From positions 1-64,000 of IMG/VR virus record IMGVR_UViG_3300035698_035310: DNA of 64,000 nucleotides. One strand, written 5' to 3'. The notes beneath the pieces are model-generated. The model was not told the DNA's origin and did not search any database. It saw nothing but the letters and a program-made list of their open reading frames with translations. Positions 1 through 64,000 of this stretch are shown here, piece by piece; the stretch's first letter is position 1, and the number at the start of each line of letters is the position of its first letter. The translations under genes were made by a program, and so were the position numbers.

Positions 1-287
1 ATGGGAATTATGAAATACATTGTTAAAAAATTAAATGAGAAGAAATTTCGCGAAGAAATGGAACGATTTTATAGAAACGAATATGGTAGTGAATGGAACA
101 GATGCGAGAAAATGTATCCATTTAGAACAACAGAATTATTGGTTGATTCCTGCTTTGCAGGTAAAATCTAACACACAAAGGAGACTACGGTTATGACAAA
201 ATATATTAAATGGTGCATGCGTGCAATATGCGATTCGATTGTTAAAAATAACGTTAGATCATTGCCTAATAGCAGAGGATAATAACG

Positions 288-344
288 AAAAAACCTCTTT
301 TTTTGGATAAATACATATACTAGTTATTCAAAAAAGAGGTTTTT
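288..344 (+). promoter_or_regulatory. Late promoter GATAAATA (306-313) inside a hairpin whose 3' arm holds the RBS of ORF 348
   Basis: aaaaacctctttttttgga / ttcaaaaaagaggttttt inverted repeat; T4-type late translational switch. Confidence 0.7.
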
Positions 345-347
345 AAT

Positions 348-1532
348 ATGATACCTATGTGGATTTTCATGGGTTTGGGTGCTTTTTCATTAGCGGCGTG
401 TGCTGCTTTTTTTAGTATTACCGGACTTGCTTCATTATATGCCGCCGCGTTTATACCGGTTGTTATAATGGCGACAGTAGTAGAATACGGAAAAGTAACG
501 GCGACTTTTTGGTTACACCAAAATCATAAAAAAGCCCCAAAGATATGGTGTGTATTATTAACACTGGCAGTTTTGGGCGCAATGGCAGTGACAAGTGGTG
601 GTGTTTATGGATATTTGTCTAAAGGACATCTAGAACAAGAAACACCCATCGTTGATACCAATCTTCAGATAGAACGGATAGATGGCAAGGTAACGTCGCA
701 CAAAAATGCGATAAAACGCGCACAGCAACGAATAGATCAGTTGGATGGCGTTGTGGAAAAGTTGATAGAATATTCTAGAATACGTGGCGCAGATGGCGCA
801 ACGGCGACTCGTAAATCACAAACCGGCGAACGTGCAGAAATGCAAGAATCTATTAATATGGCATATGTTGAAATAGATACATTGATGGAAAAACGATTGC
901 CATTAAGGCGAAAAACCGCAGCAATAGAAGCAAAGCTTGGGCCGGTTAAGTATCTAGCAGAGTTATTTGGCGCGGATACAGATACATCGGTGCAATGGTT
1001 TACGTTATTGATTGTTTTATTGCTCGATCCATTTGCTATTGTTATGGTTATAGCAACTAGTATTAATTATAATGAATGGAAAGAAGAAAAGAATAAAGCA
1101 AAAGACAAAGATGAAAAAACTCAAGCAGCGATAGAAACTATCGAAAATATAGTCGAAGTCATAAAAGAAGTTGAAGTCATAAAAGAAGTTGAAGTCATAA
1201 AAGAAGTTGAAGTTATAAAAGAAATTGAAGTTATAAAAGAAGTTGAAGTTATAAAAGAAGTTGAAGTTATAAAAGAAATTGAAGTTATAAAAGAAGTTGA
1301 AGTTATAAAAGAAGTTGAACCATTAACGATGGACACAATGTCTGATTTTCTTAACGATAAACATGTTCAAGCCGAATTGGTTAAAAATCCAGAACTTATT
1401 GCTACGGTGGAAACAATTTTAGATGAAGCTAAAATCAAAGATGAAAAAACAACATCGGATGGATGGATTTCGCGTATTGGTGAAAATATTAATTTTACAG
1501 CTAATCCCACAAGCACTGACGATACGAAATAA
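348..1532 (+). CDS. Membrane-anchored coiled-coil hypothetical protein with EVIKEV repeat
   Basis: N-terminal hydrophobic helices, coiled coil, further TM near residue 215-240; late promoter upstream. Confidence 0.8.
   Translation: MIPMWIFMGLGAFSLAACAAFFSITGLASLYAAAFIPVVIMATVVEYGKVTATFWLHQNHKKAPKIWCVLLTLAVLGAMAVTSGGVYGYLSKGHLEQETPIVDTNLQIERIDGKVTSHKNAIKRAQQRIDQLDGVVEKLIEYSRIRGADGATATRKSQTGERAEMQESINMAYVEIDTLMEKRLPLRRKTAAIEAKLGPVKYLAELFGADTDTSVQWFTLLIVLLLDPFAIVMVIATSINYNEWKEEKNKAKDKDEKTQAAIETIENIVEVIKEVEVIKEVEVIKEVEVIKEIEVIKEVEVIKEVEVIKEIEVIKEVEVIKEVEPLTMDTMSDFLNDKHVQAELVKNPELIATVETILDEAKIKDEKTTSDGWISRIGENINFTANPTSTDDTK
1155..1316 (+). repeat. Nine tandem 18-nt coding repeats (EVIKEV/EVIKEI)
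   Basis: gaagt(c/t)ataaaagaa(g/a)tt x9, in frame. Confidence 0.95.
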
Positions 1533-1544
1533 TAAATAAAACGA

Positions 1545-1573
1545 TTGACTTGGCGTTAATAACCTGTTATAAC
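1545..1573 (+). promoter_or_regulatory. Sigma70-type promoter for the EF-G operon
   Basis: TTGACT-N17-TATAAC with TG extension. Confidence 0.7.
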
Positions 1574-1617
1574 TCTATACAATCAAATGATAATAATTTT
1601 AAAGTTAGGAACCAATT

Positions 1618-3735
1618 ATGACTAGAATGACAGACCTAAATCGATATAGGAATATCGGCATCGTCGCACACGTCGATGCAGGAAAAACAACAACAACAGA
1701 ACGTATTCTATATTATACTGGTAAAAATCATAAAATAGGTGAGGTGCATGATGGCGAGTCTAAAATGGATCACATGCCGCAGGAATCTGAGCGCGGTATT
1801 ACCATCACTAGTGCTGCTACTACAGTGTTTTGGAATAATCATCGTATTAACATTATTGATACTCCAGGACATGTTGATTTTACTATTGAAGTCAATCGTA
1901 GTTTACGTGTTTTGGACGGTGCGGTGGTTGTATTTGATGCTGTTGCAGGCGTTGAACCTCAATCAGAAACAAATTGGAGATTAGCGGATCAATATAATGT
2001 CCCGCGTATGTGTTTTGTCAACAAAATGGATCGCGATGGTGCAAACTATATTCGTTGTATTACCATGATTAGAGAACGTCTTGGCGCTAAACCGCTTGTG
2101 ACGCAATTGCCTATTGGTTCTTATGAAAAATTTGCTGGCATCGTGAACCTAGTTAAAATGGAAGCATATATCTATAATTCCGAAGACTTGGGAACAGATT
2201 GGGAAACCTATGATGCTGGATCAGATGAATTTGCTGCGGTTGTAGCAAAAATGGACTTACTTCCAGAAGACCAAGTGTTGATGGATTCTATTGCTGATTA
2301 TCGTGAACAACTTCTTGAAGAAGCGGCTTCCGTTGATGAAAAAGCATTGGAAAAATATTTTGAAAATATGGACTTGGATCATGATACACTTATTGCATGT
2401 TTGCGTAAGGGCACGATTGATGGCGACTTTGTTCCTATCCTTTGTGGTTCCGCATTTAAGAACAAAGGTGTTCAGCCATTATTGGATGCAGTTATTGATT
2501 ATATGCCAGCCCCAACAGATGTTGAATCTATTAACACATTGGATGATGATGGTGAAATCAATGGTGATCGTAAATCACGCGATGATGAACCGTTTTCTGC
2601 ACTTGTGTTTAAGGTGGTTAATAATCAATATGGTGAACTTTCATATGCACGTGTATATTCTGGTTTTATTGCCAAGGGGACAAGTGTATTAAATTCAACT
2701 GTTGGAAAAACAGAACGAGTTGGTCGATTGGTTGAAATGCACGCTAATGACATGAATCCGTTGACGGAATGTTATGCTGGCGATATTATTGCTTTTGTTG
2801 GATTGAAAAATGCAACAACCGGTGATACGTTGTGTGCAGTTAATAAACCATGTACGCTAGAGCGTATGGTTTTCCCTGATCCTGTTATCGATATTGCGGT
2901 TGAACCAAAAACAAAAGCCGACCAAGAGAAATTGGGCGTAGCGCTTAGTAAAATGGTCAAAGAAGACCCGTCTTTGCATCTTAAAACAGATGAAGAAACC
3001 GGACAGGTTGTTCTTTCTGGTATGGGCGAATTGCATCTTGAAATCATCATTGACCGCATTCAGCGTGAATATGGCGTCGAAGCAAACATTGGTGCACCAC
3101 AAGTTGCTTACCGTGAGACTATCACTGATACTATCACGCACGTGCAGACACACAAAAAACAAACTGGTGGGTCTGGACAGTTTGCCGAGATCAAGGTAAT
3201 TCTTTCGCCACAAGAACAAGGCGAGGGATTCTTATTTGAAAACACGATTTCTGGTGGTAATGTTCCTAAAGAATATATACCATCAGTAGAACATGGTTTT
3301 AAAATGGCTGCTAATGGTGGTATTCGCGCAGGATATCCTTGTGTTGATTTCAAAGTTACGTTAACCGATGGTAAATATCACGACGTTGATTCTAGCACCA
3401 TGGCTTTCGAAACCTGTGCAGGAGCAGCGTTCCGTGAAGGTATGAAGAAAGCAGGACCGGTCATTCTAGAGCCTGTGATGAAAATCGAAGTTATCACACC
3501 AGATGAATATACTGGCGATGTTATTGGCGATTTGATGCGCAGACGTGGTATGGTTTCTGGACAAGAAATGAGAGCGAATGCAGTTGTTATTAATGCAAGT
3601 GCACCATTGTCAGAAATGTTTGGATACATGACTACATTGCGTTCTATGACTTCTGGACGTGGCACCTTCGCTATGGAACTTGAGAAATACGCAGAACTAC
3701 CAAAGAGTCTTGCTGAAGCAATGGAGATTGATTAA
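1618..3735 (+). CDS. fusA: Elongation factor G
   Basis: [49 protein letters not shown]; full length 705 aa. Confidence 0.98.
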
Positions 3736-3738
3736 CTT

Positions 3739-4248
3739 ATGGCAGATAAAGAGTATGATTATTCTAGCTCACAAATAAACATGAATGAAGAATGGACTTC
3801 TATTTTTCTTGATCGTGGGCGAGAATTAATATCAAAAAAAGATTTATCCGGTACGGGTTTAGAAACTAATCCACATGTAACTGTTTTATATGGGATTCAC
3901 GATCTAGACCCGTCCCCGAAAATCGTAGATATCATTGAAACTTATCCAAGGTTTAATATTACACTTGGTGCCGTTTCGTTATTTAAAGAGGATGCTTTTA
4001 ATGTAGTCAAAGTCGATGTTGAAAGTTCTGATTTATATTCATTGCGTGGCGCATTCATGAATAATTGTTATTTTACAGACAAACATCCTGAATATATTCC
4101 ACATATGACAGTGGGTTTCGTTAAACCAGAGTCGTGCAATCATTTAGATGGCAGTCTTGCATTTAAAGGTATGTCGTTTGTGGCAGAAGAAGTAGTTTAT
4201 AGTTGTAAAGATGGTGTCAAACGATTTTTAACATTGGGTTTGCGATAA
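3739..4248 (+). CDS. 2H phosphoesterase (LigT/Acb1-like fold)
   Basis: Two HxT motifs: PHVTVLYG and PHMTVGF. Confidence 0.8.
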   Translation: MADKEYDYSSSQINMNEEWTSIFLDRGRELISKKDLSGTGLETNPHVTVLYGIHDLDPSPKIVDIIETYPRFNITLGAVSLFKEDAFNVVKVDVESSDLYSLRGAFMNNCYFTDKHPEYIPHMTVGFVKPESCNHLDGSLAFKGMSFVAEEVVYSCKDGVKRFLTLGLR

Positions 4249-4764
4249 ATGAATGAAGCGTGGAATAACGAAGTTAAAGTAAATTTTACAACAGTAACAG
4301 TCCCCATACTATACACGCCAAATAATGGTGTTAAAATATTTTTAGCAGGAAGTATTGATCCTGATAACGATAACCATTGGCGCAATTTAATCCAAAAATA
4401 TATTAAAGGTTATTGGTTTGATGCTGAAGATAATAACGACAGTATCACTATATATAGCCCACGAAGAGATGAAGATTGGTCTGATGACTTTGAGACAGAG
4501 CAGGCAACGTGGGATGTCGCCATGATGAAATCTGCGGATTATATAATAATGCATTTGACTGGAGAATCGGTTTCGCCGGTATCTTTATTAGAACTTGGAT
4601 TATTTTTATCAAATGATAAAATGTTTGTGACTATTGATGATGATTATGTAAGAAAACATATTGCAGATTTGCATGTTTCCTGTTATGGTTATAATACGAT
4701 ATCTAAATCATTGTATCATACGGTAGAACGTATTAAGAATAATTGGAATAACAGAACGAGGTAA
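4249..4764 (+). CDS. Nucleoside 2-deoxyribosyltransferase-like protein
   Basis: IFLAGSID...W, YSPRR, Q..W, ADYII, SPVSLLELGL. Confidence 0.8.
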   Translation: MNEAWNNEVKVNFTTVTVPILYTPNNGVKIFLAGSIDPDNDNHWRNLIQKYIKGYWFDAEDNNDSITIYSPRRDEDWSDDFETEQATWDVAMMKSADYIIMHLTGESVSPVSLLELGLFLSNDKMFVTIDDDYVRKHIADLHVSCYGYNTISKSLYHTVERIKNNWNNRTR

Positions 4765-4767
4765 CTA

Positions 4768-5928
4768 ATGAGCAATAATGAAAATGACGAAATGAAAGAT
4801 TTTTTTGGTAAAGCCGGTACACAATCATCTGGTAGATCGCCATCACCGAAAGCACAAGGAAGTTCCGCCGAGACCGTAGAAGTAGCATCAGACGGCGATG
4901 TATCGATGACACATGGTGGCATTGTAACAGAAGATGCAGAACGCCGTTGGGCTGCTAACGATCAAAATTTTTGGGCATGTTCAGCAACGTATGATAATAT
5001 ACCCGCTGGATTGTATAAACCAAAGCATAGTAACAATATTGGTCACTATTTAGAAAAACAAATTGTAGATACTGACGAGTTGTTATATTTACCAGACACT
5101 GCAAGTGAATCAGTGATTGAAGAAATTGAAAAATTTTGGACTTTAAAAGATCAATTCAACGAGCGTGGATTTATTCACAAACGTGGCATATTGATGTGGG
5201 GCGACCCTGGTTCTGGAAAAACCGCAACCATTCAACTTATGATTAAAAGCATTATTGAATCTGGTGGCTTGGCTATCTTTGCACAGCATCCAGATATCAC
5301 AACTGCGTGTTTGCAAATGATTCGTCGCATCGAACCAGACCGCAAAATCATCGTAGTTTTAGAAGACTTTGAATCAATGGTTCGTGAATTCGGCGATTCT
5401 GAATTCCTTGCTATGTTGGACGGTGAAAGTCAAGTTGGCGACGTTGTATTTGTCGCAACTACCAATTATCCAGAAAAACTCGATAAGCGTTTCATTGACC
5501 GACCAAGTCGTTTTGATACAATTAAGAAAATTGGTATGCCGACTGCCGCTGCTAGAGAATTCTACCTATCACACAAAGAAAGCACTTTGGTTGGCGAAGA
5601 ATTGGCACATTGGGTTAAGAGTTCTAAGGGTATGAGTATTGCACACCTTAAAGAAATGATCATATCCAATAGATGTTATGGTATTCCTATCGAAAAAGTT
5701 ATCAAGCGTTTGGACTTCATGAAAAAGCGTGATATTTCTAGCGATGACGCTATAGATAAAAATGGTGATAAATTTGGTTTCGATAACGCATCAGCAAATG
5801 ATGACGATTCTGATTCTGGTGGTTCTGTTGGTTTTACACCACCTGCTACAAAACCTAAAAAAACACCAAAAATAGAAAAAAAGCCGAAAAAATCTAAAAC
5901 AACAAAGACGACGAAGAAAGCCGCTTAA
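4768..5928 (+). CDS. AAA+ ATPase with Lys-rich C-tail
   Basis: Walker A GDPGSGKT, Walker B VVLED, ATTNYPEKLD..RPSRFD. Confidence 0.9.
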   Translation: MSNNENDEMKDFFGKAGTQSSGRSPSPKAQGSSAETVEVASDGDVSMTHGGIVTEDAERRWAANDQNFWACSATYDNIPAGLYKPKHSNNIGHYLEKQIVDTDELLYLPDTASESVIEEIEKFWTLKDQFNERGFIHKRGILMWGDPGSGKTATIQLMIKSIIESGGLAIFAQHPDITTACLQMIRRIEPDRKIIVVLEDFESMVREFGDSEFLAMLDGESQVGDVVFVATTNYPEKLDKRFIDRPSRFDTIKKIGMPTAAAREFYLSHKESTLVGEELAHWVKSSKGMSIAHLKEMIISNRCYGIPIEKVIKRLDFMKKRDISSDDAIDKNGDKFGFDNASANDDDSDSGGSVGFTPPATKPKKTPKIEKKPKKSKTTKTTKKAA

Positions 5929-5981
5929 CCGGTTGAAATAATAAATAAAAATAGTATAATAACGTATAAAAAAGGTATTTC

Positions 5982-7241
5982 ATGACGGATAATGATGCGA
6001 ATGTTAAATGTTCTTTTTGTGAAAAAACAAAAGAAGACGTAAAAAAAATAATAGCAGGACACAGTGTTTATATATGCGATGAATGTGTAGACGTTTGTCA
6101 TCAGATAATATTAGAGGATGTCGTTCCTTCTGTTAAGTTGGACGGATCGGTTCCAAGCCCAAGACAAATTAAAGAGTTCTTGGATATGTACGTTATTGCG
6201 CAAGATTATGCTAAAACTGTATTAGCGGTGGCGGTACACAATCATTATAAGCGGCTAGAACATCCGGTTATTGATGATGTGGAAATCCAAAAAAGTAATG
6301 TTTTACTTATCGGACCAACTGGTTGTGGTAAAACATTACTGGCGCAAACTATATCACGCATGTTAGATGTACCATTTGCTATGGCGGATGCAACAAGTTT
6401 AACCGAGGCTGGATATGTTGGCGATGATGTAGAAAATATAATTGTGAAATTATATCAATCTGCTGATGGAGATATTGAGAAGACACAGCGTGGGATTGTA
6501 TATATCGATGAAATCGATAAACTTTCCCGACGCGGTGATTCAGCAAGCATTACACGCGATGTTGGCGGTGAAGGTGTCCAGCAAGCAATTCTTAAAGTTA
6601 TTGAAGGAACTGTTTGTAGAATTCCACCAGAAGGTGGAAGAAAGCACCCGAATCAAGAAATGGTAGAAATCGATACTACAAATATATTGTTTATTTTGGG
6701 TGGTGCATTTGTAGGATTGGATAAATTAATAGAAAGTCGTTCAAATGATGGAGTAAATATTGGCTTTGGTGCTGATGTTAAAGAAGTTCAAACAACTCAT
6801 AAAGATTTGAGCCATTTCTTAGAAGATATACAATCAACCGATTTACATAAGTTTGGCATGATACCGGAATTTGTTGGCAGAGCGCCAGTTCGTGCACCAT
6901 TGCGCGAATTGACTGAACCACAATTGGTATTAGTTCAACAAGAACCAAAAAATGCGATAACGCGCCAGTTTATAAAAATGTTTAGTTTAGAAAATATTGA
7001 ATTGGAATTCAGTGATGATGCATTGAAGTCTATTGCTAAAATGTGTATCGAAGATGGAACAGGTGCCCGTGGACTTAGAAGTATATATGAAAAACGATTA
7101 TTGCAAGTTCAATATGATCTACCAGAATTATCACAAAAAGGGTTAGAAAAAATAATTATCACCAATGAATTCATCAATGGTGATACTGATACCCCTATTA
7201 TGGTTTATGATACTAACACGCAGGATCAACCCGCCAATTAA
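5982..7241 (+). CDS. clpX: ATP-dependent Clp protease ATP-binding subunit ClpX
   Basis: CSFC...CDEC zinc finger, GPTGCGKT, DEIDK, RKHP, GARGL. Confidence 0.97.
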   Translation: MTDNDANVKCSFCEKTKEDVKKIIAGHSVYICDECVDVCHQIILEDVVPSVKLDGSVPSPRQIKEFLDMYVIAQDYAKTVLAVAVHNHYKRLEHPVIDDVEIQKSNVLLIGPTGCGKTLLAQTISRMLDVPFAMADATSLTEAGYVGDDVENIIVKLYQSADGDIEKTQRGIVYIDEIDKLSRRGDSASITRDVGGEGVQQAILKVIEGTVCRIPPEGGRKHPNQEMVEIDTTNILFILGGAFVGLDKLIESRSNDGVNIGFGADVKEVQTTHKDLSHFLEDIQSTDLHKFGMIPEFVGRAPVRAPLRELTEPQLVLVQQEPKNAITRQFIKMFSLENIELEFSDDALKSIAKMCIEDGTGARGLRSIYEKRLLQVQYDLPELSQKGLEKIIITNEFINGDTDTPIMVYDTNTQDQPAN

Positions 7242-7312
7242 TCCTTGACAATAAATTTTATATATGTATAATGAAATGATTGTATAATATTAATTGATCG
7301 AGGAGACCTAAT

Positions 7313-8488
7313 ATGAAACGGATTTATATGTTTCCGCTTTTTGGCATCATTGCATTGTTTTTTGCTATTACGCCACAAAAAGTGCAAGTTACACAAACTG
7401 TTGACGCCGGAGTATCAATTTCGGTTGAAGACAATACAGCAGAGGCAGGCAAGCGTTCAAGTAAACGTTCGAAGCCAAGGCGTGCGACCAAAAAACGAAC
7501 TTCGCGACCCAAATCGCGACCCACCAAACGAAAGACAACTAAGAAAAAAAAGGGTTGTACTTCTAATTGCACCAAAGGTGGTAGTGCAGGCAAGTTGAAT
7601 ACCAAAAAACTTTTCAAAAAAGGTGATTCAAAAGGTAAAGCAACGGCTGCAAAAGAACGCAAAAAAGCACCAAAGGCAGTTAAGACGACTAAAGCGAAAT
7701 CCACTTCAAGACCAACGGCTAAGAAGTCAAAACCCGTTGCTAAGGTTGGTTCTAAATCACGTCCTGTGATGAAAAAGTCTAAAAAGAAAGCGGTTACAGC
7801 ATAACGTGCTAAATCAGTTTCAGCGCCACAGGCAAGAAAATCACGTATGACTGCGAATAAGACTCGCGCAAGTAAGACGATGCGTTCACGAACACGTGCA
7901 CAAAGCCGAAATATGCGTTCTACGCGAGGTTATTACCCATCACGCTATCAATATAGCCGAAATCGACATTATGCCTCTTATGATAACTATGGTTGGGGTT
8001 ATGGATATATGCCAGGTAGAACTTATCACAGAGGTTGGGGCAATTATGGTTATGGTTATACGCGTGGCGGATTAGGCGTTGTTGACTATATGGTATTGTA
8101 TTCCATCTTTGGACACAGCAATACTTCAAGTGGTGATACGGTTGTTAACAACACATATGTTATCAACGGTGAAGAATCAGAAGTTACTGCGGTTCCAGAA
8201 GGTTCACATCTTGCCGGATTCGGTGATAAGAAAACATTGACTGTTCCTTCTGAGGATGGTGATGAAGTTATCGAAATCCCTGCTGGAAGCACGTATACAC
8301 AAACCGACAATGGTTTGCTGATTACTACACCAGACGGCGTTTCGGTGTTAGTGCCAAATGGCGATGATGCATATAAAGCGGAAGATGGATATGAAGTTCC
8401 AGAAGAAGCCGCTGAACCAATGGTATACGACGAACTTAAAGAAGCGAGTGCCGCAGAAGCGGATGAGCCTTGGTATAAGGTTTGGTAG
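7313..8488 (+). pseudogene. Secreted/membrane Lys-Arg-rich protein interrupted by in-frame TAA at 7802-7804 (ORFs 7313-7804 and 7847-8488 are one frame)
   Basis: ...KKAVTA*RAKSVSAPQARKSRMTANK: same low-complexity composition on both sides of the stop; N-terminal signal/TM. Confidence 0.65.
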
Positions 8489-8496
8489 AATAAAAA

Positions 8497-8535
8497 TGGG
8501 TGATCGCAATAAATGTGATCACCCACAATTTTAAT
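8497..8535 (+). terminator. Intrinsic terminator-like hairpin
   Basis: tgggtgatcgc/gtgatcaccca followed by T-rich tract. Confidence 0.6.
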
Positions 8536-8552
8536 AAAAAGGAGAATAGTTT

Positions 8553-9137
8553 ATGGAACCTGCATTTATAGTGTTTGGTGGTACGGTGTTTTATACAATA
8601 GTGGCAATTGTTTTTGTTGCATTGTTGGTGTTTATTGAATATGATATGGGTTGGGGTGCCTCGATAGTTACGCTAGCCGCAGTTTTGGCATTGACGTTCG
8701 GTGTAGAGATTAATATTTTTGTTTGGACATTGGCAAATCCATGGCTTGCGTTTAAATATTTGGTATATTATTTTGCCCTTGGAACTGGTTGGGCAATCGC
8801 TAAATGGTGCTTTTACTGTTTCAAATTGCGTCCGATTATTAAAGATGCAAAGATTAAATTTTTGAATACCCATAAGATAGCTGGTGATAAAATTCCTGTT
8901 GATAAAAAAGACGAATTTGCTAAAACAGTGACAGGCGATCCTTATTATACTGATAAAAATTATCCGCCACAATCAATGGAACATAAATCGGATTGGTTAA
9001 TGTGGGCAACTTGGTGGCCTACATCATTTTTCTGGACCATATTGAATCAACCGATTAAAAATGCATGGTTATTCATATATTCAAGAATTGCTGGAACAAT
9101 GCAACATATTGCAAATAAAATAACGTTGGTTGATTAA
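8553..9137 (+). CDS. Hypothetical multi-pass membrane protein
   Basis: AGGAG RBS, several hydrophobic segments. Confidence 0.8.
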   Translation: MEPAFIVFGGTVFYTIVAIVFVALLVFIEYDMGWGASIVTLAAVLALTFGVEINIFVWTLANPWLAFKYLVYYFALGTGWAIAKWCFYCFKLRPIIKDAKIKFLNTHKIAGDKIPVDKKDEFAKTVTGDPYYTDKNYPPQSMEHKSDWLMWATWWPTSFFWTILNQPIKNAWLFIYSRIAGTMQHIANKITLVD

Positions 9138-9160
9138 TATAACTGAATATGAGTTAGGTA

Positions 9161-9228
9161 AGTCCTTGGGATCACGTGCCGAGAGTTATTAGCATAAGCA
9201 ACGTGTGTCGTTGCCGCCCCAAGGGACT
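9161..9228 (+). ncRNA. Candidate small structured RNA
   Basis: agtccttggg/cccaagggact end pairing with one bulge; inner cacgt/acgtg helix. Confidence 0.35.
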
Positions 9229-9363
9229 GCCATGTTCTATTATACACTTGAAAAAATTTATTGAGTTTAAAAGGATTTATGCACATTATGGTATCTAGCA
9301 CCCGCATCCATGCATGGATGTTGAAGCCGGTGATTTAATCCAATAAATTTTTTCACTTTTTTA

Positions 9364-9392
9364 TTGACAATGTAATCGATATTTGATATATT
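9364..9392 (+). promoter_or_regulatory. Sigma70-type promoter of ncRNA block 1
   Basis: TTGACA-N17-TATATT. Confidence 0.75.
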
Positions 9393-9397
9393 ATAAG

Positions 9398-9747
9398 AAC
9401 GTTGGGACTGCGATCCCAATTGCACGGAGATGCAGTTTTCCCCCAATTGTGTTGCTGGGTTAACACACCATTCTGATGATGCACAGATAAAATTGCATTT
9501 CGCTAGGTATTCCGATCAATATACCTCGTTTGGTTTTACGTTAAAAACACTGTATTATGATAACACAGTGAATAATCAATAGTTTTGTTTAGTTTCCCTT
9601 TAAGAATTAAACTAGGTCGTAAGTTCCGAAATCAGTTTAATCATATTAATGGTTAAGACCTTTCGCAAAGGAATAGCTTATATCTAAAATCACGAAAGTG
9701 AGCATGGTGATTGAATCCGATATCAGATTAATTACCATGTAGATCGA
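9398..9747 (+). ncRNA. Candidate multi-hairpin ncRNA (block 1), ends at AGATCGA
   Basis: About ten consecutive hairpins e.g. ttggga/tcccaa, aggtat/atacct, cactgt/acagtg, cac-GAAA-gtg, catggtgatt/aattaccatg; no ORF. Confidence 0.6.
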
Positions 9748-9763
9748 ACAAAGGAGATAATTA

Positions 9764-9994
9764 GTGGAATTAAAATATGCAAAAGAACGATTTGGTGATA
9801 GTTTAACGTGTGGTTATTGTGGGATTGATCCTTTTGAAGAATTGTCATGGTTCGAAAAATTTTTTAATACACGCGGTGATAATTTTTCTTTTTTATATAA
9901 ACAATTGATGGAAGAAAGTTGTGTTATAGATTTGACGTGTGATAAATGTGGAAATAAATCATCGTTAACAAAAGATATGATTAATCATGATTAA
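9764..9994 (+). CDS. Small CxxC...CxxC zinc-ribbon hypothetical protein
   Basis: AAGGAG RBS; CGYC and CDKC. Confidence 0.65.
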   Translation: MELKYAKERFGDSLTCGYCGIDPFEELSWFEKFFNTRGDNFSFLYKQLMEESCVIDLTCDKCGNKSSLTKDMINHD

Positions 9995-10047
9995 TCAAAA
10001 AAGCAAAAAAATGCATTTGATAAAACACGATTAATCAAAAATAACTG

Positions 10048-10076
10048 TTGACAATGCATTAATTTTATGGTATTTT
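10048..10076 (+). promoter_or_regulatory. Sigma70-type promoter of ncRNA block 2, preceded by three GATTAATC palindromes (9979, 9989, 10029)
   Basis: TTGACA-N17-TATTTT with TG extension. Confidence 0.65.
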
Positions 10077-10148
10077 AGTCAAAATGAACAAAACAACGGG
10101 TATTTTAGCGTATTTTAATATACGGTTATAAATACCCACTAGATCGAT

Positions 10149-10285
10149 CATTGCTGCGTAGTTATTGGTTACTTCGATATAAAACAGCAAAGACATGGTG
10201 GAAATCCATGACGGTAGGGGAAACCCAACTATGAGAATTGCGCTATACTGATTGTTGACAAAACTGTTTTTTTAAGTGGCGAATG
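10149..10285 (+). ncRNA. Y-RNA-like element 1 (with T-loop arm)
   Basis: GCGTAG-N6-GTTACTTCG; catgg-TGGAAAT-ccatg arm; weaker end pairing. Confidence 0.5.
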
Positions 10286-10734
10286 CGCTTAATAAGATAG
10301 GGATGAGATTCTCGGGAAGTAATTCGAAATCACTCAGAAGAGTGGGTCCAATTGCGATATTTCACAATGGTCGAACAAATTTATTAAGAAGTTGCCTGAA
10401 TTTGAAATAACGGTAACAGATGACAAGCATATCAAAATGCTCTGGTTGTAGGCGGTAGGAAGTATAGACTCTCTTATCATGTCATGGAGGAACGGGCTTT
10501 AATATAGCTGAAAAGCGTATATAAAGGGTTCATTGGCTGAAAGCCTTTGATGTAGCTGTGGACGTTCAAGGGTGGTGGCACCATGACACTAGATCGAATA
10601 AAAGAACGTGGTCGTGCGATAAGGCGCGGGGTGGGTACCAGGACTCCACCGAAACAGATCGAACACTGGATAGGATAATCGGGACGGCCTCCGACCTATC
10701 GACGGATTAATATCCTTAGCCGATTAATAAATTC

Positions 10735-10799
10735 TGCCGTTGCGTAGAGATAAGATACTTCGATTGATGAAAACAGCTTATTTCGTTACTTTCTCGGCG
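10735..10799 (+). ncRNA. Y-RNA-like element 2 (short)
   Basis: GCGTAG-N6-GATACTTCG; gagataag/cttatttc and tgccg/cggcg helices. Confidence 0.65.
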
Positions 10800-10895
10800 A
10801 TACTAATTAACTGCTAAAGTATACTTTTTCAGTTACAACGTTAGTAAATGATTCACCAGATCATTTACTAACAGATCGATTTTTGAGGAAAATAT

Positions 10896-11153
10896 ATGAT
10901 AATACTCGACCAAAATACAGTAGAAGGCGACTTTGATCTTATAAGCGAAATTCATGGCGAACTTATAAAAGATTTGATGCTTGAAATCGTTGACGAAATA
11001 TCCCCACTGGGTTTAACCGTTATGCAATCATCATTGATATCAGTTGATGTCATCGTTAAAAAACACAAAGACGCAATAAAACCACATCTTGAAAAATATG
11101 ATTATAAAATAGGCGATAAAAAATATAAACTTGAAAATATAACATTCTATTGA
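10896..11153 (+). CDS. Hypothetical protein
   Basis: GAGG RBS, 85-aa ORF. Confidence 0.6.
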   Translation: MIILDQNTVEGDFDLISEIHGELIKDLMLEIVDEISPLGLTVMQSSLISVDVIVKKHKDAIKPHLEKYDYKIGDKKYKLENITFY

Positions 11154-11192
11154 TATATGATAAAAAATAAATGACATACAGGAGACCAAACC

Positions 11193-11945
11193 ATGTCAAA
11201 ATTTAACAACGCTGGCGTTGCACCAATCAATGTAACTACAATTCCAAATACACGCACCAAAGAAGGTTCACGATCATTTAAGTTTGATCATAAAATGGAA
11301 CTATATCAAACGGTAGTTACTACACTGTTTGGTGAAAGTAATTTTTATGAAAGCAAAGATGAACGCACCAGTCGTATTACACGTCTTGTTCGCAAGTGTG
11401 TAGAAGGCGGCGATGCACAATATGTTGCTAACCTTGCAGTATATGCTCGTGAGAAAATGTATCTTCGTTCTATTCCTGTATTTTTAACCGTTACACTTGC
11501 AAAAGAAATTCGCGCAGTTGATAGTTCCGACTACAACGTTCGATTATTGACAGGTCGTGTTATTCAACGTGCAGATGAAATTCGTGAAATGTTCGCTGCT
11601 GCGGAAGCAGTATTTGGTAATTCAAAGGATAATAAAACATTTAAGAAAGTTGTACCACGTGCGCTTCTTAAAGGTATCGCTGATTCGTTTAATAAATTTG
11701 ACGCTTACCAATTCAAAAAATGGTCCGGTGGAAAAGGTTCAATTAAATTCACCGACGTAATGCGCGTTGTTCATCCAACACCAAAGGATGAAGCACAGAA
11801 CGCAATCTTTAAGAACATCATGGAAGACACCTTGCCAGCAATCGATACTTGGGAAACCAATATCTCTGGTGATGGTTCTAATACAGAAAACTGGCAGTTA
11901 GTTGCTGATGCCAAAATAGAAAAAACTGCTTGGATTAGGGTATAA
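11193..11945 (+). CDS. rsr: TROVE/Ro60 RNA-binding protein, N-terminal half
   Basis: FGESNFYE, YAREKMYLRSIP, QRADEI, FDAYQFKKW, DVMRVVHPTP, TWET. Confidence 0.88.
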   Translation: MSKFNNAGVAPINVTTIPNTRTKEGSRSFKFDHKMELYQTVVTTLFGESNFYESKDERTSRITRLVRKCVEGGDAQYVANLAVYAREKMYLRSIPVFLTVTLAKEIRAVDSSDYNVRLLTGRVIQRADEIREMFAAAEAVFGNSKDNKTFKKVVPRALLKGIADSFNKFDAYQFKKWSGGKGSIKFTDVMRVVHPTPKDEAQNAIFKNIMEDTLPAIDTWETNISGDGSNTENWQLVADAKIEKTAWIRV

Positions 11946-11964
11946 TCAGTTATATTTTTGTTTC

Positions 11965-12016
11965 TTTACTGCTTTATTGATAAATAGATATAACAGGTTA
12001 TCATAAAGGCGGTAAA
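11965..12016 (+). promoter_or_regulatory. Late promoter GATAAATA (11979-11986) with RBS-sequestering hairpin for the endonuclease
   Basis: tttactgctttattgataa / ttatcataaaggcggtaaa; same logic as T4 I-TevI control. Confidence 0.7.
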
Positions 12017-12019
12017 AAC

Positions 12020-12973
12020 ATGAAGACAATAAAAGAATGGATTGAATGCAATCTTATAAAAGAAAATGGTTCATTGAATGAACGACGAATGGGAAAGTTG
12101 TCCAAAAAAGATAGTAGAACGTGGGTGGAAAAACATCATATCGATAGATTTGATGTTATAATAAAATGGGGAAATGGAAGGTCGTTTAAAGAATGCGTCT
12201 ATATGATATTACAAAATATAATAAACATACCATCATGTAAGATATGTGATAATGATGTAGCATTTATAGATAATAAAAATGGTTATAGATTATATTGTTC
12301 AACTGTATGTATGAATAATGACCCAGAAAGAATAATAGAAATAGAAAAAACTAAAAGATCAAATGGTTCATATGATCAAAAAAGAAAACGATTAGAAGAA
12401 ACTAATATAAAAAAATATGGAAAACCGTTTTTTGTTAATAGAAAAAAAGGAAAAGACACATTAAGAAAAAACTTTGGCGTTGATCATCCGGCACAATCGT
12501 CTATCGTTAAAAAGAAAATGAAAGATACAATGGTTAAAAAATGGGGCGTAGAAAATCCCATGTATATATCAACTTTTGTTGATAAAATGATACAAAGTAG
12601 AGGAAATAAAATAACCGGAAGTATCAGGTGTAGAATAAAACGATTTGGTGATAAAGAGATTCCATATCAAGGAACATATGAAAAAATATTTTTAGAAAGT
12701 TTATCGAATAAAAATATCGAACGAATAAAAAGAGGTAATAAAGCAGTTTATTTTATAGACGGGAAACAAAAAACATATTATCCAGATTTTGTTATAGAAA
12801 ACACAGTTTATGAAATAAAATCGAAATGGACGTGGGATAATAAAGGTAAGAATAAAAGATTAAGAGTAATAAACAAGTTGAAGTTGAGATCGGCTAAACG
12901 GCAAGGTCATAATGTCATTTTGGTATTAGATCATAAACAGTTAACTTACAACGAAGCAATACGCTTGTTATAA
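12020..12973 (+). mobile_element. Free-standing homing endonuclease (PD-(D/E)XK, TnsA-like C-terminus) inserted in the TROVE gene
   Basis: CKIC, YCSTVC, KKWGVENP-type repeats, YYPDFVIENTVYEIKS. Confidence 0.8.
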
Positions 12974-12987
12974 AGGAGACCAAACCA

Positions 12988-13983
12988 ATGCAAGTTATAG
13001 ATAAGAAATTTTTAAAAGATAAAGATAATGTTGTATTCACAGATGAATTTGATATTATTAATGGTGTAAAATACCAAAAAGTTAAATGGGATATAGAGCA
13101 TCCAAAAATGGGTCTGATGGCAAGAGTTCGAAATCTTCGTAATTTAACCAAGCATGATGTTGATTTGGATTACACTATAAAATGTTTGACTGATGCTAAC
13201 GCAGTCAAAAAATCAAAGATGCTCCCGTTTCGCTGGTATTCGGCGTATAGAGAACTTGGTGGTTCTGGAATAGAAGCAAACAATCATTGGTATTATAAAG
13301 AACCAGCTAAACCAGACGTTATGGCTTCACCACATTTGTTGGCTGCATTGGAAGATGCATTTGACATGAGTGTATCCAATTTGCCAGACTTGGGCGATGA
13401 TGTACTTATCGTAGTTGACCAAAGTGGTTCTATGTAAGACACTATCAGCCAACATAGCACAGTAACATGTGCTGAAATCGCTAGTGTGCTTGGTGCTGCG
13501 GTGTGGTTCAATCAGATTCGCCAAGGTAAAAAAGCTATGGTAGCAGGTTTTGCATCCACTGGAAAGGTTTACAATTGGAGTGCACGAACTAGTGCGCTTG
13601 CTGCGGCTAAAGAAATGATGAACACCAGTTTGGGTGGTGCAACGAATATCGGCACTGCGTGGGGTGCTGCAAAAATGGCTAATCTTAAACCATCAACTAT
13701 TGTGGTTCTTAGTGATATGCAAATGACTGGCGATAGCCGCGCTCGTTATAATACAATTATGGTTCCAGAGCAATACGGTCTTGCTGATGATGACACTTTG
13801 AAAATAAGTATCAACATTAAAGGTTATGATAATAGCCCGTTGGCTATGAACAATGGCTGGATTCAAATTGCTGGATGGTCAGAAAAAATATTTGATCTTA
13901 TTGACGCAATGCGCAAACCAGGTGATGCTGTTAAGTTGATTAATGATCTTGATTTAAACTTGACAAAGTCGCAACAGGTATAG
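12988..13983 (+). pseudogene. rsr: TROVE/Ro60 C-terminal half incl. vWA domain, with in-frame TAA at 13435-13437
   Basis: KMGLMARVRNLRNL, SKMLPFRWYSAY, VDQSGSM*DTISQHSTVTCAEIASVLGAA, GGATNI, LSDMQ, GWSEKIF. Confidence 0.8.
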
Positions 13984-14019
13984 TAATATGAATATTATAA
14001 ACATAGACATAAGGAGATT

Positions 14020-14538
14020 TTGTTGAACAATAATACTACTTTGCTTAATGAGCAAATAAATTTACATTTGATTCGTTTAGTCAGTGATGACGGTGAACAG
14101 GATGGAATAATGACATCCAGTGCAGCGTATACTATAGCGCAATCGAAAGGATTGGATTTAGTTTTAATATCACCCGAAGCAATTCCACCTGTATGTAAGG
14201 TGCTTAATTGGGGCAAACATTTATTTGATTTAAAGAAACGACAAAAAGAATCTAAATCAAAACAAACCGTAGTTGATACAAAAGAAGTTCAATTAAGACC
14301 AACTACTGATGTTCATGATTTGGAAACAAAAATGAATAAAGCAAAGAAGTTTTTAGAGAAAGGCAAACATGTTCGTTTTCATATGCGTTTCCGTGGACGA
14401 GAAGCATCACATGCTGAAATAGGCATGGAAATGATGAATGGCATCCTTGAAACGTTAGGAGATACTGTTGTTATTGACAAGAAACCCATATTAAAAGGTA
14501 AGAATATCATAATGTTAGTGGCTCCAGCGACTAAATAG
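14020..14538 (+). CDS. infC: Translation initiation factor IF-3 (TTG start)
   Basis: LNEQI, GLDLVLISP...PPVCKV, VKEVQLRP-like segment, FLEKG, FRGRE. Confidence 0.95.
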   Translation: MLNNNTTLLNEQINLHLIRLVSDDGEQDGIMTSSAAYTIAQSKGLDLVLISPEAIPPVCKVLNWGKHLFDLKKRQKESKSKQTVVDTKEVQLRPTTDVHDLETKMNKAKKFLEKGKHVRFHMRFRGREASHAEIGMEMMNGILETLGDTVVIDKKPILKGKNIIMLVAPATK

Positions 14539-14558
14539 TTATAATACTATTTAACCAG

Positions 14559-14789
14559 TTGGAGTATGTTATGAATTTATACGGTCAAGCACAATTAACT
14601 AAAACAATAACCGATCAAAAAAATATAGAACGTAATTATTGGCGCATTTTTAGCGAATTGGAAGAAGCAAACAAAAAAATAAAAACATTAGAAGCAGAAA
14701 ATAAAAAATTAAAAGAGAGTGCTAAAAAAGTGCCAAAGAAAAATATATTAACATCAACAAGTGCTGATATATTTTCATCTGATGACTAA
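14559..14789 (+). CDS. Small coiled-coil hypothetical protein
   Basis: ORF track; probable start ATG 14571. Confidence 0.55.
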   Translation: MEYVMNLYGQAQLTKTITDQKNIERNYWRIFSELEEANKKIKTLEAENKKLKESAKKVPKKNILTSTSADIFSSDD

Positions 14790-14796
14790 CAAAGTT

Positions 14797-15040
14797 TAGT
14801 TTAACGGCGGCGAGTGTTTTTACACTTGTATTTCAAAGATGGTCTCCTGATTGTCGTTAAACTAATAGGGGCGATGATTGTGGCAAAACAGTTCATCGTC
14901 CCTTCTACATTACCTGCGGATGGAATAATATTCTTTATCGCTCGCCCACCATCCTTTCTTCGGAATGCACTGATGAGTAAGGGATTAAAAATAACAAACC
15001 TATTGTACGGTGGTTCTAGAACATCTAATCGGCGATAGAC
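14797..15040. ncRNA. Candidate structured RNA
   Basis: 13-bp tagtttaacggcg/tgtcgttaaacta helix, gggcgatga/tcatcgtcc, ggatgg/ccatcc, c-UUCG-g loop. Confidence 0.45.
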
Positions 15041-15055
15041 AAATGGTTTTTATAA

Positions 15056-15091
15056 AGGCGAGACTACACAAGAGGTAGTCTCGCCTATTTC
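15056..15091 (+). terminator. Intrinsic terminator
   Basis: aggcgagactac/gtagtctcgcct perfect 12-bp stem. Confidence 0.75.
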
Positions 15092-15156
15092 ATTTAGCCC
15101 TTGACATATTATATTAATCGTATATAATAATAAAAATTGCACGAAAGGATTTAATA

Positions 15157-17001
15157 ATGACATATAGAAATATTAATGTGAATGGCACTGATTACAAATA
15201 TGTGATCGGTAAGACTTATATTAAAGTTGTCGGCATTGGATCGATATTAAAATATCGTGTGGGCACACCGGCTGGTATAACATATAAAACATATCTTGAG
15301 TGGATGAAATTGTCCGATTCAGAGTTACAAGAAAAAACTAAAGGTCATAGAGTTCAAACTGGACCCGGTGATGTTAAAAAGTTTATATTAAATCCAGACG
15401 GCAACATTCCTTTATTGGAACCGTTTCGCTGCAATGGATATAGATATATCCATGAAGAGTCGGGACGAGTTCAGGATGATGTAAGATTAAGATCCGACCC
15501 ATTTGATGGTGAAATCTATCGCAAACTTAATTTTTCATTTTATTGCCAAGAATGCCACGATGAACGCGCAATGGATATTTAAAGGAGTTAAATTATGAAT
15601 AAAAATAAAGCAGTGCGAAATCTTCAGTTGATGATTGATATCAGAGAAGGCAAGCCACCGGTTAGAACTACGGAGAAATCTGCGTTCAACAAAGGCATTG
15701 AAGTAAATCAACCAAAGCACGATGTTTCACGATATCAATATTTTTCTTCGTATACAGGAAGAATGTTATCGCAGCATGAAATGGGCATGATTCGGAGATT
15801 TCAACAAGCAGAAAATCTTATGTTTGATGGATCGCATACGCAGATTTTTGCAAATGCAATTCGTGGGCATCAAGTTGAAGCAGTTAATAGGGGATAATTA
15901 TTATAATGCATATTGATAAAATACTTAATCTGCCAATGCAAGAAAATGATGCTGAAGCGAAAACAATACGGGATTATTTGAAAGAGTTGCTTAAAGAACT
16001 TTGGGTGGAGGGTGAAGGATTTTCGGGTAAACGTCCTTTCGGAAATAGCGGCTGGCATCACGAACTCTATACTACATTAATTATACATAAAGTGATTGAT
16101 GGAACGTTGGACGAAGATGGATATATAGATCATTGTGATGATGCACAAGGAGATACCATTATAATTGCTGTGATAAATGCTTTATAATTATTTAAAAATG
16201 AGGAATGTTTTATATGTTGTATGAAAAGTTATCAGATCATGAAACACTTGATTTAAACAGTGTTGTTTATATTCATTATAGACAGGGTGTGATTTTTAAA
16301 AAACCGCCATTTTGGGTTAGATGGATTCCAATGGTAATGATCGGCGAAGATATACCTGCTCGAATTCAAATATTACTTGACAATAAGGAACGGTTGATGT
16401 ATTATTATGAAACTAACGAAGAAGCAAATACAGCTTATAATGATGTAGTTGCTAATTGGAAAAAGATCGCGGGACCGTTGTAGACCTTGTATTATGGTTT
16501 TGTATTTCATACCCCGCAAAAAGACCATGTAATTGCGGATACTGAACATGGTAATTTTTTTTAATAAAAGGCGACAATATGGTTAATACTAAAACACTTA
16601 ATAAAATAGCCACCGACATAGAAAAAAATAAAAAACGTAAAGAACGACGTCGCGAGTTATATGCTTTAAAAAAAGAAGAAATAAGAAAAGAAGCAGTGAT
16701 ACAAAAAGGTGTTAAAAAGGCATTAAGACGATTGGGACCACGTTGCGAAGAATCCGCAAAAAACGGCGAAAAATATCTTCCGTTGATTACAACAAGATCA
16801 ACAAGCGGAAATGACTCTATTGATTTTTGGCATCCAAGTGAACGCGACGAGCCAGAATGTTTTCATGAAATTGCTTCTAGGATAGAAGAACATTTAGAAA
16901 AGAAAAATATTGATCATGACTGGCGGCATTGGGATGATAGTGGAGTGGCAACTTGGAGCAATTATGCGCTTTGTGTTGTATGGGATGGTATAAATAAATA
17001 A
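15157..17001 (+). CDS. Run of small hypothetical genes: 15157-15582, 15595-15897, 15906-16187, 16205-16483, 16579-17001
   Basis: Co-oriented ORFs with RBSs after promoter TTGACA at ~15100; no recognised motifs. Confidence 0.65.
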
Positions 17002-17095
17002 GATGTTTGGCACCGGTTGTAAGTCACCTGACGACATAGGGCGGATCGGCTAAGAGAGTGCATGTAGGACTACCAAATATTTTCAAGGAGTTAAT

Positions 17096-17287
17096 ATGAA
17101 CGATAAAGATGAAATGCTACAAATTATTGGCGAACTTAAAAATGGTGCGATGGATATTCTTAAAAAAATACAAAATCATGAATTATCAGAAGACGAGTTG
17201 TTATACTATATGAATATAGCAGATGATGCAAACAGCATACTTGCTGGAACAATTAAAAAAATAGATGAAGCGCAAAAAACTACTTGA
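17096..17287 (+). CDS. Hypothetical protein
   Basis: AAGGAG RBS, 63 aa. Confidence 0.6.
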   Translation: MNDKDEMLQIIGELKNGAMDILKKIQNHELSEDELLYYMNIADDANSILAGTIKKIDEAQKTT

Positions 17288-17312
17288 CAATCTAAAAAGG
17301 GTGTTGTATAAT
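17284..17312 (+). promoter_or_regulatory. Consensus sigma70 promoter of the attenuator/tRNA array
   Basis: TTGACA-N17-TATAAT. Confidence 0.85.
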
Positions 17313-17484
17313 GCCTAAAGTTAAAAAATGATAAATACTTTTACGGTGAACATCTTCGCCATGGTGAAATACCCAAAACCCAATTAAGTGGATGTGAAAA
17401 AACATAGAACAAAACGCCATGGTGGCGTATTATTTGAATCGGCTTTAAAAACTTTTTAAGCCTAACGAGAAAAGGAACCGAGAT

Positions 17485-17646
17485 ATGACTTCTACTTTTA
17501 AACATAAACATATAGATACAGGGACCATTTGTAATGGTAACGGTATTGTTGTGTTTATGCGCAATGTAGTGAGAAATACAAATGATACAAAACGAGGTTG
17601 GGATTTTACCAACTTTATCAAAGGCAAAGGAGTTAACGGGCATTAA
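17485..17646 (+). CDS. Attenuator leader peptide, 53 aa (MTSTFKHKHIDTGTICNGNGIVVFMRNVVRNTNDTKRGWDFTNFIKGKGVNGH)
   Basis: AAAGGA RBS at 17471; below the ORF-track cutoff; contains antiterminator segment tatcaaaggc (17616-17625). Confidence 0.75.
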   Translation: MTSTFKHKHIDTGTICNGNGIVVFMRNVVRNTNDTKRGWDFTNFIKGKGVNGH

Positions 17647-17674
17647 AACCTAAAATTCCAGTTCAAACAGAACT

Positions 17675-17710
17675 AAAAGCCTTTGATAGAAATATCAAAG
17701 GCTTTTTTTA
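17675..17710 (+). terminator. Attenuator terminator
   Basis: gcctttgata-gaaa-tatcaaaggc followed by ttttttta. Confidence 0.9.
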
Positions 17711-17721
17711 TTGAGCAAACG

Positions 17722-17960
17722 AGATCGAATACAGTGTTAACGCGGAACGAGACTGCTAGGAACACTTAAAATATACCTAATATGGGCGCGTTGTGGATGG
17801 ATTTCCTTTTGTGGAATGATAAAAGCAATGGTAGGAAGCAAAGCGACCTACTAGGGAAAGCGTTATATGCTTTCCTGATAAGTTATTTTGTATGGAAGTG
17901 CCATTAAAGCAGAACAATTGGTTTGGCGACCAAGCACCTTCGGGGCATAAAATCTGCTAC
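17722..17960 (+). ncRNA. Candidate ornate RNA immediately after the attenuator, opening with AGATCGA
   Basis: tagg/ccta, tggtagg/cctacta, ggaaagc/gctttcc, gcaga/tctgc, ttggt/accaa, c-UUCG-g. Confidence 0.5.
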
Positions 17961-17996
17961 TACTATACTATTTTAATCATAACTAAGTGTCACAAA

Positions 17997-18400
17997 ATAT
18001 TGTATGGTGTAGTGGTAACACGCTGCCTTTATCGGCGGAGCCGTGGGTTCGAGTCCTACTATGATATTTGGATTACGTTCAGTGTGCACACCGAACGCCA
18101 CAAATTATCTGTTATTATCGCGATAGTGATAGATAATGTTGGGTCACTTAGTTATGATTAAAGTTTTTAGGGTGTTCGTCTAGTGGATTAGGACGCGCCG
18201 CCTTGGGTAGTTGGAGTTCGATTCTCCTTAGCAACGGTTACGTAAATCCGCACGGTGAGACATTGGTTCGAATCCAATACATGTTAAAATAACGATTTCA
18301 CATGAGATGTATAGTTTTAATGGATAAATCAGGCATGAGCCTTGTGCGGCAAGATAGTGGGTTCGATTCCCCTTGCGTTGAATGTGAAATGATGCTATAT
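17997..18400 (+). ncRNA. Degenerate tRNA-like elements (17997-18068, ~18169-18285, ~18295-18390)
   Basis: Four GGTTCGA/GAGTTCGA T-arms and D-arm-like segments but defective anticodon or acceptor arms. Confidence 0.55.
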
Positions 18401-18425
18401 TGGTTTTTTAATATAGGAGATAATA

Positions 18426-18980
18426 ATGGAACTAGAAACATATCTTAAAGATTATGGCTTAACTGATGATATTATACGTTATGCTATATTCACTGGTACA
18501 TTAACCAAATATAGTATTTCAGATTGGCGTGTTATATGTTATATAATCGACGATCCTGATTTAGATCGTGAAACAAAAGTAGCCATGATTGAAAAAGCAT
18601 TTAAAGATGATAAATGGCGTGCCAAAGAATTATTTGTTTTTATTGAAACATTAAATCAATTTGTAAAAGCAGATGATATTCTTTCAGGGGCACACGAAAA
18701 AGATTCATGGGGAAAAGGTACACCATCTGAGCAATTTGCCATATCAGTGTCGCTCTGTGAAGCACTTAAAAAAATGAAAACCGAAAATAAATTAAACAGC
18801 GATGAACAAATTGATGTTTTTGACCGATTTGTTGTATACATTATGGATATGTTTTCACCCGAAATGGTTGTGTTGACATTCAGACATGCTATCAAACAAT
18901 ATGGTATAAAATTCGATATACATAAACATTCCGAATTTAAAAAAGCAATGAAAGCATATAATCGTATAATATTAGCATGA
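18426..18980 (+). CDS. Hypothetical protein resembling the C-terminal part of phage MoxR-like ATPases
   Basis: DDILSG...ISVSLCEAL...EMVVL segment; recalled similarity only. Confidence 0.4.
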   Translation: MELETYLKDYGLTDDIIRYAIFTGTLTKYSISDWRVICYIIDDPDLDRETKVAMIEKAFKDDKWRAKELFVFIETLNQFVKADDILSGAHEKDSWGKGTPSEQFAISVSLCEALKKMKTENKLNSDEQIDVFDRFVVYIMDMFSPEMVVLTFRHAIKQYGIKFDIHKHSEFKKAMKAYNRIILA

Positions 18981-19282
18981 AAGCATATAAATTATTCAAA
19001 AAACGAAAAGATGGTTCAATTGGACCACTTTTCATTAATGCCAAAATGCGTATACCATTAAATGTGTGGCTGGATGCTGAAGATCATCCAACCAAAGGTT
19101 ATGCACATAGACCAGGATGGCATGCTGGCGCTGAACCAAATGCACCACACCTAAGTGAAAAAGGACGCGTTTGGTATGAAGTAGAAATAAAAGACTTTGT
19201 GACATTTAAACGACCCATCAATCAAGGTGGTGAATGGTTGATTGCACAAAAAATCAAAGTGATAGGTGAATATCACAAATAA
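18977..19282 (+). CDS. Conserved phage hypothetical protein
   Basis: MKAYKLF..RKDG..GPLFIN...HPTKGYAHRPGWH. Confidence 0.7.
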   Translation: MKAYKLFKKRKDGSIGPLFINAKMRIPLNVWLDAEDHPTKGYAHRPGWHAGAEPNAPHLSEKGRVWYEVEIKDFVTFKRPINQGGEWLIAQKIKVIGEYHK

Positions 19283-19285
19283 TAT

Positions 19286-19360
19286 GGACCGGTAACTCAG
19301 AGGCAGAGTGTTCGCCTTTTAAGCGAAACGTCGGGATTTCGAAATTCCCCCGGTCTACCA
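19286..19360 (+). tRNA. tRNA-Lys(TTT)
   Basis: ttcgc-ctTTTaa-gcgaa; CCA encoded. Confidence 0.9.
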
Positions 19361-19369
19361 ATCACTTAT

Positions 19370-19444
19370 GCACGATAGATAACTGGGGTTACGACGGCTT
19401 TTACATGGCTGTTGTGGTGGGTTCGATTCCCACATCGTGTACCA
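19370..19444 (+). tRNA. tRNA-Val(TAC), atypical D arm
   Basis: cggct-ttTACat-ggctg; CCA. Confidence 0.75.
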
Positions 19445-19455
19445 ATACAATATAT

Positions 19456-19530
19456 GGACCGGTAGCTCAGAGGCAGAGCGTTCGCCTCTTAAGCGAAATG
19501 TCGAGATTTCGAAATTCTCCCGGTCTACCA
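19456..19530 (+). tRNA. tRNA-Lys(CTT)
   Basis: ttcgc-ctCTTaa-gcgaa; CCA. Confidence 0.9.
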
Positions 19531-19539
19531 ATACCTTAT

Positions 19540-19614
19540 GCTCGATAGATAACTGGGGTTACGACGGCTTTAACATAGCTGTTGTGGTGGGTTCGATTCC
19601 CACATCGAGTACCA
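19540..19614 (+). tRNA. tRNA-Val(AAC)
   Basis: cggct-ttAACat-agctg; CCA. Confidence 0.75.
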
Positions 19615-19697
19615 ATATTTTTGATACACATAATGGTTTAGTGTATTGATAAACCGGCTGTGGGTGAAGCGGTATAACAAATGTCTACCCCCAATAT

Positions 19698-19772
19698 GGT
19701 CGTGTAGCTCAAAGGCAGAGCATTCGCTTTACATGCGAAAGGTTGTGATATCGTAATTCACCACGACTACCA
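19698..19772 (+). tRNA. tRNA-Val(TAC)
   Basis: ttcgc-ttTACat-gcgaa; CCA. Confidence 0.85.
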
Positions 19773-19827
19773 ATATTGCTTTTTAGTTGTATAGTATGCT
19801 ATTATTGTTTTTTATAGGAGATATATA

Positions 19828-20220
19828 ATGGAATATGCATGGAATGATAAAATAGTTGAAGCGAATTTTAATTTTGATTCTGCGTATGAACATACGGAAT
19901 GGGGATGTGATGATGGATATACATCATTATCGGTGTTGATTAATCGATGCCAAAATATGATAAAACTAAGATACACAAATGTTAATCGCATCCCGCCAAA
20001 AGTGCCTATGCCGATAACGCCGTGGTCGTTTGTTCTTGATGACATAGATATAGTAGTATATATGACATTGCGGTGCTATGATATATTTCTTATGGACACA
20101 AAAACGTTTGATTATAGGCAGCATTTTACTATTAAAATCGATGACGATATGGATGATAATATAATAATAGTGTCATCTGTTGATAATGTATATACAGAAG
20201 CAATAAGAATTCTAAAATAA
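19828..20220 (+). CDS. Hypothetical protein
   Basis: AGGAG RBS, 130 aa. Confidence 0.65.
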   Translation: MEYAWNDKIVEANFNFDSAYEHTEWGCDDGYTSLSVLINRCQNMIKLRYTNVNRIPPKVPMPITPWSFVLDDIDIVVYMTLRCYDIFLMDTKTFDYRQHFTIKIDDDMDDNIIIVSSVDNVYTEAIRILK

Positions 20221-20256
20221 TATCTAACGCAGTGCTAATCACATAAGCCGTTATTT

Positions 20257-20331
20257 GCAGGGGTAGCTCAGTGGTAGAGCGGTTGGTTGAAGCCCAGCGC
20301 GTGAGGAGTTCGATTCTCTTTCCCTGCACCA
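20257..20331 (+). tRNA. tRNA-Phe(GAA)
   Basis: gttgg-ttGAAgc-ccagc; CCA. Confidence 0.9.
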
Positions 20332-20343
20332 ATACAATAATAT

Positions 20344-20419
20344 GGAACCCAGGTATATCTGGTGAGTACGCGTGGTTGAAGTTCACGAGGACGCAGTTCG
20401 ATCCTGCGGGGTTCCACCA
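20344..20419 (+). tRNA. tRNA-Phe(GAA)
   Basis: cgtgg-ttGAAgt-tcacg; CCA. Confidence 0.85.
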
Positions 20420-20434
20420 ATCAAAGACCATTAT

Positions 20435-20509
20435 GGACCGTAGGTGTAATGGCTGCATCCGAGCCTTTTAAGCTCAGGGGACAGAGTTCGATTCTCTGAT
20501 GGTCTACCA
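20435..20509 (+). tRNA. tRNA-Lys(TTT)
   Basis: gagc-ctTTTaa-gctc; CCA. Confidence 0.85.
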
Positions 20510-20518
20510 ATAATCAAT

Positions 20519-20594
20519 GCCGTATTAGTGACACTGGCTAACACGCCTGTTTTGTAATCAGGAAAATGGGGATCGATACCTCAATATGGCACCA
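20519..20594 (+). tRNA. tRNA-Thr(TGT)
   Basis: cctgt-ttTGTaa-tcagg; CCA. Confidence 0.8.
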
Positions 20595-20611
20595 ATAAAT
20601 AATACTATAGA

Positions 20612-20686
20612 GCCTCTGTAGTTAATCTGGTATAACGGTAGATTTGTAATCTTCAATGCGCGGTTCGAGTCCGTGTGGAGGCACCA
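20612..20686 (+). tRNA. tRNA-Thr(TGT)
   Basis: gtaga-ttTGTaa-tcttc; CCA. Confidence 0.85.
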
Positions 20687-20692
20687 ATAAAA

Positions 20693-21457
20693 TTAATCAT
20701 TGTGTAGTTGCGTTTTTTCATATTCATCGACATCAAGTTTTAATTGTTTATATGTGATAGATGATGTATTACGTTTTTTTACATTATCTTTCTGAAGCAT
20801 TATTTCACAATTTAATGGATGTGTAATATAATATGGATCATACTTGTTAACAATTGATTCATTTATAGATATTTTATGATCCCTCGCTACACCGTTTGAA
20901 TTTTTCTTTGGGACATACCAACCATGTTTTTTTATTAAATCTAAATTGAGTAGATTGGGATAATCATTGACATCAAATTTGAAATAATATGGACGTTTCG
21001 TAGTTTGAAGTTCTTTTGCTGTTCTACCATATTGTTCAACGCAGCATTGACATTTTGATATATACCGATCTTTGGCGGTGAAAAGTGTAATACAGGTGGA
21101 GCAAGTTCTAAACCATACCATGGAATATTCACCATCGATATATTTTTTTAGTTTATCCCATCTTTTTGGATAATGACCAATATCTTTTATGATTTTGATA
21201 TGACTTTTACTCATTCGTTCTTTAGTTTCATTGCTATGTTTGCGACGGCTATTATTATATTTGGCGGCACAAGATTGATTACAATATTTCTTTTTTATAA
21301 GTGCTTCATCGTATGACCATGATTTGCCGCATTGGTTGCATGTTTTTGGATTTTTATTATATTCGGCAATGCGATGGTTTTTTTGATTTATTTGCGTTTT
21401 TCGTGAAGCTATAAATCCTAATTTACCAGCTTCAGATTTGGACAATTTACATGTCAT
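20693..21457 (-). mobile_element. Free-standing HNH-type endonuclease, tRNA-array family copy 1
   Basis: CNQC/YCNQSC fingers; FKFDVNDYP...GVARDH...HPLNC...N. Confidence 0.75.
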
Positions 21458-21570
21458 GGCATATTTTTCCTTGTTATAAATAACTATGGCGGTAGATCAA
21501 TCCTTGTGTCTTTAGTGATAAGTGCTTCAACACTTGTCACGCCGCTACTACTATTTATAACTTATACTAA

Positions 21571-21664
21571 GTCGGATTTCCCTAACTGGTGTGGGTAGAA
21601 TCCATAATATGCACTGGGTGATCCTTATGTGCTGCACGTGGTTCGATTCCACGATCCGGCTCCA
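21571..21664 (+). tRNA. Atypical tRNA-like gene, CAT loop with long variable arm
   Basis: gtcggat/atccggc acceptor, T-arm, CCA; anticodon stem pairs poorly. Confidence 0.4.
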
Positions 21665-21707
21665 ATTAATTTTGTTCAATTAAATTCGAATCACTGATTG
21701 AACAATT

Positions 21708-21802
21708 GCTCATCCGGCGGGTTACATGAGCCACGCCATAACGGATTGAAATGAGCCATGCCGTTGGGTATGGATATCAGGAGTTTCGGTGATGAGCTAC
21801 CA
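21708..21802 (+). ncRNA. Unclassified RNA with acceptor-like stem and CCA-like end
   Basis: gctcatc/gatgagc + tacca; no T-arm. Confidence 0.4.
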
Positions 21803-21910
21803 ATTAACTAAGGTGAACGGTAGTAACCTTTAATGTGCGGCAGTGGTGCAATTCCCTAACTGATTGAGTTCGACTCTCATTCGGGTCTAGATGACAAAAC
21901 ATTATAATAT

Positions 21911-21994
21911 GGACGGTGATGTTAAGACTATGGCTGGGCCAGCGCAAGCCTCTTAAGCTTGTATAAAAGAGTTCGATTCTCTCACCGTCTTCCA
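21911..21994 (+). tRNA. tRNA-Lys(CTT) with enlarged D loop
   Basis: caagc-ctCTTaa-gcttg; CCA. Confidence 0.7.
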
Positions 21995-22296
21995 ATTATG
22001 CAGGCCATAGATGTTCCCTTTGTCCATTATTGGGAACTGTGGATGAAAACAAAAACGAAAGCAGGGTTAATGGACTGTGTGTAAGTTTTGTGATTAAAAG
22101 GGATGGTGCAAATCCAATTCCCCTGCGCCAAATTTGTTTGATCGTCTTTGGAATACAAGATACCGTTGTCGAAGGCGGAGACGTTGGTTCGAATCCAACT
22201 TGAACACTTATTGTTAGTAATGATTTTATGTACATAAATGATTTGCTAGGCGAAAGCCAATAGTTTGCTGGTTCTATTTCTTAAAAATCCTCTTAT

Positions 22297-22373
22297 GGTA
22301 GGTGTAGTGTTAACGGTTAGCACGTCAGACTGTGACTCTGAAAGTGCCGGTTCAAATCCGGTCATTTACCCCA
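22297..22373 (+). tRNA. tRNA-His(GTG) with encoded G-1
   Basis: tcaga-ctGTGac-tctga; G-1:C73; CCA. Confidence 0.9.
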
Positions 22374-22457
22374 AATTTAATGCTGCTTGAGTTCAGGGTT
22401 CCAAGTAGATATTGTGGCTAAACCTAGCCGGTTCTAGCGTGATAATAAATTTTTAAT

Positions 22458-22533
22458 GGCTACGTAGTAATCTGGGATTACGGTGCACTGTCGATGCACG
22501 TCGAGGAGGGTTCAATTCCCTTCGTAGCCGCCA
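22458..22533 (+). tRNA. tRNA-Asp(GTC)
   Basis: gtgca-ctGTCga-tgcac; GCCA. Confidence 0.9.
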
Positions 22534-22535
22534 AT

Positions 22536-22607
22536 ACCCCAGCCGATGCATTCGGACTCGAGTTTTCGAAACTTGACGGGAAGGTTTGATTCCTTCTTGG
22601 GGTGCCA
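22536..22607 (+). tRNA. tRNA-Arg(TCG)
   Basis: cgagt-ttTCGaa-acttg; short D arm; GCCA. Confidence 0.8.
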
Positions 22608-22723
22608 ATTTAAAGAACGAGGGTGTAAACCGGTAGGAACTTACGTTGAACGGGATTTGCGGCAAAACCTACTTGCCAATTAACCTGTGATTTTAATAGT
22701 CGGTAGCACCCCGCAGAAATAAT

Positions 22724-22798
22724 GGTCTATTCGTATAGTGGCTAATACACCGGATTGTCGATCCGGGAACGAGAGTTCAATTCTCTCATAGACCGCCA
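22724..22798 (+). tRNA. tRNA-Asp(GTC)
   Basis: ccgga-ttGTCga-tccgg; GCCA. Confidence 0.9.
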
Positions 22799-22803
22799 AT
22801 TAA

Positions 22804-22881
22804 GGCCCATCGGTCCAGCATGGAGTGGACATTTCCCTGTCACGGAAAAGATCACCGGTTCAAGTCCGGTATGGGTCGCCA
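22804..22881 (+). tRNA. tRNA-Asp(GTC)
   Basis: tttcc-ctGTCac-ggaaa; GCCA. Confidence 0.9.
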
Positions 22882-22889
22882 AAATTCAA

Positions 22890-22965
22890 TTCAGATGACC
22901 AAGCAAGTGAACGGGACCGCCTGTTAAGCGGATATTGCAGGGAGCGTTACCCTGATCTGGAGCCA
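22890..22965 (+). tRNA. tRNA-Asn(GTT)
   Basis: ccgc-ctGTTaa-gcgg; U1:A72, G73; non-standard T loop. Confidence 0.8.
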
Positions 22966-23594
22966 ATAACTTTATATTTTTTGTCCCATTCATTTATTCG
23001 ATGGTATAAATCATATAATGATAAACTTGAATGACGATTTTTAGATGAATTTTCTGGCTGTGGCATTATCTTGCAGTTCGCTGGATGTGATATATGATTT
23101 GGGTCTATTTTGTTTACAAATCCATCATGTACACTATACATGTGATCTCTTGTTAATCCGTTTTTATTTTTGGTACTATGATACATGCCCTGTTGATGTA
23201 TCATTATAAAATCAAATTCTTCTGGAAATGTTTGAAATGAAAATATAAATTTACATTGTTCTTTATATTTTATCTTCTCAATCATGTATTCTTGTGGTGT
23301 CACCCTCATGGCATTTGTGCAAGTAACTGCACAACTTCTTCCGCAATAATATTCACGAGTTCCGGTTATAGGGCTAAATTTATTATTACATGTTGGATTT
23401 TTACACTCGATTAGTCGTTTTTGATATTTTGTTAAATTTTTTACCGATATTTCTTTTTTGGTGAATATGCAACTACATGTAATATGTGATATTTTACCGT
23501 TGCTTTTGCCATGCATACGTGAATGACCATTCAATGCCATTAAGGATTTAAATTGATTATCGCATATATTACATGTATAAATATCTTTAGACAT
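22947..23594 (-). mobile_element. Free-standing HNH-type endonuclease copy 2 (true start ATG 23594; 3' end overlaps tRNA-Asn antisense)
   Basis: GGAGG RBS at 23601-23605; C2H2 finger; CKFIFSF..FP...GLTRDH...HPANC. Confidence 0.75.
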
Positions 23595-23683
23595 TATCAA
23601 CCTCCATTGGTTGTTATAGTTTAGAAGATATGGGGAATTCCAGTTCTCTATATCTTCGTTAGTATTTATCAATAACATATTAT

Positions 23684-23769
23684 TCGGATATAGGAGAATT
23701 GGTAGACCCAGAAGATTGTTAATCTTCCGCAGCAATGCATTCCAGGTTCGAGTCCTGGTATCCGAGCCA
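23684..23769 (+). tRNA. tRNA-Asn(GTT) with long variable arm
   Basis: gaaga-ttGTTaa-tcttc; gca-gcaa-tgc V arm; GCCA. Confidence 0.8.
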
Positions 23770-23770
23770 A

Positions 23771-23908
23771 TAACACCGTAGCGTAGAAAATAGTTACTTC
23801 GTTTCACTCACGACTGGAATGGGTTCGATTCCCATGCCCTGCGTAAGCAGGGTTTAGTGTAATGGTAGCACAGTATATCTCTATTTTCGTTTTTTACTCG
23901 GTGTTGTT
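23771..23908 (+). ncRNA. yrlA: YrlA-class Y RNA (tRNA-mimic)
   Basis: taacaccg/cggtgttg and gaaaatag/ctattttc end helices enclosing T-arm (atggg-ttcgatt-cccat), loop-closed acceptor (ccctgc-gtaa-gcaggg) and D-arm in permuted order. Confidence 0.8.
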
Positions 23909-23956
23909 ATTAATAAATAGAATTATACAAATTATTAGATTGGAGTTGTTATTTAA

Positions 23957-24280
23957 ATGAGTGACGAACGACGAAATAGTTCCAGATTTTCGACTGGGCG
24001 TGTATCATATTTACGATTGAACGATTATTATTTTCCATTGGTTGATATTAGTGATGATGGATTTTTTGCGGAATGCAGTGATGGTTCATTGAGTATTGGC
24101 GATGTTGTTGATATTGAAATACATATCAGTGATCGACATGGAATAGCTACATTTAACACTGAAACAGAGATACTGCGTGTTGGCGGTAGATTTATTGCAG
24201 GAAAATGGGATTTAGAATTAAACAGGGCTACGGATTGCGTTAAAACTTATTTTGACAATAGGCACGCACAAGTAGCATAA
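23957..24280 (+). CDS. PilZ-domain protein
   Basis: ERRNSSR (RxxxR) and DISDDG (DxSxxG). Confidence 0.75.
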   Translation: MSDERRNSSRFSTGRVSYLRLNDYYFPLVDISDDGFFAECSDGSLSIGDVVDIEIHISDRHGIATFNTETEILRVGGRFIAGKWDLELNRATDCVKTYFDNRHAQVA

Positions 24281-24287
24281 TACAAAT

Positions 24288-24444
<157 letters not shown>

Positions 24445-24452
24445 GATTTCAT

Positions 24453-24526
24453 AGGGGTATCGTATAGTGGTAATACGGTGGATTCCAAACTCACAGACCG
24501 GGGTTCGATCCCTCGTTCCCCTGCCA
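24453..24526 (+). tRNA. tRNA-Trp(CCA)
   Basis: gtgga-ttCCAaa-ctcac; GCCA. Confidence 0.85.
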
Positions 24527-24542
24527 ATTTAACGAGAATAAC

Positions 24543-25769
24543 ATGCATTTTATAATAAGTATCGATAGTGTATCAACGGATAGTCGGCATTATGACTGTG
24601 CCAAAAGTGATGAAAACTGTTGGCTTGATATATACGATGGCAATATCTATAACGATACTATATTAACCAATGCATTTTCATATAAAAACAAAACGATAAA
24701 ACTTGATAAAGGTTGGCATACATTAGACCGCGACAAAGATGTTGTATGGTTTAAGGGTTATTCAACAGAAGCAAGATTGATTGATAGGGTTGAAGCCCGT
24801 AATTATTCATCAATGGATGGAAATTATTGTTTTATTGTGTTTGATAAAACGACAGAATGTATTAACATATATCATGATACCAATCGTGGATTTGGTATAT
24901 ATTATACAGATTCTATTATAACCAATTTATATACAATCAAAACATGCGTTAAGTTTGACGGGTGTATCATGGTAGATCACAATGACGAAATAATTGTTTC
25001 ATCGTTACAGACAACGTTCACATTGCCTGATATAATTAAAGACAAATCTATTGACGATATGGCTGCTATTATAGCGCCTATGATGATTAAGAAAATCGAA
25101 GGATTTATGAAATATAATAATGTGGTTGATTTAGAAATACAAGCAACTGGCGGTTTAGATACATTAACGGTGCGTGCATTATTAGATATCTGCGCGATTG
25201 ATTATAAATTGATTGATATAAAACCATTTAAAGATGGATGCAACTGGACTAATGATACAAATTCAATGATGGATATATTATCAAAATATCATTGGGGATT
25301 TCAGCAATGCAATTATTATGATGATATTACATATGTTGCCACTGGTTTTTGGGGCGATGAGTTATTGATGCGCAATCCGCTTCAAGTTCATTGGATATTG
25401 AATCATTATGATATTGATTTATCGAATGAATATACAAAGCACCCTGATTCATATATGCTAGGATATTTTCAACAAGCGTATAAAGAGAAACTTATAGAAC
25501 GCGATAAAATATTTTCCAATGAAAATGAATTATATCAATATTCATTAGATTATGCACTTGATGAACCACAGATAACGCATGTTGATAATGTTATAATGTT
25601 TTCACCATTTAAGGGTATTGACATATATATGAAAACACTCAATATGACGAATGAGGCAATATTAGAACAGGTTATAAATGGTGCACTGCAAAAGAAAATT
25701 ATATACGATATTAATCCTAAGTTATTGGATTGCTTAGAAAAATATAAAAATAGAAGAATACCAGTGTAA
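24543..25769 (+). CDS. Asparagine-synthase-like / adenine nucleotide alpha-hydrolase family protein
   Basis: TGGLDT (SGGxDS-like PP loop), TGFWGDE, upstream G.Y...D..R.F segment. Confidence 0.5.
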   Translation: MHFIISIDSVSTDSRHYDCAKSDENCWLDIYDGNIYNDTILTNAFSYKNKTIKLDKGWHTLDRDKDVVWFKGYSTEARLIDRVEARNYSSMDGNYCFIVFDKTTECINIYHDTNRGFGIYYTDSIITNLYTIKTCVKFDGCIMVDHNDEIIVSSLQTTFTLPDIIKDKSIDDMAAIIAPMMIKKIEGFMKYNNVVDLEIQATGGLDTLTVRALLDICAIDYKLIDIKPFKDGCNWTNDTNSMMDILSKYHWGFQQCNYYDDITYVATGFWGDELLMRNPLQVHWILNHYDIDLSNEYTKHPDSYMLGYFQQAYKEKLIERDKIFSNENELYQYSLDYALDEPQITHVDNVIMFSPFKGIDIYMKTLNMTNEAILEQVINGALQKKIIYDINPKLLDCLEKYKNRRIPV

Positions 25770-25831
25770 TATACCCCGCCCGAAAAGTAAAAATAGCTGT
25801 TAAGTATTTCATAAATAAGCATAAATACTAT

Positions 25832-26101
25832 ATGGATAATAGTACATTAATAGCGTTAGGAAGTTTGTTGTTTGCCATGATTGGTGGATTTTGGGGTGTC
25901 ATAACATACATCCTTGGAATCATCAAGGTGGAAAACGTTGAACGTCGTGGTGTCCAAGAAAAATTATATATGCGCGATGATGTAGCCAAAGATGTAATGA
26001 ACGAAAGTTTAACAGAAGTAAAAAGTACCATCCGTGATACGAATGATAGACTCATACGTGTAGAAACAATATTATATGAAAGAACTGATAGAACAAAATA
26101 A
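25832..26101 (+). CDS. Small late membrane protein (single TM + coiled coil)
   Basis: CATAAATA x2 upstream. Confidence 0.6.
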   Translation: MDNSTLIALGSLLFAMIGGFWGVITYILGIIKVENVERRGVQEKLYMRDDVAKDVMNESLTEVKSTIRDTNDRLIRVETILYERTDRTK

Positions 26102-26147
26102 AATATGGTTTTTAAGCAAAACGGTAATACGTTGTATAAATAGTTAT

Positions 26148-26711
26148 ATGGTTGATTTAAGAAAGAGTTTGCAAACACCAAAAGTTTGCTGTATTGAATG
26201 TAAAACAATATTTAGAACTAATCATTTTGTTAGACACTCGAAGAAGCGATGTATTGAGTGGAAAAAGAAAAACGGCATGATCCCAAAAGGGAAGCGTGGC
26301 GGTTGGAATAAAGGATTAACGAAAATGACTAGTTCGTTGGTCAAAAAAGGAACCGATACTTATCGTCGCCGTTATGAAAATGGTGAATATACACGACGCA
26401 CACAAACCGATGATATAAAGAAACAATATTGGCAAGATTGTAAATTTAAATTCAATGTTTATAATTATCCTGAAATATTTGACTTAAATTTACTCGATAA
26501 ATTTGGGTGGTATCATCCTGTAGAAAATCCAAGTGGCGTAAGTAGAGATCATATTATTTCTGTATCATATGGATGGAAAAATGGTATAGATTCGAATATT
26601 ATTAATCATATAGCCAATTGTAAATTGATGATTCATTTAGAAAATAACAAAAAAAATAATCGATCTGATTTATTATTAGAAGAATTATTACAAAAAATAC
26701 ACTCTATGTAG
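26148..26711 (+). mobile_element. Free-standing HNH-type endonuclease copy 3 (probable start ATG 26148)
   Basis: TATAAATA at 26135; CKFKFNVYNYP...GVSRDH...HIANC. Confidence 0.75.
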
Positions 26712-26742
26712 GGGTGGTGTGAATCTGAACCCTTACTCCAAT

Positions 26743-26816
26743 GTTCCGTTGACAGAATGGTTATGTGCGTGGCTGCAACCCGCGTTATCCCGGTTCGATT
26801 CCGGGACGGAACTCCA
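26743..26816 (+). tRNA. tRNA-Cys(GCA)
   Basis: cgtgg-ctGCAac-ccgcg; TCCA. Confidence 0.92.
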
Positions 26817-26824
26817 ATACATAT

Positions 26825-26899
26825 GCCCGGTTCGTCCAACGGTTAGGACACTCTCCCGATAAGAGAGGAATAGTGGTTCGATTCCACTACTGGGTACCA
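26825..26899 (+). tRNA. tRNA-Ile(GAT)
   Basis: ctctc-ccGATaa-gagag; ACCA. Confidence 0.88.
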
Positions 26900-26920
26900 A
26901 TCAAACAATTTGACCTTAAT

Positions 26921-26994
26921 GGTCCGTTAGCTTAATAGAAAAGCACATGGCTGATAACCGTGCGACGGTGGAGCGTAACCATCACGGACTACCA
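26921..26994 (+). tRNA. tRNA-Ile(GAT)
   Basis: catgg-ctGATaa-ccgtg; ACCA. Confidence 0.85.
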
Positions 26995-27110
26995 ATTATG
27001 ACATGATAGTTTAAACAGCTTATTAAATCCATGGATTGTGAGCAAAAGTAGAACATGCCCGTATTCGGGGCAAGATGAGGTGAAATGCCTTGAATGTCGC
27101 CAAGTTTAAT

Positions 27111-27184
27111 GCGGGTATCGTATAATGGAATTACTACACATTGCCTATGTGTAGACGGGGGTTCGATTCCCCCTACCCGCTCCA
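27111..27184 (+). tRNA. tRNA-Gly(GCC)
   Basis: acaca-ttGCCta-tgtgt; TCCA. Confidence 0.88.
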
Positions 27185-27196
27185 ATAAATAGAAAT

Positions 27197-27451
27197 ATGA
27201 ACAGAGAAACATTTGCCAATGCGTTAGAATACTATAGAAATATCAATATCCCACATGGATTTGATACGTGGGCTTATTTTGATGATATGCCGCCTGTTTT
27301 AAAGGAACGTGTTCGTGAATCGATGTCAAATAGAAATAGTGTAGCCATACATCAGATATTCAATGACGATGGCATGGAAGTGGCTATTGCAGTTCTAAAT
27401 TTTTTAGACGAAACTGAAAAAGCGCAATATTATAAAACATACGACGATTAA
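27197..27451 (+). CDS. Hypothetical protein
   Basis: 84-aa ORF between tRNAs. Confidence 0.55.
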   Translation: MNRETFANALEYYRNINIPHGFDTWAYFDDMPPVLKERVRESMSNRNSVAIHQIFNDDGMEVAIAVLNFLDETEKAQYYKTYDD

Positions 27452-27454
27452 TAT

Positions 27455-27541
27455 AGAAGTACTTTGTATTGGTGAACTCAGCAGTCTCCAAAACTGTGTC
27501 GCATTTGTGACTGGTAGGTTCGAATCCTACTACTTCTGCCA
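27455..27541 (+). tRNA. tRNA-Trp(CCA) with long variable arm
   Basis: gcagt-ctCCAaa-actgt; gtcgc-attt-gtgac V arm; GCCA. Confidence 0.8.
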
Positions 27542-27596
27542 ATTTAACTCCCCATGATAAATATCATTTGTGACATAACGCGAATGGGGTAATATC

Positions 27597-27929
27597 ATGA
27601 TGGACGATGATACAAAAAACAGGTTCATAAAAACATTCAGTGATTATATCACAATGATTAAAGGCAAGCATGAATGTGCAAGACTTGTTGATATTAAAAT
27701 GATGGATTTATATACAATTGCGCCACATATATGCATTGTAGATATAGAACATCCATCGTTACGAAAGAAAATTATATTTTTTGGAACACAATTGGTATTA
27801 AACGCTAATGCTGATTTAACTGGAACATACCTCGACTATGATGAATTAAACATTGATGATATATCCTTTCCATTATATGGTGATGGTGATATTATTGATC
27901 ACATTATAAGTGTTTCATTCAAAAATTAA
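27597..27929 (+). CDS. PAS-like domain protein
   Basis: L...APHICIVDI...FFGT.L...ADLTG.YLD pattern. Confidence 0.55.
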   Translation: MMDDDTKNRFIKTFSDYITMIKGKHECARLVDIKMMDLYTIAPHICIVDIEHPSLRKKIIFFGTQLVLNANADLTGTYLDYDELNIDDISFPLYGDGDIIDHIISVSFKN

Positions 27930-27932
27930 TAT

Positions 27933-28003
27933 ACCTCCGCTGATGGTTCAGACATAAGCTTGCGAAGCTTGTTGGGAAAGTTCGATTCTTTTCGGGGGTT
28001 CCA
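27933..28003 (+). tRNA. tRNA-Arg(GCG)
   Basis: taagc-ttGCGaa-gcttg; short D arm; TCCA. Confidence 0.75.
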
Positions 28004-28004
28004 A

Positions 28005-28150
28005 TATTGTTATAGCTATGGAAATTAGTTCCTTCTTATCCCAACCTGTAGGTCGTAGGTTCGAATCCTGCTCCTCGCGCCAATTATGCGGGGATAGCTC
28101 AGTGGTAGAGCAACTGGCAATTTTACTGGTTCCAATTATTATAGCAATAT
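28005..28150 (+). ncRNA. Circularly permuted tRNA-like RNA / YrlA variant
   Basis: 3' tRNA half with GCCA, linker attat, then 5' half, all inside atattgttata/tatagcaatat stem; CTATGG-N6-GTTCCTTC variant motif. Confidence 0.75.
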
Positions 28151-28165
28151 TTTATTAAATAGGTC

Positions 28166-28360
28166 ATGAACAAGTATGACACGGCGTATAGAAATCGCAT
28201 TGCTGCCCAACGCAAACAGTGGGCAAACAATACGAAACAGCGTTTGTGGAATAAACGAATAAAGATATTGTATATTGCATGTGTATGTATTATAATCTCT
28301 TTATCGGTTGCGGCAGAAGTATTTGGATATTTAAATATAATATTTGGTTTTTTGTTGTAA
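28166..28360 (+). CDS. Small membrane protein
   Basis: C-terminal hydrophobic helices. Confidence 0.5.
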   Translation: MNKYDTAYRNRIAAQRKQWANNTKQRLWNKRIKILYIACVCIIISLSVAAEVFGYLNIIFGFLL

Positions 28361-28368
28361 CATGATAT

Positions 28369-28446
28369 TGACTAGTAGCTCAGTGGTTTAGAGCGGGGAG
28401 TTCTAAACTCTCGACAGCGTTGGTTCAAATCCAACCTGGTCAACCA
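28369..28446 (+). tRNA. Amber suppressor tRNA (CTA)
   Basis: gggag-ttCTAaa-ctctc; intact cloverleaf; ACCA. Confidence 0.85.
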
Positions 28447-28453
28447 ATACTAA

Positions 28454-28625
28454 GCGGGTATCGTATAATGGTATTATCGCAGCCTTCCATGTGATATGTT
28501 TAACATATCTCAGGTTGAGCCATTTATTGGCTCCTTGAAGGTCGAGGGTTCAGACCCCATCCGGTTTAAGCCCGGTAGACCAACTTAAGCTGATGACGGG
28601 AGTTCGATTCTCCCTACCCGCTCCA
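28454..28625 (+). tRNA. tRNA-Gly(TCC) with 98-nt intron at 37/38 (28490-28587)
   Basis: 5' exon ends cagc-ctTCCa; 3' exon a-gctga...TCCA; exons make a standard Gly cloverleaf. Confidence 0.85.
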
Positions 28626-28629
28626 ATAT

Positions 28630-29421
28630 TTGATAAATAGTTATATGAAATGTAAACAATGTAAAATATCATTTACCCCTATCCCACAAGCAAAAAAAGG
28701 TATATTTTGTTCGCACGATTGTCATAATGTATACCAGCGCGTAAATACTCGTGAGCAATACTTAAAAAATCCCAAACGGTGTATTTTTTGTGATGATATA
28801 ATATCATATAGAGAAAATATAAAAGTGGCGAAGTTTTGCAATAGGTCTTGCGGGGCAAAATATAATAATAAAAGACGTACAGAATGCGGATACACCCCAA
28901 GTCATAAAAAATGGTCTAGTGGTAAAATATCTGCTAAAATGTCATCAAAAATGCGCCGTGCGGATATCAAATCAAGTGTCGTGTTTGGTGATTTTACTAT
29001 AATAACATTTGCTATATGCAATATTACGAATAAACCATATGTTCTACAAACACCGCATGGTGGTATAAAGCAAATATCACCATATATTAAATCATCTAAA
29101 CAGATATATTATGAGCAAGCCAAATTTCGATTTAATGTATATGACTATCCAGATATATTTGATATAACACTTTTAGAAAAATATGGATGGTATACATGTC
29201 CCGGCAAGAAACGAAAAAATCAAAAAAAGAATATAAATGGTGTAAGTAGAGATCATATAATATCTATCAATGATGGATTTAAGAATGGGTATGATCCATA
29301 TATTTTAGCACATCCTGCTAATTGTCGATTGATTAAACAAGTGGATAATGTTAAAAAATTAGATAAATCTAATATGTCATATGACGAGTTATTGATTAAC
29401 ATAAAACAATGGAATGGATAG
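28630..29421 (+). mobile_element. Free-standing HNH-type endonuclease copy 4 (probable start ATG 28646)
   Basis: GATAAATA at 28633; CKQC, FCSHDC, FCNRSC; KFRFNVYDYP...GVSRDH...HPANC. Confidence 0.75.
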
Positions 29422-29428
29422 ACTATTC

Positions 29429-29503
29429 GCCCCTATAGTACAATGGTTAATATGATCGCCCGGTAAGCGATAGATGAAAGTTCGATTCTTTCTAGAGGCA
29501 CCA
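29429..29503 (+). tRNA. tRNA-Thr(GGT)
   Basis: atcgc-ccGGTaa-gcgat; ACCA. Confidence 0.88.
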
Positions 29504-29515
29504 ATAAATAACAAT

Positions 29516-30331
29516 ATGACAATGACACCACCAAATATTATAATTTATAGTAATCCACGTTCAGGAACCACATTGCTTCATCATACATTATTATTATTTT
29601 TTCAAGAATATTATGGTGATTATTATTGTGATTTACATGAATTCTTTACAACATCGCATATGACAACGAGACATCGTAATAATATAGATGAAATAAATTC
29701 CATTACGTATGAACAGAATAACAATATATTAATAAAGACATACAAGCCAGCAGATACCGAAAGCAATGACTTCGAAGAAGAATTGCAACAACGAATTTCA
29801 CAATGGAACAATTGTGTAATAGCTGATAACAATCAGCCGTTTATAACAAAAATATTTCACAAAAATTTGATTGATCACAATTTTTCAAATACAATATTTG
29901 ATCATTCATTAAATTTGGTTCTTGTAAGAAAAAACGTACAAGATATGATATTGAGTTTTATAATATCAAATAGCAACAATAACTGGTTTTATTATGAAAA
30001 TGAAAATATAGAAACATTGCGCGGAAGTTTGATTGGTGATATAGATATAATACGCATTCATTTGGAACGCAATAAATTATTTCTTGAAAATATACCCAAT
30101 ATACCCAATGCATTAATCATTGATTATGATGAACTTAATGACTATGAATATTTTTATCAAGTTATTATAGATATGGGCATTGTTGATATTCGTGAATTGC
30201 ATGCCATGGAAATATTTGATAACATACAGCTAAAACGTAAAATTATTCCAACACCATATACAATGGATCGTATAGATTATTTTAAGAATGCCAATGAAAT
30301 AAAAACACTCATGGATGAATATTGTTCTTGA
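29516..30331 (+). CDS. Sulfotransferase-like protein (start ATG 29516)
   Basis: IIIYSNPRSGTTLL PAPS loop; LVLVRKN....LS; IDYDEL. Confidence 0.7.
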   Translation: MTMTPPNIIIYSNPRSGTTLLHHTLLLFFQEYYGDYYCDLHEFFTTSHMTTRHRNNIDEINSITYEQNNNILIKTYKPADTESNDFEEELQQRISQWNNCVIADNNQPFITKIFHKNLIDHNFSNTIFDHSLNLVLVRKNVQDMILSFIISNSNNNWFYYENENIETLRGSLIGDIDIIRIHLERNKLFLENIPNIPNALIIDYDELNDYEYFYQVIIDMGIVDIRELHAMEIFDNIQLKRKIIPTPYTMDRIDYFKNANEIKTLMDEYCS

Positions 30332-30381
30332 CAATTTGTATCATTATGTTATTATAAACTCTTGAAATATGGAGAATTCCA

Positions 30382-31189
30382 ATGGATGATTATGATAAAA
30401 TGTTTGATAATATGATAGAAGGATTCAAATCTGGTAGATTTAATGCTAAGGATTGGAATTTTTGTATTGATATAAATCTTGCTAATAAAAAAGATGTTTA
30501 TGATGGTTATATCATGGGAACTGGTGCTGAACAATGCGCTGGTTGTAAATCGTTTTCGACAAGGGAAGAACTTGTTGATTTGTTTACCAAAGTAGGCGCA
30601 AGGTTTATAATGAATGGAGTTGGTTGATGGCACCTCATAGAGTACGACAATTGCATCGACCACGAAAAAAACCATATGGATTTGAAATATATGAAGATTC
30701 AACACCACTTAGTCTTGCCAATATTAGAAAGTGGTGCAAAAGTGTTATTGGTAATCTCGGCGAGCCACGCGGATGGTCATTAAAAGATGATACCATTTAT
30801 ATTAGAGGTCAAAAACGTGGTGGAAAACCCATGATTTATTTTATGGAAGAAAAACACGCTTTAGCATTTAAAAAAATGATAAACACAACAAATGTTGATG
30901 ATATACTTCTTTTTAAATTTATGTATTATTAATGGCAAACCGAATAAGACAAATGGTTCGCCCTAGAATAATGCCGTATGCGTTTAAAATTTATAGTGAT
31001 TTTATGGATCGACGTAATGTACATAAAGATCACAACAAACAAATGGCAATATATGGATGGGTTAAAGACACGTTTGGTGAATCTAACTATGATGTATGGA
31101 CTTCGCGGCGTGAACCCACACGATATGCAACAATGATATATTTTATGGATGATACATCCGCCATGGCATTTAAGCTGCAATGGATGTAA
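30382..31189 (+). CDS. Three small hypothetical genes (30382-30627, 30624-30932, 30932-31189); last two are paralogs with F....A.AFK motif
   Basis: YFMEEKHALAFK and YFMDDTSAMAFKLQW; same motif in 52075-52308. Confidence 0.6.
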
Positions 31190-31358
31190 ATAAAGCGTGA
31201 TGATCGGGTATCTAGTTCGATTTTTATCGGGATACCAAAATTTTTAACCCAAATAATAGGAGTTCGACATGAAAACGGGATAACTTAGCGGCGGTTTGCC
31301 GCACACATGGATTACAGCTAAAATCAAGAAATTTAAACTTTAATTAAGGAGATACACA

Positions 31359-31732
31359 ATGAGTAATGAAAACTCAAGGGTATCGCAGAAAGTTTAGACA
31401 GTATGGATAAAGCTGCGCTAAAAACACTTTCCGATACTCTTAATCGGATATGGGGAATCCCTGAACCAAGGGTCTATTATCCGAATAAACATTTCGAAAA
31501 ACCTGAACCAGTTGAACAGACAATGTTCTCAGTGTTCATTCTTGACGCTGGTCCTAAACGGATTAACGTCATTAAAGAAATCAGATCAATCTTAGGATTG
31601 ACCCTGAAAGAATCAAAGGATTTTGTTGATAATATAGACAAGAGCCTTGTTCAAGAAGACTTAGAAAAATGGGATGCAGATGCATTAGCCGAAACATTAT
31701 CAAATGTTGGAGCAACTGTTGAAGTTTCTTAA
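31359..31732 (+). pseudogene. rplL: Ribosomal protein bL12 (L7/L12) homolog; one A short at 31369-31372, or translated from ATG 31403
   Basis: C-domain F.V.I.DAGPKRINVIKEIRSILGLTLKESKDFVD...GATVEV; RBS AAGGAG before ATG 31359, and a -1 shift gives MSNEKLKGIAESLDSM N-terminal helix. Confidence 0.85.
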
Positions 31733-31844
31733 AATATACCAGTTTGGTGTCTGGGGTATAAACAAAACACCACCTTCCTCTTTCGTATAGTGGTTATGAT
31801 CTTTGTGTCGCAATCAGAGGACGATTTTTTGTGGAGGCAATTAT

Positions 31845-31928
31845 GCGCGTAGCCGGTATGTTGGTACTACCACTGGTCTTCCAAACCAGCGCGAAAGCAT
31901 TGGGGTTTGATTCCCCCTACCCGCTCCA
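31845..31928 (+). tRNA. tRNA-Gly(TCC)
   Basis: ctggt-ctTCCaa-accag; extended V loop; TCCA. Confidence 0.8.
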
Positions 31929-31933
31929 ATCAA

Positions 31934-32008
31934 GCCCCATTCGTATAGTGGTCATTATCTCTGTGTCGTACTCAGAGGACGGCAGTTCGATTCCGCCATG
32001 GGGCACCA
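31934..32008 (+). tRNA. tRNA-Thr(CGT); decayed duplicate at ~31774-31840
   Basis: tctgt-gtCGTac-tcaga; ACCA. Confidence 0.7.
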
Positions 32009-32074
32009 ATTACATATTGCATTATATCCTATTTTTTTATATAATAAATAAAAAGAACAATAGGACACGAAACT

Positions 32075-32626
32075 ATGCGCGGAACATTAGAAGTGATTAC
32101 TGGCCCAATGTTTGCCGGTAAGACGACAGAAATAATAAAACGATTATTATGGTCAAAACATCAAGGTAAATCAACAATTATATACAAACCAGCAATGGAT
32201 GATAGATATAGTGAAACTGAAATAGTTACACATACCAAATTTTCATACGAAGCAACATCCATCATTGATAGTTTTAATATCAATCCAACATACGATCATT
32301 ATTTTTTTGATGAAATACAGTTTCATGATAAAAATATTGTTCCATCTATAACTAAATTATTAGATGAAGGAAAAAATGTAACGGTGGCTGGTTTAGACGC
32401 TGATTATAAAGGTGTTGCATTTGCGAACACTGCTACGTTAATGGCGATGGCAGACGAAGTATTTAAGATAAAATCGCATTGTAGTTTATGTGGCAAAGAT
32501 GCTGCTAAAACATTTAAAACTGGTTCGACAAGCGACCAGCGCATAGAATTGGGTGAAAATGACTTATACCGTGCCAGATGTAATGAGCATTGGTATGTAT
32601 CAGGAACTGACGATAGTTTTTCTTGA
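32075..32626 (+). CDS. tdk: Thymidine kinase
   Basis: GPMFAGKTT, DEIQF, AGLD.D, CSLC...C..H. Confidence 0.95.
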   Translation: MRGTLEVITGPMFAGKTTEIIKRLLWSKHQGKSTIIYKPAMDDRYSETEIVTHTKFSYEATSIIDSFNINPTYDHYFFDEIQFHDKNIVPSITKLLDEGKNVTVAGLDADYKGVAFANTATLMAMADEVFKIKSHCSLCGKDAAKTFKTGSTSDQRIELGENDLYRARCNEHWYVSGTDDSFS

Positions 32627-32682
32627 CAATATTTTTTATATAGCATATAATGTTAGTATACAAAATTTTTAGGAGATATTAA

Positions 32683-33666
32683 ATGGATAACAACAATTAC
32701 AACGATTTAAAACAGCGTTTGGTTAATGCAGGATGTTTCGAACGAGCGACATCGCATTATGTTCTACGTATTACAGCAATTCTAATTGCTTATGTGGGAG
32801 CATATTTTGTTCTGCTTACACAGCCACTAGGATTGGTTGCAGTGGGTGCATTGATTATTGCAGCCTTTGCCAGCGTTCAGGCTGGTTTCATTTCACACGA
32901 TGCTGGTGATGGCGGTATTACATCAAATAAGATGCTATCTACCGGTATGCGACAATTCTTTTTATCGTTTGTTACTGGTGTGAGTAGTTCATATTTTCAT
33001 GCACTACATAAAGTGCATCACAAAACAATGTTTAAAGGATCATCGAAATCATCCGACACAGTTTCAGAAAATGAATACGAAGGCAAATGGTTGAAGAAAT
33101 TAGTTTCACGTGATGGTTTGTTATTCATGGTAACGATGGTTACATTACGGGGATTCACATTCAAATTTGAAAGTGTAAAATATATGCTTAAACACGCCAA
33201 TAAAACCGCCGCAGATCAACTGTTGGTGGGATTGCACGTTGTAGCATGGCTGATCGTTCCAATGATGATTATTGGACCAGTAGCCATTCTAAACTATGCA
33301 TTATTGACGTTGTTGATTGGACCTTATATCGGAACGGTATTGGTTATTAATCATGCCGGTATGGTAACAGCAAACCGACAAATGCATTTGCCTAAATTTG
33401 AACGCGTAGTAAATACTACACGCAATCTTGGTGACGGCGTTTGGAACAATCTGTTCTTCGGTGGTGTAAACAACCATATTGAACACCATTTGTTTCCGGG
33501 TGTGCCAGTGCCAAATCTAGGTGAAGCTAGAAAGATTACTGAAGCCTTTTGTGAAGAACGTGGTATTAAATACACCAAAGCTTCATATTTCAGCGCATTA
33601 ATCGAAGCCAAAGACCATTTCAAGGGTTTGTCTTCACAGAGATTAGTTGCTGAAGCACTCAACTAA
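32683..33666 (+). CDS. Fatty acid desaturase family protein
   Basis: TM helices, HDAGD, HKVHH, HIEHHLFP; own TTGACA-N17-TATAAT promoter at 32624. Confidence 0.88.
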   Translation: MDNNNYNDLKQRLVNAGCFERATSHYVLRITAILIAYVGAYFVLLTQPLGLVAVGALIIAAFASVQAGFISHDAGDGGITSNKMLSTGMRQFFLSFVTGVSSSYFHALHKVHHKTMFKGSSKSSDTVSENEYEGKWLKKLVSRDGLLFMVTMVTLRGFTFKFESVKYMLKHANKTAADQLLVGLHVVAWLIVPMMIIGPVAILNYALLTLLIGPYIGTVLVINHAGMVTANRQMHLPKFERVVNTTRNLGDGVWNNLFFGGVNNHIEHHLFPGVPVPNLGEARKITEAFCEERGIKYTKASYFSALIEAKDHFKGLSSQRLVAEALN

Positions 33667-33676
33667 GGGAAACTAT

Positions 33677-34153
33677 ATGTTTAAATTTAATGTATGTAAT
33701 TACAGTGATTCACTGTATTCAATGGACAACTATACCAAGGCTATTGGTATAGTTGATCCAGATGAAAAAGTAACACCATCAGAAAAATATCATGTTGCAC
33801 GATGCCACGATATAGTAATGCAGGAACACCCTTGGGTGGCTCCCACAATAGACCAGTTTGTCGCAATTATGAATTTTGCAGAAGATTTTACAGACGATGA
33901 TGTTGTAATGATTCATTGCTCTGCTGGTATATCACGCAGCACTGCAACTGCCATATTGTTATTAATGTTGCATGGCGCTGACGAAGAAGAAGCATTTAAT
34001 GCTGTTGAACAAAATAGACCAAACATGAATCCAAACACATTGATTCTTCGCTTTGCTGATGAATTATTAGGAATGGATGGCGGTTTGATTGAATATCATA
34101 AACAATGGATGGCGAAACGGGTTATTAAACCAGTTAGTTTCGCAGGACAATAA
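33677..34153 (+). CDS. Protein tyrosine/dual-specificity phosphatase-like (start ATG 33677)
   Basis: IHCSAGISRSTA (CX5R), RP...PN. Confidence 0.88.
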   Translation: MFKFNVCNYSDSLYSMDNYTKAIGIVDPDEKVTPSEKYHVARCHDIVMQEHPWVAPTIDQFVAIMNFAEDFTDDDVVMIHCSAGISRSTATAILLLMLHGADEEEAFNAVEQNRPNMNPNTLILRFADELLGMDGGLIEYHKQWMAKRVIKPVSFAGQ

Positions 34154-34165
34154 AAAGGAAATAAT

Positions 34166-34300
34166 ATGCATCGCGATAAATTAAAAACAGACCCAGCCAA
34201 TAAAGAGTATATTGACGGTTGGAATAGAATCTTCAATAAAAAAGAAGAAGTAGTTAAACCAAAAAAGAAAACGGCTAAGAAAAAACCTGCTAAGAAATAA
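34166..34300 (+). CDS. Small Lys-rich phage protein (44 aa)
   Basis: AAGGAA RBS; Y.DGWNRIF.KK. Confidence 0.55.
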   Translation: MHRDKLKTDPANKEYIDGWNRIFNKKEEVVKPKKKTAKKKPAKK

Positions 34301-34341
34301 AATTCTATTGACATATATCAACAATAGTGTATTATTAACTT

Positions 34342-34882
34342 ATGATAGATTTAGGATACATATTGGTAGCATTCATATGCTCTACCCCGATTGATACACC
34401 AGATGGGCACCACAAGTGCTACAGTGGTTCATACGGATGGCATGCGACTGTTAGCCAATGTAGGGCTGCTGGCAAGGAGAAGCTAGCAGTATGGGAACAG
34501 CACGGCTTACGTTTAGTCGCGGGAGTATGTAGAACACCCTTACCAGACGATGTTGAATATGAACAAGCGAGAAAAGAAAAATCATTTTAAAAGGATATTA
34601 TGAATGAATAAAATTTATGAATTTCATTGGGAAGTTGGTAGAATGGGTGACGTTGAAGGTTTGTTCGTTGCCGATGATGCTGACGTTGCTAATTTGATCG
34701 GTAAAGAAATTTACTTTGGTGAAATTCTTGGAAAACATTCCGAAGTTTATGGAACGTTGGAAAAGGGCGATCTTGTTGTGAAATCAGATGATCCAGAATT
34801 TGTTGAAAAATTCATCGAAATAATGGGTTACGGAACAGTATCTGGTTATAATCCATTTGATTATTATGATCCAGATCAATAA
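34342..34882 (+). CDS. Two hypothetical genes (34342-34590, 34604-34882)
   Basis: After promoter TTGACA ~34307. Confidence 0.6.
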
Positions 34883-34931
34883 TAAAATATAGACAAACAC
34901 TTCGTTTGGGTGTATAAATATAGAATAATAT

Positions 34932-35039
34932 TTCCAAGTAGCTCAGATGGTAGAGCGTCTGACTGTGGAACAGATGAGCCTAAAGCTTTGAAGTTCAAAT
35001 TTAATCAGAATGTCGGCGGTTCGATCCCGTCCTTGGAAG
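34932..35039 (+). tRNA. tRNA-Asn(GTT) body with 35-nt insertion in the anticodon
   Basis: tctga-ctGT[insert]Taa-tcaga; U1:A72, G73; no encoded CCA. Confidence 0.75.
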
Positions 35040-35178
35040 CAAATAAAAGTTTTAGGTCGTTCAATAAGCCATGTTTAGCGGCATGGTTAGGACAAGCGGG
35101 TATAACCGCTAAATGGTATGCTGCAATCGGGGTTAACACTTATTGCAACGAGGTGAAAATCCACCCATAGAAATCAAT

Positions 35179-35270
35179 GCCTCGGTAGCTCAGAAAAGCA
35201 ACGTAAGTTGTAGTGTAGTAGCAGGTGACTGAACCTCACCGTGTCGGTAGTTCGAATCTATCCTGGGGCA
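35179..35270 (+). tRNA. tRNA-Phe(GAA) with hairpin insertion in the D loop
   Basis: ggtga-ctGAAcc-tcacc; caac-gtaa-gttg in D loop; no CCA. Confidence 0.65.
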
Positions 35271-35314
35271 CAAATAATACAAAGGAAGATAACAATATCA
35301 AGTGAATAACATAT

Positions 35315-35390
35315 AGTTCCGTAGCTCAGTGGATAGAGCGCAACTTTGCGAAAGTTGAAGTCGGTGGTTCGATCCCACTCGGGACTGCCA
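35315..35390 (+). tRNA. tRNA-Arg(GCG)
   Basis: caact-ttGCGaa-agttg; GCCA. Confidence 0.9.
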
Positions 35391-35409
35391 ATAACGATGA
35401 GGATGTGAT

Positions 35410-35910
35410 ATGATCAGATTTTTTGATTACGAAGCAAGTGGATTGGACGCCGAGTCTTATCCTATTCAAGTTGCTTGGTGTGATGTGAATGGTGTTGGCG
35501 AATCGCATTACATTATACCAAAAGATGAATGGACATATTGGGATTTTCACGCACAACGAGATGTGCATCATATTTCCAGAAGTATGCTTTATGAACAAGG
35601 AAAGCCAGTTGAAATAATCATTGAATTAATGGAAAAGGCATTGATGTGCCGTGATGTATATTGCGATGGTGGTCACTTAGATGAACATTGGCATGAACAG
35701 TTATATGGTGATAACACCCCAACATTTTGGCTGAATGATTATTTTGCTTTTTTATATGATGTTGTAGACCCATTTAACAGAAAACCTAAATTACCGCATT
35801 TCTATACAGAAGTGCGTGCCGCTGCTAGATTAGAATGTCCACCTACGCATGATGCCTTGGCTGATTGCCAATTTCTTGCTACTGGATATAGATTAGCAAA
35901 AGCGTTATAA
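35410..35910 (+). CDS. DnaQ-like (DEDDh) 3'-5' exonuclease
   Basis: FDYEASG...D...HDALADC. Confidence 0.8.
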   Translation: MIRFFDYEASGLDAESYPIQVAWCDVNGVGESHYIIPKDEWTYWDFHAQRDVHHISRSMLYEQGKPVEIIIELMEKALMCRDVYCDGGHLDEHWHEQLYGDNTPTFWLNDYFAFLYDVVDPFNRKPKLPHFYTEVRAAARLECPPTHDALADCQFLATGYRLAKAL

Positions 35911-35914
35911 CAAT

Positions 35915-35987
35915 GCCTCCGCCGCTGGGTCGGAGTTGGGACTTCTAATCCCAAACTGGATGAGTTCGATTCTCTCCGGGGGCACCA
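35915..35987 (+). tRNA. tRNA-Arg(TCT)
   Basis: tggga-ctTCTaa-tccca; ACCA. Confidence 0.85.
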
Positions 35988-36052
35988 ATATTTCCTTGAC
36001 ATTATGATACAATTATGATACATTTATCCTTTAACAGCAAGGAGTTTGTTCA

Positions 36053-36779
36053 ATGTCTAAAAAAGCAAAAAGAGAAAACGCGGCAAAACTTATTGCTGAA
36101 AAAGTAACTGCTGCTGAAAATTTAATCAAAGACGCAGAAAAAATCGCAAATAAGTATGGTTTAAGTTTTCGCCACAGTGTTGCATATGGCATGGGTGGCG
36201 AATATGAAGGTGACAAAAATTTACGAACAGATCGTTGGGGCGACGCTGATCCAGCAGAAGATGGATGGAGTCCTAGTTCACATAGTTGTTAAGGAGATAA
36301 AATGGCAGATAAAATGACAAACGAAGAAGCAGCAAAGGCGATTTCTGAAAAAGTTTCAGAAGCATATGCTGCTATCAATGCAGCAGAATCAATAGCCGAT
36401 GAATATAAATTGGACTTTAATTTTAGTGTCGCATATGGCATGGGTGGTTATTATAACGGCGATCCAGAAGACCGCGACGACGATGATGATGAAATGAATG
36501 ATGGATGGAGTCCTAGTTCACAGGGCTGCTAACAAACGGGATTAAGCGATGACTGAATTTACAATGGAACAAGCTGCGCATGTTATTGCGTTAAATGTCG
36601 AAAAGATTAACAAACTGGCACAAGAAACTAAAAATCTTGCTAATGAGCATGGATTAGAGTTTGAATTACAATTGGGTGATACTACTGATGCGCCCTTGCA
36701 GTTTGACGAGAATTGGGATTCTAGCGACTGTGGTTATGATGACCCACCGCATTGGGATTCATCCGACTGTGAGTATTGA
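36053..36779 (+). CDS. Three tandem small paralogs (36053-36292, 36302-36532, 36549-36779) ending in W-x-(P/S)-S-(S/D)-x0-2-C
   Basis: GWSPSSHSC, GWSPSSQGC, WDSSDC twice; shared helical N-terminus. Confidence 0.75.
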
Positions 36780-36795
36780 TTGAAAGGACATCGTT

Positions 36796-37704
36796 ATGCT
36801 TTTTATTGGGTCTACTGCATTTAAACAACATCATAATTTACCGGGAATTTTACCGAAAGATATTGATGTTATGGGAACATACGAAGATGTTTCAAAGTAT
36901 GTAAAAAGTCTTCATGGTGATCTGGTTGCTGCAAGACCATTTGCGGAAGGTAAGAAATATCTTTTCGTTAAGGCTGGTGATCATAAATCACCCGAAACAA
37001 TTATTGAAGCAGAGATTGCGTGGGAAGGATCGTTAGCAGAAGAATTTATCAAATTGATGGATGATACTGCTGGACATACACGATATGCTACATTGAATGG
37101 TTTATATACCCTTAAGATGTCGCATCGATATTTGAGAAACTCGCCACATTTTTTAAAGACAATGCGTGATATTCATTTTATGAGAACACTGAAGGCTAGA
37201 ATTCCAGATGAGTTGAAGGATTTTTACAAACGGCGAATGGCAGCAACGTATGATTATTCTCATCCTAATTTGAGTGTTACGAAAAAGACATTTTTTGATG
37301 GTGATGGTATTGATTATAAATATGACCATGATTCAATCCATGAGACAGTTAAGATTGGTGAACATCCGGCTTATTGGTATTTTAAGCCAGATACAAGTGA
37401 AGTTGCGGTAAGCAAGGATTTGTTTGAAGCACTTGATTATGAATCACGAATCAATTCGGTTTTGGAAGAGGCGTATGTTCTTGCTATTGAACGTTCACAG
37501 GTTCCACATCCGGGTGTATTAACACGTAGAAAGAGTTTTGTTCTTGCATTAAATAAAGTATGCTCAAGCATTACTTCTGGATGGTGGAGAGAGTTCGCAT
37601 GGGAGAATTATGATTCTGTGTATGAACGATATGACGATTCATATATGTATCGTTTTAACGCTGGAATAGATAGTGGATTGGTAAAACCATTCAATGAGGG
37701 ATAG
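36796..37704 (+). CDS. Phage nucleotidyltransferase-like protein
   Basis: IGS.A...PKDIDV (GS..DxD), LKMSHRY, HDSIHE. Confidence 0.6.
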   Translation: MLFIGSTAFKQHHNLPGILPKDIDVMGTYEDVSKYVKSLHGDLVAARPFAEGKKYLFVKAGDHKSPETIIEAEIAWEGSLAEEFIKLMDDTAGHTRYATLNGLYTLKMSHRYLRNSPHFLKTMRDIHFMRTLKARIPDELKDFYKRRMAATYDYSHPNLSVTKKTFFDGDGIDYKYDHDSIHETVKIGEHPAYWYFKPDTSEVAVSKDLFEALDYESRINSVLEEAYVLAIERSQVPHPGVLTRRKSFVLALNKVCSSITSGWWREFAWENYDSVYERYDDSYMYRFNAGIDSGLVKPFNEG

Positions 37705-37706
37705 CA

Positions 37707-38164
37707 ATGATATATGTTTCTTTTTATAATTATTCATTGGATGCTTATGCAATAGTAGAAGCAGAAAACGTGGATATAGCAAAAGGCAAGTTTAAAAATT
37801 ATTCTACCAGTGCTGATGGTTGGAGTAGTGGCGATGTGTTAAAATTTCCTAGAGTTAGCGTTCATGGAAATCTTTATACGATAGAAACTATTGAAGCATA
37901 TATATCAGATACTCGTAGAAATTCAAAATCTATAGTTCTAATAAGGGATAAATAATGAGAGATATAAATCGCATACCAGAAATTCTAGAGGCAATATATA
38001 ATGCTTGGACTATTAATACTGAGTGTAGATTGGGACAAGTGCTTAATAATTCAATTCTTGGCAATCAGAGATTGGTTGATATTGAAGATGAGGAATTGCT
38101 TAAGGGGTTGAATGATTATTATGATAAATTAAATTTTAAGACGCATACAAAGGGTGACGTTTAG
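37707..38164 (+). CDS. Two hypothetical genes (37707-37955, 37955-38164)
   Basis: Coupled ORFs; second has MRD.NRI...L..I...W...RLGQ motif. Confidence 0.6.
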
Positions 38165-38320
38165 GACGTTAGTCTGGGGGCAGTATAACTAGCACATCAG
38201 ATACCTGTATGTAAGGGTCATTTCAAGGAATGGCTGTTGACGCAGTATTCCGAAGAGAACGACGGTTGGTTGTAGGGCTGATACTGCCTGATGGGTTCGA
38301 TTCCCGCTGTGTCACTAATT
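38165..38320 (+). ncRNA. Structured RNA with T-arm upstream of the HisRS-like gene
   Basis: catcag/ctgatg, gcagtat/atactgc, gtcatt/aatggc, ggg-ttcgatt-ccc. Confidence 0.4.
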
Positions 38321-38343
38321 AATGTAACAAAAGGAGAAAGACA

Positions 38344-38971
38344 ATGCTTAGAGGAACACGTTTGATGACTGGTGCGGAAGCATCTACATACACGAACACT
38401 GTTGACACACTACGGAGGTGTCTTCATCGATAATAATGTCGAAGAAGTTATAGTTCCGTCGTTATGGGAACAGCAGACATTTATTGATAAAGCAGGAAGT
38501 GAAATTGTAAATCAGATGTGGGCATTTGAAGATAAGAAAAATCGCCCCGTATGTTTGATACCAGAAGTTACTGGTGTTATACAAGAAATGTGGCGCGATG
38601 ATTGGAGTAAATCCAAACCAAAGCCATATTCTATTTTTTATGTGAATCGTTGTTATCGTTATGAACGACCACAGAAGGGTAGATATAGAGAATTCACACA
38701 AATCGGATTAGAAATTCTTGGTGATACATCAGGGAATGATTACGATATGGCAATTAATTTATTGCAAAAGTGTCTCGATTGTTTTACTATAGATTATAAA
38801 CTTACAGAAACGGTACAACGCGGTTTGGCGTATTATGTTGATGATGGGTTTGAAGTCGAATGTGAGAAGTTGGGCGCACAGAAGCAAATTGCTGGTGGTG
38901 GTCGATACAATGAAGGTATTGGTTGGGCTATCGGCGTTGATAGATTAATATTGGGGATTGATGATGACTAG
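38344..38971 (+). pseudogene. hisS: Minimal histidyl-tRNA synthetase catalytic core (~208 aa) with +1 frameshift near 38413-38420
   Basis: AAAGGAG RBS, MLRGTR N-terminus in one frame; YRYERPQKGRYREFTQIGLE, RGLAYY, GGGRY, GWAIGVDRL in the other. Confidence 0.8.
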
Positions 38972-39565
38972 TTTACACCTTATTACTTCACCGCGTGAAT
39001 ATGTGACAACTATGACACATAACTCGGATTATCTTCAGTCTTGCAAGACTAATAAACCATCATGGAAAAAAGCGGATCGTTCATTTCATACACTCGAAAA
39101 TGGTGACAAATTATTTAATGTGTACTATGATAATGGTAAATTATGCGTGCAAAGATGGTATCAAAAAAGTGCTAAAATTGAATCTAATGATCTTCATCGA
39201 TTGGATGGTCCAGCATATATATCTTATTATGAAAATGGCATGTATTATCGATCTTCGTGGTGGATCAATGGAAATTCTATTTCAGGCAAAGTGATGCGAT
39301 CATGGTTAAAAGAAAATAATATTTCTTCGCCATATTCAGATGAAGATCAAATGGCAATAATATTAAGGTGGGGATGAAAACTGATATATCATCAGATGAT
39401 GAAAAAGAATTGATGTATTATATTAAAATGTATAGTCTTGGTTTTCATGGCGCAATTAATTTATTGCGATCTGATGGTATGTTAGAATATTTGGTTGATA
39501 CTGAAACAGTTAAGTTAGATATTTTAACACACGCAATAGCGAAGAAAATACGTGATACTAAATAA
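38958..39565 (+). CDS. HRLDGPA-repeat protein (38958-39377) and small hypothetical (39368-39565)
   Basis: LHRLDGPAYISY...WWING. Confidence 0.6.
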
Positions 39566-39658
39566 CAATGGGCGATTAATCTGGCGAAAATAGGGGTAAA
39601 AGGTGAAGCTCCCCCTTCAGGCGGGTTCAATTCCACGCATCGTCCACAAATACCCTAT

Positions 39659-39731
39659 GGCTGGGGTGCTAGGAACACAGTTGTCCTTCATATGGATAAT
39701 GCGCAGGGGGCGGAACCCTGACCAGCTACCA
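39659..39731 (+). tRNA. tRNA(CAT), Met or Ile2
   Basis: tgtcc-ttCATat-ggata; ACCA; non-standard T loop. Confidence 0.6.
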
Positions 39732-39738
39732 ATACCAT

Positions 39739-39813
39739 GCTCTTGTAACATAATGGCTAATGTGAGCGTCTCATAAACGTTTGAAGAAGGTTCGATTCCT
39801 TCCTGGAGTACCA
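39739..39813 (+). tRNA. tRNA(CAT), probably Ile2 (lysidine)
   Basis: agcgt-ctCATaa-acgtt; ACCA. Confidence 0.8.
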
Positions 39814-39973
39814 ATAAAAGACTTGACATAACTTTCAAGTTTTGATATATTGTACATAGAAGAAACATACATTACATATCCGCCTAGCGGAAATTTAAAT
39901 CAAGGAGGTGAGCCTAGCTTACTATTCGTGATGTATGTTTCTTCTATTTTTTTGACTAAAATAAAGGTAACAC

Positions 39974-40621
39974 ATGACGAACAGAGTAGTTTTAGTAAGA
40001 CACGGACAAAGCACCGGAAATGCAGACGGTAGTTTTTATAAACACAATGTAGACGCCGCTGTATGTTTAACGCAACTTGGTGTAAGCCAAGCGTTACATG
40101 CTGGTCAAAAACTTGATGAATTGCGTGGTCATTTAAAATGGCCTTGGCACGGTGTTTTAGCGTTCACCTCAGAATATACAAGAGCGCAACAAACAGGTAG
40201 AATTGTTCTTGATAAAATGGGTCTTAAGCATATTGATATGACAATAACACCCGCGATAAATGAACGCATGTATGGTGATAATGACACGCCACCAGATTGG
40301 CATAAAAACGCTTATGCAGTATGTTCTAATGGTGAATCGTTATTAGCCGCACAGGCAAGATTTAACGGATGGTGGGCAACGATGGAGCCTAATCTATCAC
40401 AGAGAGATATCGTTTTATTTTGTCATGGTGAAATAATGAAAAGTATAACTGCGACATTACTCAATCTATCACCAACAGAATTGGTTAAAGTGTCGACACC
40501 GAATGCGGTCCCAGTTATATTTGAACGAACTGTTGATTCTTTAACGGGACGATCAACATACAATCCATCAATTCATACATTTAAACGTTATGATGATACA
40601 GCAACCGACGTAATTCATTAA
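39974..40621 (+). CDS. Histidine phosphatase (phosphoglycerate mutase family)
   Basis: LVRHGQS, S...RA.QT, INER..G, FCHGE. Confidence 0.9.
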   Translation: MTNRVVLVRHGQSTGNADGSFYKHNVDAAVCLTQLGVSQALHAGQKLDELRGHLKWPWHGVLAFTSEYTRAQQTGRIVLDKMGLKHIDMTITPAINERMYGDNDTPPDWHKNAYAVCSNGESLLAAQARFNGWWATMEPNLSQRDIVLFCHGEIMKSITATLLNLSPTELVKVSTPNAVPVIFERTVDSLTGRSTYNPSIHTFKRYDDTATDVIH

Positions 40622-40630
40622 GGGGGTAAC

Positions 40631-40840
40631 ATGACAATACCAGTTGCATTATATATAAAAAAGGCTGATGATGGATTTGATTTGGTCGTGAAAACATTAA
40701 ATGATGGCGTTGAGCATTTTGTAAATGATAATACAATAACAACCACGACAGAAGCGTTTGAATTGTTTGAGTTTTTGAAAGATAAATCAAATGAGAATGA
40801 AAATTATGACATTCAATATGTTAGTGATAATATATTATAA
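40631..40840 (+). CDS. Hypothetical protein
   Basis: AAGGGGG RBS. Confidence 0.5.
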   Translation: MTIPVALYIKKADDGFDLVVKTLNDGVEHFVNDNTITTTTEAFELFEFLKDKSNENENYDIQYVSDNIL

Positions 40841-41386
40841 GATTTTCATAACAGTTAATAACTGTATTATTCCTACGACACCTGCTTCAACACTTTCGTC
40901 ATGCATTTCGTCGACTCCTTCAAATGTTAATGAAGGAATATTATGTTGATCACAAAAATATCTTAAACTGTGTTCGGGTGCAGGTTGATAATAGTGTGGC
41001 AATCCCATTAACGATGCTATATTACTGGCACATTTATTTGGGAATACTGCTATTTCGTCAAGACCCGTTATAGGGGTGCTATGACAATCGATAACCAATT
41101 GTGATTGTTTGGTTTTCTCTTTAATTATATTGACCATATCGTCTAATTCAAGTATATTAGTTGATTGGTCGCCATATGCACGATTTAAGTTAACTCCGTT
41201 GAATTCACGGGTTTTATCGATGAATGCAGGTCGATTGGCGATAGGTATTATATGCACCCCATTATTTGGTGGTATTATTTTTGATAATTCTTGACATATT
41301 TCCACACCTATAGGCTCATTGCCATGTTGTCCGCCAATTATTAAACATTTAGAGGATGGTTTATCATATAATTCAAACAGTTTCAT
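40835..41386 (-). CDS. Succinylglutamate desuccinylase/aspartoacylase-like M14 hydrolase, late
   Basis: GGQHGNE, NLNRAY, DCHS, TFEG; GATAAATA upstream on minus strand. Confidence 0.8.
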   Translation of the reverse strand: MKLFELYDKPSSKCLIIGGQHGNEPIGVEICQELSKIIPPNNGVHIIPIANRPAFIDKTREFNGVNLNRAYGDQSTNILELDDMVNIIKEKTKQSQLVIDCHSTPITGLDEIAVFPNKCASNIASLMGLPHYYQPAPEHSLRYFCDQHNIPSLTFEGVDEMHDESVEAGVVGIIQLLTVMKIL

Positions 41387-41450
41387 ATTTATATTTATCG
41401 ATTACATAAATAATAAATAATATAGGATCGTATGAAAACCGGAACAAATT

Positions 41451-42050
41451 ATGAATCAAAAACAATTTAAAAATTATCTTAATGATGTCATCGAAGAGAA
41501 AAGCACCATTGTTGAAGATGATGCCAACAAGAAACCCGATGAAAGCGCTGTCTCCAGCAAAATAACTCCTATTTCTTCCAAGATAAAAAATATCAAAGAA
41601 GCCAACGCAACCGTTGCGTCAGAACGGATACCAATTGAAGAAATTAAAACTGATATTGTCGAAGAAACAAAAAATATTGTTGCTGTTATCGCAGAAAATC
41701 CTGATCTTAATGAACATCAAGAACTTGGCGCTGGAACGGTGTTAATTCTTGAAGCATTAAACAAATTAATAGACAAAGTGGATGTTCTTATCAACACCGC
41801 GCCGCCTGAAATTATCGTCCCTGCACCAATAGTAAAACTTACTTTACCGGAAAGCAAGAATGTTGTTAAAAGAATTGTTCGCAATGAAGAAACTGGTTTA
41901 ATAGACCATATAGTAGAATCACCAGAAGAACCACTTTTAGAACAAGTCGTTGTTACGCCAGAAAAACCAACAATTAAAAAAGCAGTGGCAAAGAAGGCAC
42001 CAGTTAAGAAGGCACCTCCTAAAAAAGCAACAAAGGAAAAAAGTAAATGA
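41451..42050 (+). CDS. Late hypothetical (possibly virion) protein with KKAP-rich tail
   Basis: CATAAATA upstream; VKRIVRNEETGLI. Confidence 0.6.
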   Translation: MNQKQFKNYLNDVIEEKSTIVEDDANKKPDESAVSSKITPISSKIKNIKEANATVASERIPIEEIKTDIVEETKNIVAVIAENPDLNEHQELGAGTVLILEALNKLIDKVDVLINTAPPEIIVPAPIVKLTLPESKNVVKRIVRNEETGLIDHIVESPEEPLLEQVVVTPEKPTIKKAVAKKAPVKKAPPKKATKEKSK

Positions 42051-42661
42051 CCTTATTAGTACCAGATGCAGCAGAAACAATAATTTAATCCAATTTTTTG
42101 AATAAAACCCCATCGGAAGATTTAGTCATTAGATTATATGCTAACGATGTGACACCCGCAGAGTCCGATACAGAAGCAGATTACACAGAAGCAACTGGCG
42201 GCGGCTATGTTGATGGAACGGCAGAAGTTAATGATGATAATGTTCTTGAACTTTCGACCTTCGAATTTGTTGCTTCTGGTGGTGTAGATGTTGATGGAAC
42301 TGCTGATATAGACAATACCGATATAGATAATATCAAAATACTTGACGAAGAATATATTGTCGGTGTATATCTTAACGCGAATGATCTGGTAATTGAAGAA
42401 GCATATAGCACAGAAGAAATATTGGCATTAGATGATGAATTCTTATTAAATTATCAATTGTTCGAACATTCTGATTTTGTTAAAAAAGACGAATCACAAA
42501 CCATATTGCAATTCGTTGAAGAGTGTATATTGTTATACGATATGAATGATGAAAAACGTTCTGTCGTTTTAGAAGAAACATTGAATACAATTCAAATTAA
42601 AAACATTAAAAGTGCAAACGATATAGAAAACGAAATATTTGCACTTTACGAACTGCTTTAA
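42047..42661 (+). pseudogene. Acidic phage protein with in-frame TAA at 42086-42088
   Basis: ATG overlaps upstream stop; MTLLVPDAAETII*SNFLNKTPSEDLVIRLYANDVTPAE...EATGGGY. Confidence 0.55.
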
Positions 42662-42951
42662 TATATCACAAATTACATTTAAAGATTGACAATTGTGGCA
42701 ACACGTGATAAAAATATCATGCGTAAGTTTCGAAGAAAACGTCGTGTATAAAATAGATTATAAGATTAGGCGCATGTAGGTACATTGGATATCGAGCGTG
42801 ATATATGATTTATGTAGATGTGAAAAATTAACATAAGTTTCTTGAGCGATAAGTACTATATTTAACTATGTTACTTGAATAAGTGTCCCACTAACCGTCT
42901 AATATTAGAAGAATAAAGTGGGACACTTATCACAATTTAAAGGAGAATAAA

Positions 42952-43155
42952 GTGTTTAATCGTAAAAAGCCACATTGTCATTATTATCGCAACGGTGAAT
43001 ATTTTGATCATGGTAGATATATATTCGATAAAAAACCCAATCGCGGTGATATCATAGCACCATTTAGAAATAATGCGGGTGATATAAAATTTAGAGTATT
43101 ATCAATTGAATTGGATGATGATGTGTTTAAAATAGAAATAGAAACAGTGGAGTAA
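42952..43155 (+). CDS. Hypothetical protein
   Basis: AAGGAG RBS, GTG start. Confidence 0.6.
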   Translation: MFNRKKPHCHYYRNGEYFDHGRYIFDKKPNRGDIIAPFRNNAGDIKFRVLSIELDDDVFKIEIETVE

Positions 43156-43159
43156 AAAA

Positions 43160-44974
43160 ATGATTACAAAAACAAACAAACTGCTAATTTGTAAAGCTGG
43201 TGAAGTAGTGACTATTCAGGGTTGGGTTCATAGAACACGCGACCATGGCGGACTTACTTTCATCGATTTCCGCGATTATGAAGGATTGGTGCAGTGTGTT
43301 TTTGACAATTATGGTGGTACGGTTGATTATCATCATTTGCGGGATGAGTCTGTCGTCCGAATGACTGGTGCTGTCAGATTGCGACCAACGGGAACGGAAA
43401 ATCCTAACTTGCGTACAGGCGACATTGAGATTGAAGTTAGTGAGATAGAAATATTGAACGGCGCGGATGTGTTGCCATTTAAGGTGTTTGCTGAAGAAGA
43501 AGAATATACGCCGTCTTTGGAACAACGATTAAAATATCGTTATTTGGACTTGCGTCGTGATGAAAATCAAAAAATGTTGAAGTTGCGGTCTGATGTTCAG
43601 CATTTTATCAGAAACTACATGCATGATCAAGAATTCATAGAAGTTCAAACGCCTACCTTATCGTCGACGTCACCAGAAGGAGCAAGAGATTTTTTGATTC
43701 CGAGCAGAATACACAAAGGTCAAGTATATTCATTAATTCAATCACCACAAATTCAAAAACAATTGCTAATGGCGAGCGGTGTAGAAAAATACTATCAATT
43801 ATGTCGCTGTTGGCGCGATGAGGCGTCACGTTCTGATCGCGCACTTGAATTTACACAGTTGGATTTAGAAATTGGATTTGGCACACAAGAAATGGTGTTT
43901 AGTTTAGTTGAACCATTGTTGACAGAGATGTTTGAATCATATGGACTAGGATGGAAGTTGAATCAATCACCGAGATATGATGATGGCGATCATGGATTTG
44001 TGAGAATACCATATAAAGAATCAATTGAAAAATATGGCACGGATAAACCCGATCTACGGGCGAGTCTTGAAATGACCGATGTGACTATTTTATTCAAGAA
44101 GCAAGGGCCGCAATTCATTGTGGATGCTGTTGAATCAGGACAAATAGTTAAAGCAATACATCTTACGGATGCAGATGGATTAAGTGGTAAATTCTACAAA
44201 GATATTGAAAAATATGCTCAAGAGTTGGGTATGCCGGGATTGGGATATGTCAAATCTGGTTTCAGTGTAGATAATGGCGGAAACCCCGGACCATTGGCTA
44301 AAATGATGAATGCTGGACAATTGACGCAGTTAAGATCAATAGTTGGGTTTAATCCTTTATCTAGTGACACACAGGCAACCTTCCTTATGGTTGGGCATCC
44401 TAAAGCAGTAAACGCATGGGGTGCCGATTTACGGGTTGAGTTATCCAAGCGAACCAAAAACTTTGATGAAGAATCTTATGAGTTTTGTTGGATTGTAGAT
44501 TTTCCATTTTTTGAAGAAAATGAAGAAACGGGAAAGATTGATTTCTCGCATAATCCATTTAGTATGCCAAAAGGTGGCATGGAAGCATTGGAAAATAAAA
44601 ATCTGTTGGATATTTTAGCTTGTCAGTATGACACGGTTCTGAACGGAATGGAAATTAACAGTGGTGGCGAACGAAACTATAATCCAGAAATTATGAAAAA
44701 AGTTTTTGAAATAGTCGGATATGATGAATCGGTAGTTGAAGAAAAGTTTCCTTCGTTGTGGGGGGCGATGAAACTTGGTCATCCCCCTTGCGCTGGTTGT
44801 GCACCGGGTATAGACCGATTGATACAATTATTGATGTTTAAAGATGGTGGGCATATAAGAGATGTGACGGCATTTCCAATAGGTTCAAATGGGATTGATT
44901 TATTAATGGGGGCACCATCTGTGCCATCGGATGAACAAATTAAAGAGTTGGGTATTAAATTTCAGAAGAAATGA
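43160..44974 (+). CDS. aspS: Aspartyl-tRNA synthetase (bacterial GAD-domain type, probably non-discriminating)
   Basis: RDHGGLTFIDFRD, RLKYRYLDLRR, TPEGARDF, QSPQ..KQLLM, WRDE, HNPFSMP, APGIDRL. Confidence 0.97.
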   Translation: MITKTNKLLICKAGEVVTIQGWVHRTRDHGGLTFIDFRDYEGLVQCVFDNYGGTVDYHHLRDESVVRMTGAVRLRPTGTENPNLRTGDIEIEVSEIEILNGADVLPFKVFAEEEEYTPSLEQRLKYRYLDLRRDENQKMLKLRSDVQHFIRNYMHDQEFIEVQTPTLSSTSPEGARDFLIPSRIHKGQVYSLIQSPQIQKQLLMASGVEKYYQLCRCWRDEASRSDRALEFTQLDLEIGFGTQEMVFSLVEPLLTEMFESYGLGWKLNQSPRYDDGDHGFVRIPYKESIEKYGTDKPDLRASLEMTDVTILFKKQGPQFIVDAVESGQIVKAIHLTDADGLSGKFYKDIEKYAQELGMPGLGYVKSGFSVDNGGNPGPLAKMMNAGQLTQLRSIVGFNPLSSDTQATFLMVGHPKAVNAWGADLRVELSKRTKNFDEESYEFCWIVDFPFFEENEETGKIDFSHNPFSMPKGGMEALENKNLLDILACQYDTVLNGMEINSGGERNYNPEIMKKVFEIVGYDESVVEEKFPSLWGAMKLGHPPCAGCAPGIDRLIQLLMFKDGGHIRDVTAFPIGSNGIDLLMGAPSVPSDEQIKELGIKFQKK

Positions 44975-45965
44975 TGTCCCATTCTGATTCCCATATTTCA
45001 ACTAGATTATAACCTGCATTTATTATACGCTGGCGTTTTAGTTGAGTTTCTTCGTGTAAATGACCCATCGTTTTATGGTTTACTTTGTTTATGATATCTG
45101 GGGTATATTTATTTGGATTGCCGTGCCAATAATCGCCCCAGAATTCATATATTGTATTATCTATAAGACCATCAACGCAAATTTTACCAGTTTTTATATT
45201 ATCATTTAACGATATAACGACTTGCCTATTATTATGATTATTTGGCACCGAGATATGATCTAACCAACTATCTTGTTTTTTCCATTTTATCTTACATAGT
45301 TTACATCCTCCTGATGATGTATCCAGCAACGATTTAGAAGCCGTAAGGATGGGCTGGTTGTGTTTTTTGCATACCAAGTTAGTTATAGGATAATGAACGC
45401 CTGTATGCGCCGCATTTGCCCAATCTAGGTTATTGTATTGTTCCATTCCAAACACTGATATGTATCTATTTTTATATTCTTCTAATGTGATTGATTTAAA
45501 TAATGATAACGATTCGTTTCCACACTTAAGACATCCACCAGTAGCAGATTTTAATAAATCTTTTGGGCAAGACATTATAGGTTCATTATGGATTTTACAT
45601 ATTAAATTATCAACGGATGATAACGCCCCGTTATATGATGAATCGCACCAATTTAATTTATCGTGTTTATATATGCCGAATATTTTTATATATTCATTTC
45701 GAAATATAATAAGTGATTTTTTATTGGGATTGCAGTTGGATTTATGTTCAGTTATGCATTGGGGGCAACCACCATTGCCATTATATATCAAATTGTTGGC
45801 ATGCTGTGAAACTAATTGATTGTGTATTATACATAGTAAATTGTTTATTGGTTTATGTATACTAATATATTCAGCATTTGACCAATTTAGATTATCAAAT
45901 TTGTTTTGACCATGCTTTTTAATATAACGTTCTTTTATTGTGTTTAGGTTTATATTTCTTGACAT
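44955..45965 (-). mobile_element. Free-standing endonuclease with Vsr/DUF559-like C-terminus and repeated C-x2-H/CxxC modules
   Basis: LCIIH...GCPQC repeats; IYEFWGDYWHG; GYNLVEIWESEW; late promoter upstream. Confidence 0.75.
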
Positions 45966-46091
45966 TATTGCTTCCTTGCTTTACTATATAAATAGTTTTG
46001 GGGACACCAGTTACTTCCTTGCAACTGCTGTTTAGATGTCCTACCATCTAAACTTACCCTATATCTATTTATCAATAAAATTGGAAATCAA

Positions 46092-46598
46092 ATGCTTAAA
46101 TTAATGGAACAAATTGAAAACTTCAACGATCCACGTAAAGATGGGTTGTTGAAGTTCCATCAAGATAATATGGATTTTGTTAATACCGCAAAAGGGTCTT
46201 CGCATAACCATCAGGCATGGGAAGGTGGATATAAAGATCATATTGCTGAAACCTTGCGTATTGCTGATGTCGTTTATGCTGGAATGTCGCAAATACGTGA
46301 AATGCCATTTGAACTTGATTCGGGCAAAATTTGTTTATTATTGCACGATATTGAGAAAATATGGAAATATTCAACGGGTGAAGATATCAATAAACAGTCT
46401 TGGTATACTAATATCTTACCAACAGTTTATAAAGTTGAATTGACCGATGATGAAATGAATGCATTAGAATATACACATGGCGAAGTTGACGATCACTCTA
46501 AAACAGAGAGAAAAATGGGTCGACTAGCAGCATTTGTTCATGCTTGTGATTGTATGTCAGCAAGATTGTGGCACGATGAAGGTAAAGGATTGGGCTAA
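46092..46598 (+). CDS. HD-domain phosphohydrolase
   Basis: HQAWEGG..DH, LLHDIEK, H..D. Confidence 0.85.
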   Translation: MLKLMEQIENFNDPRKDGLLKFHQDNMDFVNTAKGSSHNHQAWEGGYKDHIAETLRIADVVYAGMSQIREMPFELDSGKICLLLHDIEKIWKYSTGEDINKQSWYTNILPTVYKVELTDDEMNALEYTHGEVDDHSKTERKMGRLAAFVHACDCMSARLWHDEGKGLG

Positions 46599-46701
46599 AT
46601 AAAAACATAGGCGGTAGGATAAGTGCTCCACACATGGTGGTAATGATTATTTAATCGGCAATATGCTATACCCAGCGCCCGTTGATGCGTGGTAACAGAA
46701 A

Positions 46702-47130
46702 TCAACTACTTTCTAATTTTGCTACTTCTGATTCCCAATCGATGGGAAGTATTTCACGAATATGGCTATATTTAAATTTTATAATATGTTTTGCTGGATC
46801 GCTGTCGCCATAATCGAAATCAAGTTTGTGCTCTATGCATTCACTTGATACAAGTTCAATTGAGCAATATGGATTGGATGAACTAGCGAGTGGTTCTACA
46901 TATATTGGTAATGTGTTTTTGACTATGAAATTAACCACATTAATCATCGATAGTTCTACTGATTGTCTAATGGTTACATCAAATGTTTTATTTTTCATGT
47001 CGATTGAGCATTTTTCAATATTTCGTGTAATACATGCTTGATCTTTGTAAAATATAGCATGACCAAAAATCACACGAAATTGATATTTAAGAACAGGCAT
47101 CATCATGCCTTGTTTTTCTTTTTTTGTCAT
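46702..47130 (-). CDS. Possible tail-tube-like late protein
   Basis: MMPVLKYQFRVIF resembles jumbo-phage tube N-termini; TATAAATA upstream. Confidence 0.4.
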   Translation of the reverse strand: MTKKEKQGMMMPVLKYQFRVIFGHAIFYKDQACITRNIEKCSIDMKNKTFDVTIRQSVELSMINVVNFIVKNTLPIYVEPLASSSNPYCSIELVSSECIEHKLDFDYGDSDPAKHIIKFKYSHIREILPIDWESEVAKLESS

Positions 47131-47191
47131 TATTAATTCCTATAAAGATGAGGGGGTATAATAATATTTATACTATAAATTAAGTGTGGTT

Positions 47192-47951
47192 TTAAAGGGT
47201 TTCGTCGGATTTATTTTTTTCACGCGATCCCTGTGATAACAAATCAAATAATGCTTCTTTGTTTGCTTTTTTTAGGTCATTGTCGACCATATATGATTTA
47301 TAATCTTTTATGATTTTTTGTACTGCTTGTTTATCACCAGTATGCAATGCTGTTTTATATGCATCATATATATCATCGCGATTTACTTTTTCTAAATTGT
47401 ACTCAGTTCTTATTATATTTCTTAATCGAACGTCGTCTGGAAGGTTTCTGCCGACACCACGACCACGTTCGTTTTTGTCCCATGTTTTACCAGCATACTT
47501 TTTTAACGCTGCTTTGGCGTCGGGTCCGCCAGCCCCCACAATGCCAGCATTTGCTGCATTTGCGGTATTTGCAATACCTTTGCCGACGTTTTTTGCAATA
47601 TCTGCAACGCCTTCATCTATATTTTCAAATAGTTCTATAAGTTTCATACTATTATTTATAAATAACTACATGAGAGCAAAAGAATTTATAACAGAATACA
47701 TCGGTGATTTGAGTGATTGGGTAATATTATCCAAAAATGCTATATTGTCGAGAATTGCAAAGGGTGAAATACCCAATAATCCAGATTCCATAAAGAAAGC
47801 CGCTATGGATTTGGCTTCACGTATAAAAGATTCCAATGGTGATCCAATACAAGATGTAAGTCCTGAAATGCTTGCTGCCGAAGTAGAACGTCAGATTGAA
47901 TATGATAATTTGTATGACAATTCTCATCTGGGTGGAAAAATACCACAATAA
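47192..47951. CDS. Divergent late genes 47192-47647 (-, MKLIELFE) and 47670-47951 (+, MRAKEFITE)
   Basis: Overlapping back-to-back TATAAATA at 47653-47664. Confidence 0.6.
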
Positions 47952-48015
47952 CTATTGACACGTATATATAACGTGTTATTATCATAAACTATTATATCGA
48001 ACAAGGAGAAGTATT

Positions 48016-48444
48016 ATGGCCTTACTTAAGGGTACTGGTGTTCTTGTATACGATCCTCCTCGTCCGGGTATGAAAAATACTGATTGGTGGATTGTAGTGA
48101 ACACCGATAATGAAATTTGCCGCTACTATCGTTGGTGGGTTTGGAAACGGTACATGATCGTTCTGAACCAGCCTTCTTGGGGTGCACACATTTCCGTTCT
48201 TCGTGGTGGTAAGCCACGCGAGGACAAAATTCATTTGTGGAAAAAGTATCAAGGTGAAAAAATTGATTTTGAATATTCACCAAACATTCATCAACAGGGT
48301 GATGACACTGGTGATTTAGGACCACACTGGTTTGTTGATGCATGGTCTGAGCGTCTTAGCGACATTCGCGAAGAACTTGGTTTCACAAACGAATTTGGTG
48401 GGAAAAAGATTAAGTATCACCTAACTTGTGGGCGTACCAACTAG
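48016..48444 (+). CDS. Second 2H phosphoesterase-like protein
   Basis: WGAHISV and YHLTCG. Confidence 0.65.
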   Translation: MALLKGTGVLVYDPPRPGMKNTDWWIVVNTDNEICRYYRWWVWKRYMIVLNQPSWGAHISVLRGGKPREDKIHLWKKYQGEKIDFEYSPNIHQQGDDTGDLGPHWFVDAWSERLSDIREELGFTNEFGGKKIKYHLTCGRTN

Positions 48445-48496
48445 GTACGTCCTTTTTTCTTGACTTAATTTAATATGAGTGTATAATATATTTAAT

Positions 48497-48572
48497 GTCG
48501 TGGTGGCGAAATTGGTAACGCGATGGCTTGCAAAGATATTTATTGGGTGTTCGAGTCACCCCCACGACTCCA
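48497..48572 (+). tRNA. tRNA-Cys(GCA)
   Basis: atggc-ttGCAaa-gatat; TCCA; own promoter at ~48460. Confidence 0.75.
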
Positions 48573-48591
48573 AATTTTAAAGGAGATATTC

Positions 48592-49416
48592 ATGAGTAAC
48601 GTTATTGGTGGGCAACAACGGGTTAGATTAATATTTGATAAACGTGCGTCAAATGTTCTATTTGCGAAAGGTCAAAAACGATTATTCAGTGAACCAAATG
48701 GCACTAATCTTATGTTGACTCCTATTATGGGCGGTGGCATCGAAAAAGCAGGTCGCCGTGGTAGTAATAAAAACGGTAAAGTCAATATGGGTGATGAGAT
48801 ATTTCACGATAAAAAAACTGATTGTGCAGAAACTGTTTTATATTATGGAACAAAAGATGCAATGAATTACTATCCTGTTCGGGGACAAGCGCAAATCTAT
48901 CGATCTGGTTATCAATATTATATTGATGAAGTCGATAAATCAAAATATGCGGAATTTGGAAAAGTAACCATTGATTATATTGACGCGTTCGATGAGGATG
49001 ATATTGAAAAATTAAGTTTCGACTTCAATACACCCGCATCGAATAAATATTTTTCTGATATTTTAAGAAATCGCGCAAATGGCGTAGTTGAACCGGGTCG
49101 TATGGCATTATTTTTATATAACGGCAAACCAGCAATTAATTTTTCACCAACTGGTAATGCCATGGCGTTTGCCAAGGTATGGGCAAAAGGACCAGGTACG
49201 GTAAAGGGTGATTTCCATAAAGATGTTGTTAGAAATTTAAAACTTATCCCTGGATCGAGATATAAATTCATCGTTGATGCTTATGATGCTTATGATGCTG
49301 ATATTGTGTATTTGGAATATTTGTCGGAAGTTACTCATTTTGCACAAGTTGAGAAGTATGATTTTCCAGTTGTGACTGCATCCATTGTTCGTAAAAAAGG
49401 CGATTCTTGGGAGTAA
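48592..49416 (+). CDS. Hypothetical protein (true start ATG 48592)
   Basis: AAGGAG RBS; track start overlaps tRNA. Confidence 0.7.
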   Translation: MSNVIGGQQRVRLIFDKRASNVLFAKGQKRLFSEPNGTNLMLTPIMGGGIEKAGRRGSNKNGKVNMGDEIFHDKKTDCAETVLYYGTKDAMNYYPVRGQAQIYRSGYQYYIDEVDKSKYAEFGKVTIDYIDAFDEDDIEKLSFDFNTPASNKYFSDILRNRANGVVEPGRMALFLYNGKPAINFSPTGNAMAFAKVWAKGPGTVKGDFHKDVVRNLKLIPGSRYKFIVDAYDAYDADIVYLEYLSEVTHFAQVEKYDFPVVTASIVRKKGDSWE

Positions 49417-49424
49417 TAGAGTTT

Positions 49425-49853
49425 TTATGCTTGTAGTAAGTGTTTTTCTTGCATAAATTCAATAAATTTCATATCGGTTTTTTTAACATGTTCTTCGACG
49501 ACTAATGCGAACGATGTTAAGACTTCAATGTGTGATAAAGGGTCATTTGGGTCATTTGCGACACTTAATAGCATATCAGTCATAATTTTCATGTATTTAG
49601 CATGTTCAATTATGTGTTCATTAGCATATGGATATTTTTGTTTTTTCATGTATATATTTTCATCATGAAAGTGTATAAGCATAAAATCTATGAGATATAG
49701 TGCTTGTTCTTTGATTGTCGCATGATCTTTATCGTCGGCGAGACATTCCACTAGAATATTATATCTGTTAAATATTTCTTTGTGTGCATCATCGGTTGAT
49801 TTATCGAAGCACGTTAGAGTGTCGTCCCATTTAATCATTTGATAGTTTTCCAT
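49425..49853 (-). CDS. Hemerythrin family protein
   Basis: D..H, HF.DE..M, YP...EH..EH, H....D. Confidence 0.85.
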   Translation of the reverse strand: MENYQMIKWDDTLTCFDKSTDDAHKEIFNRYNILVECLADDKDHATIKEQALYLIDFMLIHFHDENIYMKKQKYPYANEHIIEHAKYMKIMTDMLLSVANDPNDPLSHIEVLTSFALVVEEHVKKTDMKFIEFMQEKHLLQA

Positions 49854-49926
49854 AGTGCTATAGTTTATTTATTGACATATATAAATAGATTTGTTATAAT
49901 TATTTATTAAAAGAGGAGAAATTAAT

Positions 49927-51661
49927 ATGGGATTCCCAATAGTAGCAGCGTTTGGACTTGGAATGGTAGGCGCAGTAGGCGCAAAAGTTGGAACACAGCA
50001 TGTTTATCCATGGTTGGTTGAAAATGCTAGCAAAGGCAAAGAAACATTGAATGATTGGTTAGATTATACACTCGCCAAGGTGGAAACAAAGTTTGATTTC
50101 GAACATGCTGAGTTAAAAGGCGACATTGAAGAAAAAAATATCGAAAGAAATATGAACATCATCAAATAAATGTTGACTAAATGTTGACTATATGCAATAT
50201 TGTGATAATATAAGTAAATATTACAAACATTGGAGTAAAGCGCATGTCTATAAAAAATTTAAAAGAAGGTAAATGTGAATTCCGTTAGGTAACTTAACTT
50301 AATGGAGAAAACACATGAGCAACACAAAAACTACCGACAAGATCATTCTTATACATGAGGATGGCAATCGTTGGGTATTTAATGACATATATGATGCTGC
50401 AATCAAATTGATTGATTGGAAATTAATTTATCATTGGGGGTCTGATTCTCACATTGGTGATCATTTTGGATTGATTTATGATACCGGCATCAATTGTTTT
50501 GGCAAACCAATAGGTCGTGTATCGTATATTTTACGCTCGGAATTTGGCGACGTTATCACCAAAGACGACATATCCGAAGCATTCGCAAAAATACGAACAG
50601 ATTCACGAAATGCTAGAATTGATAAAGAAATAGCACGCGCACAACGAAATTTCCGTTGTGCTCCAGAACCAAGTACTGGTTACAGACGATATGGAAATTG
50701 TTATCGTCATATTAGCACATATTCTGAACATCGCGATAATGATGCACTCAATTACGATGATGATGCAATAGAATACAATATTAAATCTCGTTCAAAACGC
50801 ACTAAGTCATATCTTCCTAATTATTGGGATGATCGCATTCGTTCTGATTATGACGTTAAAAATTGGAAACGACAGCGCAAAACACAGTGGAAGCAAAAGG
50901 ACTAAATATATTCATGAGAGCACATGAAATACTTATTGAAGCAAATCTTGAAACTTTAAAAAAGAATAAAGTTGTATTGAGCGACGAAGAGCGTACCAAA
51001 GTTATGGATGCTGGCGCAATTTGGCATCATGGGCCTAATGGCGCACCTTCACCAGCTATATGGAAAGGTAAAGATAGTAAAGGTAAAATGTGGTATGCAT
51101 GTAATACACATAGGGCTTGCGCAATAGAAGATTCATTAAGTAAAGCAATTAAAGAATATCCATCAATAGAGGCATCAGCATAATATGAGTTTTGTAAAAA
51201 CCATAGAACTTCCACCCAATGCATTGATAATAAACCCAGAAGATAGAAATTCTAATGGTCGTTATGAAATTGCATCAGGTTTTATTAATATATTTCAATT
51301 TGAAATAGTAGCAGATGGTCAATTTCGTGTTCCAGTTAGGCATTTGAACACCAATGAACGATCACATGAATCGTTTTCGTTGCGTGCGTGGATTAGCGTT
51401 GATCCAAACGGAATAGAATTATTTTATAGATTTCATCCAACCTCTGGTGGTTTATCGCATTTAATATACGATGAATCGATAGACCCACCACCAGAACCAA
51501 CAAAACATTCACCGATGCGAAATGAACATTCACCTATAACATTTACACCACAAGACAGCCTTGTTCCATTAGCCCCAGGTGTATATTATTATAATATATT
51601 AAATATGATATTAAAACCAAATGCTTATGAAATATCGTTTGACGTGCCATTCGTATTTTAA
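49927..51661 (+). CDS. Hypothetical genes 49927-50169, 50315-50905, 50914-51183 (MRAHEILIE), 51185-51661
   Basis: RBS-preceded ORFs; 50315 has LP.YWDD..R...KNWK..RK.QWK phage motif. Confidence 0.6.
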
Positions 51662-51664
51662 TTT

Positions 51665-51735
51665 ACCCCCGCCGATGATTCGGACATGACTTTCCTAAAG
51701 TTATTGAAACGGTTTGATTCCGTTCGAGGGTACCA
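51665..51735 (+). tRNA. tRNA-Arg(CCT)
   Basis: tgact-ttCCTaa-agtta; short D arm; ACCA. Confidence 0.8.
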
Positions 51736-51744
51736 CAATCAAAC

Positions 51745-51776
51745 GCCATCTTTTTTCGGAAGGGTGGCTTTTTTAT
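51745..51776 (+). terminator. Intrinsic terminator
   Basis: gccatctttt-ttcg-gaagggtggc + T tract. Confidence 0.75.
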
Positions 51777-51810
51777 TGACTTTTTTCATACATGTTTGTA
51801 TACTTTGTAA

Positions 51811-52308
51811 ATGATAAAACTACCAAAAAATAAAATAGATTGGATTGATGAAATTGGTTCTTGGACCGGAATAATAAGTGTGCTAATGCTTTCTAGTAAT
51901 ATAGGAATGAATGGATTAGCGTTTACTATATTCACAGTGACGTCTATATGTTTTGTATATGTCGCACATGAAAAAAAACTGAATGGCATGAGGCGAATGA
52001 ATGTTGTCATGTTTTTTATTAATATATGGGGTATATGGAGATGGGCAATTCAACCTTGGATGATTGGTGTTTAAATGAGTTTGTTTGAATACAAAAAAAT
52101 TGTAAATAAAAAAACGACACTTGAATACGTCGTTAATATGGAAGATGTGCCATATGATGAATTTCATCGATTAAAAAAATGGATTCAAGGTAATATTCCA
52201 TCATCTGATCGATATACACCAGATTGGAATGATCATACGGAAAAAATGGAATTTAGATTTAGGTATGAAGAACACGCAATGGCGTTTAAATTAATAATAC
52301 AATATTGA
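51811..52308 (+). CDS. PnuC-like small membrane protein (51811-52074) and AMAFKL-motif protein (52075-52308)
   Basis: Three TM helices ending INIWGIWRW. Confidence 0.5.
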
Positions 52309-52365
52309 CTTTTTAATGATTGATATTGTATAATGAAAGAAATTATAAACAAGGAGAGATTACTA

Positions 52366-52631
52366 TGAAGTGGAATTTAACAAAAGATAGAAGAAGTGTT
52401 GAACGTGATACAGAAGAAGCATCTAATGATCCAGTATGGATTGAAGTGGATTCTAGTTTTGTAGAAGCAATTGCTTATAACGATGATGGTTTGTATGTGA
52501 CGTTGTCGCATGGATCATACCTTTATAACGGTGTTCCTGAACAAGTATTCGAAGATTTCAAGAATGCATCTTCAAAAGGTCAATTTTTTAATTTAAATGT
52601 TAAAGATATATACACATTTAGCAACCGTTAA
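52366..52631 (+). CDS. KTSC-domain protein (start ATG 52366)
   Basis: SSFVEAIAYN...Y.Y.GVP...F..ASSKGQFFN..VK..Y. Confidence 0.88.
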
Positions 52632-52655
52632 GGTATTATAAACTAAATATTAACA

Positions 52656-53222
52656 GTGGTTATAATACAAGGAATGAACATGAAATTTTTTCAATGGCTA
52701 GATAATAAAGAAGCTGAAAAAATGCCGGAACGAGATATTGATGACATAAAACCGATATCAAGTAAAAAATCAGAGTTAGATAAAAAGATTTTTGAAGTAG
52801 AAAATGGGGTAATTGATATTACTGCATTGGATAATGATGAAATCATAGAAAAGAAATTTGTTCATGCTGCGACAGGTAAAAAATATAAAACTGAACGTGC
52901 GCTAAAAGCTGGAATAACACGATATAATAAGAAACAGAATGTTTCACCTAGCTCGATAAATCTTGCAGGTAGAAACACACCAGAAGCACGAGATAAAGCA
53001 AAAAAAATTATTAAAAAAATGAATGCTGCTGAGAATCTTACATTGATAAAAACGGGTTTAAAATACGATAAACCCGACGATAGTGTAAATCAAGTTAAAA
53101 CAGATAAAGAATTAAAAATATTTGTCGATGCAGAAACAGGCAAAACGTATAAAACAGCACCTGCTTTAAAAGCAGGTATAACTAGACGATTAAAAAAACA
53201 AAAACAAGGCGATAAAATATGA
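52656..53222 (+). CDS. Hypothetical protein with two TGK.YKT..ALKAGITR repeats
   Basis: Internal duplicated motif. Confidence 0.7.
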   Translation: MVIIQGMNMKFFQWLDNKEAEKMPERDIDDIKPISSKKSELDKKIFEVENGVIDITALDNDEIIEKKFVHAATGKKYKTERALKAGITRYNKKQNVSPSSINLAGRNTPEARDKAKKIIKKMNAAENLTLIKTGLKYDKPDDSVNQVKTDKELKIFVDAETGKTYKTAPALKAGITRRLKKQKQGDKI

Positions 53223-53461
53223 GTAATAGACACGGAAAATGTGAAATCGGTAAAGGATTATCAGTAGCTGTACGCGGCGATGAAATCGAAAAAGCGATGA
53301 AAAAATTCAAAAAAATGATTATCAATGAGGGATTTTTAAAAGAACTAAAAGCCCGTCAAGAATATGAAAAACCAAGTGATAAAAGACGTCTTGCTAAAAA
53401 AGAAGCAGTGCGTAGACAGCAAAAAGCGATAGCGTTACGTATTAAACACGACGGTTATTGA
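53219..53461 (+). CDS. rpsU: Ribosomal protein bS21
   Basis: IEKAMKKFKK...G..KE.K.R..YEKPS.KRR..K..A.RR. Confidence 0.9.
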   Translation: MSNRHGKCEIGKGLSVAVRGDEIEKAMKKFKKMIINEGFLKELKARQEYEKPSDKRRLAKKEAVRRQQKAIALRIKHDGY

Positions 53462-53991
53462 ACATAATGCGAGTAGGTAGAGAGTTAGACGCGACTATCG
53501 CATTAACTATCATGGGGCTGAAGGCAGTGGAGCCTGAGCATATACCAAAATATTCTTCTGATATATTTGCCGCACATAAAATAATATCTAAATTACAAAC
53601 CATTGGATGGTTTTGCAATGTTGGTTCACGTATAGGCAATGATGGATCGTTGTTTTACAGAGCTAGATTCTTCCAAAATGGACGTGAATGTGAACGATTT
53701 GCAGATACGATTCCTATGGCATTATGTACCGCATCGCTTGCAGTAATAAAAGATGAATATTTTGAATATGTAGATATATTAAAAGACAACGACGATGATT
53801 CCCCCATTGATATAATACCAAGTGCGACCACTGGATTTTCAAAAATAGACGCCGATGATGATATATCTGATATTGTCCAACAAGTGATGTTAAAACATAG
53901 CGATGTGCATCCCAATTGGAATGTTATAACAAAATCATTAATAGATGATTTACGAGAAAAAAATTATATAATAATAAAAAAACCATCATAG
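53458..53991 (+). CDS. Phage ABA-sandwich-domain protein
   Basis: PKYSSDIFAAH.II...A.T.PMALC.A.L. Confidence 0.7.
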   Translation: MNIMRVGRELDATIALTIMGLKAVEPEHIPKYSSDIFAAHKIISKLQTIGWFCNVGSRIGNDGSLFYRARFFQNGRECERFADTIPMALCTASLAVIKDEYFEYVDILKDNDDDSPIDIIPSATTGFSKIDADDDISDIVQQVMLKHSDVHPNWNVITKSLIDDLREKNYIIIKKPS

Positions 53992-54041
53992 TCTATTGAC
54001 CTTTTAGATATATATGGTATTATTACATATATTTAAAGGAG

Positions 54042-55067
54042 TTGAAAATGTTATTAGAACGTGATAAATTTAGAGAAGGTGTGTTTGAACGCGATAGTCA
54101 TAAGTGCGTCATGTGTGATGCACCTGCTCAAGATGCTCATCACATCATTGAACGTAGGCTCTTTACGGATGGTGGCTATTACTTAGATAATGGGTCTAGC
54201 CTGTGTGGTGAACATCATTTAGCAGCCGAATATACAACGCTTTCGCCACAAGAAATTCGTGAAAAAATAGGCATCACTAAAGTCGTATTACCAGAGCATT
54301 TATACCGCGATCAAGAGTATGACAAATGGGGCAACCCTATGTTACCTAACGGCACACGCCTTAAGGGTGATTTGTTTGATGATTTGTCGGTTCAGAAAGC
54401 ATTAAAGGCTGGTGGCGTTTTGGGAAGTTTTACGCACTTAGTGAAATATCCAAGAACATATCATGTAATGTGGAGTCCCGGTTTAAGTAATGATGACCGT
54501 GCGCATAACTCATTGGATCAGTTTGAAGGAAAAAATGTTGTCGTCCATTTGAAGATGGACGGTGAAAACGCAAGTTTTTATAATGATCATTATCACGCAC
54601 GTTCGTTAGATACTGTTAATCATCCATCTCGCAAATGGGCTAAAATGCTTCATGCGCGTATTATGGGTGATATACCAGAAAGCTGGCGTGTGTGTGCTGA
54701 GAATTTGTATGCTGAACATTCGATTCATTATGACGATCTTGAAGCCTTCGTTCTTGCTTTTTCTATATGGAATGAAAAAAATGAATGCCTTGGTTGGGAT
54801 GAAACCCAAGATTGGTTTGAGTTGTTAGAAGTTCCACAAGTTCCAGTTTTGTATGAAGGATTATTTTCAGAAGAAAAGTTGCATGAAATTGAATCAACGC
54901 TTGATTTTGAAATTGATGAAGGATATGTGATGAGAACGCGAGATAGTTTCCATTATAATGACTTTCGGCAAAATGTCGCTAAATATGTTCGTAAAGGGCA
55001 TGTTCAACATTCAACCGAAGGACACTGGATCAATCGACCAATTACGCCTAATGAACTGAGAAAATAA
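54042..55067 (+). CDS. HNH domain-RNA ligase (Rnl2-like nucleotidyltransferase) fusion
   Basis: CVMC...DAHHI...N..LC..HH; KYPRTYH, KMDGEN, AEN, EGYVMR, KYVR. Confidence 0.85.
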   Translation: MKMLLERDKFREGVFERDSHKCVMCDAPAQDAHHIIERRLFTDGGYYLDNGSSLCGEHHLAAEYTTLSPQEIREKIGITKVVLPEHLYRDQEYDKWGNPMLPNGTRLKGDLFDDLSVQKALKAGGVLGSFTHLVKYPRTYHVMWSPGLSNDDRAHNSLDQFEGKNVVVHLKMDGENASFYNDHYHARSLDTVNHPSRKWAKMLHARIMGDIPESWRVCAENLYAEHSIHYDDLEAFVLAFSIWNEKNECLGWDETQDWFELLEVPQVPVLYEGLFSEEKLHEIESTLDFEIDEGYVMRTRDSFHYNDFRQNVAKYVRKGHVQHSTEGHWINRPITPNELRK

Positions 55068-55077
55068 GGAGACTATA

Positions 55078-55386
55078 ATGGGACTTAGAATATGTTTCGA
55101 GCCACACGAAAAAATGGAAATCAACGATGCTGGCGTATTTAGATATTACGCAGAGAACTATTTGTCTGATTTTGATGTAGAATTTGGCGGTTGTTATGCA
55201 ATGGATGCTGGAAAGAAGAAACTCCAACGTTTGGAGCCAGTGTGGCAATTTTTAACAACTTGGCAAATTTATGGCGATTCCGACCTAGTTAGTTTGTTGG
55301 GTTATTTTGACGAGAATCCATTGAATGGTTATTATATTCATGTATTCGAATCAGTGTATAATGGAAATGAAGTAAAAATTTACTAA
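55078..55386 (+). CDS. Hypothetical protein
   Basis: AAGGAG RBS. Confidence 0.6.
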   Translation: MGLRICFEPHEKMEINDAGVFRYYAENYLSDFDVEFGGCYAMDAGKKKLQRLEPVWQFLTTWQIYGDSDLVSLLGYFDENPLNGYYIHVFESVYNGNEVKIY

Positions 55387-55397
55387 AATCAATAAAA

Positions 55398-55533
55398 CCA
55401 TGTTTTTCTCTTAAAGTATTAAATACTATTATAATTATATTGCAGTAATGGATATAGTTATAGTAATATAGTGATCGCAGCATTTGTTGGATCACGGAAT
55501 AAGTTCAACTTGCTTTAAAGGAGAAGAACATGG
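55398..55533 (+). promoter_or_regulatory. Long-range hairpin sequestering RBS/ATG of ORF 55530, TAAATA at edge of loop
   Basis: ccatgtttttctcttaaagta / tgctttaaaggagaagaacatgg. Confidence 0.6.
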
Positions 55534-56576
55534 CAAATACCTATTCAAAGGCGGAGATGACTCCTGCCCTAATAAAACTAAACTTACAATATTTTTTCGA
55601 TAAACCAGCGCGTGAATACAAAGCGGAAATGGATGAAGTATTAGCAAATCACAATCCCGATACACACAATCAAAGTTCGCGTGCCGAAGTAGGGCATATG
55701 CGAAAATGGGCATCTATCACAGGGTTATGGCATAAAAATATGAAAGCTATGCCGTTGACTGAATCCCCGTTCCAAAATATAACTGAAAAACTCGCTGAGT
55801 TAGCAACGGATGAAAATACATCATTGATTCTTGATATATTTGATGATTTTACCGCATTGCTAACAGATGATGTTGATCGTTCAAAAGATGAGCTATTATT
55901 GTTTAAAACTGAGTTGTATGAAACTACAGCCCAAGAAGAATTTGATAAAAAACAACAAAAAATAGATGATGTAAATAAAGTGCACGATGAAGCAGTGAAA
56001 GATATGTTAGCCGCATTGATTGTTGATTTAAAAGAGCGTGATGTTAATAATAAAGCAAACGAATCTACGGAAGACTTGCAGCCACAGATTAATGCCCTCA
56101 TTAAAGTTATGGAAGACATCGACGTTGTTGTTCTAGATGTACGTGATGAAACACCTACGCTTAATACACCAACTGAGGTATTTGATCGTATGATGAAAAT
56201 GTCGAGGATTAAAAATACTGAACTTGCTGATACAAGAGCAAAAGAAATCGCCGATGCGTTAGAAGAAGCAGAAAAGTTGCTCTCCGAACTCAGCAAAGAA
56301 CAAAATCAAGAACGATCTGAAAAACTGATAGAGAACAAAGACGCGATAGATAGTTTTAATGATTGTTGGGACTCGTATGTATTGAAATATACCACCGCGA
56401 GTGAAAAACCAACAGCAACGTTATTTGAAATGTTTTTAATTGACGTCGGTGATATGACCCGAAATCAAGTTAAAATGATGAAAGTTCATGCTGATATCTA
56501 TGACGATAACGGCATTGAAAACTATATAGAATTTCAAGCAGAAATCGATAGAGTTAAAGAAAAATATCCAGAATAA
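55530..56576 (+). CDS. Acidic coiled-coil hypothetical protein
   Basis: 348-aa ORF, AAGGAG RBS. Confidence 0.75.
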   Translation: MANTYSKAEMTPALIKLNLQYFFDKPAREYKAEMDEVLANHNPDTHNQSSRAEVGHMRKWASITGLWHKNMKAMPLTESPFQNITEKLAELATDENTSLILDIFDDFTALLTDDVDRSKDELLLFKTELYETTAQEEFDKKQQKIDDVNKVHDEAVKDMLAALIVDLKERDVNNKANESTEDLQPQINALIKVMEDIDVVVLDVRDETPTLNTPTEVFDRMMKMSRIKNTELADTRAKEIADALEEAEKLLSELSKEQNQERSEKLIENKDAIDSFNDCWDSYVLKYTTASEKPTATLFEMFLIDVGDMTRNQVKMMKVHADIYDDNGIENYIEFQAEIDRVKEKYPE

Positions 56577-56587
56577 CAAAATATGAC

Positions 56588-56645
56588 TTGACATGATTCA
56601 TCCCTGATATTATAATAGATTTTTTAATATTGGGGATGAATCATG
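56588..56645 (+). promoter_or_regulatory. TTGACA-N17-TATAAT promoter embedded in hairpin that occludes the start of ORF 56643
   Basis: acatgattcatccctgatatta / taatattggggatgaatcatgt with G-U pairs. Confidence 0.7.
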
Positions 56646-57617
56646 TCCGAAAGAACAAAAATGGATTATTCTATATCGTTTAAAATATTAGTATCTTTTA
56701 TGTTATTGCTTTGGTCGACGTTGATGTATGTATCATATGTAAATCAACCAGAGCCAAAAGTAGTATACAAAACACCAGTTAAAACACACGCGGTTGTAGA
56801 AATTGAAATCGCAGATATTAAACCACTCAATGTTATATCATCAATCAAATCCGAAGATGTAGTGAATAAATTCAATTCTTTGAGATATGATTTAAATGAT
56901 TATATTGTTCCTAGAGTCATTGTGGCAACATTGCCTACTGATTTGAACAAATTGAGTATTCCAGAAAAAAAAGAATTATTTGTAAAAATAGTGCTACCAC
57001 TTATTTTACATGAAAATGAATCAATCAACCACGAACGCAATCTTGCGATTTTTAATATAAATCGAGATACCGAAGGTTCGCGATTGATTATGGCGTATTT
57101 GTATAAAAAATATCGTATATCTACAAATTCTGCCACGAACCCTATTATAAAGACTGATGAAGAATTGCTGACTAAAATTATGCCTATACCTGTATCATTG
57201 GTATTGGCGCAAACAGCAATTGAATCTGGTTGGGGAACGTCGTATTTCGCAAGGCATGGAAATGCACTATTTGGGCAACACGCCTATAAAGGTCAAAAAT
57301 CATTGAAGCCAAGAAACATAGTAGCGCCTCGAGTAGCAGCGTTTAAAACGTTGGGAGTTTCTGTTAGTGCGTATATGAGAAATCTTAACACGCATTTGGC
57401 ATACAGTGATTTTCGAAAAAAACGAATGAATTTGTCAAATTTTAAAGGGGTTATTTTAGCAGAACATTTAGATTTATATTCGGAGCGTGGTGCTGCGTAT
57501 ATTAAAGATGTTAAACAAATGATAAAATATAACAAATTTGACAGATTTGAACGACATGTATTAGAGGATGATACATATCGTGCTAAAAAATCCCTTGACA
57601 TGATATCCGTTCCATAG
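56643..57617 (+). CDS. Membrane-anchored glucosaminidase (GH73, Bax-like)
   Basis: N-terminal TM; AQ.AIESGWGTS.FA..GN.LFGQ; Y..NLNTH.AY; YSERG..Y. Confidence 0.88.
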   Translation: MSERTKMDYSISFKILVSFMLLLWSTLMYVSYVNQPEPKVVYKTPVKTHAVVEIEIADIKPLNVISSIKSEDVVNKFNSLRYDLNDYIVPRVIVATLPTDLNKLSIPEKKELFVKIVLPLILHENESINHERNLAIFNINRDTEGSRLIMAYLYKKYRISTNSATNPIIKTDEELLTKIMPIPVSLVLAQTAIESGWGTSYFARHGNALFGQHAYKGQKSLKPRNIVAPRVAAFKTLGVSVSAYMRNLNTHLAYSDFRKKRMNLSNFKGVILAEHLDLYSERGAAYIKDVKQMIKYNKFDRFERHVLEDDTYRAKKSLDMISVP

Positions 57618-57671
57618 TATAACTAACAGCATGAATGAATTTATTTTATTAACAATGTAGGAGACTGACCA

Positions 57672-58825
57672 ATGAATGACACTGTAACAGTAGAAGTAGC
57701 AACTGTTGAAGGCAAAGATATTAAAGCCGAAATGGATTTAAGCCTTTCCGAAAGTAAAGGAGCACTTGCGGTTGCTTCTGAAAACACTTCCCCCGCAGAT
57801 CAAAAGCGCGTTAAAGAATTGATATTGGTAGCACCGATTCAATTATCAACTTCGGCGTTGAAGCGCAGGGTGGTTTAAGTAAACAATCTGATGCGATGCT
57901 TAAAGGAGTTCGCAATAAAGATACTGGACCTGCTGGTGAAGTTATGAACGGTCTTATGGTTCAAATTCGTGGTTTGGGTCTTAGTGATCTCGATCCTGGT
58001 GAAAAACGAGGATTTTTCGGCAAAATGTTAGGTAAACTTACACCTGTTCAAAAATTCCTTCAATCATATGAAAGCGTTGAAAGTCAAGTTGACGCCATGG
58101 TTGCGAAATTGACGCAAGAAAAAAACACACTACAGCGCGATGTTATTATGCTTGATGCAATGTATAATGAAGCATTGGTATTTTTTGATGATTTGGCTTT
58201 TTATATTGAAGCCGGTGAATTGAAACTTGCTGATGTTAAAAACGTTGATATTCCAGCATTGGCGGATAAAGCACAGCAATCAGATAATATGCTTGACGCA
58301 CAAGCACTTCGTGATATTAACGAACGCACACTCGATCTTGAACGTAAAATTCAAGACCTTATGCTTACACGCCAAGCAACAATGCAAATGCTTCCGCAAT
58401 TACGCATGATTCAAGATGTTGATAAAGGTCTTGTAACAAAGATTCAATCTTCTATTCTTGTTACCATTCCACTTTGGAAAGGCCAAATTGCTATGGCTAT
58501 CACACTTTGGAGACAGGCTGGTGCAATCAAAACACAAAAAGCAGTTTCCGATGCCACCAATGATATGTTGCTACAAAATTCTGCATTGTTGAAGCAGAAC
58601 AGTGGTGACGCTCGATGCGAAATGGAACGTGGCGTTCTTGACATGGCAACATTGAAGCAGGTTAATGATGATCTTATCGCTACCATCGTGGAAGCCGGTC
58701 AGATTGCTGAAGAAGGCAAACGAGCGCGTATTGCTTCAAGGGTTGAAATGGATAAGTGTGAAACTGAACTTAAAGCTGCTTTGAAAAATTCAGGTGCTAA
58801 TGCCCTGAACGCAATCGCAGCCTAA
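57672..58825 (+). pseudogene. telA: Toxic anion resistance protein TelA, frameshifted near 57818
   Basis: -1 shift restores KEIDIGSTDSIINFG.EAQ..L....D.ML..VR; Q..PQ.R.IQ, IPLWK.Q. Confidence 0.8.
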
Positions 58826-58855
58826 TTATTGAAAAATAGGAAAGGAGACTATATT

Positions 58856-60582
58856 ATGAATAATCGACTTAAGATGAGTATCTACGCCGCAGCATTGGTA
58901 TTAACCAGTGCTGTGTCGGCGCAGGCGGCTAGCAATTATGTTGGCATGGATTCTGTGAACAACGTTGTCACAGAAGGCGTTCGTGATTGCCGTGGTGGTG
59001 AGGGTAATAATATTCCCATTATCACGTGGGGTGGTGATATGATTACCATTCATGCAAACGGTGATGCGCTTGTAACCAAAGCAGGTAGTGTGTTTGACAA
59101 AGAAGGTCTTGCACTTACCTTGAAACGTGAAGACGTATTCACCAAACAGGTTGCCGGATATCTTCGTTGTGATACGCCATATATTCGTGGCACACAAGGT
59201 CAGTTAAATCTTGCTGCGGCGGTTACTGAAAACGATCCACGCACAAAAATGGTTACTATCTTCCAGCACACATGGTCGAATGGCGGTGATGCGTTGGTTG
59301 TTAAAGATGGCATCAAATCATTGGCGGATTTGAAAGGCAAAACTATCGCGTTGCAAGCATATGGACCACATATTAGTTATTTGTTTAAAATTCTTTCTGA
59401 TGCAGGACTTAAACCAACCGATGTTAAATTGAAATTCACCAAAGATTTAGTTGGACTCGACGAGGATACAACGCCGGGTGTTGCGTTACTTGAAGATAAA
59501 AGCATTGATGCGGCGATGGTTATTATTCCTGATGCATTAACACTTACCTCTGGTGGAACAGTAGGAACTGAAGCCGAAGGTGCTGTAGAAGGGGCAACTA
59601 TTCTTCTTACTACAAAATCAGCAAGTCGTGTTATTTCTGATGTATACGCAGTTCGTCAAGATTATTTTGACGCTCATAAAGCAGAAGTTCAATCTTTTGT
59701 TCATGGGTTGATGGGTTGATGGTTGCAGAAGAAAATTTAGTTGCTGCCGCACGTGGTAAAACCGCCGCGTTTAAGAGTACTGTTGCTGCTACAGCAACCA
59801 TTCTTCTTGGTGCCCCTACCGCGATTGGTGATGCAGGCGACCTATGGATTGATGCTGAAACCACAGGTATCAACGGGAATGTGAAGTTTTTCACAAATAA
59901 TAATTTTTCACGCAACTTTACGGCTATTACTGCCGAAATTCAACAATCATATGTGGATTTAGGGCTTCTACCAAAAGCAATGGTTTTGGCTGACGCTGGT
60001 TGGGACTACAGTGTATTGGCGATTGACTTGAAAACTGCTGGTAAGATTGAAGCACCCAGGTTTGATACTAAAAAACTTACTGCGGCTGTAACGGCAAAGG
60101 CTGCTACTGGTGATCTTGACAAAGGCGCATTGTTTACCTTCGAAATCAATTTTAAGCCAAACGTTAAGGAATTTCCAGTAGCGTTATACATGGACGCATT
60201 TAAGAAGGTGATTGATCTATCAAACACTTATTCTGGTGCAGTGATTACGGTTGAAGGACATTCCGATCCTTATGGTTATCAGAAAAAGCAGGAAAAAGGT
60301 GTAGGCGAAGGAATTCTTTCTAAAATCAAGCAATCTGGACGCACATTGAGTATTAAACGTGCTGGTGCGGTTCGTGATGCGATTATTGCCCTCGCCGAAC
60401 AAGATGGTATTACGATTGACAAAAGTCAGTTTGTTGCCATCGGACTTGGTATCTCTAGCCCAAAGAATGCAATTATGCCTAAATCCATAGCGGAATGGAC
60501 TACAATTACTGCGCAAAATCGTCGAGTTGTGTTTAAATTGATTAATATCGAAGCAGAATCTTCTGAATTCGAAGCACTTTAA
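58856..60582 (+). pseudogene. ABC-type substrate-binding + OmpA-like domain protein split by 8-bp tandem duplication at 59706-59721
   Basis: ggttgatg x2; removing one copy gives HGLMVAEEN and a 572-aa ORF; WSNGGDALV, EGHSD, QNRRV. Confidence 0.8.
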
Positions 60583-60597
60583 GGGGGGATTAATAAT

Positions 60598-61386
60598 ATG
60601 AAAATATATAACAAACTCTTTATTTCATCTATCCTTGTAGCCAGCGTTCTTTTAGTTGGCTGTGAGGAAAACGCCGCACCTCTTGCCCCAAAAGCGGCAG
60701 TTGCTACAACTCAAACTTCGGATAATACACCACAGGCGGAACAAGCGCCTTGGGTTTGGCCGGGAACATCAAAAGGTGCTATTGCGTTAGCATCAGATTT
60801 GACAGCAAATAACTATATGGTAGTATATGATGGTTCTGGTAGCATGGGTGACCCATCATGTGATAAAAATAGCCAAACATCTAAGCATGCAGAAGGCAAA
60901 ATTGCTCTTAAATCATTTATCAATGCGATACCCGATGAATCTAATATTGGTTTTTACGCATTTGATAATAATGGAAAAGGTGTACGAACACAACTTAATA
61001 CAGGCAACAAATCAAAAATCGTTGCTGAGATTGATAGTGTTAGTCCTGGTGATGGAACTCCGTTAAAAAGTGCGGTTAGAACAGGTTATGATGCATTGAC
61101 TTTACAAGGTCAAAAACAACTCGGTTATGGAAGATATGTGTTAGTTATTGTGACTGATGGTGTTGCAAGTAGCGGTGAAAGTCCAACCAATATTGTTAAT
61201 GACATCATTGACGATACACCAGTTGAAATACATACTGTTGGTTTTTGTTTGGGTGATAAACATACACTTAATCAACCGGGACGAACATTTTATGCTTCTG
61301 CGACAAGTTCCGAGGAAGTGTTGAAATCTCTGGAAGATGTTCTTTCAGAATCTTCGGATGTTGATGATAACGACTTCAGTAACTAA
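60598..61386 (+). CDS. vWA-domain lipoprotein
   Basis: Lipobox LLVGC; DGSGSM, GTPL, TDG. Confidence 0.88.
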   Translation: MKIYNKLFISSILVASVLLVGCEENAAPLAPKAAVATTQTSDNTPQAEQAPWVWPGTSKGAIALASDLTANNYMVVYDGSGSMGDPSCDKNSQTSKHAEGKIALKSFINAIPDESNIGFYAFDNNGKGVRTQLNTGNKSKIVAEIDSVSPGDGTPLKSAVRTGYDALTLQGQKQLGYGRYVLVIVTDGVASSGESPTNIVNDIIDDTPVEIHTVGFCLGDKHTLNQPGRTFYASATSSEEVLKSLEDVLSESSDVDDNDFSN

Positions 61387-61397
61387 CACTTGACATG

Positions 61398-61435
61398 TTG
61401 GGTGGTCATGTTAATATATGATCACCCAATATTAT
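61398..61435 (+). terminator. Terminator-like hairpin overlapping a TTGACA promoter (61390)
   Basis: ttgggtggtcat/atgatcacccaa. Confidence 0.55.
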
Positions 61436-61451
61436 TTTATAAGGAGTTATT

Positions 61452-61802
61452 ATGGAAGAAAATACGTATACTGTAAAACAATCACCAAATGGATCGACGC
61501 ATTGGTATGATGAAGATGGAGCATTGCATTGTATCGGTGCACCTGCTATTATTACACTCAGCAAAGGTTTAATGATTAGTGAAGAATGGTATAAGCATGG
61601 TAGATTGCATAATTTAAACGGACATGCAAGAATTGGCTACAAACAAAACGCCGATGGTGATATGGATGTGACGTGGTCGCAACATTGGATTGATGGTGAA
61701 CAATTGTCGGAAAAAGAATTCACCGAACAGACCACTGTTAAACAAATGACCATGGATGAAATAAACACTAAGTTGGGTTGTATTGTTGATATTGTTGAAT
61801 AA
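61452..61802 (+). CDS. LH(R/C)..GPA-repeat hypothetical protein
   Basis: LHCIGAPAI, EWYKHGRLHNLNGHA. Confidence 0.6.
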   Translation: MEENTYTVKQSPNGSTHWYDEDGALHCIGAPAIITLSKGLMISEEWYKHGRLHNLNGHARIGYKQNADGDMDVTWSQHWIDGEQLSEKEFTEQTTVKQMTMDEINTKLGCIVDIVE

Positions 61803-61829
61803 TATTTTTACTAAAGAAAGGATTATAAA

Positions 61830-63383
61830 ATGAAACCATTACATATCGTAATTGCTTTAATTTTAACACTTATTGGTGTTGGAGGAATGGTCGGGTATAA
61901 AGTGTTTGACGATGCTTCGTTGACTGCTTCCACGGATTCCGCTAATGTTCGCGAAACTGTAAATATTGGTGTTGATAGTTGGGCTGGTTATACAGTGTTA
62001 TGTTCAACTGAAACGAGACGATTAGCGCTTGTTGATGGCATTCTTGTAAAGTGTCACGATGATAAAGCCAACTATACAGATCGTATGGCTAAACTAGCCA
62101 GTGAAGAATTGCAAATGGCTGCTGCTGCGGTTGATGGTTATGTTCTTGCAGGTGATGCAGTTAAATATCCGGGCAGTGTTACATTTGTTATCGATGAATC
62201 ACAAGGTGGTGATGTTATTATCGCCAACGCAAGTGTAGCAAAAAATATCAATGATTTGAAAAATCGCAGTGGTGTTAAAATTGCATTTACCCCTGATTCA
62301 CCAAGTCAGACGTTACTTACTAAATGGAGTAGCGACTTTGATGTTAAAATTAATGATCCCAAGGCGATAACATTGGTTCACGCTAATGGTGCAGCAGACG
62401 CTGCTAAAAAACTTCAAAATGGTGAAGTAGATGTTGCAGTTGTTTGGGAACCACACGCATCCAAATTGTTAAGTAATGCAAATTTTGTTAAACTTATTGG
62501 CACAGAAAGCACTAAAAACCTTATCGTTGATGTGTTACTCACCAATCAGCGTTATGCAAAAAGCAATCCAGATGTAATGAAGACGGTTGTTAAATCATAC
62601 TTTTTAGCATTGGAGCATTATAAAACAAACACCAAAGAATTTGATGATGAGATTATTCGTTATGCTGGTGCCAGCCGTGATCAAGTTGACGCAATTAAAG
62701 CGGGTATCAATTGGGTTGATTTACCACACAATGCCGCAGATTGGTTGGGTATTAGTCAAACTGGCGGTAAAGCGCAACGACAGTTGTATGACACCTTCAA
62801 CTCTGCGGTTCGTTTATATGTCAATAGTGGTGATTTTACTACAAGCCCTATTCCTGGTGATGATCCGTTTCGTTTGATTGATTCAAGTGCATTCAATGAC
62901 GTATATACATTGGGAATGACTGGAAAACTTGGTGTTATGTTTCAACCTATCACAGTTATCAAAGACGTTAGTGTTACACGCCCCTTTAAGAAACTTTCAC
63001 CGGGTCGTTGGGCTAAACTTAAAGATATTGGATCATTGAAATTACAAGCTATTACGTTCAAGCGTGGAACATACGAACTTGAATCAACAGGTCAATCCGC
63101 ATTCAAATCATTGGTTGAAATGCTTGAAACATATCCAAATTATCGCATTAAAGTTGTGGGTCATTCGGGCAAGCGCGGAGATCAAGCGGCTAATATGGTT
63201 CTTTCTAAAAAACGTTCTATATCTGCGGCAAAATATTTGATGGACAAATATGGCATTGACAAAAATCGAATTTACGCGTATGGTGTAGGCAATGGACAGC
63301 CACCTCGCCGTGAAACCGGTGAAACGAAACGTGCATATAATGCAAGGTGGCCTCGTGTTGAACTTATTTTAGTGGAAGGATAA
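61830..63383 (+). CDS. Second ABC-type substrate-binding + OmpA-like domain protein
   Basis: N-terminal TM; DES.GGD..I, WEP, VGHS, RRVE-like PRVE. Confidence 0.85.
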   Translation: MKPLHIVIALILTLIGVGGMVGYKVFDDASLTASTDSANVRETVNIGVDSWAGYTVLCSTETRRLALVDGILVKCHDDKANYTDRMAKLASEELQMAAAAVDGYVLAGDAVKYPGSVTFVIDESQGGDVIIANASVAKNINDLKNRSGVKIAFTPDSPSQTLLTKWSSDFDVKINDPKAITLVHANGAADAAKKLQNGEVDVAVVWEPHASKLLSNANFVKLIGTESTKNLIVDVLLTNQRYAKSNPDVMKTVVKSYFLALEHYKTNTKEFDDEIIRYAGASRDQVDAIKAGINWVDLPHNAADWLGISQTGGKAQRQLYDTFNSAVRLYVNSGDFTTSPIPGDDPFRLIDSSAFNDVYTLGMTGKLGVMFQPITVIKDVSVTRPFKKLSPGRWAKLKDIGSLKLQAITFKRGTYELESTGQSAFKSLVEMLETYPNYRIKVVGHSGKRGDQAANMVLSKKRSISAAKYLMDKYGIDKNRIYAYGVGNGQPPRRETGETKRAYNARWPRVELILVEG

Positions 63384-63387
63384 TAAC

Positions 63388-63573
63388 GTGGGCATTTGGA
63401 GAGGTTGCACACAAAAAGATTTGGTCAAGCAGTTTATCATCGATAAAGGCACCCTCGACGCTATATATATTGCTAAACGGTTATGGCCTTCCCATCCACA
63501 ACCATCCGAATGGATTGAGTTTACCGAAGATGATATTAATCAGTTACAACAGTATGAAATGGAGAATAAATGA
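63388..63573 (+). CDS. Small hypothetical protein
   Basis: 61-aa GTG ORF. Confidence 0.4.
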   Translation: MGIWRGCTQKDLVKQFIIDKGTLDAIYIAKRLWPSHPQPSEWIEFTEDDINQLQQYEMENK

Positions 63574-64000
63574 TGGACGCACAATTTATTGATTTATCAC
63601 AGATGACACCGGAAGCGGTTAAAAGCGCAGTGTTTAAAAATACCGCTACTAACCCATTAACGATTTTTCCAATTCTTGCAAGTTTGCCGATATTGGGTGT
63701 TTGGGCGATTTTTGATGCAGGTTTGTTATTTGTTGCGTTAAGTGTTTTATCGGCTGCGGGTGGTGGTAGCATGTTTGCTATAAATTACTTTGGTCGTTAT
63801 GCAGTGTTCTCTAACAAATATTTCATTCAACTTCGAAAAGATAATGAAGCGAAAGCAAAACAGAAACTCGTCGAAGTTGAAGAATTTCTCGATGAACGCG
63901 AATTTGAGCAAGGTGCAAGACAGGTAACTAAATTGCAAGCATCAATGACTGCTTTTGAAAAGGTTCTTGATCGTAAATTTGAACCGCATGAATTTGCACG
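63570..64000 (+). CDS. Two-TM membrane protein, runs off the window
   Basis: GGAG RBS; MMDAQFIDL...; open to window end. Confidence 0.7.
   Translation, partial: MMDAQFIDLSQMTPEAVKSAVFKNTATNPLTIFPILASLPILGVWAIFDAGLLFVALSVLSAAGGGSMFAINYFGRYAVFSNKYFIQLRKDNEAKAKQKLVEVEEFLDEREFEQGARQVTKLQASMTAFEKVLDRKFEPHEFA

What the first reader, a model, noticed from the sequence alone, without database searches (positions are those of the whole stretch)
28005..28150. Permuted tRNA that still carries CCA and a complete Gly(CCC) anticodon arm across the break
Seen: order is tCCCaa-cctgt-aggtc-T-arm-tcctcgc-GCCA, linker attat, gcgggga-D-arm-actgg-c. Joining the final c (position 32) to tcccaa (33-38) rebuilds actgg-ctCCCaa-cctgt. 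G1:C72, C2:G71, G3:C70 fit Gly identity, but G73 does not. The whole is clamped by the Y-RNA-type stem. Established: permuted tRNA genes are known in some algae and archaea; YrlA has this topology. Inference: either an evolutionary intermediate from tandem tRNAs to Y RNA, or a ligase-dependent source of a GGG-reading tRNA; the attenuator leader contains two GGG codons.
Basis: partly seen in the sequence, partly recalled or inferred. Interest (0 to 1): 0.7.

Follow-up and report, generated by a model that had tools for sequence, protein, structure and literature searches.

The report
Phage permuted tRNA mimic (YrlA-type)
A jumbo phage from a salt lake carries, inside its tRNA gene cluster, a small RNA gene built from two partial copies of a glycine tRNA that fold together into one tRNA-shaped body; it is an unusually tRNA-like relative of the known bacterial and phage "Y RNAs" and probably not a hidden decoding tRNA.

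Summary
The order is anticodon-loop remnant, V loop, T arm, 3' acceptor strand, G73, CCA, 5-nt spacer, 5' acceptor strand, D arm, 5' anticodon-stem strand. A roughly 23-bp stem closes the whole.

Rejoined, ARAGORN calls it tRNA-Gly(CCC), with a U.U mismatch in the anticodon stem. Rfam's YrlA model matches only the T/acceptor/D core (32.4 bits, gathering score 69).

The window is the start of a 359-kb jumbo phage. That phage encodes a split Ro60 gene and four RNAs carrying the phage Y-RNA motif GCGTAG...TTACTTCG. The target lacks that motif, but it aligns collinearly (78% over 82 nt) with a motif-bearing YrlA unit beside Ro60 in another jumbo phage.

Permuted modules with the same "7-bp acceptor + NCCA + spacer" recur in at least 16 other viral records. 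Six of those records are at least 93% complete and have no Ro60.

Most likely it is a YrlA-family mimic derived from a tRNA dimer, cut by RNase P into a two-piece RNA with a free CCA end. Both the dimer origin and the RNase P/CCA behaviour are already published. Maturation into a GGG-reading tRNA is unsupported. No RNA data exist.

The parts
27933..28003 (+). Context: a weak tRNA-like gene (Arg GCG-type loop, short D arm) whose encoded CCA ends at 28003. That position is also the first base of the target's closing stem.
   Evidence: Rfam tRNA 24.7 bits, below the gathering score of 29; sequence read.
28003..28029 (+). 5' strand of the closing stem: 13 bp, then 5 bp, then 5 bp, with an internal loop CTA and a bulged A at 28024. 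It aligns with the Y-RNA motif region of canonical units, but the motif itself is not kept (TAGCTATGG in place of (C)AGCGTAG).
   Evidence: Folds; alignments.
28030..28044 (+). Pyrimidine-rich single strand. GTTCCTTCT (28028-36) is the diverged counterpart of the motif G(T/A)TACTTCG. ATCCCAA (28038-44) is a 7-nt anticodon-loop remnant: A32, U33, CCC, A37, A38.
   Evidence: The format TAT-NNN-AA-CC is shared with G024 unit B (GAA) and L063 (ACC).
28045..28054 (+). 3' strand of the anticodon stem (CCTGT) plus the 5-nt variable loop AGGTC. C48 can form the Levitt pair with G15.
28055..28071 (+). T arm: GTAGG / TTCGAAT / CCTGC.
   Evidence: Rfam YrlA alignment; ARAGORN.
28072..28087 (+). 3' acceptor strand TCCTCGC, discriminator G73, encoded CCA (28080-82) and spacer ATTAT. 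Together these form the 9-nt loop of the acceptor hairpin.
   Evidence: In this phage, 31 of 32 ARAGORN-called tRNA genes end in an encoded CCA followed by an A/T-rich spacer, and two real tRNAs have ATTAT as their 5' leader.
28088..28118 (+). 5' acceptor strand GCGGGGA, U8 A9, D arm, A26, 5' anticodon-stem strand ACTGG, and C. The predicted RNase P site lies between 28087 and 28088.
   Evidence: The exact 25-mer 28088-28112 lies at ARAGORN-called tRNA-Gly(GCC) genes in three of the five cellular genomes that hold it. The RNase P site is an inference.
28119..28151 (+). Loop AATTTT, then the 3' strand of the closing stem (28125-34 and 28139-51). It contains a second CCAATTAT (28132-39) like the one in the acceptor loop.

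Best explanation
**What it is.** The element is a gene for a small non-coding RNA of the YrlA (bacterial/phage Y RNA) type: a circularly permuted tRNA mimic that descends from a head-to-tail pair of glycine-type tRNA genes.
- Copy 1 has lost a working 5' acceptor strand, D arm and 5' anticodon-stem strand. It keeps its anticodon loop, V loop, T arm, 3' acceptor strand, G73 and CCA.
- Copy 2 keeps only its 5' acceptor strand, D arm and 5' anticodon-stem strand.
- The two remnants pair with each other and rebuild one complete L-shaped tRNA core. The leftover flanks pair into a long stem in place of the anticodon arm's end.

**How it is probably made (inferred).** It is transcribed with the surrounding tRNA array and released by the tRNA-processing enzymes. 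It has every bacterial RNase P determinant: a 7-bp acceptor stacked on a 5-bp T stem, U at -1, and a 3' NCCA. RNase P therefore most likely cuts between 28087 and 28088, and the ATTAT tail is trimmed. The product would be a stable two-piece RNA of about 80 + 64 nt with a free CCA end, as shown experimentally for Mycobacterium smegmatis YrlA.

**What it probably does (inferred).** It acts as a tRNA look-alike that engages tRNA-binding proteins within the phage's RNA-repair and RNA-quality-control set (split Ro60, Rnl1- and Rnl2-type ligases). It does not decode. Whether Ro60 itself binds it is doubtful, because the motif shared by the phage's other Y RNAs is absent.
For: **Shown**
- Anatomy and tRNA-core nucleotides.
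- It is the best YrlA-model hit in the 359-kb genome: 32.4 bits, against 20.5 bits for a tandem-tRNA junction and 15.4 bits for the phage's own motif-bearing YrlA.
- The phage encodes Ro60/TROVE on the same strand at 11193-13983.
- It also encodes four RNAs with the motif GCGTAG-N6-G(T/A)TACTTCG, shared with other Ro60 phages.
- The target is 78% identical over 82 nt to YrlA unit B of jumbo phage G024. That unit lies directly downstream of an intact 560-aa Ro60 and carries the motif.
- The alignment with unit B is collinear: GATACTTCG-TATGAAAA-CCTTT-GGGTC against GTTCCTTCT-TATCCCAA-CCTGT-AGGTC.
- The 5' region also aligns without gaps, 16 of 22, with the phage's own YrlA at 23768-23902.
- In the first scan of viral contigs, 12 other viral hits among about 120 show 7/7 acceptor complementarity across an NCCA-spacer junction. 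The chance rate is about 0.001 per site, and the score distribution is bimodal.
- The second scan added four more distinct elements: L161 (=L187), L171 (=L195), L184 and L194 (=L201). The G024/G025 array shows two more units with NCCA loops.
- U at -1 in 10 of 14 spacers.
- Related pairs L105/L133 and L092/L094 have quite different acceptor sequences yet both pair 7/7.
- Compensatory changes at 27:43 and 28:42 of the trans anticodon stem among target, unit B and L063.
- The cut two-piece form is predicted to be stable (-43.7 kcal/mol).

**Published**
- M. smegmatis YrlA has a 7-bp acceptor, is cut by RNase P and gains CCA in vivo (PMC4201824).
- YrlA as a circularly permuted tRNA, and the dimeric-tRNA origin model (bioRxiv 10.1101/312249).
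Against: - No transcript data: no RNA run was listed, so expression, ends and RNase P cutting are all inferred.
- The Rfam score is below the gathering threshold.
- The defining 5' Ro60-binding motif (GNCGAAN0-1G; phage form G(N)CGTAG) is absent.
- The element starts 14 kb downstream of the end of Ro60, not within 4 kb.
- The phage Ro60 gene is split by an inserted ORF and carries an in-frame TAA, so it may not be functional.
- Similar elements occur in complete phage genomes without Ro60. The partner may therefore not be Ro60 at all.
- The fold z-score is only -2.4.
Confidence: 0.65

Rival explanations
1. Ro60-independent tRNA mimic. The element belongs to a wider, undescribed class of phage-encoded, RNase P-processed two-piece tRNA look-alikes with a free CCA end and an exposed anticodon-like triplet. 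These would work without Ro60, for example as decoys or sponges for host tRNA-targeting defence nucleases or CCA-modifying toxins, or as substrates or cofactors of the phage RNA ligases.
For: - Six viral records at least 93% complete carry such elements but have no TROVE domain and no relative of a phage Ro60 (G011, G012, G013, G017, G021, G022).
- Many of these share a different 5' motif, (T)ACAGCA, instead of the Y-RNA motif.
- The target itself lacks the Y-RNA motif, while four other RNAs of the same phage have it.
- G026, like this phage, has a motif-bearing closed-loop unit and also a motif-less CCA-junction unit.
- The loop format TAT-NNN-AA is kept while the triplet varies.
- The phage has Rnl1- and Rnl2-type ligases.
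Against: - The nearest sequence relative of the target is a motif-bearing unit next to Ro60.
- A phage could use the host's Ro60.
- Absence of Ro60 rests on HMM and protein searches, which score divergent phage Ro60 weakly: this phage's own gene reaches only 20-27 bits.
- No partner protein, neighbour gene or experiment points to any defence system.
Confidence: 0.2
2. True permuted tRNA gene. The closing stem is cut off, the ends at 28118 and 28039 are ligated (by a phage Rnl1-type ligase), RNase P and 3' trimming open the acceptor, and a working tRNA-Gly(CCC) that reads GGG is produced.
For: - ARAGORN accepts the rejoined sequence as tRNA-Gly(CCC).
- Glycine-type acceptor and D arm.
- CCA is encoded.
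- The phage's own Gly tRNAs are both GCC, so no phage tRNA reads GGG.
- The phage encodes a T4 Rnl1-type ligase, the enzyme class that seals anticodon-loop breaks (enzyme role from established knowledge of T4 Rnl1).
- The possibility was raised in print for YrlAs (bioRxiv 10.1101/312249).
Against: - No bulge-helix-bulge or other defined cut signal: the junction is a 15-nt / 7-nt asymmetric loop.
- No splicing endonuclease and no RtcB in the phage. The host is bacterial, since the phage carries an IF3 gene and its tRNA genes encode CCA.
- U.U mismatch in the anticodon stem.
- G73 instead of the U73 that bacterial GlyRS needs (established knowledge).
- GGG is the rarest Gly codon of the phage: 286 of 4322 Gly codons.
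- Homologous units carry other triplets or closed acceptor loops, and they sit in Y-RNA arrays next to Ro60.
Confidence: 0.05
3. Dead remnant: a decaying partial tandem duplication in the tRNA array, or a leftover integration site, with no function of its own.
For: - It lies in a dense tRNA array next to another degenerate tRNA-like sequence (27933-28003, below the Rfam threshold).
- The first copy is visibly decayed.
- IMG/VR labels the record a provirus.
Against: - Every invariant tRNA-core nucleotide and all 7 acceptor pairs are intact, and the two partial copies complement each other exactly.
- A 23-bp stem closes it.
- Homologues with the same layout occur in other phages, with compensatory changes.
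- No tyrosine integrase in the genome. None of the 185,579 representative prokaryotic genomes has the 28-nt stretch (T arm, 3' acceptor strand, G73, CCA; 28055-28082) as an exact match.
- It is not a recent copy of any phage tRNA (at most 55 of 75 identical).
Confidence: 0.1

Closest known systems
YrlA RNAs (Rfam RF02553; Chen et al. 2014, PMC4201824), especially Mycobacterium smegmatis YrlA
   Same: - Permuted order: T arm, acceptor-like hairpin, D arm.
- tRNA tertiary-pair nucleotides are kept.
- The 5' and 3' ends pair in a stem that replaces the end of the anticodon arm.
- It is encoded in a genome with Ro60, on the same strand.
- Like the M. smegmatis RNA, it has a 7-bp acceptor (the RNase P determinant). 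The expected two halves are about 80 and 64 nt, against 82 and 65 nt in M. smegmatis.
   Different: - CCA is fully encoded and followed by a spacer typical of this phage's tRNA junctions; M. smegmatis gains CA after cutting.
- The variable region is a plain 5-nt tRNA V loop, preceded by a recognisable 7-nt anticodon loop.
- No GNCGAAN0-1G / GCGTAG motif.
- The element starts 14 kb beyond the end of Ro60.
- Rfam score 32.4 bits against a threshold of 69.
Motif-bearing YrlA arrays next to Ro60 in jumbo phages G024/G025 (IMG/VR; L224, L194, found here)
   Same: - 78% identity over the core.
- Same trans anticodon stem.
- Same TAT-NNN-AA format.
- 7-bp acceptor with an NCCA + TTTAT/GTAT-type spacer.
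   Different: Those units begin with GCAGCAGCGTAG-N6-GATACTTCG and lie within about 1-2 kb of an intact Ro60. The target has lost the motif and sits in the tRNA array.
Circularly permuted tRNA genes (Cyanidioschyzon merolae and other algae; Thermofilum pendens)
   Same: The 3' half lies upstream of the 5' half. The acceptor is first closed by a linker, and the termini pair next to the anticodon region.
   Different: Those genes have a bulge-helix-bulge cut by the splicing endonuclease, and they yield proven mature tRNAs through a circular intermediate. Here there is no such motif or enzyme, and the stem is mismatched.
Two-piece (permuted) tmRNA
   Same: Permuted tRNA-like domain: T arm, 3' acceptor strand and CCA lie upstream of the 5' acceptor strand, and the intervening loop is removed by tRNA-processing enzymes.
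   Different: No tag reading frame or pseudoknots. G3:C70 rather than the G3:U70 alanine identity pair. ARAGORN finds no tmRNA.

Membership tests
YrlA (bacterial/phage Y RNA, RF02553) | T arm, acceptor-like stem-loop and D arm in that order, with the tRNA tertiary-interaction nucleotides | tested here: met
   The Rfam alignment covers model positions 24-84. U8, A14, G15:C48, G18G19 and T54/A58 were read in the sequence. ARAGORN gives a cloverleaf after re-permutation.
YrlA (bacterial/phage Y RNA, RF02553) | Score at or above Rfam's gathering threshold (69 bits) | tested here: not met
   32.4 bits. The threshold is a poor guide here: the phage's own motif-bearing YrlA (23768-23902) scores only 15.4 bits.
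YrlA (bacterial/phage Y RNA, RF02553) | 5' motif GNCGAAN0-1G thought to contact Ro60 (in these phages G(N)CGTAG-N6-7-G(T/A)TACTTCG) | tested here: not met
   Pattern searches and alignments. The target has TAGCTATGG...GTTCCTTCT at the aligned positions; only the second half is recognisably related.
YrlA (bacterial/phage Y RNA, RF02553) | Encoded within about 4 kb of Ro60 on the same strand | tested here: not met
   Same strand, but Ro60 is at 11193-13983 and the element starts at 28003. The tRNA / Y-RNA island lies in between.
YrlA (bacterial/phage Y RNA, RF02553) | Sequence homology to RNAs that meet the other criteria | tested here: met
   78% over 82 nt, and a collinear alignment, with G024 unit B next to Ro60. 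16 of 22 ungapped matches with the phage's own YrlA 5' region.
YrlA (bacterial/phage Y RNA, RF02553) | Bound by Ro60/Rsr in vivo | not testable with these tools
   Needs immunoprecipitation or a gel-shift assay.
Circularly permuted tRNA gene | 3' half upstream of 5' half, which rebuild a full cloverleaf when joined | tested here: met
   ARAGORN calls tRNA-Gly(CCC) on the join, with one U.U mismatch in the anticodon stem.
Circularly permuted tRNA gene | Bulge-helix-bulge at the termini, plus a splicing endonuclease and ligase to make a circular intermediate | tested here: not met
   The folds show a 15-nt / 7-nt asymmetric loop, not a bulge-helix-bulge. No tRNA_int_endo and no RtcB in the phage. 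Rnl1- and Rnl2-type ligases are present.
Circularly permuted tRNA gene | Mature contiguous tRNA detected | not testable with these tools
   No RNA run was listed for this sequence.
Bacterial tRNA-Gly | G1:C72, C2:G71, G3:C70, C35, C36 and U73 | tested here: not met
   The first three pairs and CCC are present, but the discriminator is G73. The identity set is from established knowledge of E. coli GlyRS.
Two-piece tmRNA | G3:U70, tag reading frame, pseudoknots | tested here: not met
   G3:C70. ARAGORN's tmRNA search of the genome found none. The Rfam tmRNA families gave no hit in the window.

The most novel reading that the evidence does not exclude
The element and its relatives form an undescribed, Ro60-independent class. 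These are phage tRNA-array genes for RNase P-processed, two-piece tRNA surrogates with a free CCA end and an exposed, variable anticodon-like triplet. They would be used to decoy or titrate host tRNA-targeting defences or tRNA-binding enzymes, or be sealed and charged in special conditions. The class is widespread in phages that have no Ro60.
Probability: 0.2. Interest if true: 0.8.

Novelty: new variant of a known kind. Interest (0 to 1): 0.5.

Why it matters
**A living intermediate for the origin of YrlA.** YrlA RNAs are proposed to have arisen from dimeric tRNA transcripts, but the sources read here offer no intermediate form as direct support. This element looks like one. Both tRNA copies are still recognisable, and the acceptor loop is still a normal CCA-spacer-G1 junction of the host phage's own tRNA array. 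The anticodon loop of the first copy survives. Motif-bearing relatives beside Ro60 in other jumbo phages show the next stage.

**A second documented case of processing, if confirmed.** RNase P cutting would extend the single M. smegmatis example of a nicked, CCA-ended Y RNA to phages.

**A question about the partner protein.** The same layout appears in complete phage genomes without Ro60. This raises a testable question: do tRNA-shaped RNAs of this kind have a job of their own in phage-host conflicts over tRNA?

Tried and rejected
- **Phage GenBank records:** megablast of 27000-30000 found nothing.
- **IMG/VR exact pattern:** a search for the target's own junction found nothing.
- **Neighbouring ORF 28630-29421:** no relatives in viral contigs, so no synteny could be used.
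- **Sequencing runs:** only DNA runs from salt-lake metagenomes hold the sequence, and no RNA run was listed. Laying contigs of four other runs gave identical low-depth pieces plus unrelated tRNAs, so there was no variation, no joints and no ends to use.
- **Integration site (attP):** rejected. No tyrosine integrase, and no cellular tRNA with this 3' end.
- **tmRNA:** rejected.
- **Recent copy of a phage tRNA:** rejected, at most 73% identity.
- **Rfam families over the related viral elements:** none at gathering score.
- **Two reviews not held:** Sim & Wolin 2018 and Sim et al. 2020. The dimeric-tRNA model is therefore cited second-hand from bioRxiv 10.1101/312249.
- **Custom covariance model:** not built. 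The counts of NCCA loops come largely from scans that required CCA, so they are not frequencies.
not examined.

Full report
**Setting**

The window is the first 64 kb of a 359,044-bp IMG/VR virus record, estimated 94% complete. It is AT-rich (34-39% G+C) and comes from salt-lake metagenomes.

Between about 18 and 49 kb it holds 28 ARAGORN tRNA genes, all on the + strand. All but one of the 32 tRNA genes in the genome encode CCA followed by an A/T-rich spacer. Most are preceded by ..AT. The 5-nt leader ATTAT occurs before two real tRNAs, and a 5-nt spacer (ATTAA) separates two tRNA-Asp genes.

**The observation**

Read base by base, the element has this order:
- T-CCC-AA (28039-44) and CCTGT (28045-49)
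- V loop AGGTC (28050-54)
- T arm (28055-71)
- TCCTCGC (28072-78), G73, and CCA (28080-82)
- spacer ATTAT (28083-87)
- GCGGGGA (28088-94), TA, and D arm (28097-111)
- A, ACTGG (28113-17), and C (28118)

The acceptor strands pair 7/7. The tRNA tertiary set is complete: U8, A14, G15:C48, G18G19, T54, C56, A58. A stem of 13 + 5 + 5 bp joins 28003-29 to 28125-51.

Rfam's YrlA model matches 28048-28114 (model positions 24-84) at 32.4 bits, E 5e-6 for the whole genome. The next hits are a tandem-tRNA junction at 20.5 bits and the phage's own canonical YrlA at 15.4 bits. So the feature is real and is not a chance match.

- The anticodon stem has a central U.U mismatch.
- A full 7-nt loop, ATCCCAA (28038-44), already lies in cis in the first copy.
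- The stem lacks the Y-RNA motif (see below).

**Ro60 and the phage's other Y RNAs**

A TROVE/Ro60 gene lies at 11193-13983 on the same strand. Against an intact 560-aa Ro60 of another jumbo phage, it forms three collinear pieces:
- 11193-11945;
- an inserted 317-aa ORF (DUF7487) at 12020-12973, then 12988-13437 with its own ribosome-binding site identical to that of the first piece;
- a single in-frame TAA inside the DQSGSM motif, then open frame to 13983.

Ro60-encoding viral contigs carry several RNAs each. These RNAs share a strongly conserved 5' motif, G(N)CGTA(G/A)-N6-7-G(T/A)TACTTCG, often followed by T arm, acceptor hairpin and D arm.

This phage has four such motifs:
- 10154-76 and 10743-62, just upstream of Ro60;
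- 23780-801, a full YrlA at 23768-23902 with a 6-bp acceptor and GTAA loop;
- 24371-90.

The target has none.

**Homology**

DNA search of other viral records found an 82-nt match of 78% identity in G024 (358 kb) and G025. That match is unit B of an array of YrlA units lying directly downstream of an intact Ro60. Unit B has the canonical motif, a 7-bp acceptor and the loop A-CCA-TTTAT.

The alignment is collinear:

| | motif region | loop remnant | AC 3' strand | V loop |
|---|---|---|---|---|
| Unit B | GATACTTCG | TATGAAAA | CCTTT | GGGTC |
| Target | GTTCCTTCT | TATCCCAA | CCTGT | AGGTC |

The target's 5' region also aligns without gaps, 16 of 22, with the phage's own YrlA. The target is therefore a diverged member of the same lineage. 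It has kept the second half of the motif in degenerate form and lost the GCGTAG half.

**Anticodon features**

Among permuted modules in hand, two layouts occur.

The first has a complete anticodon-type hairpin in cis, with a 5-bp stem and a 7-nt loop. This is what Chen et al. called the V arm. Examples:
- CTTCCAT in G025 unit 2, which also has U73-CCA;
- CTATTAA and CTTTGGA in other units;
- CTCGTAA in L019, which ARAGORN even calls a tRNA.

The second has a trans stem between the strand 5' of the V loop and the strand after the D arm. Target, unit B and L063 are of this trans type. All three share TAT-NNN-AA-CC on the 5' side and one nucleotide plus an A-rich run on the 3' side. The triplets are CCC, GAA and ACC. 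Pairs 27:43 and 28:42 change in a compensatory way.

The glycine character is real. The 25-mer 28088-28112 occurs in five cellular genomes; ARAGORN calls tRNA-Gly(GCC) at three, one match is cut by the locus end, and the other lies in a YrlA-like module of an Obscuribacterales MAG.

**A wider class**

Two scans of IMG/VR contribute here:

- A scan for T loop-N11-CCA-N2-14-N7-D arm gave about 120 junctions. Their acceptor complementarity is bimodal, and 13, the target's own match among them (so 12 other viral hits), pair 7/7. All 7/7 cases lack complete flanking tRNAs.
- A second scan added four more distinct elements, among them the G024/G025 units.

Every member shares these features:
- The elements lie in phage tRNA arrays, and no Rfam family covers them at threshold.
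- Spacers end in T at -1 in 10 of 14.
- Of 20 records tested, only G019 and G026 have TROVE or a relative of phage Ro60. Six records at least 93% complete have none.
- Many Ro60-less members share a different 5' motif, (T)ACAGCA.
- These counts are biased, because the scans required CCA.

**Mechanism**

The published precedent is M. smegmatis YrlA (PMC4201824). Its 7-bp acceptor makes it an RNase P substrate in vitro. In vivo it exists as 82-nt and 65-nt halves, the first ending in CCA.

The target has the same determinants, plus an encoded NCCA and U at -1. Its cut form is predicted to be stable (-43.7 kcal/mol). I therefore infer RNase P cutting at 28087/28088 and a two-piece RNA of 80 + 64 nt.

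No promoter or terminator stands out, which fits co-transcription with the array. The upstream tRNA-like gene ends in CCA at 28003, exactly where the stem begins.

None of this is shown by RNA data. No RNA run was listed.

**Rivals**

*A decoding tRNA made by cutting and ligation is unlikely.*
- There is no bulge-helix-bulge, no splicing endonuclease and no RtcB.
- The host is bacterial, since the phage carries an IF3 gene.
- The stem is mismatched, and G73 is the wrong discriminator.
- GGG is the rarest Gly codon.
- The phage does have Rnl1- and Rnl2-type ligases.

*A dead remnant or integration site is unlikely.*
- The core is intact, and homologues exist.
- There is no integrase and no matching cellular tRNA.

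*A Ro60-independent role remains open.* It is the most novel reading.

**Comparison with the literature**

These points are already published:
- YrlAs are circularly permuted tRNA mimics.
- They may derive from dimeric tRNA transcripts.
- Some might be processed towards tRNAs (bioRxiv 10.1101/312249, Discussion).
- Phages, jumbo phages included, carry Ro60 and Y RNAs (PMC4201824, PMC12135203, PMC7824862).

What looks new here:
- a YrlA relative that is still visibly a tRNA-Gly dimer, with an encoded CCA-spacer junction and an anticodon-loop remnant;
- the loss of the Ro60 motif in that relative;
- the same layout recurring in Ro60-less phages.

**Verdict:** a new variant of a known kind, of moderate interest.

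Noticed in passing
window 11193-13983 (+): The phage Ro60 (TROVE + vWA) gene is in three collinear pieces: 11193-11945, then 12988-13437, then open frame to 13983. A 317-aa ORF (12020-12973, DUF7487, homing-endonuclease-like) sits between pieces 1 and 2. Piece 2 has its own ribosome-binding site, GGAGACCAAACCATG, identical to that of piece 1. A single in-frame TAA (13438-40) follows DQSGSM. It could be a split but working gene, a pseudogene or read-through; this was not resolved.
   Followed up: partly
window 10154-10176, 10743-10762, 23768-23902, 24371-24390 (+): Four RNAs carry the phage Y-RNA motif GCGTAG-N6-G(T/A)TACTTCG. Two lie just upstream of Ro60. One is a full YrlA (6-bp acceptor, GTAA loop) right after tRNA-Asn. 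One has no tRNA module and lies between tRNA-Gly and tRNA-Trp. None reaches Rfam's YrlA threshold.
   Followed up: partly
window 27933-28003 (+): A degenerate tRNA-like gene (Arg GCG-type loop, short D arm, encoded CCA) that ARAGORN missed. Rfam tRNA gives 24.7 bits, below the gathering score of 29.
   Followed up: no
window 28369-28446, genome 221822-221895, window 17997-18068: Two tRNAs have a CTA anticodon (amber-suppressor type; ARAGORN labels them Pyl). One odd tRNA has a 6- or 8-nt anticodon loop, TTTATC. TAG still ends 23 of 221 long ORFs (TAA 151, TGA 47), so the genome gives no clear sign of a changed genetic code.
   Followed up: partly
window 54534-54989; genome 336541-337155 and 326676-326996: Rnl2-type and T4 Rnl1-type RNA ligase genes, three matches in all. 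The phage has no RtcB, no CCA-adding enzyme and no tyrosine integrase. An IF3 homologue lies at 14020-14538, right after Ro60.
   Followed up: no
L224:1300-1700 and L194 (G024/G025, IMG/VR jumbo phages): An array of at least five tandem YrlA units lies directly downstream of an intact Ro60. Each unit starts with GCAGCAGCGTAG. Acceptor loops are either closed (GAAT) or tRNA-junction-like (T-CCA-GTAT, A-CCA-TTTAT, and a degenerate A-CTA-TGGT). Several units have complete anticodon-type hairpins in cis, for example CTTCCAT.
   Followed up: partly
L062, L063, L092, L102, L132, L134, L144, L150, L152, L212: Permuted tRNA-like elements in phages without detectable Ro60 share a 5' motif, (T)ACAGCA, in an internal loop just inside the closing stem. 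This may be the binding site of an unknown partner. No Rfam family covers these elements.
   Followed up: partly
L231:7440-7600 (-), Candidatus Obscuribacterales MAG: A bacterial YrlA-like module has the same acceptor 5' strand and D arm as the target (GCGGGGA...), the loop TCTAC, and a cis anticodon-type hairpin CTGTTAA. No TROVE domain was found in that MAG; its completeness is unknown.
   Followed up: partly
L063:2958-3395 (-); L092:6232-6558 (-); L082:2896-3185 (-): The tRNA arrays of these phages also hold a GOLLD RNA and permuted (two-piece) tmRNA genes close to the permuted tRNA-like elements.
   Followed up: no

What the first reader, a model, noticed from the sequence alone, without database searches (positions are those of the whole stretch)
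28454..28625. tRNA-Gly(TCC) with a 98-nt highly structured intron at the canonical 37/38 site
Seen: perfect exons. The insert folds as gatatg/catatc, then aggttg/caactt enclosing gagcca/tggctc and a ggtc/gacc junction with ggg-ttcaga-ccc and ccgg-tttaagc-ccgg. It is too short for group I, has no terminal G, and the 5' exon does not end in U. Established: bacterial tRNA introns are self-splicing group I/II, while 37/38 short introns are archaeal/eukaryotic and need an endonuclease plus ligase. Inference: a protein-assisted or novel ribozyme-based tRNA splicing route in a phage, possibly a nuclease-proof stored tRNA. The last hairpin loosely recalls twister/twister-sister P4, but I cannot place the other core elements.
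Basis: partly seen in the sequence, partly recalled or inferred. Interest (0 to 1): 0.8.

Follow-up and report, generated by a model that had tools for sequence, protein, structure and literature searches.

The report
Structured insert splitting a megaphage tRNA-Gly
A giant salt-lake phage carries a glycine tRNA gene cut in two, inside its anticodon loop, by a conserved 98-base folded RNA that is not a self-splicing intron of any described type; similar unexplained inserts have been reported in other giant phages, and nobody knows how, or whether, they are removed.

Summary
Window 28454-28625 is a T4-like tRNA-Gly(UCC) gene with encoded CCA, split in the anticodon loop by a 98-nt insert (Rfam tRNA 38.9 bits; the exons are 85% identical to T4 tRNA-Gly). 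The insert folds on its own (z -5.2).

A homologous 98-nt insert sits at the same site in a relative whose neighbouring protein is only 62% identical. All 27 base pairs are kept there, four through compensating changes. A third relative has the same tRNA uninterrupted.

Two details change:
- The homolog places the insert between nt 36 and 37, not at the canonical 37/38 site.
- The aggttg/caactt helix is better replaced by tcagg/cttga.

The insert is not group I or II, has no bulge-helix-bulge, and is not twister or any other Rfam family. It is not a repeat and does not code for protein.

It lies beside an HNH-like gene family found next to tRNA-Gly(UCC) in all 8 contexts examined. The phage also encodes an HNH-RNA-ligase fusion.

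"Enigmatic" introns at the same site are already described in Lak megaphages (2019). I therefore rate this a new structural variant of a known, mechanistically unsolved kind. Splicing is untested because no RNA data exist for this phage. My best guess is protein-dependent cutting and ligation (0.4). The main rival is that the insert is never removed (0.3).

The parts
28454..28489 (+). 5' exon of tRNA-Gly(UCC): acceptor strand, T4-like D arm, anticodon-stem 5' strand, then C32 U33 U34 C35 C36 (A37 if the cut is read at 37/38).
   Evidence: Rfam tRNA alignment. 85% identical to T4 tRNA-Gly. The D stem covaries with the homolog: U-A to C-G and G-U to G-C.
28490..28587 (+). 98-nt intervening sequence. 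By comparison with L063 the true limits are most likely 28489-28586, between nt 36 and 37.
   Evidence: 77 of 98 positions are identical to the L063 insert. An empty-site relative exists.
28493..28509 (+). Hairpin 1: GAUAUG / CAUAUC, loop UUUAA. It starts 3-4 nt after the 5' junction.
   Evidence: All 6 pairs are identical in both sequences. Lak introns also start with a hairpin.
28510..28538 (+). Hairpin 2: GAGCC(A)/(U)GGCUC, extended across a UU bulge by UCAGG/CUUGA.
   Evidence: 10 pairs: one compensatory change (U-A to A-U) and two one-sided changes, none broken.
28540..28581 (+). Y-shaped domain. GGUC/GACC closes hairpin 3 (GGG/CCC, 28546-48/28555-57) and hairpin 4 (CCGG/CCGG, 28561-64/28572-75, 7-nt loop UUUAAGC).
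   Evidence: hairpin 3: G-C to A-U. The hairpin 4 arm is letter-for-letter the anticodon arm of many viral tRNA(UAA) genes. In L063 its loop is UUUGAAU, and both versions also fit T-loop rules.
28582..28587 (+). Single-stranded 3' tail of the insert (AACUU-A) leading into the 3' junction.
   Evidence: Unpaired in the consensus fold. Alternative pairings with the hairpin 4 loop are not distinguishable from chance.
28588..28625 (+). 3' exon: A38, anticodon-stem 3' strand, 4-nt variable loop, T arm, acceptor strand, discriminator U, encoded CCA.
   Evidence: Identical (39 of 39, counting 28587) to the homolog.
28645..29421 (+). Free-standing putative homing endonuclease. It has two N-terminal FCS-type zinc fingers and a C-terminal His-Me-finger (HNH-like) domain with invariant D-H, HPANC and N..K. 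It begins 19 nt after the tRNA.
   Evidence: phrog_23051 plus a weak HNH match. Invariant motifs, zinc finger, HNH / GmrSD_C / NUMOD3 neighbours in the ESM Atlas. tRNA-Gly(UCC) lies beside the gene in all 8 homolog contexts.
31845..31928 (+). Second tRNA-Gly(UCC) gene with an intact anticodon loop and an 11-nt variable loop carrying a GAAA mini-hairpin. It could back up the interrupted copy.
   Evidence: Read. ARAGORN calls it at a relaxed threshold. An analogous gene lies at L063:4937-5022.
54042..55067 (+). HNH-Rnl2 fusion: an ATP-dependent RNA ligase with an N-terminal HNH domain. It is the candidate enzyme for sealing the exons, and conceivably for cutting them.
   Evidence: PF09414 at E 3e-29. 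phrog_24030 'RNA ligase' at E 3e-130, with HNH PHROG matches at residues 8-65. The family is confined to jumbo and huge phages and the fusion is noted in PMC7824862.

Best explanation
This is a real intervening sequence of the 'megaphage tRNA intron' kind. A 98-nt RNA that folds on its own was inserted precisely between nt 36 and 37 of a T4-like tRNA-Gly(UCC) gene, in a phage of at least 570 kb from a salt lake.

Shown:
- The exons still make a tRNA.
- The insert folds into hairpin 1, hairpin 2 and a Y-shaped two-hairpin domain. Both junctions are left in single-stranded linkers (CUUCC^AUGU and AACUU^AA) at a multi-helix junction on top of the anticodon stem.
- This fold is maintained by selection in a diverged relative.
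- An uninterrupted allele exists.
- The gene sits beside an HNH-like endonuclease family that is tied to tRNA-Gly(UCC) genes.

Inferred:
- The insert is transcribed with the tRNA and removed by proteins rather than by its own catalysis.
- A metal-dependent nuclease cuts at the two exposed junctions, leaving 3'-OH and 5'-phosphate ends. Candidates are the HNH domain of the HNH-Rnl2 fusion, a host RNase, or the neighbouring HNH-like protein.
- The phage's ATP-dependent RNA ligase reseals the anticodon loop. This is the chemistry T4 uses to repair a broken anticodon loop.
- At the DNA level, the insert interrupts the conserved anticodon-loop sequence that the neighbouring endonuclease family probably targets. 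That would protect the carrier genome and let insert and endonuclease spread together.
For: - Exons: Rfam tRNA at 38.9 bits with a 100-nt insertion; 85% identical to T4 tRNA-Gly, in two pieces contiguous in T4.
- Exons still under tRNA-type selection: the D stem covaries and the 3' exon is 39/39 identical, although the flanking protein is only 62% identical.
- Insert structure: z -5.2 and -4.5. 27 of 27 pairs are kept in both sequences, with 2 two-sided and 2 one-sided compensating changes. About 11% of paired positions differ against about 30-35% of unpaired ones.
- Empty site: a marine-sediment relative has ..GGTTTCCAACCTGATGA.. directly upstream of the homologous ORF, which is 85% identical in nucleotides.
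- Precedent: Lak megaphage tRNA-Gly(TCC), Tyr, Phe and Thr carry 79-114-nt inserts at the same place. Each starts with a hairpin and ends in a Y-shaped domain. A 2026 survey reports intronic sequences in tRNAs of many jumbo phages.
- Neighbouring endonuclease family next to tRNA-Gly(UCC) in 8 of 8 contexts.
- HNH-Rnl2 ligase in the same window.
- HNH nucleases leave 3'-OH and 5'-phosphate ends, which Rnl2-type ligases need (established enzymology, not tested here).
Against: - There is no RNA evidence at all. No run of this phage's RNA was found, and the only laid data are DNA contigs.
- A second, uninterrupted tRNA-Gly(UCC) gene exists in both phages, so the interrupted copy need not work as a tRNA.
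- Only two distinct insert sequences are known, so the covariation evidence is thin. In the shuffle control 120 of 500 shuffles reach the observed values.
- No nuclease is known to cut such junctions.
- The HNH-ligase fusion is common in jumbo phages and is usually read as RNA repair plus DNA attack (PMC7824862). Its presence is not specific evidence.
- In the marine relative the endonuclease gene sits beside an uninterrupted tRNA, so the insert is not required for immunity.
Confidence: 0.4

Rival explanations
1. The insert is never removed. Either the tRNA body serves as a scaffold (RNase P and 3'-end processing, stability) that displays a 98-nt structured RNA with its own function, such as a decoy or regulator. 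Or the gene is a copy disabled by a selfish insertion and tolerated because a second tRNA-Gly(UCC) exists.
For: - A redundant intact tRNA-Gly(UCC) is present in both phages.
- The same phage carries many tRNA-like genes with expansions in the D, variable and anticodon loops and with degenerate features. Oddly built tRNAs are the rule here.
- No known splicing signal was found.
- A conserved fold and a conserved tRNA body are equally expected for a scaffolded RNA.
Against: - Removal at 36/37 restores a textbook 7-nt loop, CUUCCAA, in both lineages.
- The loop-flanking letters CCUUCC and AAGCUGA are identical in both, whereas the D arm diverged.
- The pure-pseudogene version fits poorly with a 39/39 identical 3' exon, D-stem covariation and 27/27 pairs kept in the insert.
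- Uninterrupted alleles in relatives and the parallel Lak cases suggest a gain-and-loss dynamic typical of introns.
Confidence: 0.3
2. The insert is a new small ribozyme. It cleaves at one or both junctions, and either religates itself or leaves 2',3'-cyclic phosphate and 5'-OH ends for an RtcB-type ligase.
For: - Its size (98 nt) and multi-helix junction architecture fall in the range of small self-cleaving ribozymes.
- The fold is strongly stable and conserved.
- Several unpaired letters are conserved: the UU bulge, AGAC in the hairpin 3 loop, UUU in the hairpin 4 loop and the UA linker.
Against: - No Rfam ribozyme family reaches significance. The best is twister-sister at 12.9 bits against a gathering score of 34, seen only in the window sequence.
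- The loop letters that resemble twister are not conserved.
- Conserved unpaired letters mean little with two sequences at 79% identity.
- No RtcB was seen among the Pfam matches of the 59 ORFs scanned, though only the top 25 of 44 families were listed and the rest of the genome was not available.
Confidence: 0.12
3. The insert carries a tRNA-like handle, or forms an overlapping second tRNA that shares the T arm and 3' acceptor strand. Ordinary tRNA-processing enzymes (RNase P, RNase Z) then cut it out, as could be imagined for the Lak introns, which contain a nested mini-tRNA.
For: - ARAGORN calls a tRNA-Ser(UGA) at L063:1285-1373, and at a relaxed threshold a tRNA-Leu(UAA) at the same place in the window.
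- Hairpin 4 is identical to real tRNA(UAA) anticodon arms. Its loop fits both anticodon-loop and T-loop rules in both sequences.
- Lak introns end in an acceptor + D + T-arm element 1-2 nt before the 3' junction.
Against: - The Rfam tRNA model finds nothing in insert plus 3' exon in either sequence.
- The alternative acceptor stem has only 4 of 7 pairs in the window, whereas GGUC/GACC pairs perfectly in both.
- There is no GG in the D-like loop and no true UUCRA T loop.
- The closing stem ends 5 nt before the junction, not at an RNase Z-type distance.
- RNase P/Z cuts would leave hairpins 1 and 2 attached to the 5' exon.
Confidence: 0.1

Closest known systems
'Enigmatic' tRNA introns of Lak megaphages (Devoto et al. 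2019, PMC6784885; also noted in a 2026 jumbo-phage survey, PMC13037316)
   Same: - Host is a phage of more than 500 kb with a large tRNA array.
- The insert lies in the anticodon loop at 36/37 (ambiguous with 37/38), including in a tRNA-Gly(TCC) whose 5' exon resembles that of L063.
- Length is 79-114 nt.
- It starts with a hairpin a few nt after the 5' junction and ends with a stem-closed two-hairpin domain.
- It has no Rfam match.
- Alleles with and without the insert exist.
- Relatives of the same HNH-like family sit in the Lak tRNA cluster.
   Different: - Lak inserts are AU-rich and contain a recognisable mini-tRNA: a 7-8-bp acceptor stem and a true UUCGAAU T arm that ends 1-2 nt from the junction.
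- This insert has an extra hairpin, only a 4-bp closing stem, and no true T loop.
- There is no sequence similarity: the covariance model R1 finds nothing in the Lak loci.
- This phage appears to use the standard genetic code.
Group I introns in bacterial tRNA anticodon loops (cyanobacterial tRNA-Leu(UAA), Azoarcus tRNA-Ile)
   Same: An intervening sequence in the anticodon loop of a bacterial-type tRNA gene, sometimes mobile with homing endonucleases.
   Different: - About 200 nt or more with a P3-P9 core, U at -1 and a terminal G.
- Here the insert is 98 nt, has C (or A) at -1, ends in U/A (C/A in the homolog), and has no Rfam Intron_gpI match.
Protein-spliced tRNA introns of archaea and eukaryotes (bulge-helix-bulge; EndA/Sen endonuclease plus RtcB or Trl1)
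   Same: A short, non-catalytic insert next to the anticodon. Removal would need an endonuclease and a ligase.
   Different: - No 3-4-3 bulge-helix-bulge can be drawn at the junctions.
- The position is 36/37.
- The host signals are bacterial: IF3, L7/L12, ClpX and encoded CCA.
- No splicing endonuclease was seen in the window.
- The available ligase is the ATP-dependent Rnl2 type, which needs the opposite end chemistry.
Collaborative homing: the cyanophage psbA group I intron with the adjacent free-standing endonuclease F-CphI (from my own knowledge), and T-even SegB in the tRNA cluster (mentioned in PMC13096335)
   Same: A free-standing endonuclease gene immediately downstream of an interrupted gene, and an endonuclease family that lives in phage tRNA clusters.
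   Different: Neither the cleavage site nor the cleavage activity of this protein is known. One relative carries the endonuclease gene beside an uninterrupted tRNA. The insert is not a self-splicing intron.
T4 anticodon-loop repair (PrrC cut, healed by Pnk and sealed by Rnl1) and jumbo-phage RNA-repair ligases
   Same: A phage ATP-dependent ligase reseals a broken tRNA anticodon loop. That is the ligation step I propose.
   Different: That process is a repair of host-inflicted damage, not removal of an encoded insert. No polynucleotide kinase was identified in the window.

Membership tests
Group I intron | Conserved catalytic core (P3-P9), typically 200 nt or more | tested here: not met
   The insert is 98 nt. 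There is no Rfam Intron_gpI match even at E up to 10 with permissive filters.
Group I intron | U at the last exon position (U.G in P1) and G as the last intron base | tested here: not met
   The 5' exon ends in C36 (or A37). The insert ends in U or A in the window and in C or A in L063.
Group II intron | Six-domain structure with domain V, several hundred nt | tested here: not met
   98 nt, with no Rfam group II match.
Archaeal/eukaryal protein-spliced tRNA intron | Bulge-helix-bulge (3-nt bulge, 4-bp helix, 3-nt bulge) presenting both splice sites | tested here: not met
   Checked by hand on both sequences. The 4 nt before the 3' bulge (AACU / AAAU) cannot pair with C32-U33-U34-C35. The consensus fold leaves both junctions in plain single strands.
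Archaeal/eukaryal protein-spliced tRNA intron | Canonical position 37/38 | tested here: inconclusive
   The window sequence allows 36/37 or 37/38. In L063 the base after C36 is U, so 37/38 would give a pyrimidine at position 37. This favours 36/37.
Archaeal/eukaryal protein-spliced tRNA intron | EndA/Sen-type splicing endonuclease in the genome or its host | not testable with these tools
   None appears among the listed Pfam matches of 59 window ORFs. Only 64 kb of at least 570 kb was readable, and the host is unknown.
Twister / twister-sister ribozyme | Match to the family covariance model, and conserved loop letters (AAGC) that form the pseudoknots | tested here: not met
   Twister-sister scores 12.9 bits against a gathering score of 34 in the window and gives no match in L063. 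There is no twister match. The loop is UUUAAGC in the window and UUUGAAU in L063.
Megaphage (Lak-type) tRNA intron | Insert of about 80-115 nt in the anticodon loop of a tRNA of a very large phage, at 36/37, with uninterrupted alleles in relatives | tested here: met
   for this locus. for Lak.
Megaphage (Lak-type) tRNA intron | Nested tRNA-like element with a 7-bp acceptor stem and a true T arm inside the insert | tested here: not met
   The tRNA covariance model gives no match inside the insert. The closing stem is only 4 bp and the 7-nt loop has U where a T loop has C56. Compare the Lak fold.
Megaphage (Lak-type) tRNA intron | Sequence homology to Lak inserts | tested here: not met
   Model R1 finds no match in L080 or L083.
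Miniature transposable element / dispersed repeat | Several copies, terminal inverted repeats, target-site duplication | tested here: not met
   There is a single copy in the window and the fetched loci. No other copy was found in IMG/VR, JGI metagenomes or GTDB genomes. No inverted ends or duplicated target are visible.
Protein-coding insert | Conserved open reading frame | tested here: not met
   A 30-codon ORF (28496-28588) fills the insert in the window. In L063 the same frame stops after 7 codons (reading).

The most novel reading that the evidence does not exclude
Very large phages of bacteria may have their own protein-only tRNA splicing pathway. Structured inserts placed between nt 36 and 37 would be cut out by a metal-dependent nuclease that leaves 3'-OH and 5'-phosphate ends, perhaps the HNH domain of the jumbo-phage HNH-Rnl2 fusion itself. 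The fused ligase would then seal the exons. At the DNA level, the inserts would shield the tRNA gene from the tRNA-Gly(UCC)-associated homing endonuclease next door. This would be a third, independently evolved kind of tRNA splicing, beside self-splicing group I introns and the archaeal/eukaryal endonuclease route.
Probability: 0.12. Interest if true: 0.9.

Novelty: new variant of a known kind. Interest (0 to 1): 0.6.

Why it matters
Textbooks say bacterial tRNA introns are self-splicing and that short protein-spliced ones belong to archaea and eukaryotes. Inserts of 80-115 nt in megaphage tRNAs break that rule, and they have stayed unexplained since 2019.

This locus adds four things:
- A second, structurally different insert family at the very same site.
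- Evidence that its fold is under selection.
- An empty-site allele.
- A tight link to an endonuclease gene family specific for tRNA-Gly(UCC).

It also offers a compact, testable system: a 172-nt transcript plus two candidate phage proteins. If the insert is spliced, this would define a new RNA-processing route in bacteria. If it is not, it would be a natural example of a tRNA-scaffolded structured RNA.

There is a practical point too. Default tRNA finders miss this gene and about ten other odd tRNA genes in the window, so tRNA counts for huge phages are likely underestimates.

Tried and rejected
- Known RNA families: Rfam was run at gathering and at E up to 10, on the region and on insert plus 3' exon, in both sequences. 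Only the outer tRNA matched. The twister-sister, GIR1 and 'freshwater-2' matches are noise.
- Nested or overlapping tRNA: ARAGORN's Ser/Leu calls are not backed by the tRNA covariance model or by acceptor-stem pairing in the window.
- Bulge-helix-bulge: checked by hand, none.
- Coding: the 30-codon ORF is not conserved.
- Repeat or mobile element: no second copy.
- More homologs: eight IMG/VR scans, one JGI metagenome scan and one GTDB scan, using exact and degenerate patterns of the insert, the 3' exon and both 5' exon types. They returned the source contig itself, chance matches, one Lak-like contig and about 120 uninterrupted tRNA-Gly genes. Only the route through the neighbouring protein gave a true homolog.
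- Tertiary pairings: an 8-bp helix between the hairpin 4 loop and the 3' junction has one compensatory change, but equally long chance helices occur in the same sequence, so I do not rely on it.
- RNA evidence: the only RNA-labelled run holds relatives, not this phage.
PDB sequence search, NCBIfam and a profile comparison with the ligase's HNH domain were uninformative for the C-terminal domain. Its nuclease assignment therefore rests on motifs, PHROG matches and ESM Atlas neighbours.
- Alternative genetic code: recoding TAG adds almost no coding length.
Full report
WHAT IS THERE

Window 28454-28625 (+ strand) reads as a tRNA-Gly(UCC) gene with an encoded CCA end, interrupted in the anticodon loop. 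When the small region is searched, the Rfam tRNA model covers 28454-28622 at 38.9 bits (gathering score 29, E 6e-7) and places 100 nt in the anticodon loop. ARAGORN misses the gene with and without its intron option, and the whole-window Rfam run does not report it.

The two exon pieces match T4-family tRNA-Gly at 85% identity. In T4 those two pieces are contiguous, spanning 74 nt, so the insertion is precise relative to a tRNA known to function. The exons are good but not perfect. There is a G27.A43 mismatch, shared by relatives seen in the lake reads, and a U13.U22 mismatch as in T4 tRNA-Gly.

The insert alone folds at -38.3 kcal/mol, z -5.24. In the fold of the whole gene the acceptor, D, anticodon and T stems all persist, z -4.1.

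WHERE IT COMES FROM

The window is part of IMG/VR contig 3300035698_035310 (359 kb). The same sequence lies on a 570,750-bp metagenome contig from a salt lake.

The window encodes bacterial-type translation and housekeeping proteins:
- AspRS, a HisRS fragment, a fatty-acid desaturase and thymidine kinase.
- EF-G, IF3, L7/L12, ClpX, TelA and an OmpA-family protein.

It carries about 30 called tRNAs plus about ten tRNA-like genes that standard tools miss. Standard code 11 fits the ORFs. This is a very large phage of a bacterium. The INPHARED phage collection holds no DNA-level match to this region apart from tRNA genes.

COMPARATIVE EVIDENCE

The ORF immediately downstream (28645-29421) has a 62%-identical homolog, P0002. 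On its contigs the same arrangement recurs. L063:1202-1373 is a 172-nt tRNA-Gly(UCC) gene with a 98-nt insert at the same place, and it is identical in three independent assemblies.

| Segment | Identity, window vs L063 |
|---|---|
| 3' exon | 39 of 39 |
| Insert | 77 of 98 |
| 5' exon, nt 1-35 | 26 of 35 |

The D stem covaries: U-A to C-G and G-U to G-C.

In L063 the base after C36 is U, and the 3' side reads ..AUC-AAGCUGA. A normal loop (CUUCCAA, with a purine at position 37) therefore requires excision between nt 36 and 37. The window sequence is compatible with that reading. Lak tRNA-Tyr, Phe and Thr inserts likewise begin with U after position 36.

A third relative shows the empty site. 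A 383-nt contig from a marine-sediment run aligns to 28590-28838 at 85% identity. Directly upstream it continues ..GTATAATGGCTATTACCCCAGGTTTCCAAC, which is an uninterrupted tRNA-Gly(UCC).

Pattern scans found no further homolog. They covered IMG/VR, JGI metagenomes and GTDB genomes, using the insert, the 3' exon and both 5' exon types. About 120 tRNA-Gly genes that share the window's 5' start all have intact anticodon loops.

ANATOMY OF THE INSERT

The consensus fold of the two sequences has five elements:
- Hairpin 1: 28493-98 / 28504-09.
- Hairpin 2: 28517-21 / 28529-33, extended over a UU bulge by UCAGG 28510-14 / CUUGA 28534-38.
- A closing stem GGUC 28540-43 / GACC 28578-81, which encloses hairpins 3 and 4.
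- Hairpin 3: 28546-48 / 28555-57.
- Hairpin 4: 28561-64 / 28572-75, with a 7-nt loop.

All 27 pairs form in both sequences. Two pairs changed on both sides and two on one side, and none is broken. Most differences lie in loops and linkers. With only two sequences this is suggestive, not proof: 120 of 500 column shuffles do as well.

Both junctions lie in single-stranded linkers, CUUCC^AUGU and AACUU^AA.

Hairpin 4 (CCGG-UUUAAGC-CCGG) is letter-for-letter the anticodon arm of many viral tRNA(UAA) genes. 36 of 60 exact matches elsewhere in IMG/VR are such tRNAs. In L063 the loop is UUUGAAU. Both versions obey anticodon-loop rules (U33, purine 37) and, apart from U in place of C56, T-loop rules.

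WHAT IT IS NOT

- Group I: too short, no core match, no U at -1, no terminal G.
- Group II: no match.
- Bulge-helix-bulge: none can be drawn at the junctions.
- Twister or twister-sister: 12.9 bits against a gathering score of 34, in the window only, and the look-alike loop letters are not conserved.
- Nested tRNA: ARAGORN's Ser(UGA) and Leu(UAA) calls, which reuse the outer T arm, are not supported by the tRNA covariance model. The alternative acceptor stem has only 4 of 7 pairs in the window.
- Repeat: covariance model R1 finds no other copy in the window or in 12 loci.
- Protein-coding: the 30-codon ORF at 28496-28588 is not conserved in L063.
- Assembly artefact: the insert stands at depth 32 in one contig with no joint that skips it.

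NEIGHBOURHOOD

The ORF at 28645-29421 belongs to phrog_23051.
- Its N-terminus has two FCS-type zinc fingers.
- Its C-terminal domain has invariant D-H, HPANC and N..K motifs.
- That domain's ESM Atlas neighbours include HNH, GmrSD_C and NUMOD3-bearing viral clusters.
- A paralog at 26076-26711 matches an endonuclease VII PHROG.

I read it as a free-standing His-Me-finger homing endonuclease.

Every homolog context I examined has a tRNA-Gly(UCC) gene within 250 nt: the window, L063, L067, L071, L076, L077, L078 and L079. In four of them the ORF's 3' end runs antisense into the tRNA, which produces the spurious G-x-E-P..LEG tails seen in the alignment. The marine-sediment relative shows the same linkage.

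More distant homologs in Cronobacter phage GAP32, Vibrio phage 2.275.O and Lak-A1 sit inside tRNA clusters. In Lak-A1 the homolog lies between two intron-bearing tRNAs.

Elsewhere in the window, 54042-55067 encodes an N-terminal HNH domain fused to an Rnl2-type RNA ligase (PF09414; phrog_24030 at E 3e-130). This family is confined to jumbo and huge phages, and its closest cultured member is in Salicola phage SCTP-2. It has been noted before as part of RNA repair (PMC7824862).

PRECEDENT

Devoto et al. (PMC6784885; preprint 10.1101/356790) reported 'enigmatic' introns in Lak megaphage tRNA-Tyr, Phe, Thr and Gly(TCC). These inserts had no Rfam match, some contained a possible tRNA, and alleles with and without them existed.

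I fetched the Lak-A2 tRNA-Gly(TCC) gene (L080:3001-3159). Its 87-nt insert folds as a 5' hairpin, an A/U linker, and a stem-closed two-hairpin element with a true T arm. A 2026 survey again notes intronic sequences in tRNAs of many jumbo phages (PMC13037316).

I found no paper that reports a splicing mechanism.

This insert shares site, size class and overall layout with the Lak inserts. It has no sequence similarity to them and no nested T-arm tRNA.

HOW IT MOST LIKELY WORKS

Shown:
- A precise, heritable insert with a conserved structure, in an otherwise well-kept tRNA gene.
- Junctions that are exposed as single strands.
- An uninterrupted allele in a relative.
- An endonuclease gene family linked to tRNA-Gly(UCC).
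- A phage RNA ligase in the same window.

Inferred:
- The pre-tRNA is cut at both junctions by a protein nuclease and resealed by the Rnl2-type ligase. HNH-type cuts would give the 3'-OH and 5'-phosphate ends that this ligase needs.
- At the DNA level the insert breaks up the sequence that the neighbouring endonuclease probably recognises.

I put this at 0.4.

The main rival (0.3) is that the insert is never removed. Both phages carry a second, intact tRNA-Gly(UCC): 31845-31928 in the window and L063:4937-5022. This phage is also full of oddly expanded tRNA-like genes. The other rivals are a new small ribozyme (0.12) and processing through a tRNA-like handle (0.1).

No RNA data exist for this phage, so none of these is tested.

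VERDICT

It is not the first of its kind. I rate it a new structural variant of the known, mechanistically unsolved megaphage tRNA inserts, with interest 0.6.

Noticed in passing
window 34932-35039: A second tRNA has an anticodon-loop insert of about 35 nt that folds as a two-tier hairpin (Rfam tRNA 54 bits). Its identity is ambiguous: ARAGORN with the intron option says His(GUG), but Asn(GUU) or Lys(UUU) are possible depending on where the insert is cut. The insert shares TGAGCC..GCT..TTGAAG with the 98-nt insert, which may be chance.
   Followed up: partly
window 35179-35270; L144:163-246: A tRNA(GAA) carries a 26-nt D loop with a CAAC-GUAA-GUUG hairpin (Rfam 36.7 bits). Separately, a tRNA-Gly(UCC) with a hairpin inserted in its D loop lies on a 376-kb IMG/VR contig. 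D-loop expansions therefore recur in huge-phage tRNAs.
   Followed up: no
window 31845-31928; L063:4937-5022: Each phage has a second tRNA-Gly(UCC) gene with an intact anticodon loop but an 11-nt variable loop holding a GNRA mini-hairpin. Default ARAGORN and Rfam miss the one in the window.
   Followed up: partly
window 21571-21664, 21906-21994, 22536-22606, 23684-23769, 27455-27541, 27933-27994: About ten further tRNA-like genes with a T arm, matching acceptor strands and CCA are not called by default tools. They include Trp(CCA) with a long variable arm, Lys(CUU) with a D-loop hairpin, an 86-nt Asn, and an Arg-like gene with a small D arm. The real tRNA count of this phage is well above the 28 that ARAGORN reports.
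   Followed up: partly
window 28040-28083 and 28088-28133: A tRNA 3' half ending in CCA is followed 4 nt later by a tRNA 5' half whose acceptor strand is complementary to it, which looks like a permuted layout. The anticodon-stem halves do not match, so these are more likely gene fragments left by recombination.
   Followed up: partly
window 28369-28446: An amber-suppressor tRNA (anticodon CUA; ARAGORN labels it 'Pyl') lies 7 nt upstream of the interrupted tRNA-Gly. Yet TAG behaves as a normal stop in this window (10 of 59 ORF ends), and recoding it adds almost no coding length.
   Followed up: partly
window 54042-55067: An HNH-Rnl2 RNA ligase fusion. Full-length relatives occur only in jumbo and huge phages (Salicola SCTP-2, Ralstonia RsoM2USA, Caulobacter CcrBL9 and CcrSC, Acinetobacter ME3, Halogranum HGTV-1, uncultured huge phages). 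Lak phages show only a partial match.
   Followed up: partly
L067:3001-3790, L076:1501-2291, L077:1501-2306, L078:1501-2295: In four homologs of the endonuclease gene, the called ORF runs antisense into a tRNA-Gly(UCC) gene. The predicted proteins therefore end in a tail (G-x-E-P-x-T..LEG) that is simply the reverse complement of the T arm. This is an annotation artefact, but it marks how tightly the gene abuts the tRNA.
   Followed up: yes
window 28454-28625 versus L063:1202-1373: Divergence is mosaic. The 3' exon is 39/39 identical and the insert 79% identical. The 5' exon has a different D arm: T4-like in the window, Lak-like in L063. This suggests recombination or gene conversion with a break near the anticodon stem.
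   Followed up: no
window 26076-26711: A paralog of the endonuclease gene shares its C-terminal domain and matches an endonuclease VII PHROG. It lies 32 nt upstream of tRNA-Cys(GCA).
   Followed up: no
window 31403-31732, 38372-38971, 43160-44974 and elsewhere: The window carries translation genes unusual for a phage: ribosomal protein L7/L12, a 199-aa HisRS-like fragment, a full bacterial-type AspRS with a GAD domain, and EF-G and IF3. The ORFs for EF-G and IF3 were not pinned individually.
   Followed up: no

Follow-up and report, generated by a model that had tools for sequence, protein, structure and literature searches.

A jumbo-phage tRNA-Asn gene with a mini-intron in its anticodon

Bacteria and their viruses are thought to have only self-splicing tRNA introns (group I, rarely group II), and the group I introns in the anticodon loops of bacterial tRNA-Leu (UAA), fMet, Arg and Ile depend on a catalytic core (P3-P9) of roughly 200 nt or more, follow a U at the 5' splice site and end in G. 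The short, non-catalytic tRNA introns of archaea and eukaryotes are removed by proteins, i.e., the EndA/Sen endonuclease and the RtcB or Trl1 ligase, which recognise a bulge-helix-bulge (BHB) of two 3-nt bulges flanking a 4-bp helix, with the splice sites in the bulges and usually at position 37/38. The nearest precedent in phages is the "enigmatic" tRNA introns of Lak megaphages (Devoto et al. 2019, PMC6784885; preprint 10.1101/356790), short intervening sequences missed by bacterial tRNA finders and without an Rfam class, which were reported without a mechanism in Phe(GAA), Gly(TCC), Thr(TGT) and Tyr(GTA). Elements resembling tRNAs are also cut out of longer RNAs by RNase P and RNase Z, as in mitochondrial tRNA punctuation, MALAT1 mascRNA and RNase P minihelix substrates, and phage T4 seals tRNAs broken by the PrrC anticodon nuclease with Pnkp and Rnl1. 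Here we describe a tRNA-Asn gene whose anticodon is split by a 35-nt hairpin of neither the group I nor the BHB type, and which belongs to a conserved family found in many jumbo phages, two of them cultured.

The analysed window is the first 64,000 nt of the 359-kb IMG/VR contig IMGVR_UViG_3300035698_035310, and the same sequence occurs in other assemblies on contigs of up to 571 kb. The window is 36% G+C and encodes EF-G, IF3, ClpX, AspRS, HisRS-like pieces, a peptidoglycan hydrolase, an OmpA-domain protein and about 30 tRNA genes, so this is a huge bacteriophage. The tRNA model of Rfam (RF00005) matches 34932-35039 end to end (54.1 bits against a gathering threshold of 29, E 7e-9 over the window, model positions 1-71) with an insertion of about 38 nt in the anticodon loop, and 42 nt lie between the anticodon stem strands where 7 are expected. 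Standard ARAGORN misses the gene, and with introns allowed it calls tRNA-His with a wrong 17-nt intron. An independent Logan assembly of SRR7528202 is identical over 20.5 kb around the locus, though it may derive from the same raw reads as the JGI contig. An 86-codon ORF running straight through the gene (34910-35170; positions 9501-9761 of L056, where a public assembly annotates it as a gene) is almost certainly spurious. The original prediction, which described a tRNA-Asn body with a 35-nt hairpin inserted in the anticodon, GAAC/GTTC and AGC/GCT helices and no clear BHB, was correct in every detail of what it observed.

The 5' exon (34932-34966, plus strand, as are the parts below) comprises the acceptor 5' strand (34932-34938), the D arm, the anticodon stem 5' strand TCTGA (34958-34962) and the loop bases C32, U33, G34 and U35 (34963-34966), and the best BLAST matches of this half are phage tRNA-Asn genes. 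The intervening sequence (34967-35001) lies between anticodon bases 35 and 36 and starts with an unpaired purine, G (34967), followed by the 5' strand of helix P1, GAAC (34968-34971). The inner element (34972-34992) is a purine-rich 5x5 internal loop (AGAUG/UUGAA) allowing tandem G.A/A.G pairs, a 3-bp helix P2 (AGC/GCU, 34977-34979 with 34985-34987) and a CUAAA loop, after which come the 3' strand of P1, GTTC (34993-34996), and a single-stranded A-rich tail, AAAUU (34997-35001). The 3' exon (35002-35039) carries U36, A37 and A38, the anticodon stem 3' strand TCAGA (35005-35009), the variable loop, the T arm (35015-35031), the acceptor 3' strand (35032-35038) and the discriminator G73 (35039). 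The acceptor strands read TTCCAAG/CTTGGAA, and no CCA is encoded, the next bases being CAA. Removal of 34967-35001 gives the loop CUGUUAA with a GUU anticodon, which exists only in this register, while other 35-nt registers give CUGUGGA or CUGUGAA (His) or CUUUUAA (Lys).

A survey of homologs had been proposed beforehand as a check, with lack of conservation of the insert counting against the reading, and it showed that the insert is conserved: 17 further interrupted tRNA-Asn genes were found, which indicates that the locus is more than chance. A degenerate pattern for a tRNA-Asn-like body with a long anticodon-loop insert, run on JGI metagenomes, returned mostly archaeal-type tRNA-Asn genes with canonical introns, which are unrelated, together with a distinct group resembling the window. 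Family-specific patterns in IMG/VR added huge-phage contigs of 162-453 kb (our loci L177-L197; L060 is also a huge-phage contig), and other members lie in short metagenome fragments carrying tRNA arrays. BLAST with one member found the element, unannotated, in two cultured jumbo phages, Agrobacterium phage Atu_ph07 (NC_042013.1, about 323,905-324,023, minus strand) and Salicola phage SCTP-2 (MF360958.1, about 298,736-298,850). Wherever flanking sequence is available, the genes sit in phage-type tRNA arrays. All members carry the insert at the same place, between CUGU and UAA, although CTGT, and for most later members CTGTG and TAATC, was fixed by our search patterns and no motif-free census was made. 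Only the two BLAST-found members are free of that bias, and the 3' flank is tested only by these two and the 7 distinct members from the metagenome scan, in which TA before ATC was not required. In a scan of bacterial and archaeal genomes that returned at least 120 matches, none of the 120 inspected was a member, which suggests that the family is absent from cellular genomes but does not prove it.

Other routes to relatives gave little. Searches of GenBank phages with 6 kb and with 400 nt of the locus returned no relative, synteny through the DUF7275 neighbour led to 4 distant loci with no comparable tRNA, an exact pattern for the 3' half in IMG/VR hit only the window's own contig, and homologues of neighbouring proteins yielded only an identical copy and short contigs. 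The first viral pattern scan was dominated by giant-virus (GVMAG) contigs (L006-L055), many of which carry eukaryote-type tRNA-Tyr(GTA) genes with canonical 37/38 introns of 15-35 nt, unrelated to the phage family. Among genes neighbouring the interrupted tRNA, the only one shared across loci was a dual-specificity (PTP-type) phosphatase, which lies about 0.8 kb upstream in the window (33647-34153) and has a homologue (34% identity; L190 3316-3681) within about 400 nt of the interrupted tRNA-Asn in the 453-kb phage contig behind L181/L190. The insert occurs once in the window, even with 3 mismatches allowed, which speaks against a repeat or MITE.

In 17 of 18 distinct members the insert has the same plan, L191 departing in its tail. 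It starts with one unpaired purine (G in 17 members and A in one), P1 begins at intron base 2 and ends 5 nt before the 3' junction, and the 5-nt tail is A-rich, most commonly AAAAG. With the register fixed by the junctions and no alignment freedom, 69 of 72 outer P1 pairs are formed across the 18 members, against 14-35 of 72 in registers off the P1 diagonal, with two to five pair types per position, and folding supports the helix as well. Fourteen long forms (43-50 nt) align cleanly; their P1 and inner hairpin are 94% paired, 10 of 11 pairs show compensatory changes, 0 of 500 shuffles reach the covariation score, and slid controls pair at 24-48%. The inner hairpin of the long forms is a T-arm look-alike with a 5-bp stem, an invariant closing G-C and a 7-nt loop of UUCGAUU or close to it (UUCRAnn), its 3' strand usually running straight into P1' as the T stem runs into the acceptor stem in a tRNA, and an A/G-rich linker containing AGG lying on its 5' side. 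The only Rfam match to a long-form intron on its own is a weak, non-significant 5'-truncated tRNA alignment that places tail base 1 at position 72 and tail base 2 at the discriminator.

The window copy and the relatives L094 (a metagenome fragment) and L101 are short forms (34-35 nt) that lack the T-arm-like hairpin and form a subclass in which a purine-rich internal loop and a small hairpin take its place. L094 and L101 have P1, AA/AA and P2, and L101 shares the CUAAA loop with the window. The window copy nevertheless fits the family in its insertion site, its leading purine and its P1 register, and a covariance model built only from the long forms finds 34963-35004 as its best hit in the whole window, on both strands with filters off, aligned end to end (16.9 bits, E about 0.08), the runner-up hits being genuine T arms of the window's tRNAs.

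Three lines of evidence favour Asn over His, so that the ambiguity raised by the original prediction, in which the splice register would decide between the two, is resolved by comparison. The body has U1:A72 and G73, in agreement with the bacterial Asn identity set (which includes G73 and the anticodon), as do 17 of 18 members and the three intact phage tRNA-Asn genes compared, whereas the G-1 paired with C73 of a bacterial tRNA-His is absent, position -1 being T. Two intact tRNA-Asn genes, from Sinorhizobium phage Phosso and from the family locus L064 (Asn1), align with the gap exactly between CTGT and TAA, and L064 Asn1 is about 85% identical to the window's exons by hand count, with compensatory stem differences. 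Virtual splicing at 35/36 gives a normal tRNA-Asn(gtt) by ARAGORN in 18 of 18 members, whereas in Atu_ph07 the first intron base is A and the His register would give GUA. A tRNA-His(GUG) on an Asn-like body, perhaps charged by the phage's own HisRS-like gene, therefore appears very unlikely, although CUGUG is present in 17 of 18 members (the G having been imposed by our later patterns) and HisRS-like ORFs lie 3.3 kb downstream. A proper tRNA-His with G-1, C73 and CCA already exists at 22298-22373, and the HisRS-like gene (38372-39565) appears split into three consecutive ORFs in different frames (199, 139 and 65 aa), of which only the first was scanned and carries class II core motifs; it may be frameshifted, recoded or decaying.

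Across the 18 members the acceptor stem pairs at 123 of 126 positions, the anticodon stem at 90 of 90 and the T stem at 90 of 90, with up to six standard pair types at a position, which rules out family-wide decay. The genome paper of Atu_ph07 reports tRNAs for all amino acids except Asn and Thr (PMC6102473), and in the 50-kb tRNA region examined Rfam finds exactly two tRNAs that ARAGORN misses, the interrupted Asn gene and a 106-nt Thr-like gene (NC_042013.1 335108-335213, equal to 40108-40213, minus strand, of our extract L322; 54.7 bits). The 5' half of the latter is 93% identical to the tRNA-Thr of Acinetobacter phage Acj9, its 33-nt hairpin insert gives the loop UUUGUAA (Thr UGU) if cut at 35/36, and an HNH endonuclease gene (gp465) lies directly beside it. 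The hidden genes thus fill precisely the reported gaps, as expected if they are spliced into working tRNAs and not expected for decoys.

The window holds at least two more interrupted tRNAs. A tRNA-Gly(UCC) gene (28454-28625) with a body very like E. coli glyT, U73 and an encoded CCA is interrupted in the anticodon loop, at 36/37 or 37/38, by a strongly structured insert of roughly 98 nt (fold z -4.1); Rfam scores it at 38.9 bits only in a small-region scan, ARAGORN misses it, and it is probably the other interrupted tRNA implied by the original prediction, which counted the Asn gene as a second one. The 3' part of its insert (28540-28586: GGTC ... CCGGTTTAAGCCCGG TA GACC AACTT) closely resembles by eye the tRNA-Asn intron of L177 (CCGGTTCAAGCCCGG TA TGCC AAAAG), including the 5-nt tail, but the covariance model gave no significant hit there. 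A tRNA-Phe(GAA)-like gene (35179-35270, Rfam 36.7 bits), 140 nt downstream of the Asn gene, has about 20 extra nt in the D loop forming a GCAAC-GUAA-GUUGU hairpin with a GNRA tetraloop, C at position 37 and a mismatched D-stem pair. The only other GUU tRNA of the window (23684-23769) has U1:A72/G73 and a long variable arm (type II shape), unusual for Asn, and as a similar gene (1089-1171, minus strand) sits next to the short-form gene in L094, the pair may travel together. Neither ARAGORN nor Rfam at gathering finds the tRNA-like genes at 21571-21664, 22135-22210, 22536-22607, 27455-27541 and 27933-28003, which have good acceptor and T arms and mostly an encoded CCA, and include a long-variable-arm one with a CCA (Trp) anticodon loop and two of about 70 nt with reduced D arms and Arg-type loops. 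A tRNA with a CUA anticodon, an amber-suppressor candidate labelled Pyl by ARAGORN, and a tRNA with a 6-nt anticodon loop lie at 28369-28446 and 17997-18068, respectively. A weak TROVE (Ro60-like) domain match at 11193-11945 (E 2e-4, below the Pfam cut-off) could mean that some of the odd tRNA-like genes are Y-RNA-like, since Ro60 proteins bind Y RNAs, some of which mimic tRNAs.

We propose, with a probability of about 0.6, that the locus is a functional tRNA-Asn(GUU) gene whose insert must be cut out of the transcript and the two halves joined to allow decoding. The analysis itself demonstrates the full tRNA with its insert, the family, its covarying structure and intact exons, the gap against intact genes, the two hidden genes of Atu_ph07 and the distribution of the ligase described below, whereas everything concerning removal is inference, as no expression or junction data exist. 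The insert is too small for a group I ribozyme and has no BHB, and removal is most likely done by proteins or RNPs that read the hairpin and its fixed distance to both junctions, the interior varying freely. In this view the long-form intron copies the acceptor/T-arm half of a tRNA, with 1 + 6 + 5 = 12 layers from the 5' junction to the T-like loop, equal to the acceptor plus T stack of a tRNA, if the first intron base is counted as stacking on tail base 1, and a 4-nt 3' overhang like N73-CCA; the short forms would keep about the same height, about 13 layers under a small loop. This is the geometry RNase P reads, and a tRNA-end-processing nuclease such as RNase P could cut between U35 and the purine, leaving a 3'-OH, while a second endonuclease of host or phage would cut after the tail, since canonical RNase Z would cut 3 nt upstream of the required 3' junction. 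If that cut leaves a 5'-phosphate, the halves could be sealed directly by an ATP-dependent phage RNA ligase.

The window encodes such a candidate at 54042-55067, a fusion of an N-terminal HNH nuclease domain (residues about 8-70) with an RNA ligase (PF09414; phrog_24030), and HNH nucleases also leave 3'-OH and 5'-phosphate ends. The ligase family occurs in only 34 of 50,697 phage records, including SCTP-2, Atu_ph07 (ligase domain only) and the Lak phages (partial matches, 21% of the query), with full-length homologues only in a few jumbo phages (SCTP-2, RsoM2USA, Caulobacter jumbo phages, Acinetobacter ME3) and in an archaeal virus. Ralstonia phage RsoM2USA, which also carries a CUA suppressor, has the ligase but was reported to have tRNAs for every amino acid except Ile (PMC8504454), which we take to mean an ordinary tRNA-Asn. 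The ligase is therefore not diagnostic of the intron, and the association, for which phylogenetic profiling of nucleases and ligases was not carried out, is suggestive only and confounded by relatedness among these phages. It is possible, though we consider it unlikely, that jumbo phages of bacteria have their own tRNA splicing pathway, a third kind beside group I and BHB endonuclease splicing, in which a mimic of the acceptor/T-arm half, or a hairpin of equal height, recruits RNase P at the 5' junction and a second nuclease after the 4-nt overhang before ligation. The supply of tRNA-Asn, and in some phages of Thr, Gly and others, would then depend on phage-controlled processing or be shielded from host anticodon nucleases until maturation.

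The interpretation offered by the original prediction, that the gene supports a splicing or decoy strategy rather than a one-off accident, is partly supported, since the pattern is real but a decoy is less likely than splicing. An insert that is never removed would leave a tRNA-Asn-shaped molecule with a blocked anticodon, acting as a decoy or sponge, for example for a host anticodon nuclease aimed at GUN tRNAs, for tRNA-guanine transglycosylase or for AsnRS, or as some other stable tRNA-like RNA. A decoy would also need a conserved body and insert, the U33-G34-U35 segment is kept and presented next to a stable hairpin, L064 carries two intact tRNA-Asn genes beside the interrupted one, which is thus not always the only source, the phage carries RNA-repair-type genes, and phage tRNAs evade anticodon nucleases (PMC10264068). 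However, the 3' flank UAA, which restores a canonical Asn loop, is kept in every member where it was not imposed by the search, a cutting enzyme but not a plug would need the same fixed junction distances in long and short forms, and the gaps in the tRNA set of Atu_ph07 also favour splicing, so that a decoy is unlikely but not excluded.

It is still less likely that the window copy is a pseudogene, i.e., a tRNA-Asn gene killed by insertion of a small hairpin element or a once-spliceable copy with a decayed intron. This copy is the shortest and least canonical member, with only 4 bp in P1, the tail AAAUU, a weak, partly decayed P2 and no encoded CCA, it could be a dying copy, the window has many odd or duplicated tRNA genes, and folding of the whole precursor is only marginally better than shuffles (z -1.8). 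On the other hand, all four tRNA stems are intact, the differences from an intact phage tRNA-Asn are compensatory, the two other diverged short forms keep the same layout with covarying P1 and P2, and the insert is not a repeat in the window.

A conserved 35-50-nt intron inside the anticodon, with covarying structure and intact exons, implies a removal pathway that has not been described, and there is a real chance that this pathway is categorically new. Standard tools under-count jumbo-phage tRNAs, and because the family occurs in two cultured phage-host pairs, the question raised by the Lak introns becomes directly testable. The T-arm-like intron also suggests a concrete link between tRNA end processing, RNA repair ligases and phage-host conflict over tRNAs.

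Short tRNA introns in phages are thus already known, and new here are a family with covariation-supported structure, a junction inside the anticodon, a T-arm-mimicking intron with a short-form derivative, and cultured phages that carry it. Our literature searches found no paper on jumbo-phage tRNA introns beyond Devoto et al., where no family-wide structure, covariation, 35/36 position or cultured-phage example was described and no Asn intron was reported. One Lak intron (Thr-TGT) was itself predicted to look like a tRNA, and the junction found there by comparing alleles with and without the intron is not the canonical one; the Lak intron sequences (Supplementary Table 6 of that paper) were not retrieved, and only their description was compared. 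With the BHB introns our family shares a short, non-catalytic insert in the anticodon loop, a helix next to the junctions and the need for an endonuclease and a ligase, but hand threading of the canonical and the Asn registers gives 0-1 of the 4 central BHB pairs, the only 4-bp helix with 3-nt neighbours (GAAC/GUUC) would leave a 17-nt loop, the junction is at 35/36, and the hosts, where known, are bacteria (Agrobacterium, Salicola), which are not known to have a tRNA splicing endonuclease. With the group I introns, the only established tRNA introns of bacteria, which can lie inside the anticodon, it shares that position, a 5' exon ending in U and, in 12 of 18 members, a terminal G, but the insert is far smaller, lacks a catalytic core, has no Rfam group I match at gathering or at E<=1 and in the window ends in U. 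Small self-cleaving ribozymes (hammerhead, twister, pistol, hatchet and others) were not matched either, a permissive Rfam scan of 34850-35450 returning only tRNA and one chance plastid UTR match. The long-form intron, as an acceptor/T-arm minihelix with a tRNA-like stack height and 3' overhang, is the kind of element that RNase P and RNase Z cut out of longer RNAs, but no case is known to us in which such an element sits inside a tRNA anticodon and the flanks are re-joined, its 3' junction lies 3 nt beyond the canonical RNase Z site, and the window's short form has no T loop. In T4 tRNA repair a break in a tRNA anticodon loop is sealed by a phage ATP-dependent RNA ligase, and the window encodes an RNA ligase of the same superfamily, although no Pnkp was found among the window ORFs scanned, and while T4 repairs damage to an uninterrupted tRNA, here the gene itself is interrupted.

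What the first reader, a model, noticed from the sequence alone, without database searches (positions are those of the whole stretch)
54042..55067. HNH-RNA ligase fusion completes a candidate tRNA cut, heal and seal system
Seen: N-terminal HNH domain fused to a ligase with KMDGEN motif I. The same window has 2H phosphoesterases, His and HD phosphatases, a DEDDh exonuclease, Ro60, five Y-like RNAs and three RNAs needing anticodon-loop joining (28005, 28454, 34932). Established: T4 Pnk/Rnl1 repairs PrrC-cut tRNA; bacterial Ro60/Y RNA genes cluster with RtcB RNA repair. Inference: with the attenuator this forms an integrated translation-rescue programme that senses tRNA loss, induces spare tRNAs and repairs or matures broken ones.
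Basis: partly seen in the sequence, partly recalled or inferred. Interest (0 to 1): 0.68.

Follow-up and report, generated by a model that had tools for sequence, protein, structure and literature searches.

The report
Phage HNH nuclease–RNA ligase fusion
The gene is real and encodes a nuclease joined to an RNA-sealing enzyme, a fusion already noted in giant phages but never tested at the bench.

Summary
The ORF is real.

The protein has an intact N-terminal HNH zinc-finger nuclease, a family-specific linker, and a minimal C-terminal Rnl2/Rnl5-like ATP-dependent RNA ligase with motif I KMDGEN.

It belongs to a large, mostly viral family: 6,247 relatives, PHROG 24030. The architecture was already described by Aravind's group (2016, 2021). 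I found no biochemical study of it.

The "integrated cut, heal and seal programme" is only weakly supported:
- Pfam finds one 2H enzyme, one His phosphatase and one DSP phosphatase in the window.
- It finds no HD domain and no DEDDh exonuclease there.
- Rfam gives one weak YrlA-like RNA, not five.
- The canonical heal-and-seal pair (a kinase-phosphatase like Pnkp plus an Rnl1-like ligase) lies at 336–340 kb, outside the window.
- No gene neighbour is conserved across 80 related loci.

Some signals are real:
- Carriers hold many tRNA genes.
- Ro60 co-occurs in 12/24 carriers against 1/12 controls.
- Two tRNA genes in the window carry true anticodon-loop inserts, and one is conserved with covariation in Salicola phage SCTP-2.

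The most likely role is an RNA break-sealing enzyme that makes or trims its own ligatable ends. A role in splicing these tRNA inserts remains untested.

The parts
54048..55067 (+).
   Evidence: ORF. AAGGAG at 54036-54041 lies 6 nt before ATG 54048. The identical database protein P0001 is 339 aa. PHROG 24030 'RNA ligase' matches full length, E 2.8e-130.
53996..54041 (+). Possible own promoter (TTGACC-16-TATTAT with TG extension, 53996-54023) and ribosome-binding site (54036-54041)
   Evidence: Consensus scan, 10 of 12 matches; sequence. This is a pattern match only, not evidence of function.
54048..54299 (+). HNH (beta-beta-alpha-metal) zinc-finger nuclease module, about aa 1-86
   Evidence: C22, C25, H33, H34, N50, C55 and H59 are invariant in 119 homologues. 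HNH PHROGs match aa 8-64. Fold matches IscB HNH at Z 6.5 and 6.4, then McrA, TagI, Cap5 and GVE2 HNH at Z 5.5-5.9, over aa 3-105. The family profile hits IscB HNH at E 0.008.
54300..54431 (+). Family-specific linker and N-terminal extension of the ligase fold, about aa 87-130 (invariant D94 K95 W96, R106, G109)
   Evidence: Conservation. Structural alignments to Rnl1, Rnl3 and Trl1 begin at model residues 86-100. Ligase-only homologues lack this part.
54432..55064 (+). Minimal adenylyltransferase (RNA ligase) domain, aa 131-341. Motif I is KMDGEN at 54552-54569 (K171). Also present: pre-motif KYPRTxH, Ia HAR, III E220-N221, IV E293-G294, V K314/R317
   Evidence: Pfam PF09414 E 2.7e-29. Invariant motif residues. 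AlphaFold model pLDDT 93.7. Fold matches T4 Rnl2 Z 15.5, NgrRnl Z 15.1, REL1 Z 14.1 and MthRnl Z 12.6; DNA ligases score 12.3 or lower. Foldseek ranks RNA ligases first.
53219..53461 (+). Phage ribosomal protein bS21-like gene, two genes upstream. It is syntenic with the ligase in a related contig
   Evidence: 48% identical to an L132 gene that carries PF01165 Ribosomal_S21. The upstream block 50315-53991 is conserved in L132.
3739..4248 (+). The only 2H phosphoesterase in the genome, 50 kb from the ligase; a link to the ligase is not shown
   Evidence: PF13563 E 1e-7. Single genome hit. No PF02834. HVTV and HMTV motifs present. 2H is present in only 4 of 24 carrier genomes.
11193..13437 (+). 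Ro60/TROVE gene in two pieces (11193-11945, 12988-13437) around an inserted ORF (12020-12973). It co-occurs with the ligase family, but a functional link is not shown
   Evidence: TROVE hits. DUF7487/CdiA_C ORF. Co-occurrence 12/24 against 1/12. Distance test.
28005..28135 (+). YrlA-like (Y RNA-like) permuted tRNA-like RNA
   Evidence: Rfam RF02553, 32.4 bits, below the cut-off of 69. The fold has a closed acceptor-like stem, T arm, D arm and a terminal stem.
28454..28622 (+). tRNA-Gly(UCC) gene with a structured insert of about 100 nt after anticodon-loop position 36/37
   Evidence: Rfam tRNA 38.9 bits with a 100-nt insertion. 24 of 26 other phage contigs with the same T arm and acceptor have an uninterrupted 70-71 nt gene; the acceptor strand was not located in the other two. 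Fold z -4.5. The insert is unique in the genome.
34932..35039 (+). tRNA-Asn(GUU)-like gene with an insert of about 35 nt inside the anticodon (between nt 35 and 36)
   Evidence: Rfam tRNA 54.1 bits with a 38-nt insertion. A homologous interrupted gene lies in Salicola phage SCTP-2 at 298729-298847, with the same borders and a covarying 4-bp basal helix.

Best explanation
The gene encodes one member of a large, mostly phage-borne family of two-module enzymes.

The C-terminal module is a minimal ATP-dependent polynucleotide ligase of the Rnl2/Rnl5 (nick-sealing RNA ligase) fold. It most likely reacts with ATP at K171 to form ligase-AMP. It would then transfer AMP to a 5'-phosphate RNA end and join that end to a 3'-OH.

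The N-terminal module is a catalytically intact HNH nuclease that occurs almost only attached to this ligase. HNH nucleases leave 3'-OH and 5'-phosphate ends, which are exactly what the ligase needs. The most economical mechanism is therefore a self-contained cut-or-trim-and-seal enzyme for broken or mis-ended structured RNA, most plausibly tRNA. It would need no separate kinase or phosphatase.

It is one of three RNA ligases in this phage. It works beside, not as part of, the canonical pair (a kinase-phosphatase like Pnkp plus an Rnl1-like ligase) encoded 77 kb away round the genome. It sits in a loose accessory region of translation genes (tRNAs, bS21, Ro60), not in an operon with healing enzymes.

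Shown: the domains, motifs, fold, family size and genomic associations. Inferred: RNA as substrate, tRNA as target, and the role of the HNH module.
For: - Domains and motifs.
- Confident whole-protein model, pLDDT 93.7 and pTM 0.85, which suggests a fixed two-domain arrangement.
- RNA ligases outrank DNA ligases in both fold searches: T4 Rnl2 Z 15.5 and NgrRnl Z 15.1.
- There is no OB domain or C-terminal domain.
- The phage has a separate NAD-dependent DNA ligase-like gene.
- Family size: 6,247 full-length relatives at 56-79% identity among the top 120.
- The N module alone finds only 119 hits, mostly fragments. Ligase-only homologues start exactly at KYPRTxH with no HNH ORF upstream. So the HNH module is a dedicated accessory of an autonomous ligase.
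- The same ligase fold occurs fused to AAA_33 polynucleotide-kinase-like domains in other clusters, so end-healing modules occupy the same N-terminal place.
- Carriers hold many tRNA genes: 25, 42, 28 and 34 in four of five isolates, and 12-72 in nine of ten metagenomic genomes.
- 39 of 80 loci have tRNAs within 10 kb, 368 of 396 on the ligase strand, and 6 loci have one within 200 bp.
- The fusion has been noted before and read as RNA repair (PMC7824862).
Against: - No biochemical data exist for any member in the library searched.
- Fold cannot settle substrate choice between RNA, DNA and hybrids.
- tRNA density around the gene is flat rather than peaked at it. In five isolated phages the gene lies 27-200 kb from the tRNA arrays. 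The tRNA link may therefore only reflect a shared accessory region or large genome size.
- Trimming by a nuclease would lose nucleotides from a tRNA anticodon loop, so faithful repair by this route is hard to picture.
- The closest HNH relatives (IscB, McrA, TagI, Cap5) cut DNA.
- No conserved partner gene points to a pathway.
Confidence: 0.6

Rival explanations
1. The fusion is the sealing and cutting arm of an integrated translation-rescue programme. Together with the window's 2H enzyme, phosphatases, exonuclease, Ro60 and Y RNAs, it senses tRNA loss and repairs or matures broken tRNAs.
For: - The window does hold a 2H enzyme, His and DSP phosphatases, Ro60, a YrlA-like RNA, about 30 tRNAs and interrupted tRNA genes.
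- Ro60 is present in 12/24 carrier genomes against 1/12 controls, Fisher one-sided P 0.015.
- Ro60 lies nearer the ligase than chance: mean normalised distance 0.29 against 0.5, P about 0.006.
- In L040, Ro60, a tRNA, the ligase and another tRNA are adjacent.
Against: - 2H is present in only 4/24 carriers.
- HD and DEDDh were not found in the window.
- Only one weak Y-like RNA was found.
- There is no RtcB, Tpt1 or RlaP.
- The canonical healing enzyme sits next to a different ligase, outside the window.
- No neighbour is conserved.
- Most Ro60-bearing phages lack the fusion.
- The statistics are not corrected for relatedness, genome size or completeness.
Confidence: 0.12
2. The HNH module acts on DNA, not RNA. 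It would be either a selfish homing nuclease that spreads the gene, or a weapon against host or rival-phage DNA, as Iyer et al. suggest. The ligase would do an unrelated RNA-sealing job.
For: - The nearest HNH structures are DNA nucleases: IscB, McrA, TagI, Cap5, GVE2.
- The gene sits in different contexts in different lineages. L131 at 68% identity shares no neighbour; relatives also lie on a conjugative-element-like contig.
- Free-standing HNH homing genes are known to lodge in the tRNA regions of T4 and T5 (own knowledge). This would also explain the tRNA proximity.
- The proposal appears in PMC7824862.
Against: - The N module is almost never found apart from this ligase.
- It is conserved at about 60% identity across thousands of sequences, with invariant residues in the linker. 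That is unlike fast-evolving homing nucleases.
- It has no extra DNA-binding module.
- Synteny is kept within the window's own lineage.
- pTM 0.85 suggests the two modules pack as one unit.
Confidence: 0.18
3. The fusion is a one-protein splicing enzyme for the short inserts that interrupt some phage tRNA genes. HNH would cut both borders, leaving 3'-OH and 5'-phosphate ends, and the ligase would join the exons.
For: - The window has two tRNA genes with true anticodon-loop inserts, too short for known self-splicing introns.
- The host appears bacterial, judged from phage genes for IF3, ClpX and OmpA. It should therefore lack an archaeal splicing endonuclease.
- The tRNA-Asn insert is conserved with a covarying helix in SCTP-2, which carries the closest isolated homologue, 55% identical.
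- An interrupted tRNA lies 8 kb from the ligase in L055.
- 'Enigmatic' tRNA introns in megaphages have no known splicing route (10.1101/356790).
- The end chemistry of HNH and the ligase match.
Against: - RsoM2USA, CcrBL9 and ME3 carry the fusion but show no tRNA match longer than 91 nt.
- Long anticodon loops are no commoner near the gene (3/171) than in control loci (1/154).
- The family has thousands of members, while interrupted tRNAs are rare.
- No RNA data exist for this phage.
- The inserts could instead be removed by host RNases plus the Pnkp-like and Rnl1-like pair, or never be removed.
Confidence: 0.08

Closest known systems
HNH-fused Rnl2-like RNA ligases of jumbo phages (Burroughs & Aravind 2016; Iyer et al. 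2021, PMC7824862; PHROG 24030)
   Same: Same architecture and family. The full-length PHROG match has E 2.8e-130. Homologues of 46-55% identity occur in Salicola SCTP-2, Ralstonia RsoM2USA, Caulobacter CcrBL9/CcrSC and Acinetobacter ME3, and at 30% in halovirus HGTV-1.
   Different: Nothing material. This is a new sequence from a salt-lake metagenome phage. The published description is computational only.
T4 RNA ligase 2 (Rnl2) and trypanosome RNA-editing ligase REL1
   Same: These are among the best structural matches to the adenylyltransferase domain: Z 15.5 and 14.1, 175-180 residues aligned, rmsd 2.8-3.2. A KY-type segment precedes motif I, and all nucleotidyl-transferase motifs are present.
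   Different: The protein has no C-terminal helical domain and ends 24 residues after motif V. Its ligase domain is C-terminal, behind an HNH module. No sequence-level match to any solved ligase reaches E 0.01 with the family profile.
Rnl5 nick-sealing ligases (Naegleria NgrRnl, Deinococcus DraRnl)
   Same: Same domain order: an N-terminal accessory module followed by a C-terminal adenylyltransferase with no further domain. Z 15.1.
   Different: The N-terminal module here is an HNH nuclease plus linker, not an OB-like fold.
T4 Pnkp + Rnl1 tRNA repair; bacterial Pnkp (kinase + metallophosphatase + ligase)
   Same: The same phage encodes such a pair: AAA_33 kinase plus calcineurin-like phosphatase (409 aa), and an Rnl1-like ligase (PF09511 E 4.9e-31) 1.6 kb away.
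   Different: That module lies at 336-340 kb, not in the window, and uses a different ligase. The HNH fusion has no kinase or phosphatase beside it.
Salmonella rsr-yrlBA-rtcBA (Ro60, Y RNAs and RtcB in one operon)
   Same: Ro60, a YrlA-like RNA and an RNA ligase occur in one genome region. Ro60 co-occurs with the fusion in half of the carriers.
   Different: There is no RtcB. Ro60 lies 41 kb away, not in an operon. The ligase chemistry is the opposite: 5'-phosphate/3'-OH rather than 3'-phosphate/5'-OH.
IscB/Cas9-type HNH domains
   Same: These are the closest sequence and fold relatives of the N module, sharing a CxxC ... HH ... N ... CxxHH pattern. E 0.008; Z 6.4-6.5; 25% identity.
   Different: There is no RuvC domain, no guide RNA apparatus and no other IscB domain. 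Similarity is limited to about 75 residues.

Membership tests
ATP-dependent RNA ligase superfamily (Pfam RNA_ligase PF09414; covalent nucleotidyltransferases) | Motif I KxDG with the adenylate-accepting lysine | tested here: met
   KMDGEN at aa 171-176. K171, D173, G174 and E175 are invariant in 119 homologues.
ATP-dependent RNA ligase superfamily (Pfam RNA_ligase PF09414; covalent nucleotidyltransferases) | Motifs Ia, III, IIIa, IV and V in order, and the family profile score over the curated cut-off | tested here: met
   H185/R187, E220-N221, F240/W243, E293-G294 and K314/R317 are conserved. PF09414 scores 102.9 bits against a cut-off of 27.
ATP-dependent RNA ligase superfamily (Pfam RNA_ligase PF09414; covalent nucleotidyltransferases) | Adenylyltransferase fold | tested here: met
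   Model pLDDT 93.7. Z 15.5 to T4 Rnl2 and 15.1 to NgrRnl.
ATP-dependent RNA ligase superfamily (Pfam RNA_ligase PF09414; covalent nucleotidyltransferases) | Forms ligase-AMP and joins 3'-OH to 5'-phosphate RNA ends | not testable with these tools
   Needs purified protein.
Rnl2 family (T4 Rnl2 type) | N-terminal adenylyltransferase followed by a C-terminal helical domain needed for step 2 | tested here: not met
   The protein ends 24 residues after motif V. The alignment to 2hvq covers only the adenylyltransferase part. The ligase domain is C-terminal.
Rnl5 family (DraRnl/NgrRnl) | N-terminal OB-like domain before a C-terminal adenylyltransferase | tested here: not met
   The domain order matches, but aa 3-105 match HNH nucleases, not OB folds.
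HNH (beta-beta-alpha-metal) nucleases | General-base His, metal-binding Asn and His, and a zinc-binding Cys/His cluster | tested here: met
   H34, N50 and H59, plus C22, C25, C55 and H58, are present. All but H58 are invariant. HNH PHROGs match at E down to 3.5e-8.
HNH (beta-beta-alpha-metal) nucleases | HNH fold | tested here: met
   Z 5.5-6.5 to IscB, McrA, TagI, Cap5 and GVE2 HNH over 66-92 residues. The Z values are modest, but the hits are all of one kind and are supported by sequence.
HNH (beta-beta-alpha-metal) nucleases | Nuclease activity and its substrate (DNA or RNA) | not testable with these tools
   Needs an assay.
HNH-RNA ligase fusion family (PHROG 24030) | Full-length match to the family profile with both modules | tested here: met
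   E 2.8e-130, aa 4-341 on profile positions 3-342 of 342. 6,247 relatives.
T4-type heal-and-seal system (Pnkp + ligase acting together) | End-healing kinase/phosphatase encoded with, or fused to, this ligase | tested here: not met
   No such neighbour in the window or in 80 related loci. The genome's Pnkp-like gene sits beside the Rnl1-like ligase at 336-340 kb.
Ro60/Y RNA-linked RNA repair operon | Ro60, Y RNA and ligase in one operon | tested here: not met
   Ro60 lies 41 kb away. Adjacency was seen in 1-2 of 80 loci. Co-occurrence is 12/24.
Homing endonuclease genes | Presence/absence polymorphism at a fixed site in close relatives, and site-specific DNA cleavage | tested here: inconclusive
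   Context differs between lineages but is syntenic with the 76%-identical relative. No pair of close genomes with and without the gene was available.

The most novel reading that the evidence does not exclude
The HNH-ligase fusion is a self-sufficient cut-and-rejoin enzyme that removes the short, non-self-splicing inserts found in the anticodon loops of some giant-phage tRNAs. These are the 'enigmatic introns' of megaphages. The HNH cuts would leave 3'-OH and 5'-phosphate ends that its own ligase seals. That would be a third, previously unknown chemistry of tRNA splicing, possibly working with phage Ro60 and Y-like RNAs.
Probability: 0.08. Interest if true: 0.85.

Novelty: new member of a known kind. 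Interest (0 to 1): 0.4.

Why it matters
The fusion is abundant in tRNA-rich giant phages, yet no member has been tested at the bench. If the HNH module prepares RNA ends for its own ligase, this would be an RNA repair or processing route that needs no kinase or phosphatase. It would also suit breaks made by metal-dependent host tRNA nucleases.

This work adds four concrete handles:
- The HNH module is dedicated to this ligase.
- The ligase module can stand alone.
- Ro60 tends to travel with the fusion.
- Two carriers share a conserved interrupted tRNA-Asn gene.

Several carriers (SCTP-2, RsoM2USA, CcrBL9, ME3) are culturable, so these ideas can be tested directly.

Tried and rejected
- Single-sequence AlphaFold gave an unusable model, pLDDT 31. 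It was replaced by the alignment-based model.
- Megablast of the locus against isolated phages found nothing.
- Burroughs & Aravind 2016 (PMC5062991) is not held. The prior description is cited through PMC7824862.
- The neighbourhood analysis of 80 loci found no conserved partner.
- Ligase-only homologues have no N-module-like ORF upstream, so there is no split version of the fusion.
- PADLOC found no defence-system match.
- aragorn's intron mode was unreliable: 1 of 3 calls was meaningful and it missed the tRNA-Gly insert. I wrote a strict detector instead. It recovers both window cases but showed no enrichment of interrupted tRNAs near the gene, 3/171 against 1/154.
- An exact search for an uninterrupted relative of the tRNA-Asn-like gene found none.
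- Listing tRNAs in ten large carrier genomes was cut at 150 rows. It gave counts only, not lengths.
- No RNA sequencing run holds this phage.
- The Lak-A1 hit is only a ligase fragment beside a TnpB-like ORF. It was read with TAG=Q because the Lak paper reports that code.
- The large representative-protein search and complex prediction were not run, because no claim here rests on them.
Full report
**Observation**

The + strand ORF ending at 55067 is real. The ORF finder starts it at TTG 54042. However, AAGGAG lies at 54036-54041 and ATG at 54048, and the identical database protein is 339 aa (P0001). The gene is therefore 54048-55067.

Residues below are numbered from 54042 (341 aa), as the tools read it.

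- Pfam RNA_ligase PF09414 matches aa 165-316, E 2.7e-29.
- PHROG 24030 'RNA ligase' matches end to end, E 2.8e-130.
- Eleven HNH PHROGs match aa 7-71, E 3.5e-8 to 6e-3; the best is aa 8-64.
- KMDGEN is at aa 171-176.

**Anatomy**

I aligned the protein with 34 and then 118 homologues. Three groups of residues are invariant:

- The HNH set: C22, C25, H33, H34, N50, C55, H59.
- A linker block: D94, K95, W96, R106, G109.
- The ligase motifs: K135/R138/T139/H141 before motif I; K171/D173/G174/E175; H185/R187; E220/N221; E293/G294; K314/R317.

AlphaFold with the 119-row alignment gave pLDDT 93.7 and pTM 0.85. The single-sequence attempt had failed.

Foldseek ranks RNA ligases first: the Aquifex 3qwu protein, NgrRnl, archaeal Rnl3 and T4 Rnl2.

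The exhaustive structural search gave these scores for aa 131-341:

| Structure | Z |
|---|---|
| T4 Rnl2 | 15.5 |
| NgrRnl | 15.1 |
| REL1 | 14.1 |
| MthRnl | 12.6 |
| DNA ligases | 12.3 or lower |

For aa 3-105 it gave IscB (Z 6.5 and 6.4), McrA, TagI, Cap5 and GVE2 HNH (Z 5.5-5.9).

With the family profile, the only solved structures reached by sequence are IscB HNH domains, E 0.008. The ligase module is therefore far from every characterised Rnl family in sequence.

The protein has neither the C-terminal domain of Rnl2 nor the OB-like N domain of Rnl5.

**The family**

The word-index search found 6,247 relatives at E ≤ 1e-5. The top 120 are all full length and 56-79% identical.

ESM Atlas clusters are 86-96% viral. 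Their structural neighbours include fusions of the same ligase fold to AAA_33 kinase domains.

Among isolated phages, full-length homologues occur in:

- Salicola SCTP-2 (55%)
- Ralstonia RsoM2USA (53%)
- Caulobacter CcrBL9/CcrSC and relatives (about 51%)
- Acinetobacter ME3 (46%)
- halovirus HGTV-1 (30%)

Ligase-only forms occur in XacN1, Atu_ph07 and Phosso. They begin exactly at the KYPRTxH segment and have no HNH-like ORF upstream.

Searching the N module alone (aa 1-134) gave only 119 hits, mostly fragments on short contigs. The ligase can therefore stand alone, whereas this HNH module is essentially always attached to it.

The architecture is not new. Iyer et al. 2021 (PMC7824862) state that some Rnl2-family ligases of jumbo phages carry N-terminal HNH domains, citing Burroughs & Aravind 2016. 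I found no biochemical study.

**The genome and the claimed system**

The window is the first 64 kb of a 359,044-bp phage record from a salt-lake metagenome.

Pfam scans of 67 window ORFs show:

- EF-G, ClpX and IF3
- AspRS and a HisRS-like fragment
- thymidine kinase
- one 2H phosphoesterase (3739-4248)
- a DSP phosphatase (33647-34153)
- a His phosphatase (39974-40621)
- Ro60/TROVE in two pieces

Whole-genome family searches found:

- only that one 2H
- no RtcB
- no HD domain
- RNase_T-type DEDDh only at 140.5 kb
- no Tpt1 and no RlaP
- an NAD-dependent DNA ligase-like gene at 173 kb

The genome holds two more RNA ligases. One is Rnl2-like (326574-327584). The other is Rnl1-like (336352-337575, PF09511 E 4.9e-31). 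A 409-aa protein combining an AAA_33 kinase with a calcineurin-like phosphatase lies 1.6 kb downstream of the Rnl1-like gene, at 339154-340383. That is the canonical heal-and-seal pair, and it lies outside the window. The HNH fusion does not 'complete' the system.

**Neighbourhood and co-occurrence**

The immediate neighbours are unannotated proteins, a bS21-like gene (53219-53461), a glucosaminidase and TelA. The upstream block is syntenic with the contig of a 76%-identical homologue (L132) but not with that of a 68%-identical one (L131).

In 80 IMG/VR loci with ±10 kb flanks, the commonest neighbour families occur in only 11 loci. They are an R2K ATP-grasp protein and an ATP-dependent DNA ligase. 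Rnl1-like genes occur in 6 loci, Ro60 in 2 and 2H in 2.

tRNAs are frequent near the gene:

- 39 of 80 loci have at least one within 10 kb.
- There are 396 in all, 368 on the ligase strand.
- 6 loci have one within 200 bp.

However, tRNA density is flat across the flanks rather than peaked at the gene. In the isolated phages the gene is 27-200 kb from the arrays.

Most carrier genomes hold many tRNA genes: 25, 42, 28, 4 and 34 in the five isolates, and 12-72 in nine of ten metagenomic genomes.

Across 24 large carrier genomes:

| Gene | Present in |
|---|---|
| Ro60 | 12 |
| Rnl1-like ligase | 12 |
| 2H | 4 (1 over the cut-off) |

In 12 large tRNA-bearing phage contigs that lack the N module, Ro60 is present in 1. 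Fisher one-sided P is 0.015.

Where both genes occur, Ro60 lies closer to the ligase than chance: mean normalised circular distance 0.29 against 0.5, P about 0.006.

These statistics are not corrected for relatedness, genome size or completeness. Most Ro60-bearing isolated phages also lack the fusion.

**The RNAs**

Rfam at curated thresholds finds only tRNAs. At relaxed thresholds there is one YrlA-like match, 28048-28114, 32 bits against a cut-off of 69.

The 28005-28135 RNA folds as a permuted tRNA-like body closed by a terminal stem. That is what a Y-like RNA looks like. It does not need joining.

Two tRNA genes do carry inserts.

*tRNA-Gly(UCC), 28454-28622.* It has a structured insert of about 100 nt (fold z -4.5). 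Of 26 other phage contigs with the same T arm and acceptor strand, 24 showed an uninterrupted 70-71 nt gene; my script did not find the 5' acceptor strand in the other two. The insert is therefore real and lies after position 36 or 37.

*tRNA-Asn(GUU)-like, 34932-35039.* I assign it from its variable loop and G73, using my own knowledge of E. coli tRNA-Asn. It has an insert of about 35 nt between anticodon positions 35 and 36. SCTP-2 has a homologous interrupted gene with the same borders. Its 4-bp basal helix covaries: GAAC/GUUC in this window against GGCC/GGCC in SCTP-2.

The inserts are unique in the genome. They are too short for known self-splicing introns.

'Enigmatic' tRNA introns have been reported in Lak megaphages (10.1101/356790).

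The link to the fusion is open:

- RsoM2USA, CcrBL9 and ME3 carry the fusion but show no long tRNA match.
- My detector found long anticodon loops in 3/171 tRNAs near the gene against 1/154 in control loci.
- No RNA run holds this phage.

**Interpretation**

The best-supported reading is an RNA-sealing enzyme whose dedicated HNH module cuts or trims nucleic acid to the 3'-OH/5'-phosphate ends that the ligase needs. It would work independently of the kinase-phosphatase route and be one of several back-up RNA ligases in a tRNA-rich phage.

RNA as the substrate, tRNA as the target and the HNH role are all inferences.

The rivals are:

- a DNA-directed (homing or conflict) HNH module
- a splicing role for the interrupted tRNAs

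The last is the most novel reading that the evidence does not exclude.

**Procedural notes**

- An alternative code (TAG=Q) was used only for the Lak-A1 locus, where the source paper reports it.

Noticed in passing
window 11193-13437: The Ro60/TROVE gene is in two ORFs, 11193-11945 and 12988-13437, in different frames. A 317-aa ORF lies between them (12020-12973; DUF7487 plus a weak CdiA_C match). Other phages have a single 520-600 aa Ro60 ORF. This looks like a mobile insertion that split the gene.
   Followed up: partly
window 28454-28622 and 34932-35039; SCTP-2 (L127) 80-198; L055 1752-1866: tRNA genes with inserts of 33-100 nt in the anticodon loop. The tRNA-Asn-like insert is shared with Salicola phage SCTP-2, and its basal helix covaries, so it is a conserved structured element and not decay.
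   Followed up: partly
window 28005-28135: A YrlA-like (Y RNA-like) permuted tRNA-like RNA, 15 kb from Ro60. It scores below Rfam's cut-off, but its fold is typical.
   Followed up: partly
G000 326574-327584, 336352-337575, 339154-340383, 272472-272960: Outside the window lie an Rnl2-like ligase, an Rnl1-like ligase, a kinase plus metallophosphatase like Pnkp, and a stand-alone AAA_33 kinase. The Rnl1-like ligase and the Pnkp-like protein, 1.6 kb apart, are the genome's canonical RNA heal-and-seal set.
   Followed up: yes
window 28369-28446: A tRNA with anticodon CUA (an amber-suppressor type, which aragorn calls 'Pyl'). Window ORFs read well with the standard code, so recoding was not examined.
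   Followed up: no
window 1618-3735, 14020-14538, 38372-39377, 43160-44974, 53219-53461: The phage encodes EF-G, IF3, a HisRS-like fragment (possibly split), AspRS and a bS21-like ribosomal protein. This is an unusually full set of translation genes.
   Followed up: partly
window 18169-18286 and 35179-35270: Two further odd tRNA-like genes. One has two T-arm-like hairpins (31 bits). The other has about 19 extra nt in the D-loop region (36.7 bits).
   Followed up: no
L040 7466-11085; G028 58286-60944: In one carrier, Ro60, a tRNA, the HNH-ligase and another tRNA are adjacent. In a non-carrier, a ligase-only homologue lies 2 kb from Ro60.
   Followed up: partly
L126 (Lak-A1) 2501-4092: The Lak megaphage match is only a ligase fragment (aa 134-203). 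A 420-aa TnpB-like ORF follows it, read with TAG=Q. This suggests a gene disrupted by a transposon.
   Followed up: no
window 57896-63383: TelA, NMT1-like, VWA and OmpA-domain genes sit in a stretch of higher G+C (0.39-0.42 against about 0.35). IMG/VR classes the record as a provirus. Whether this end is host-derived was not examined.
   Followed up: no
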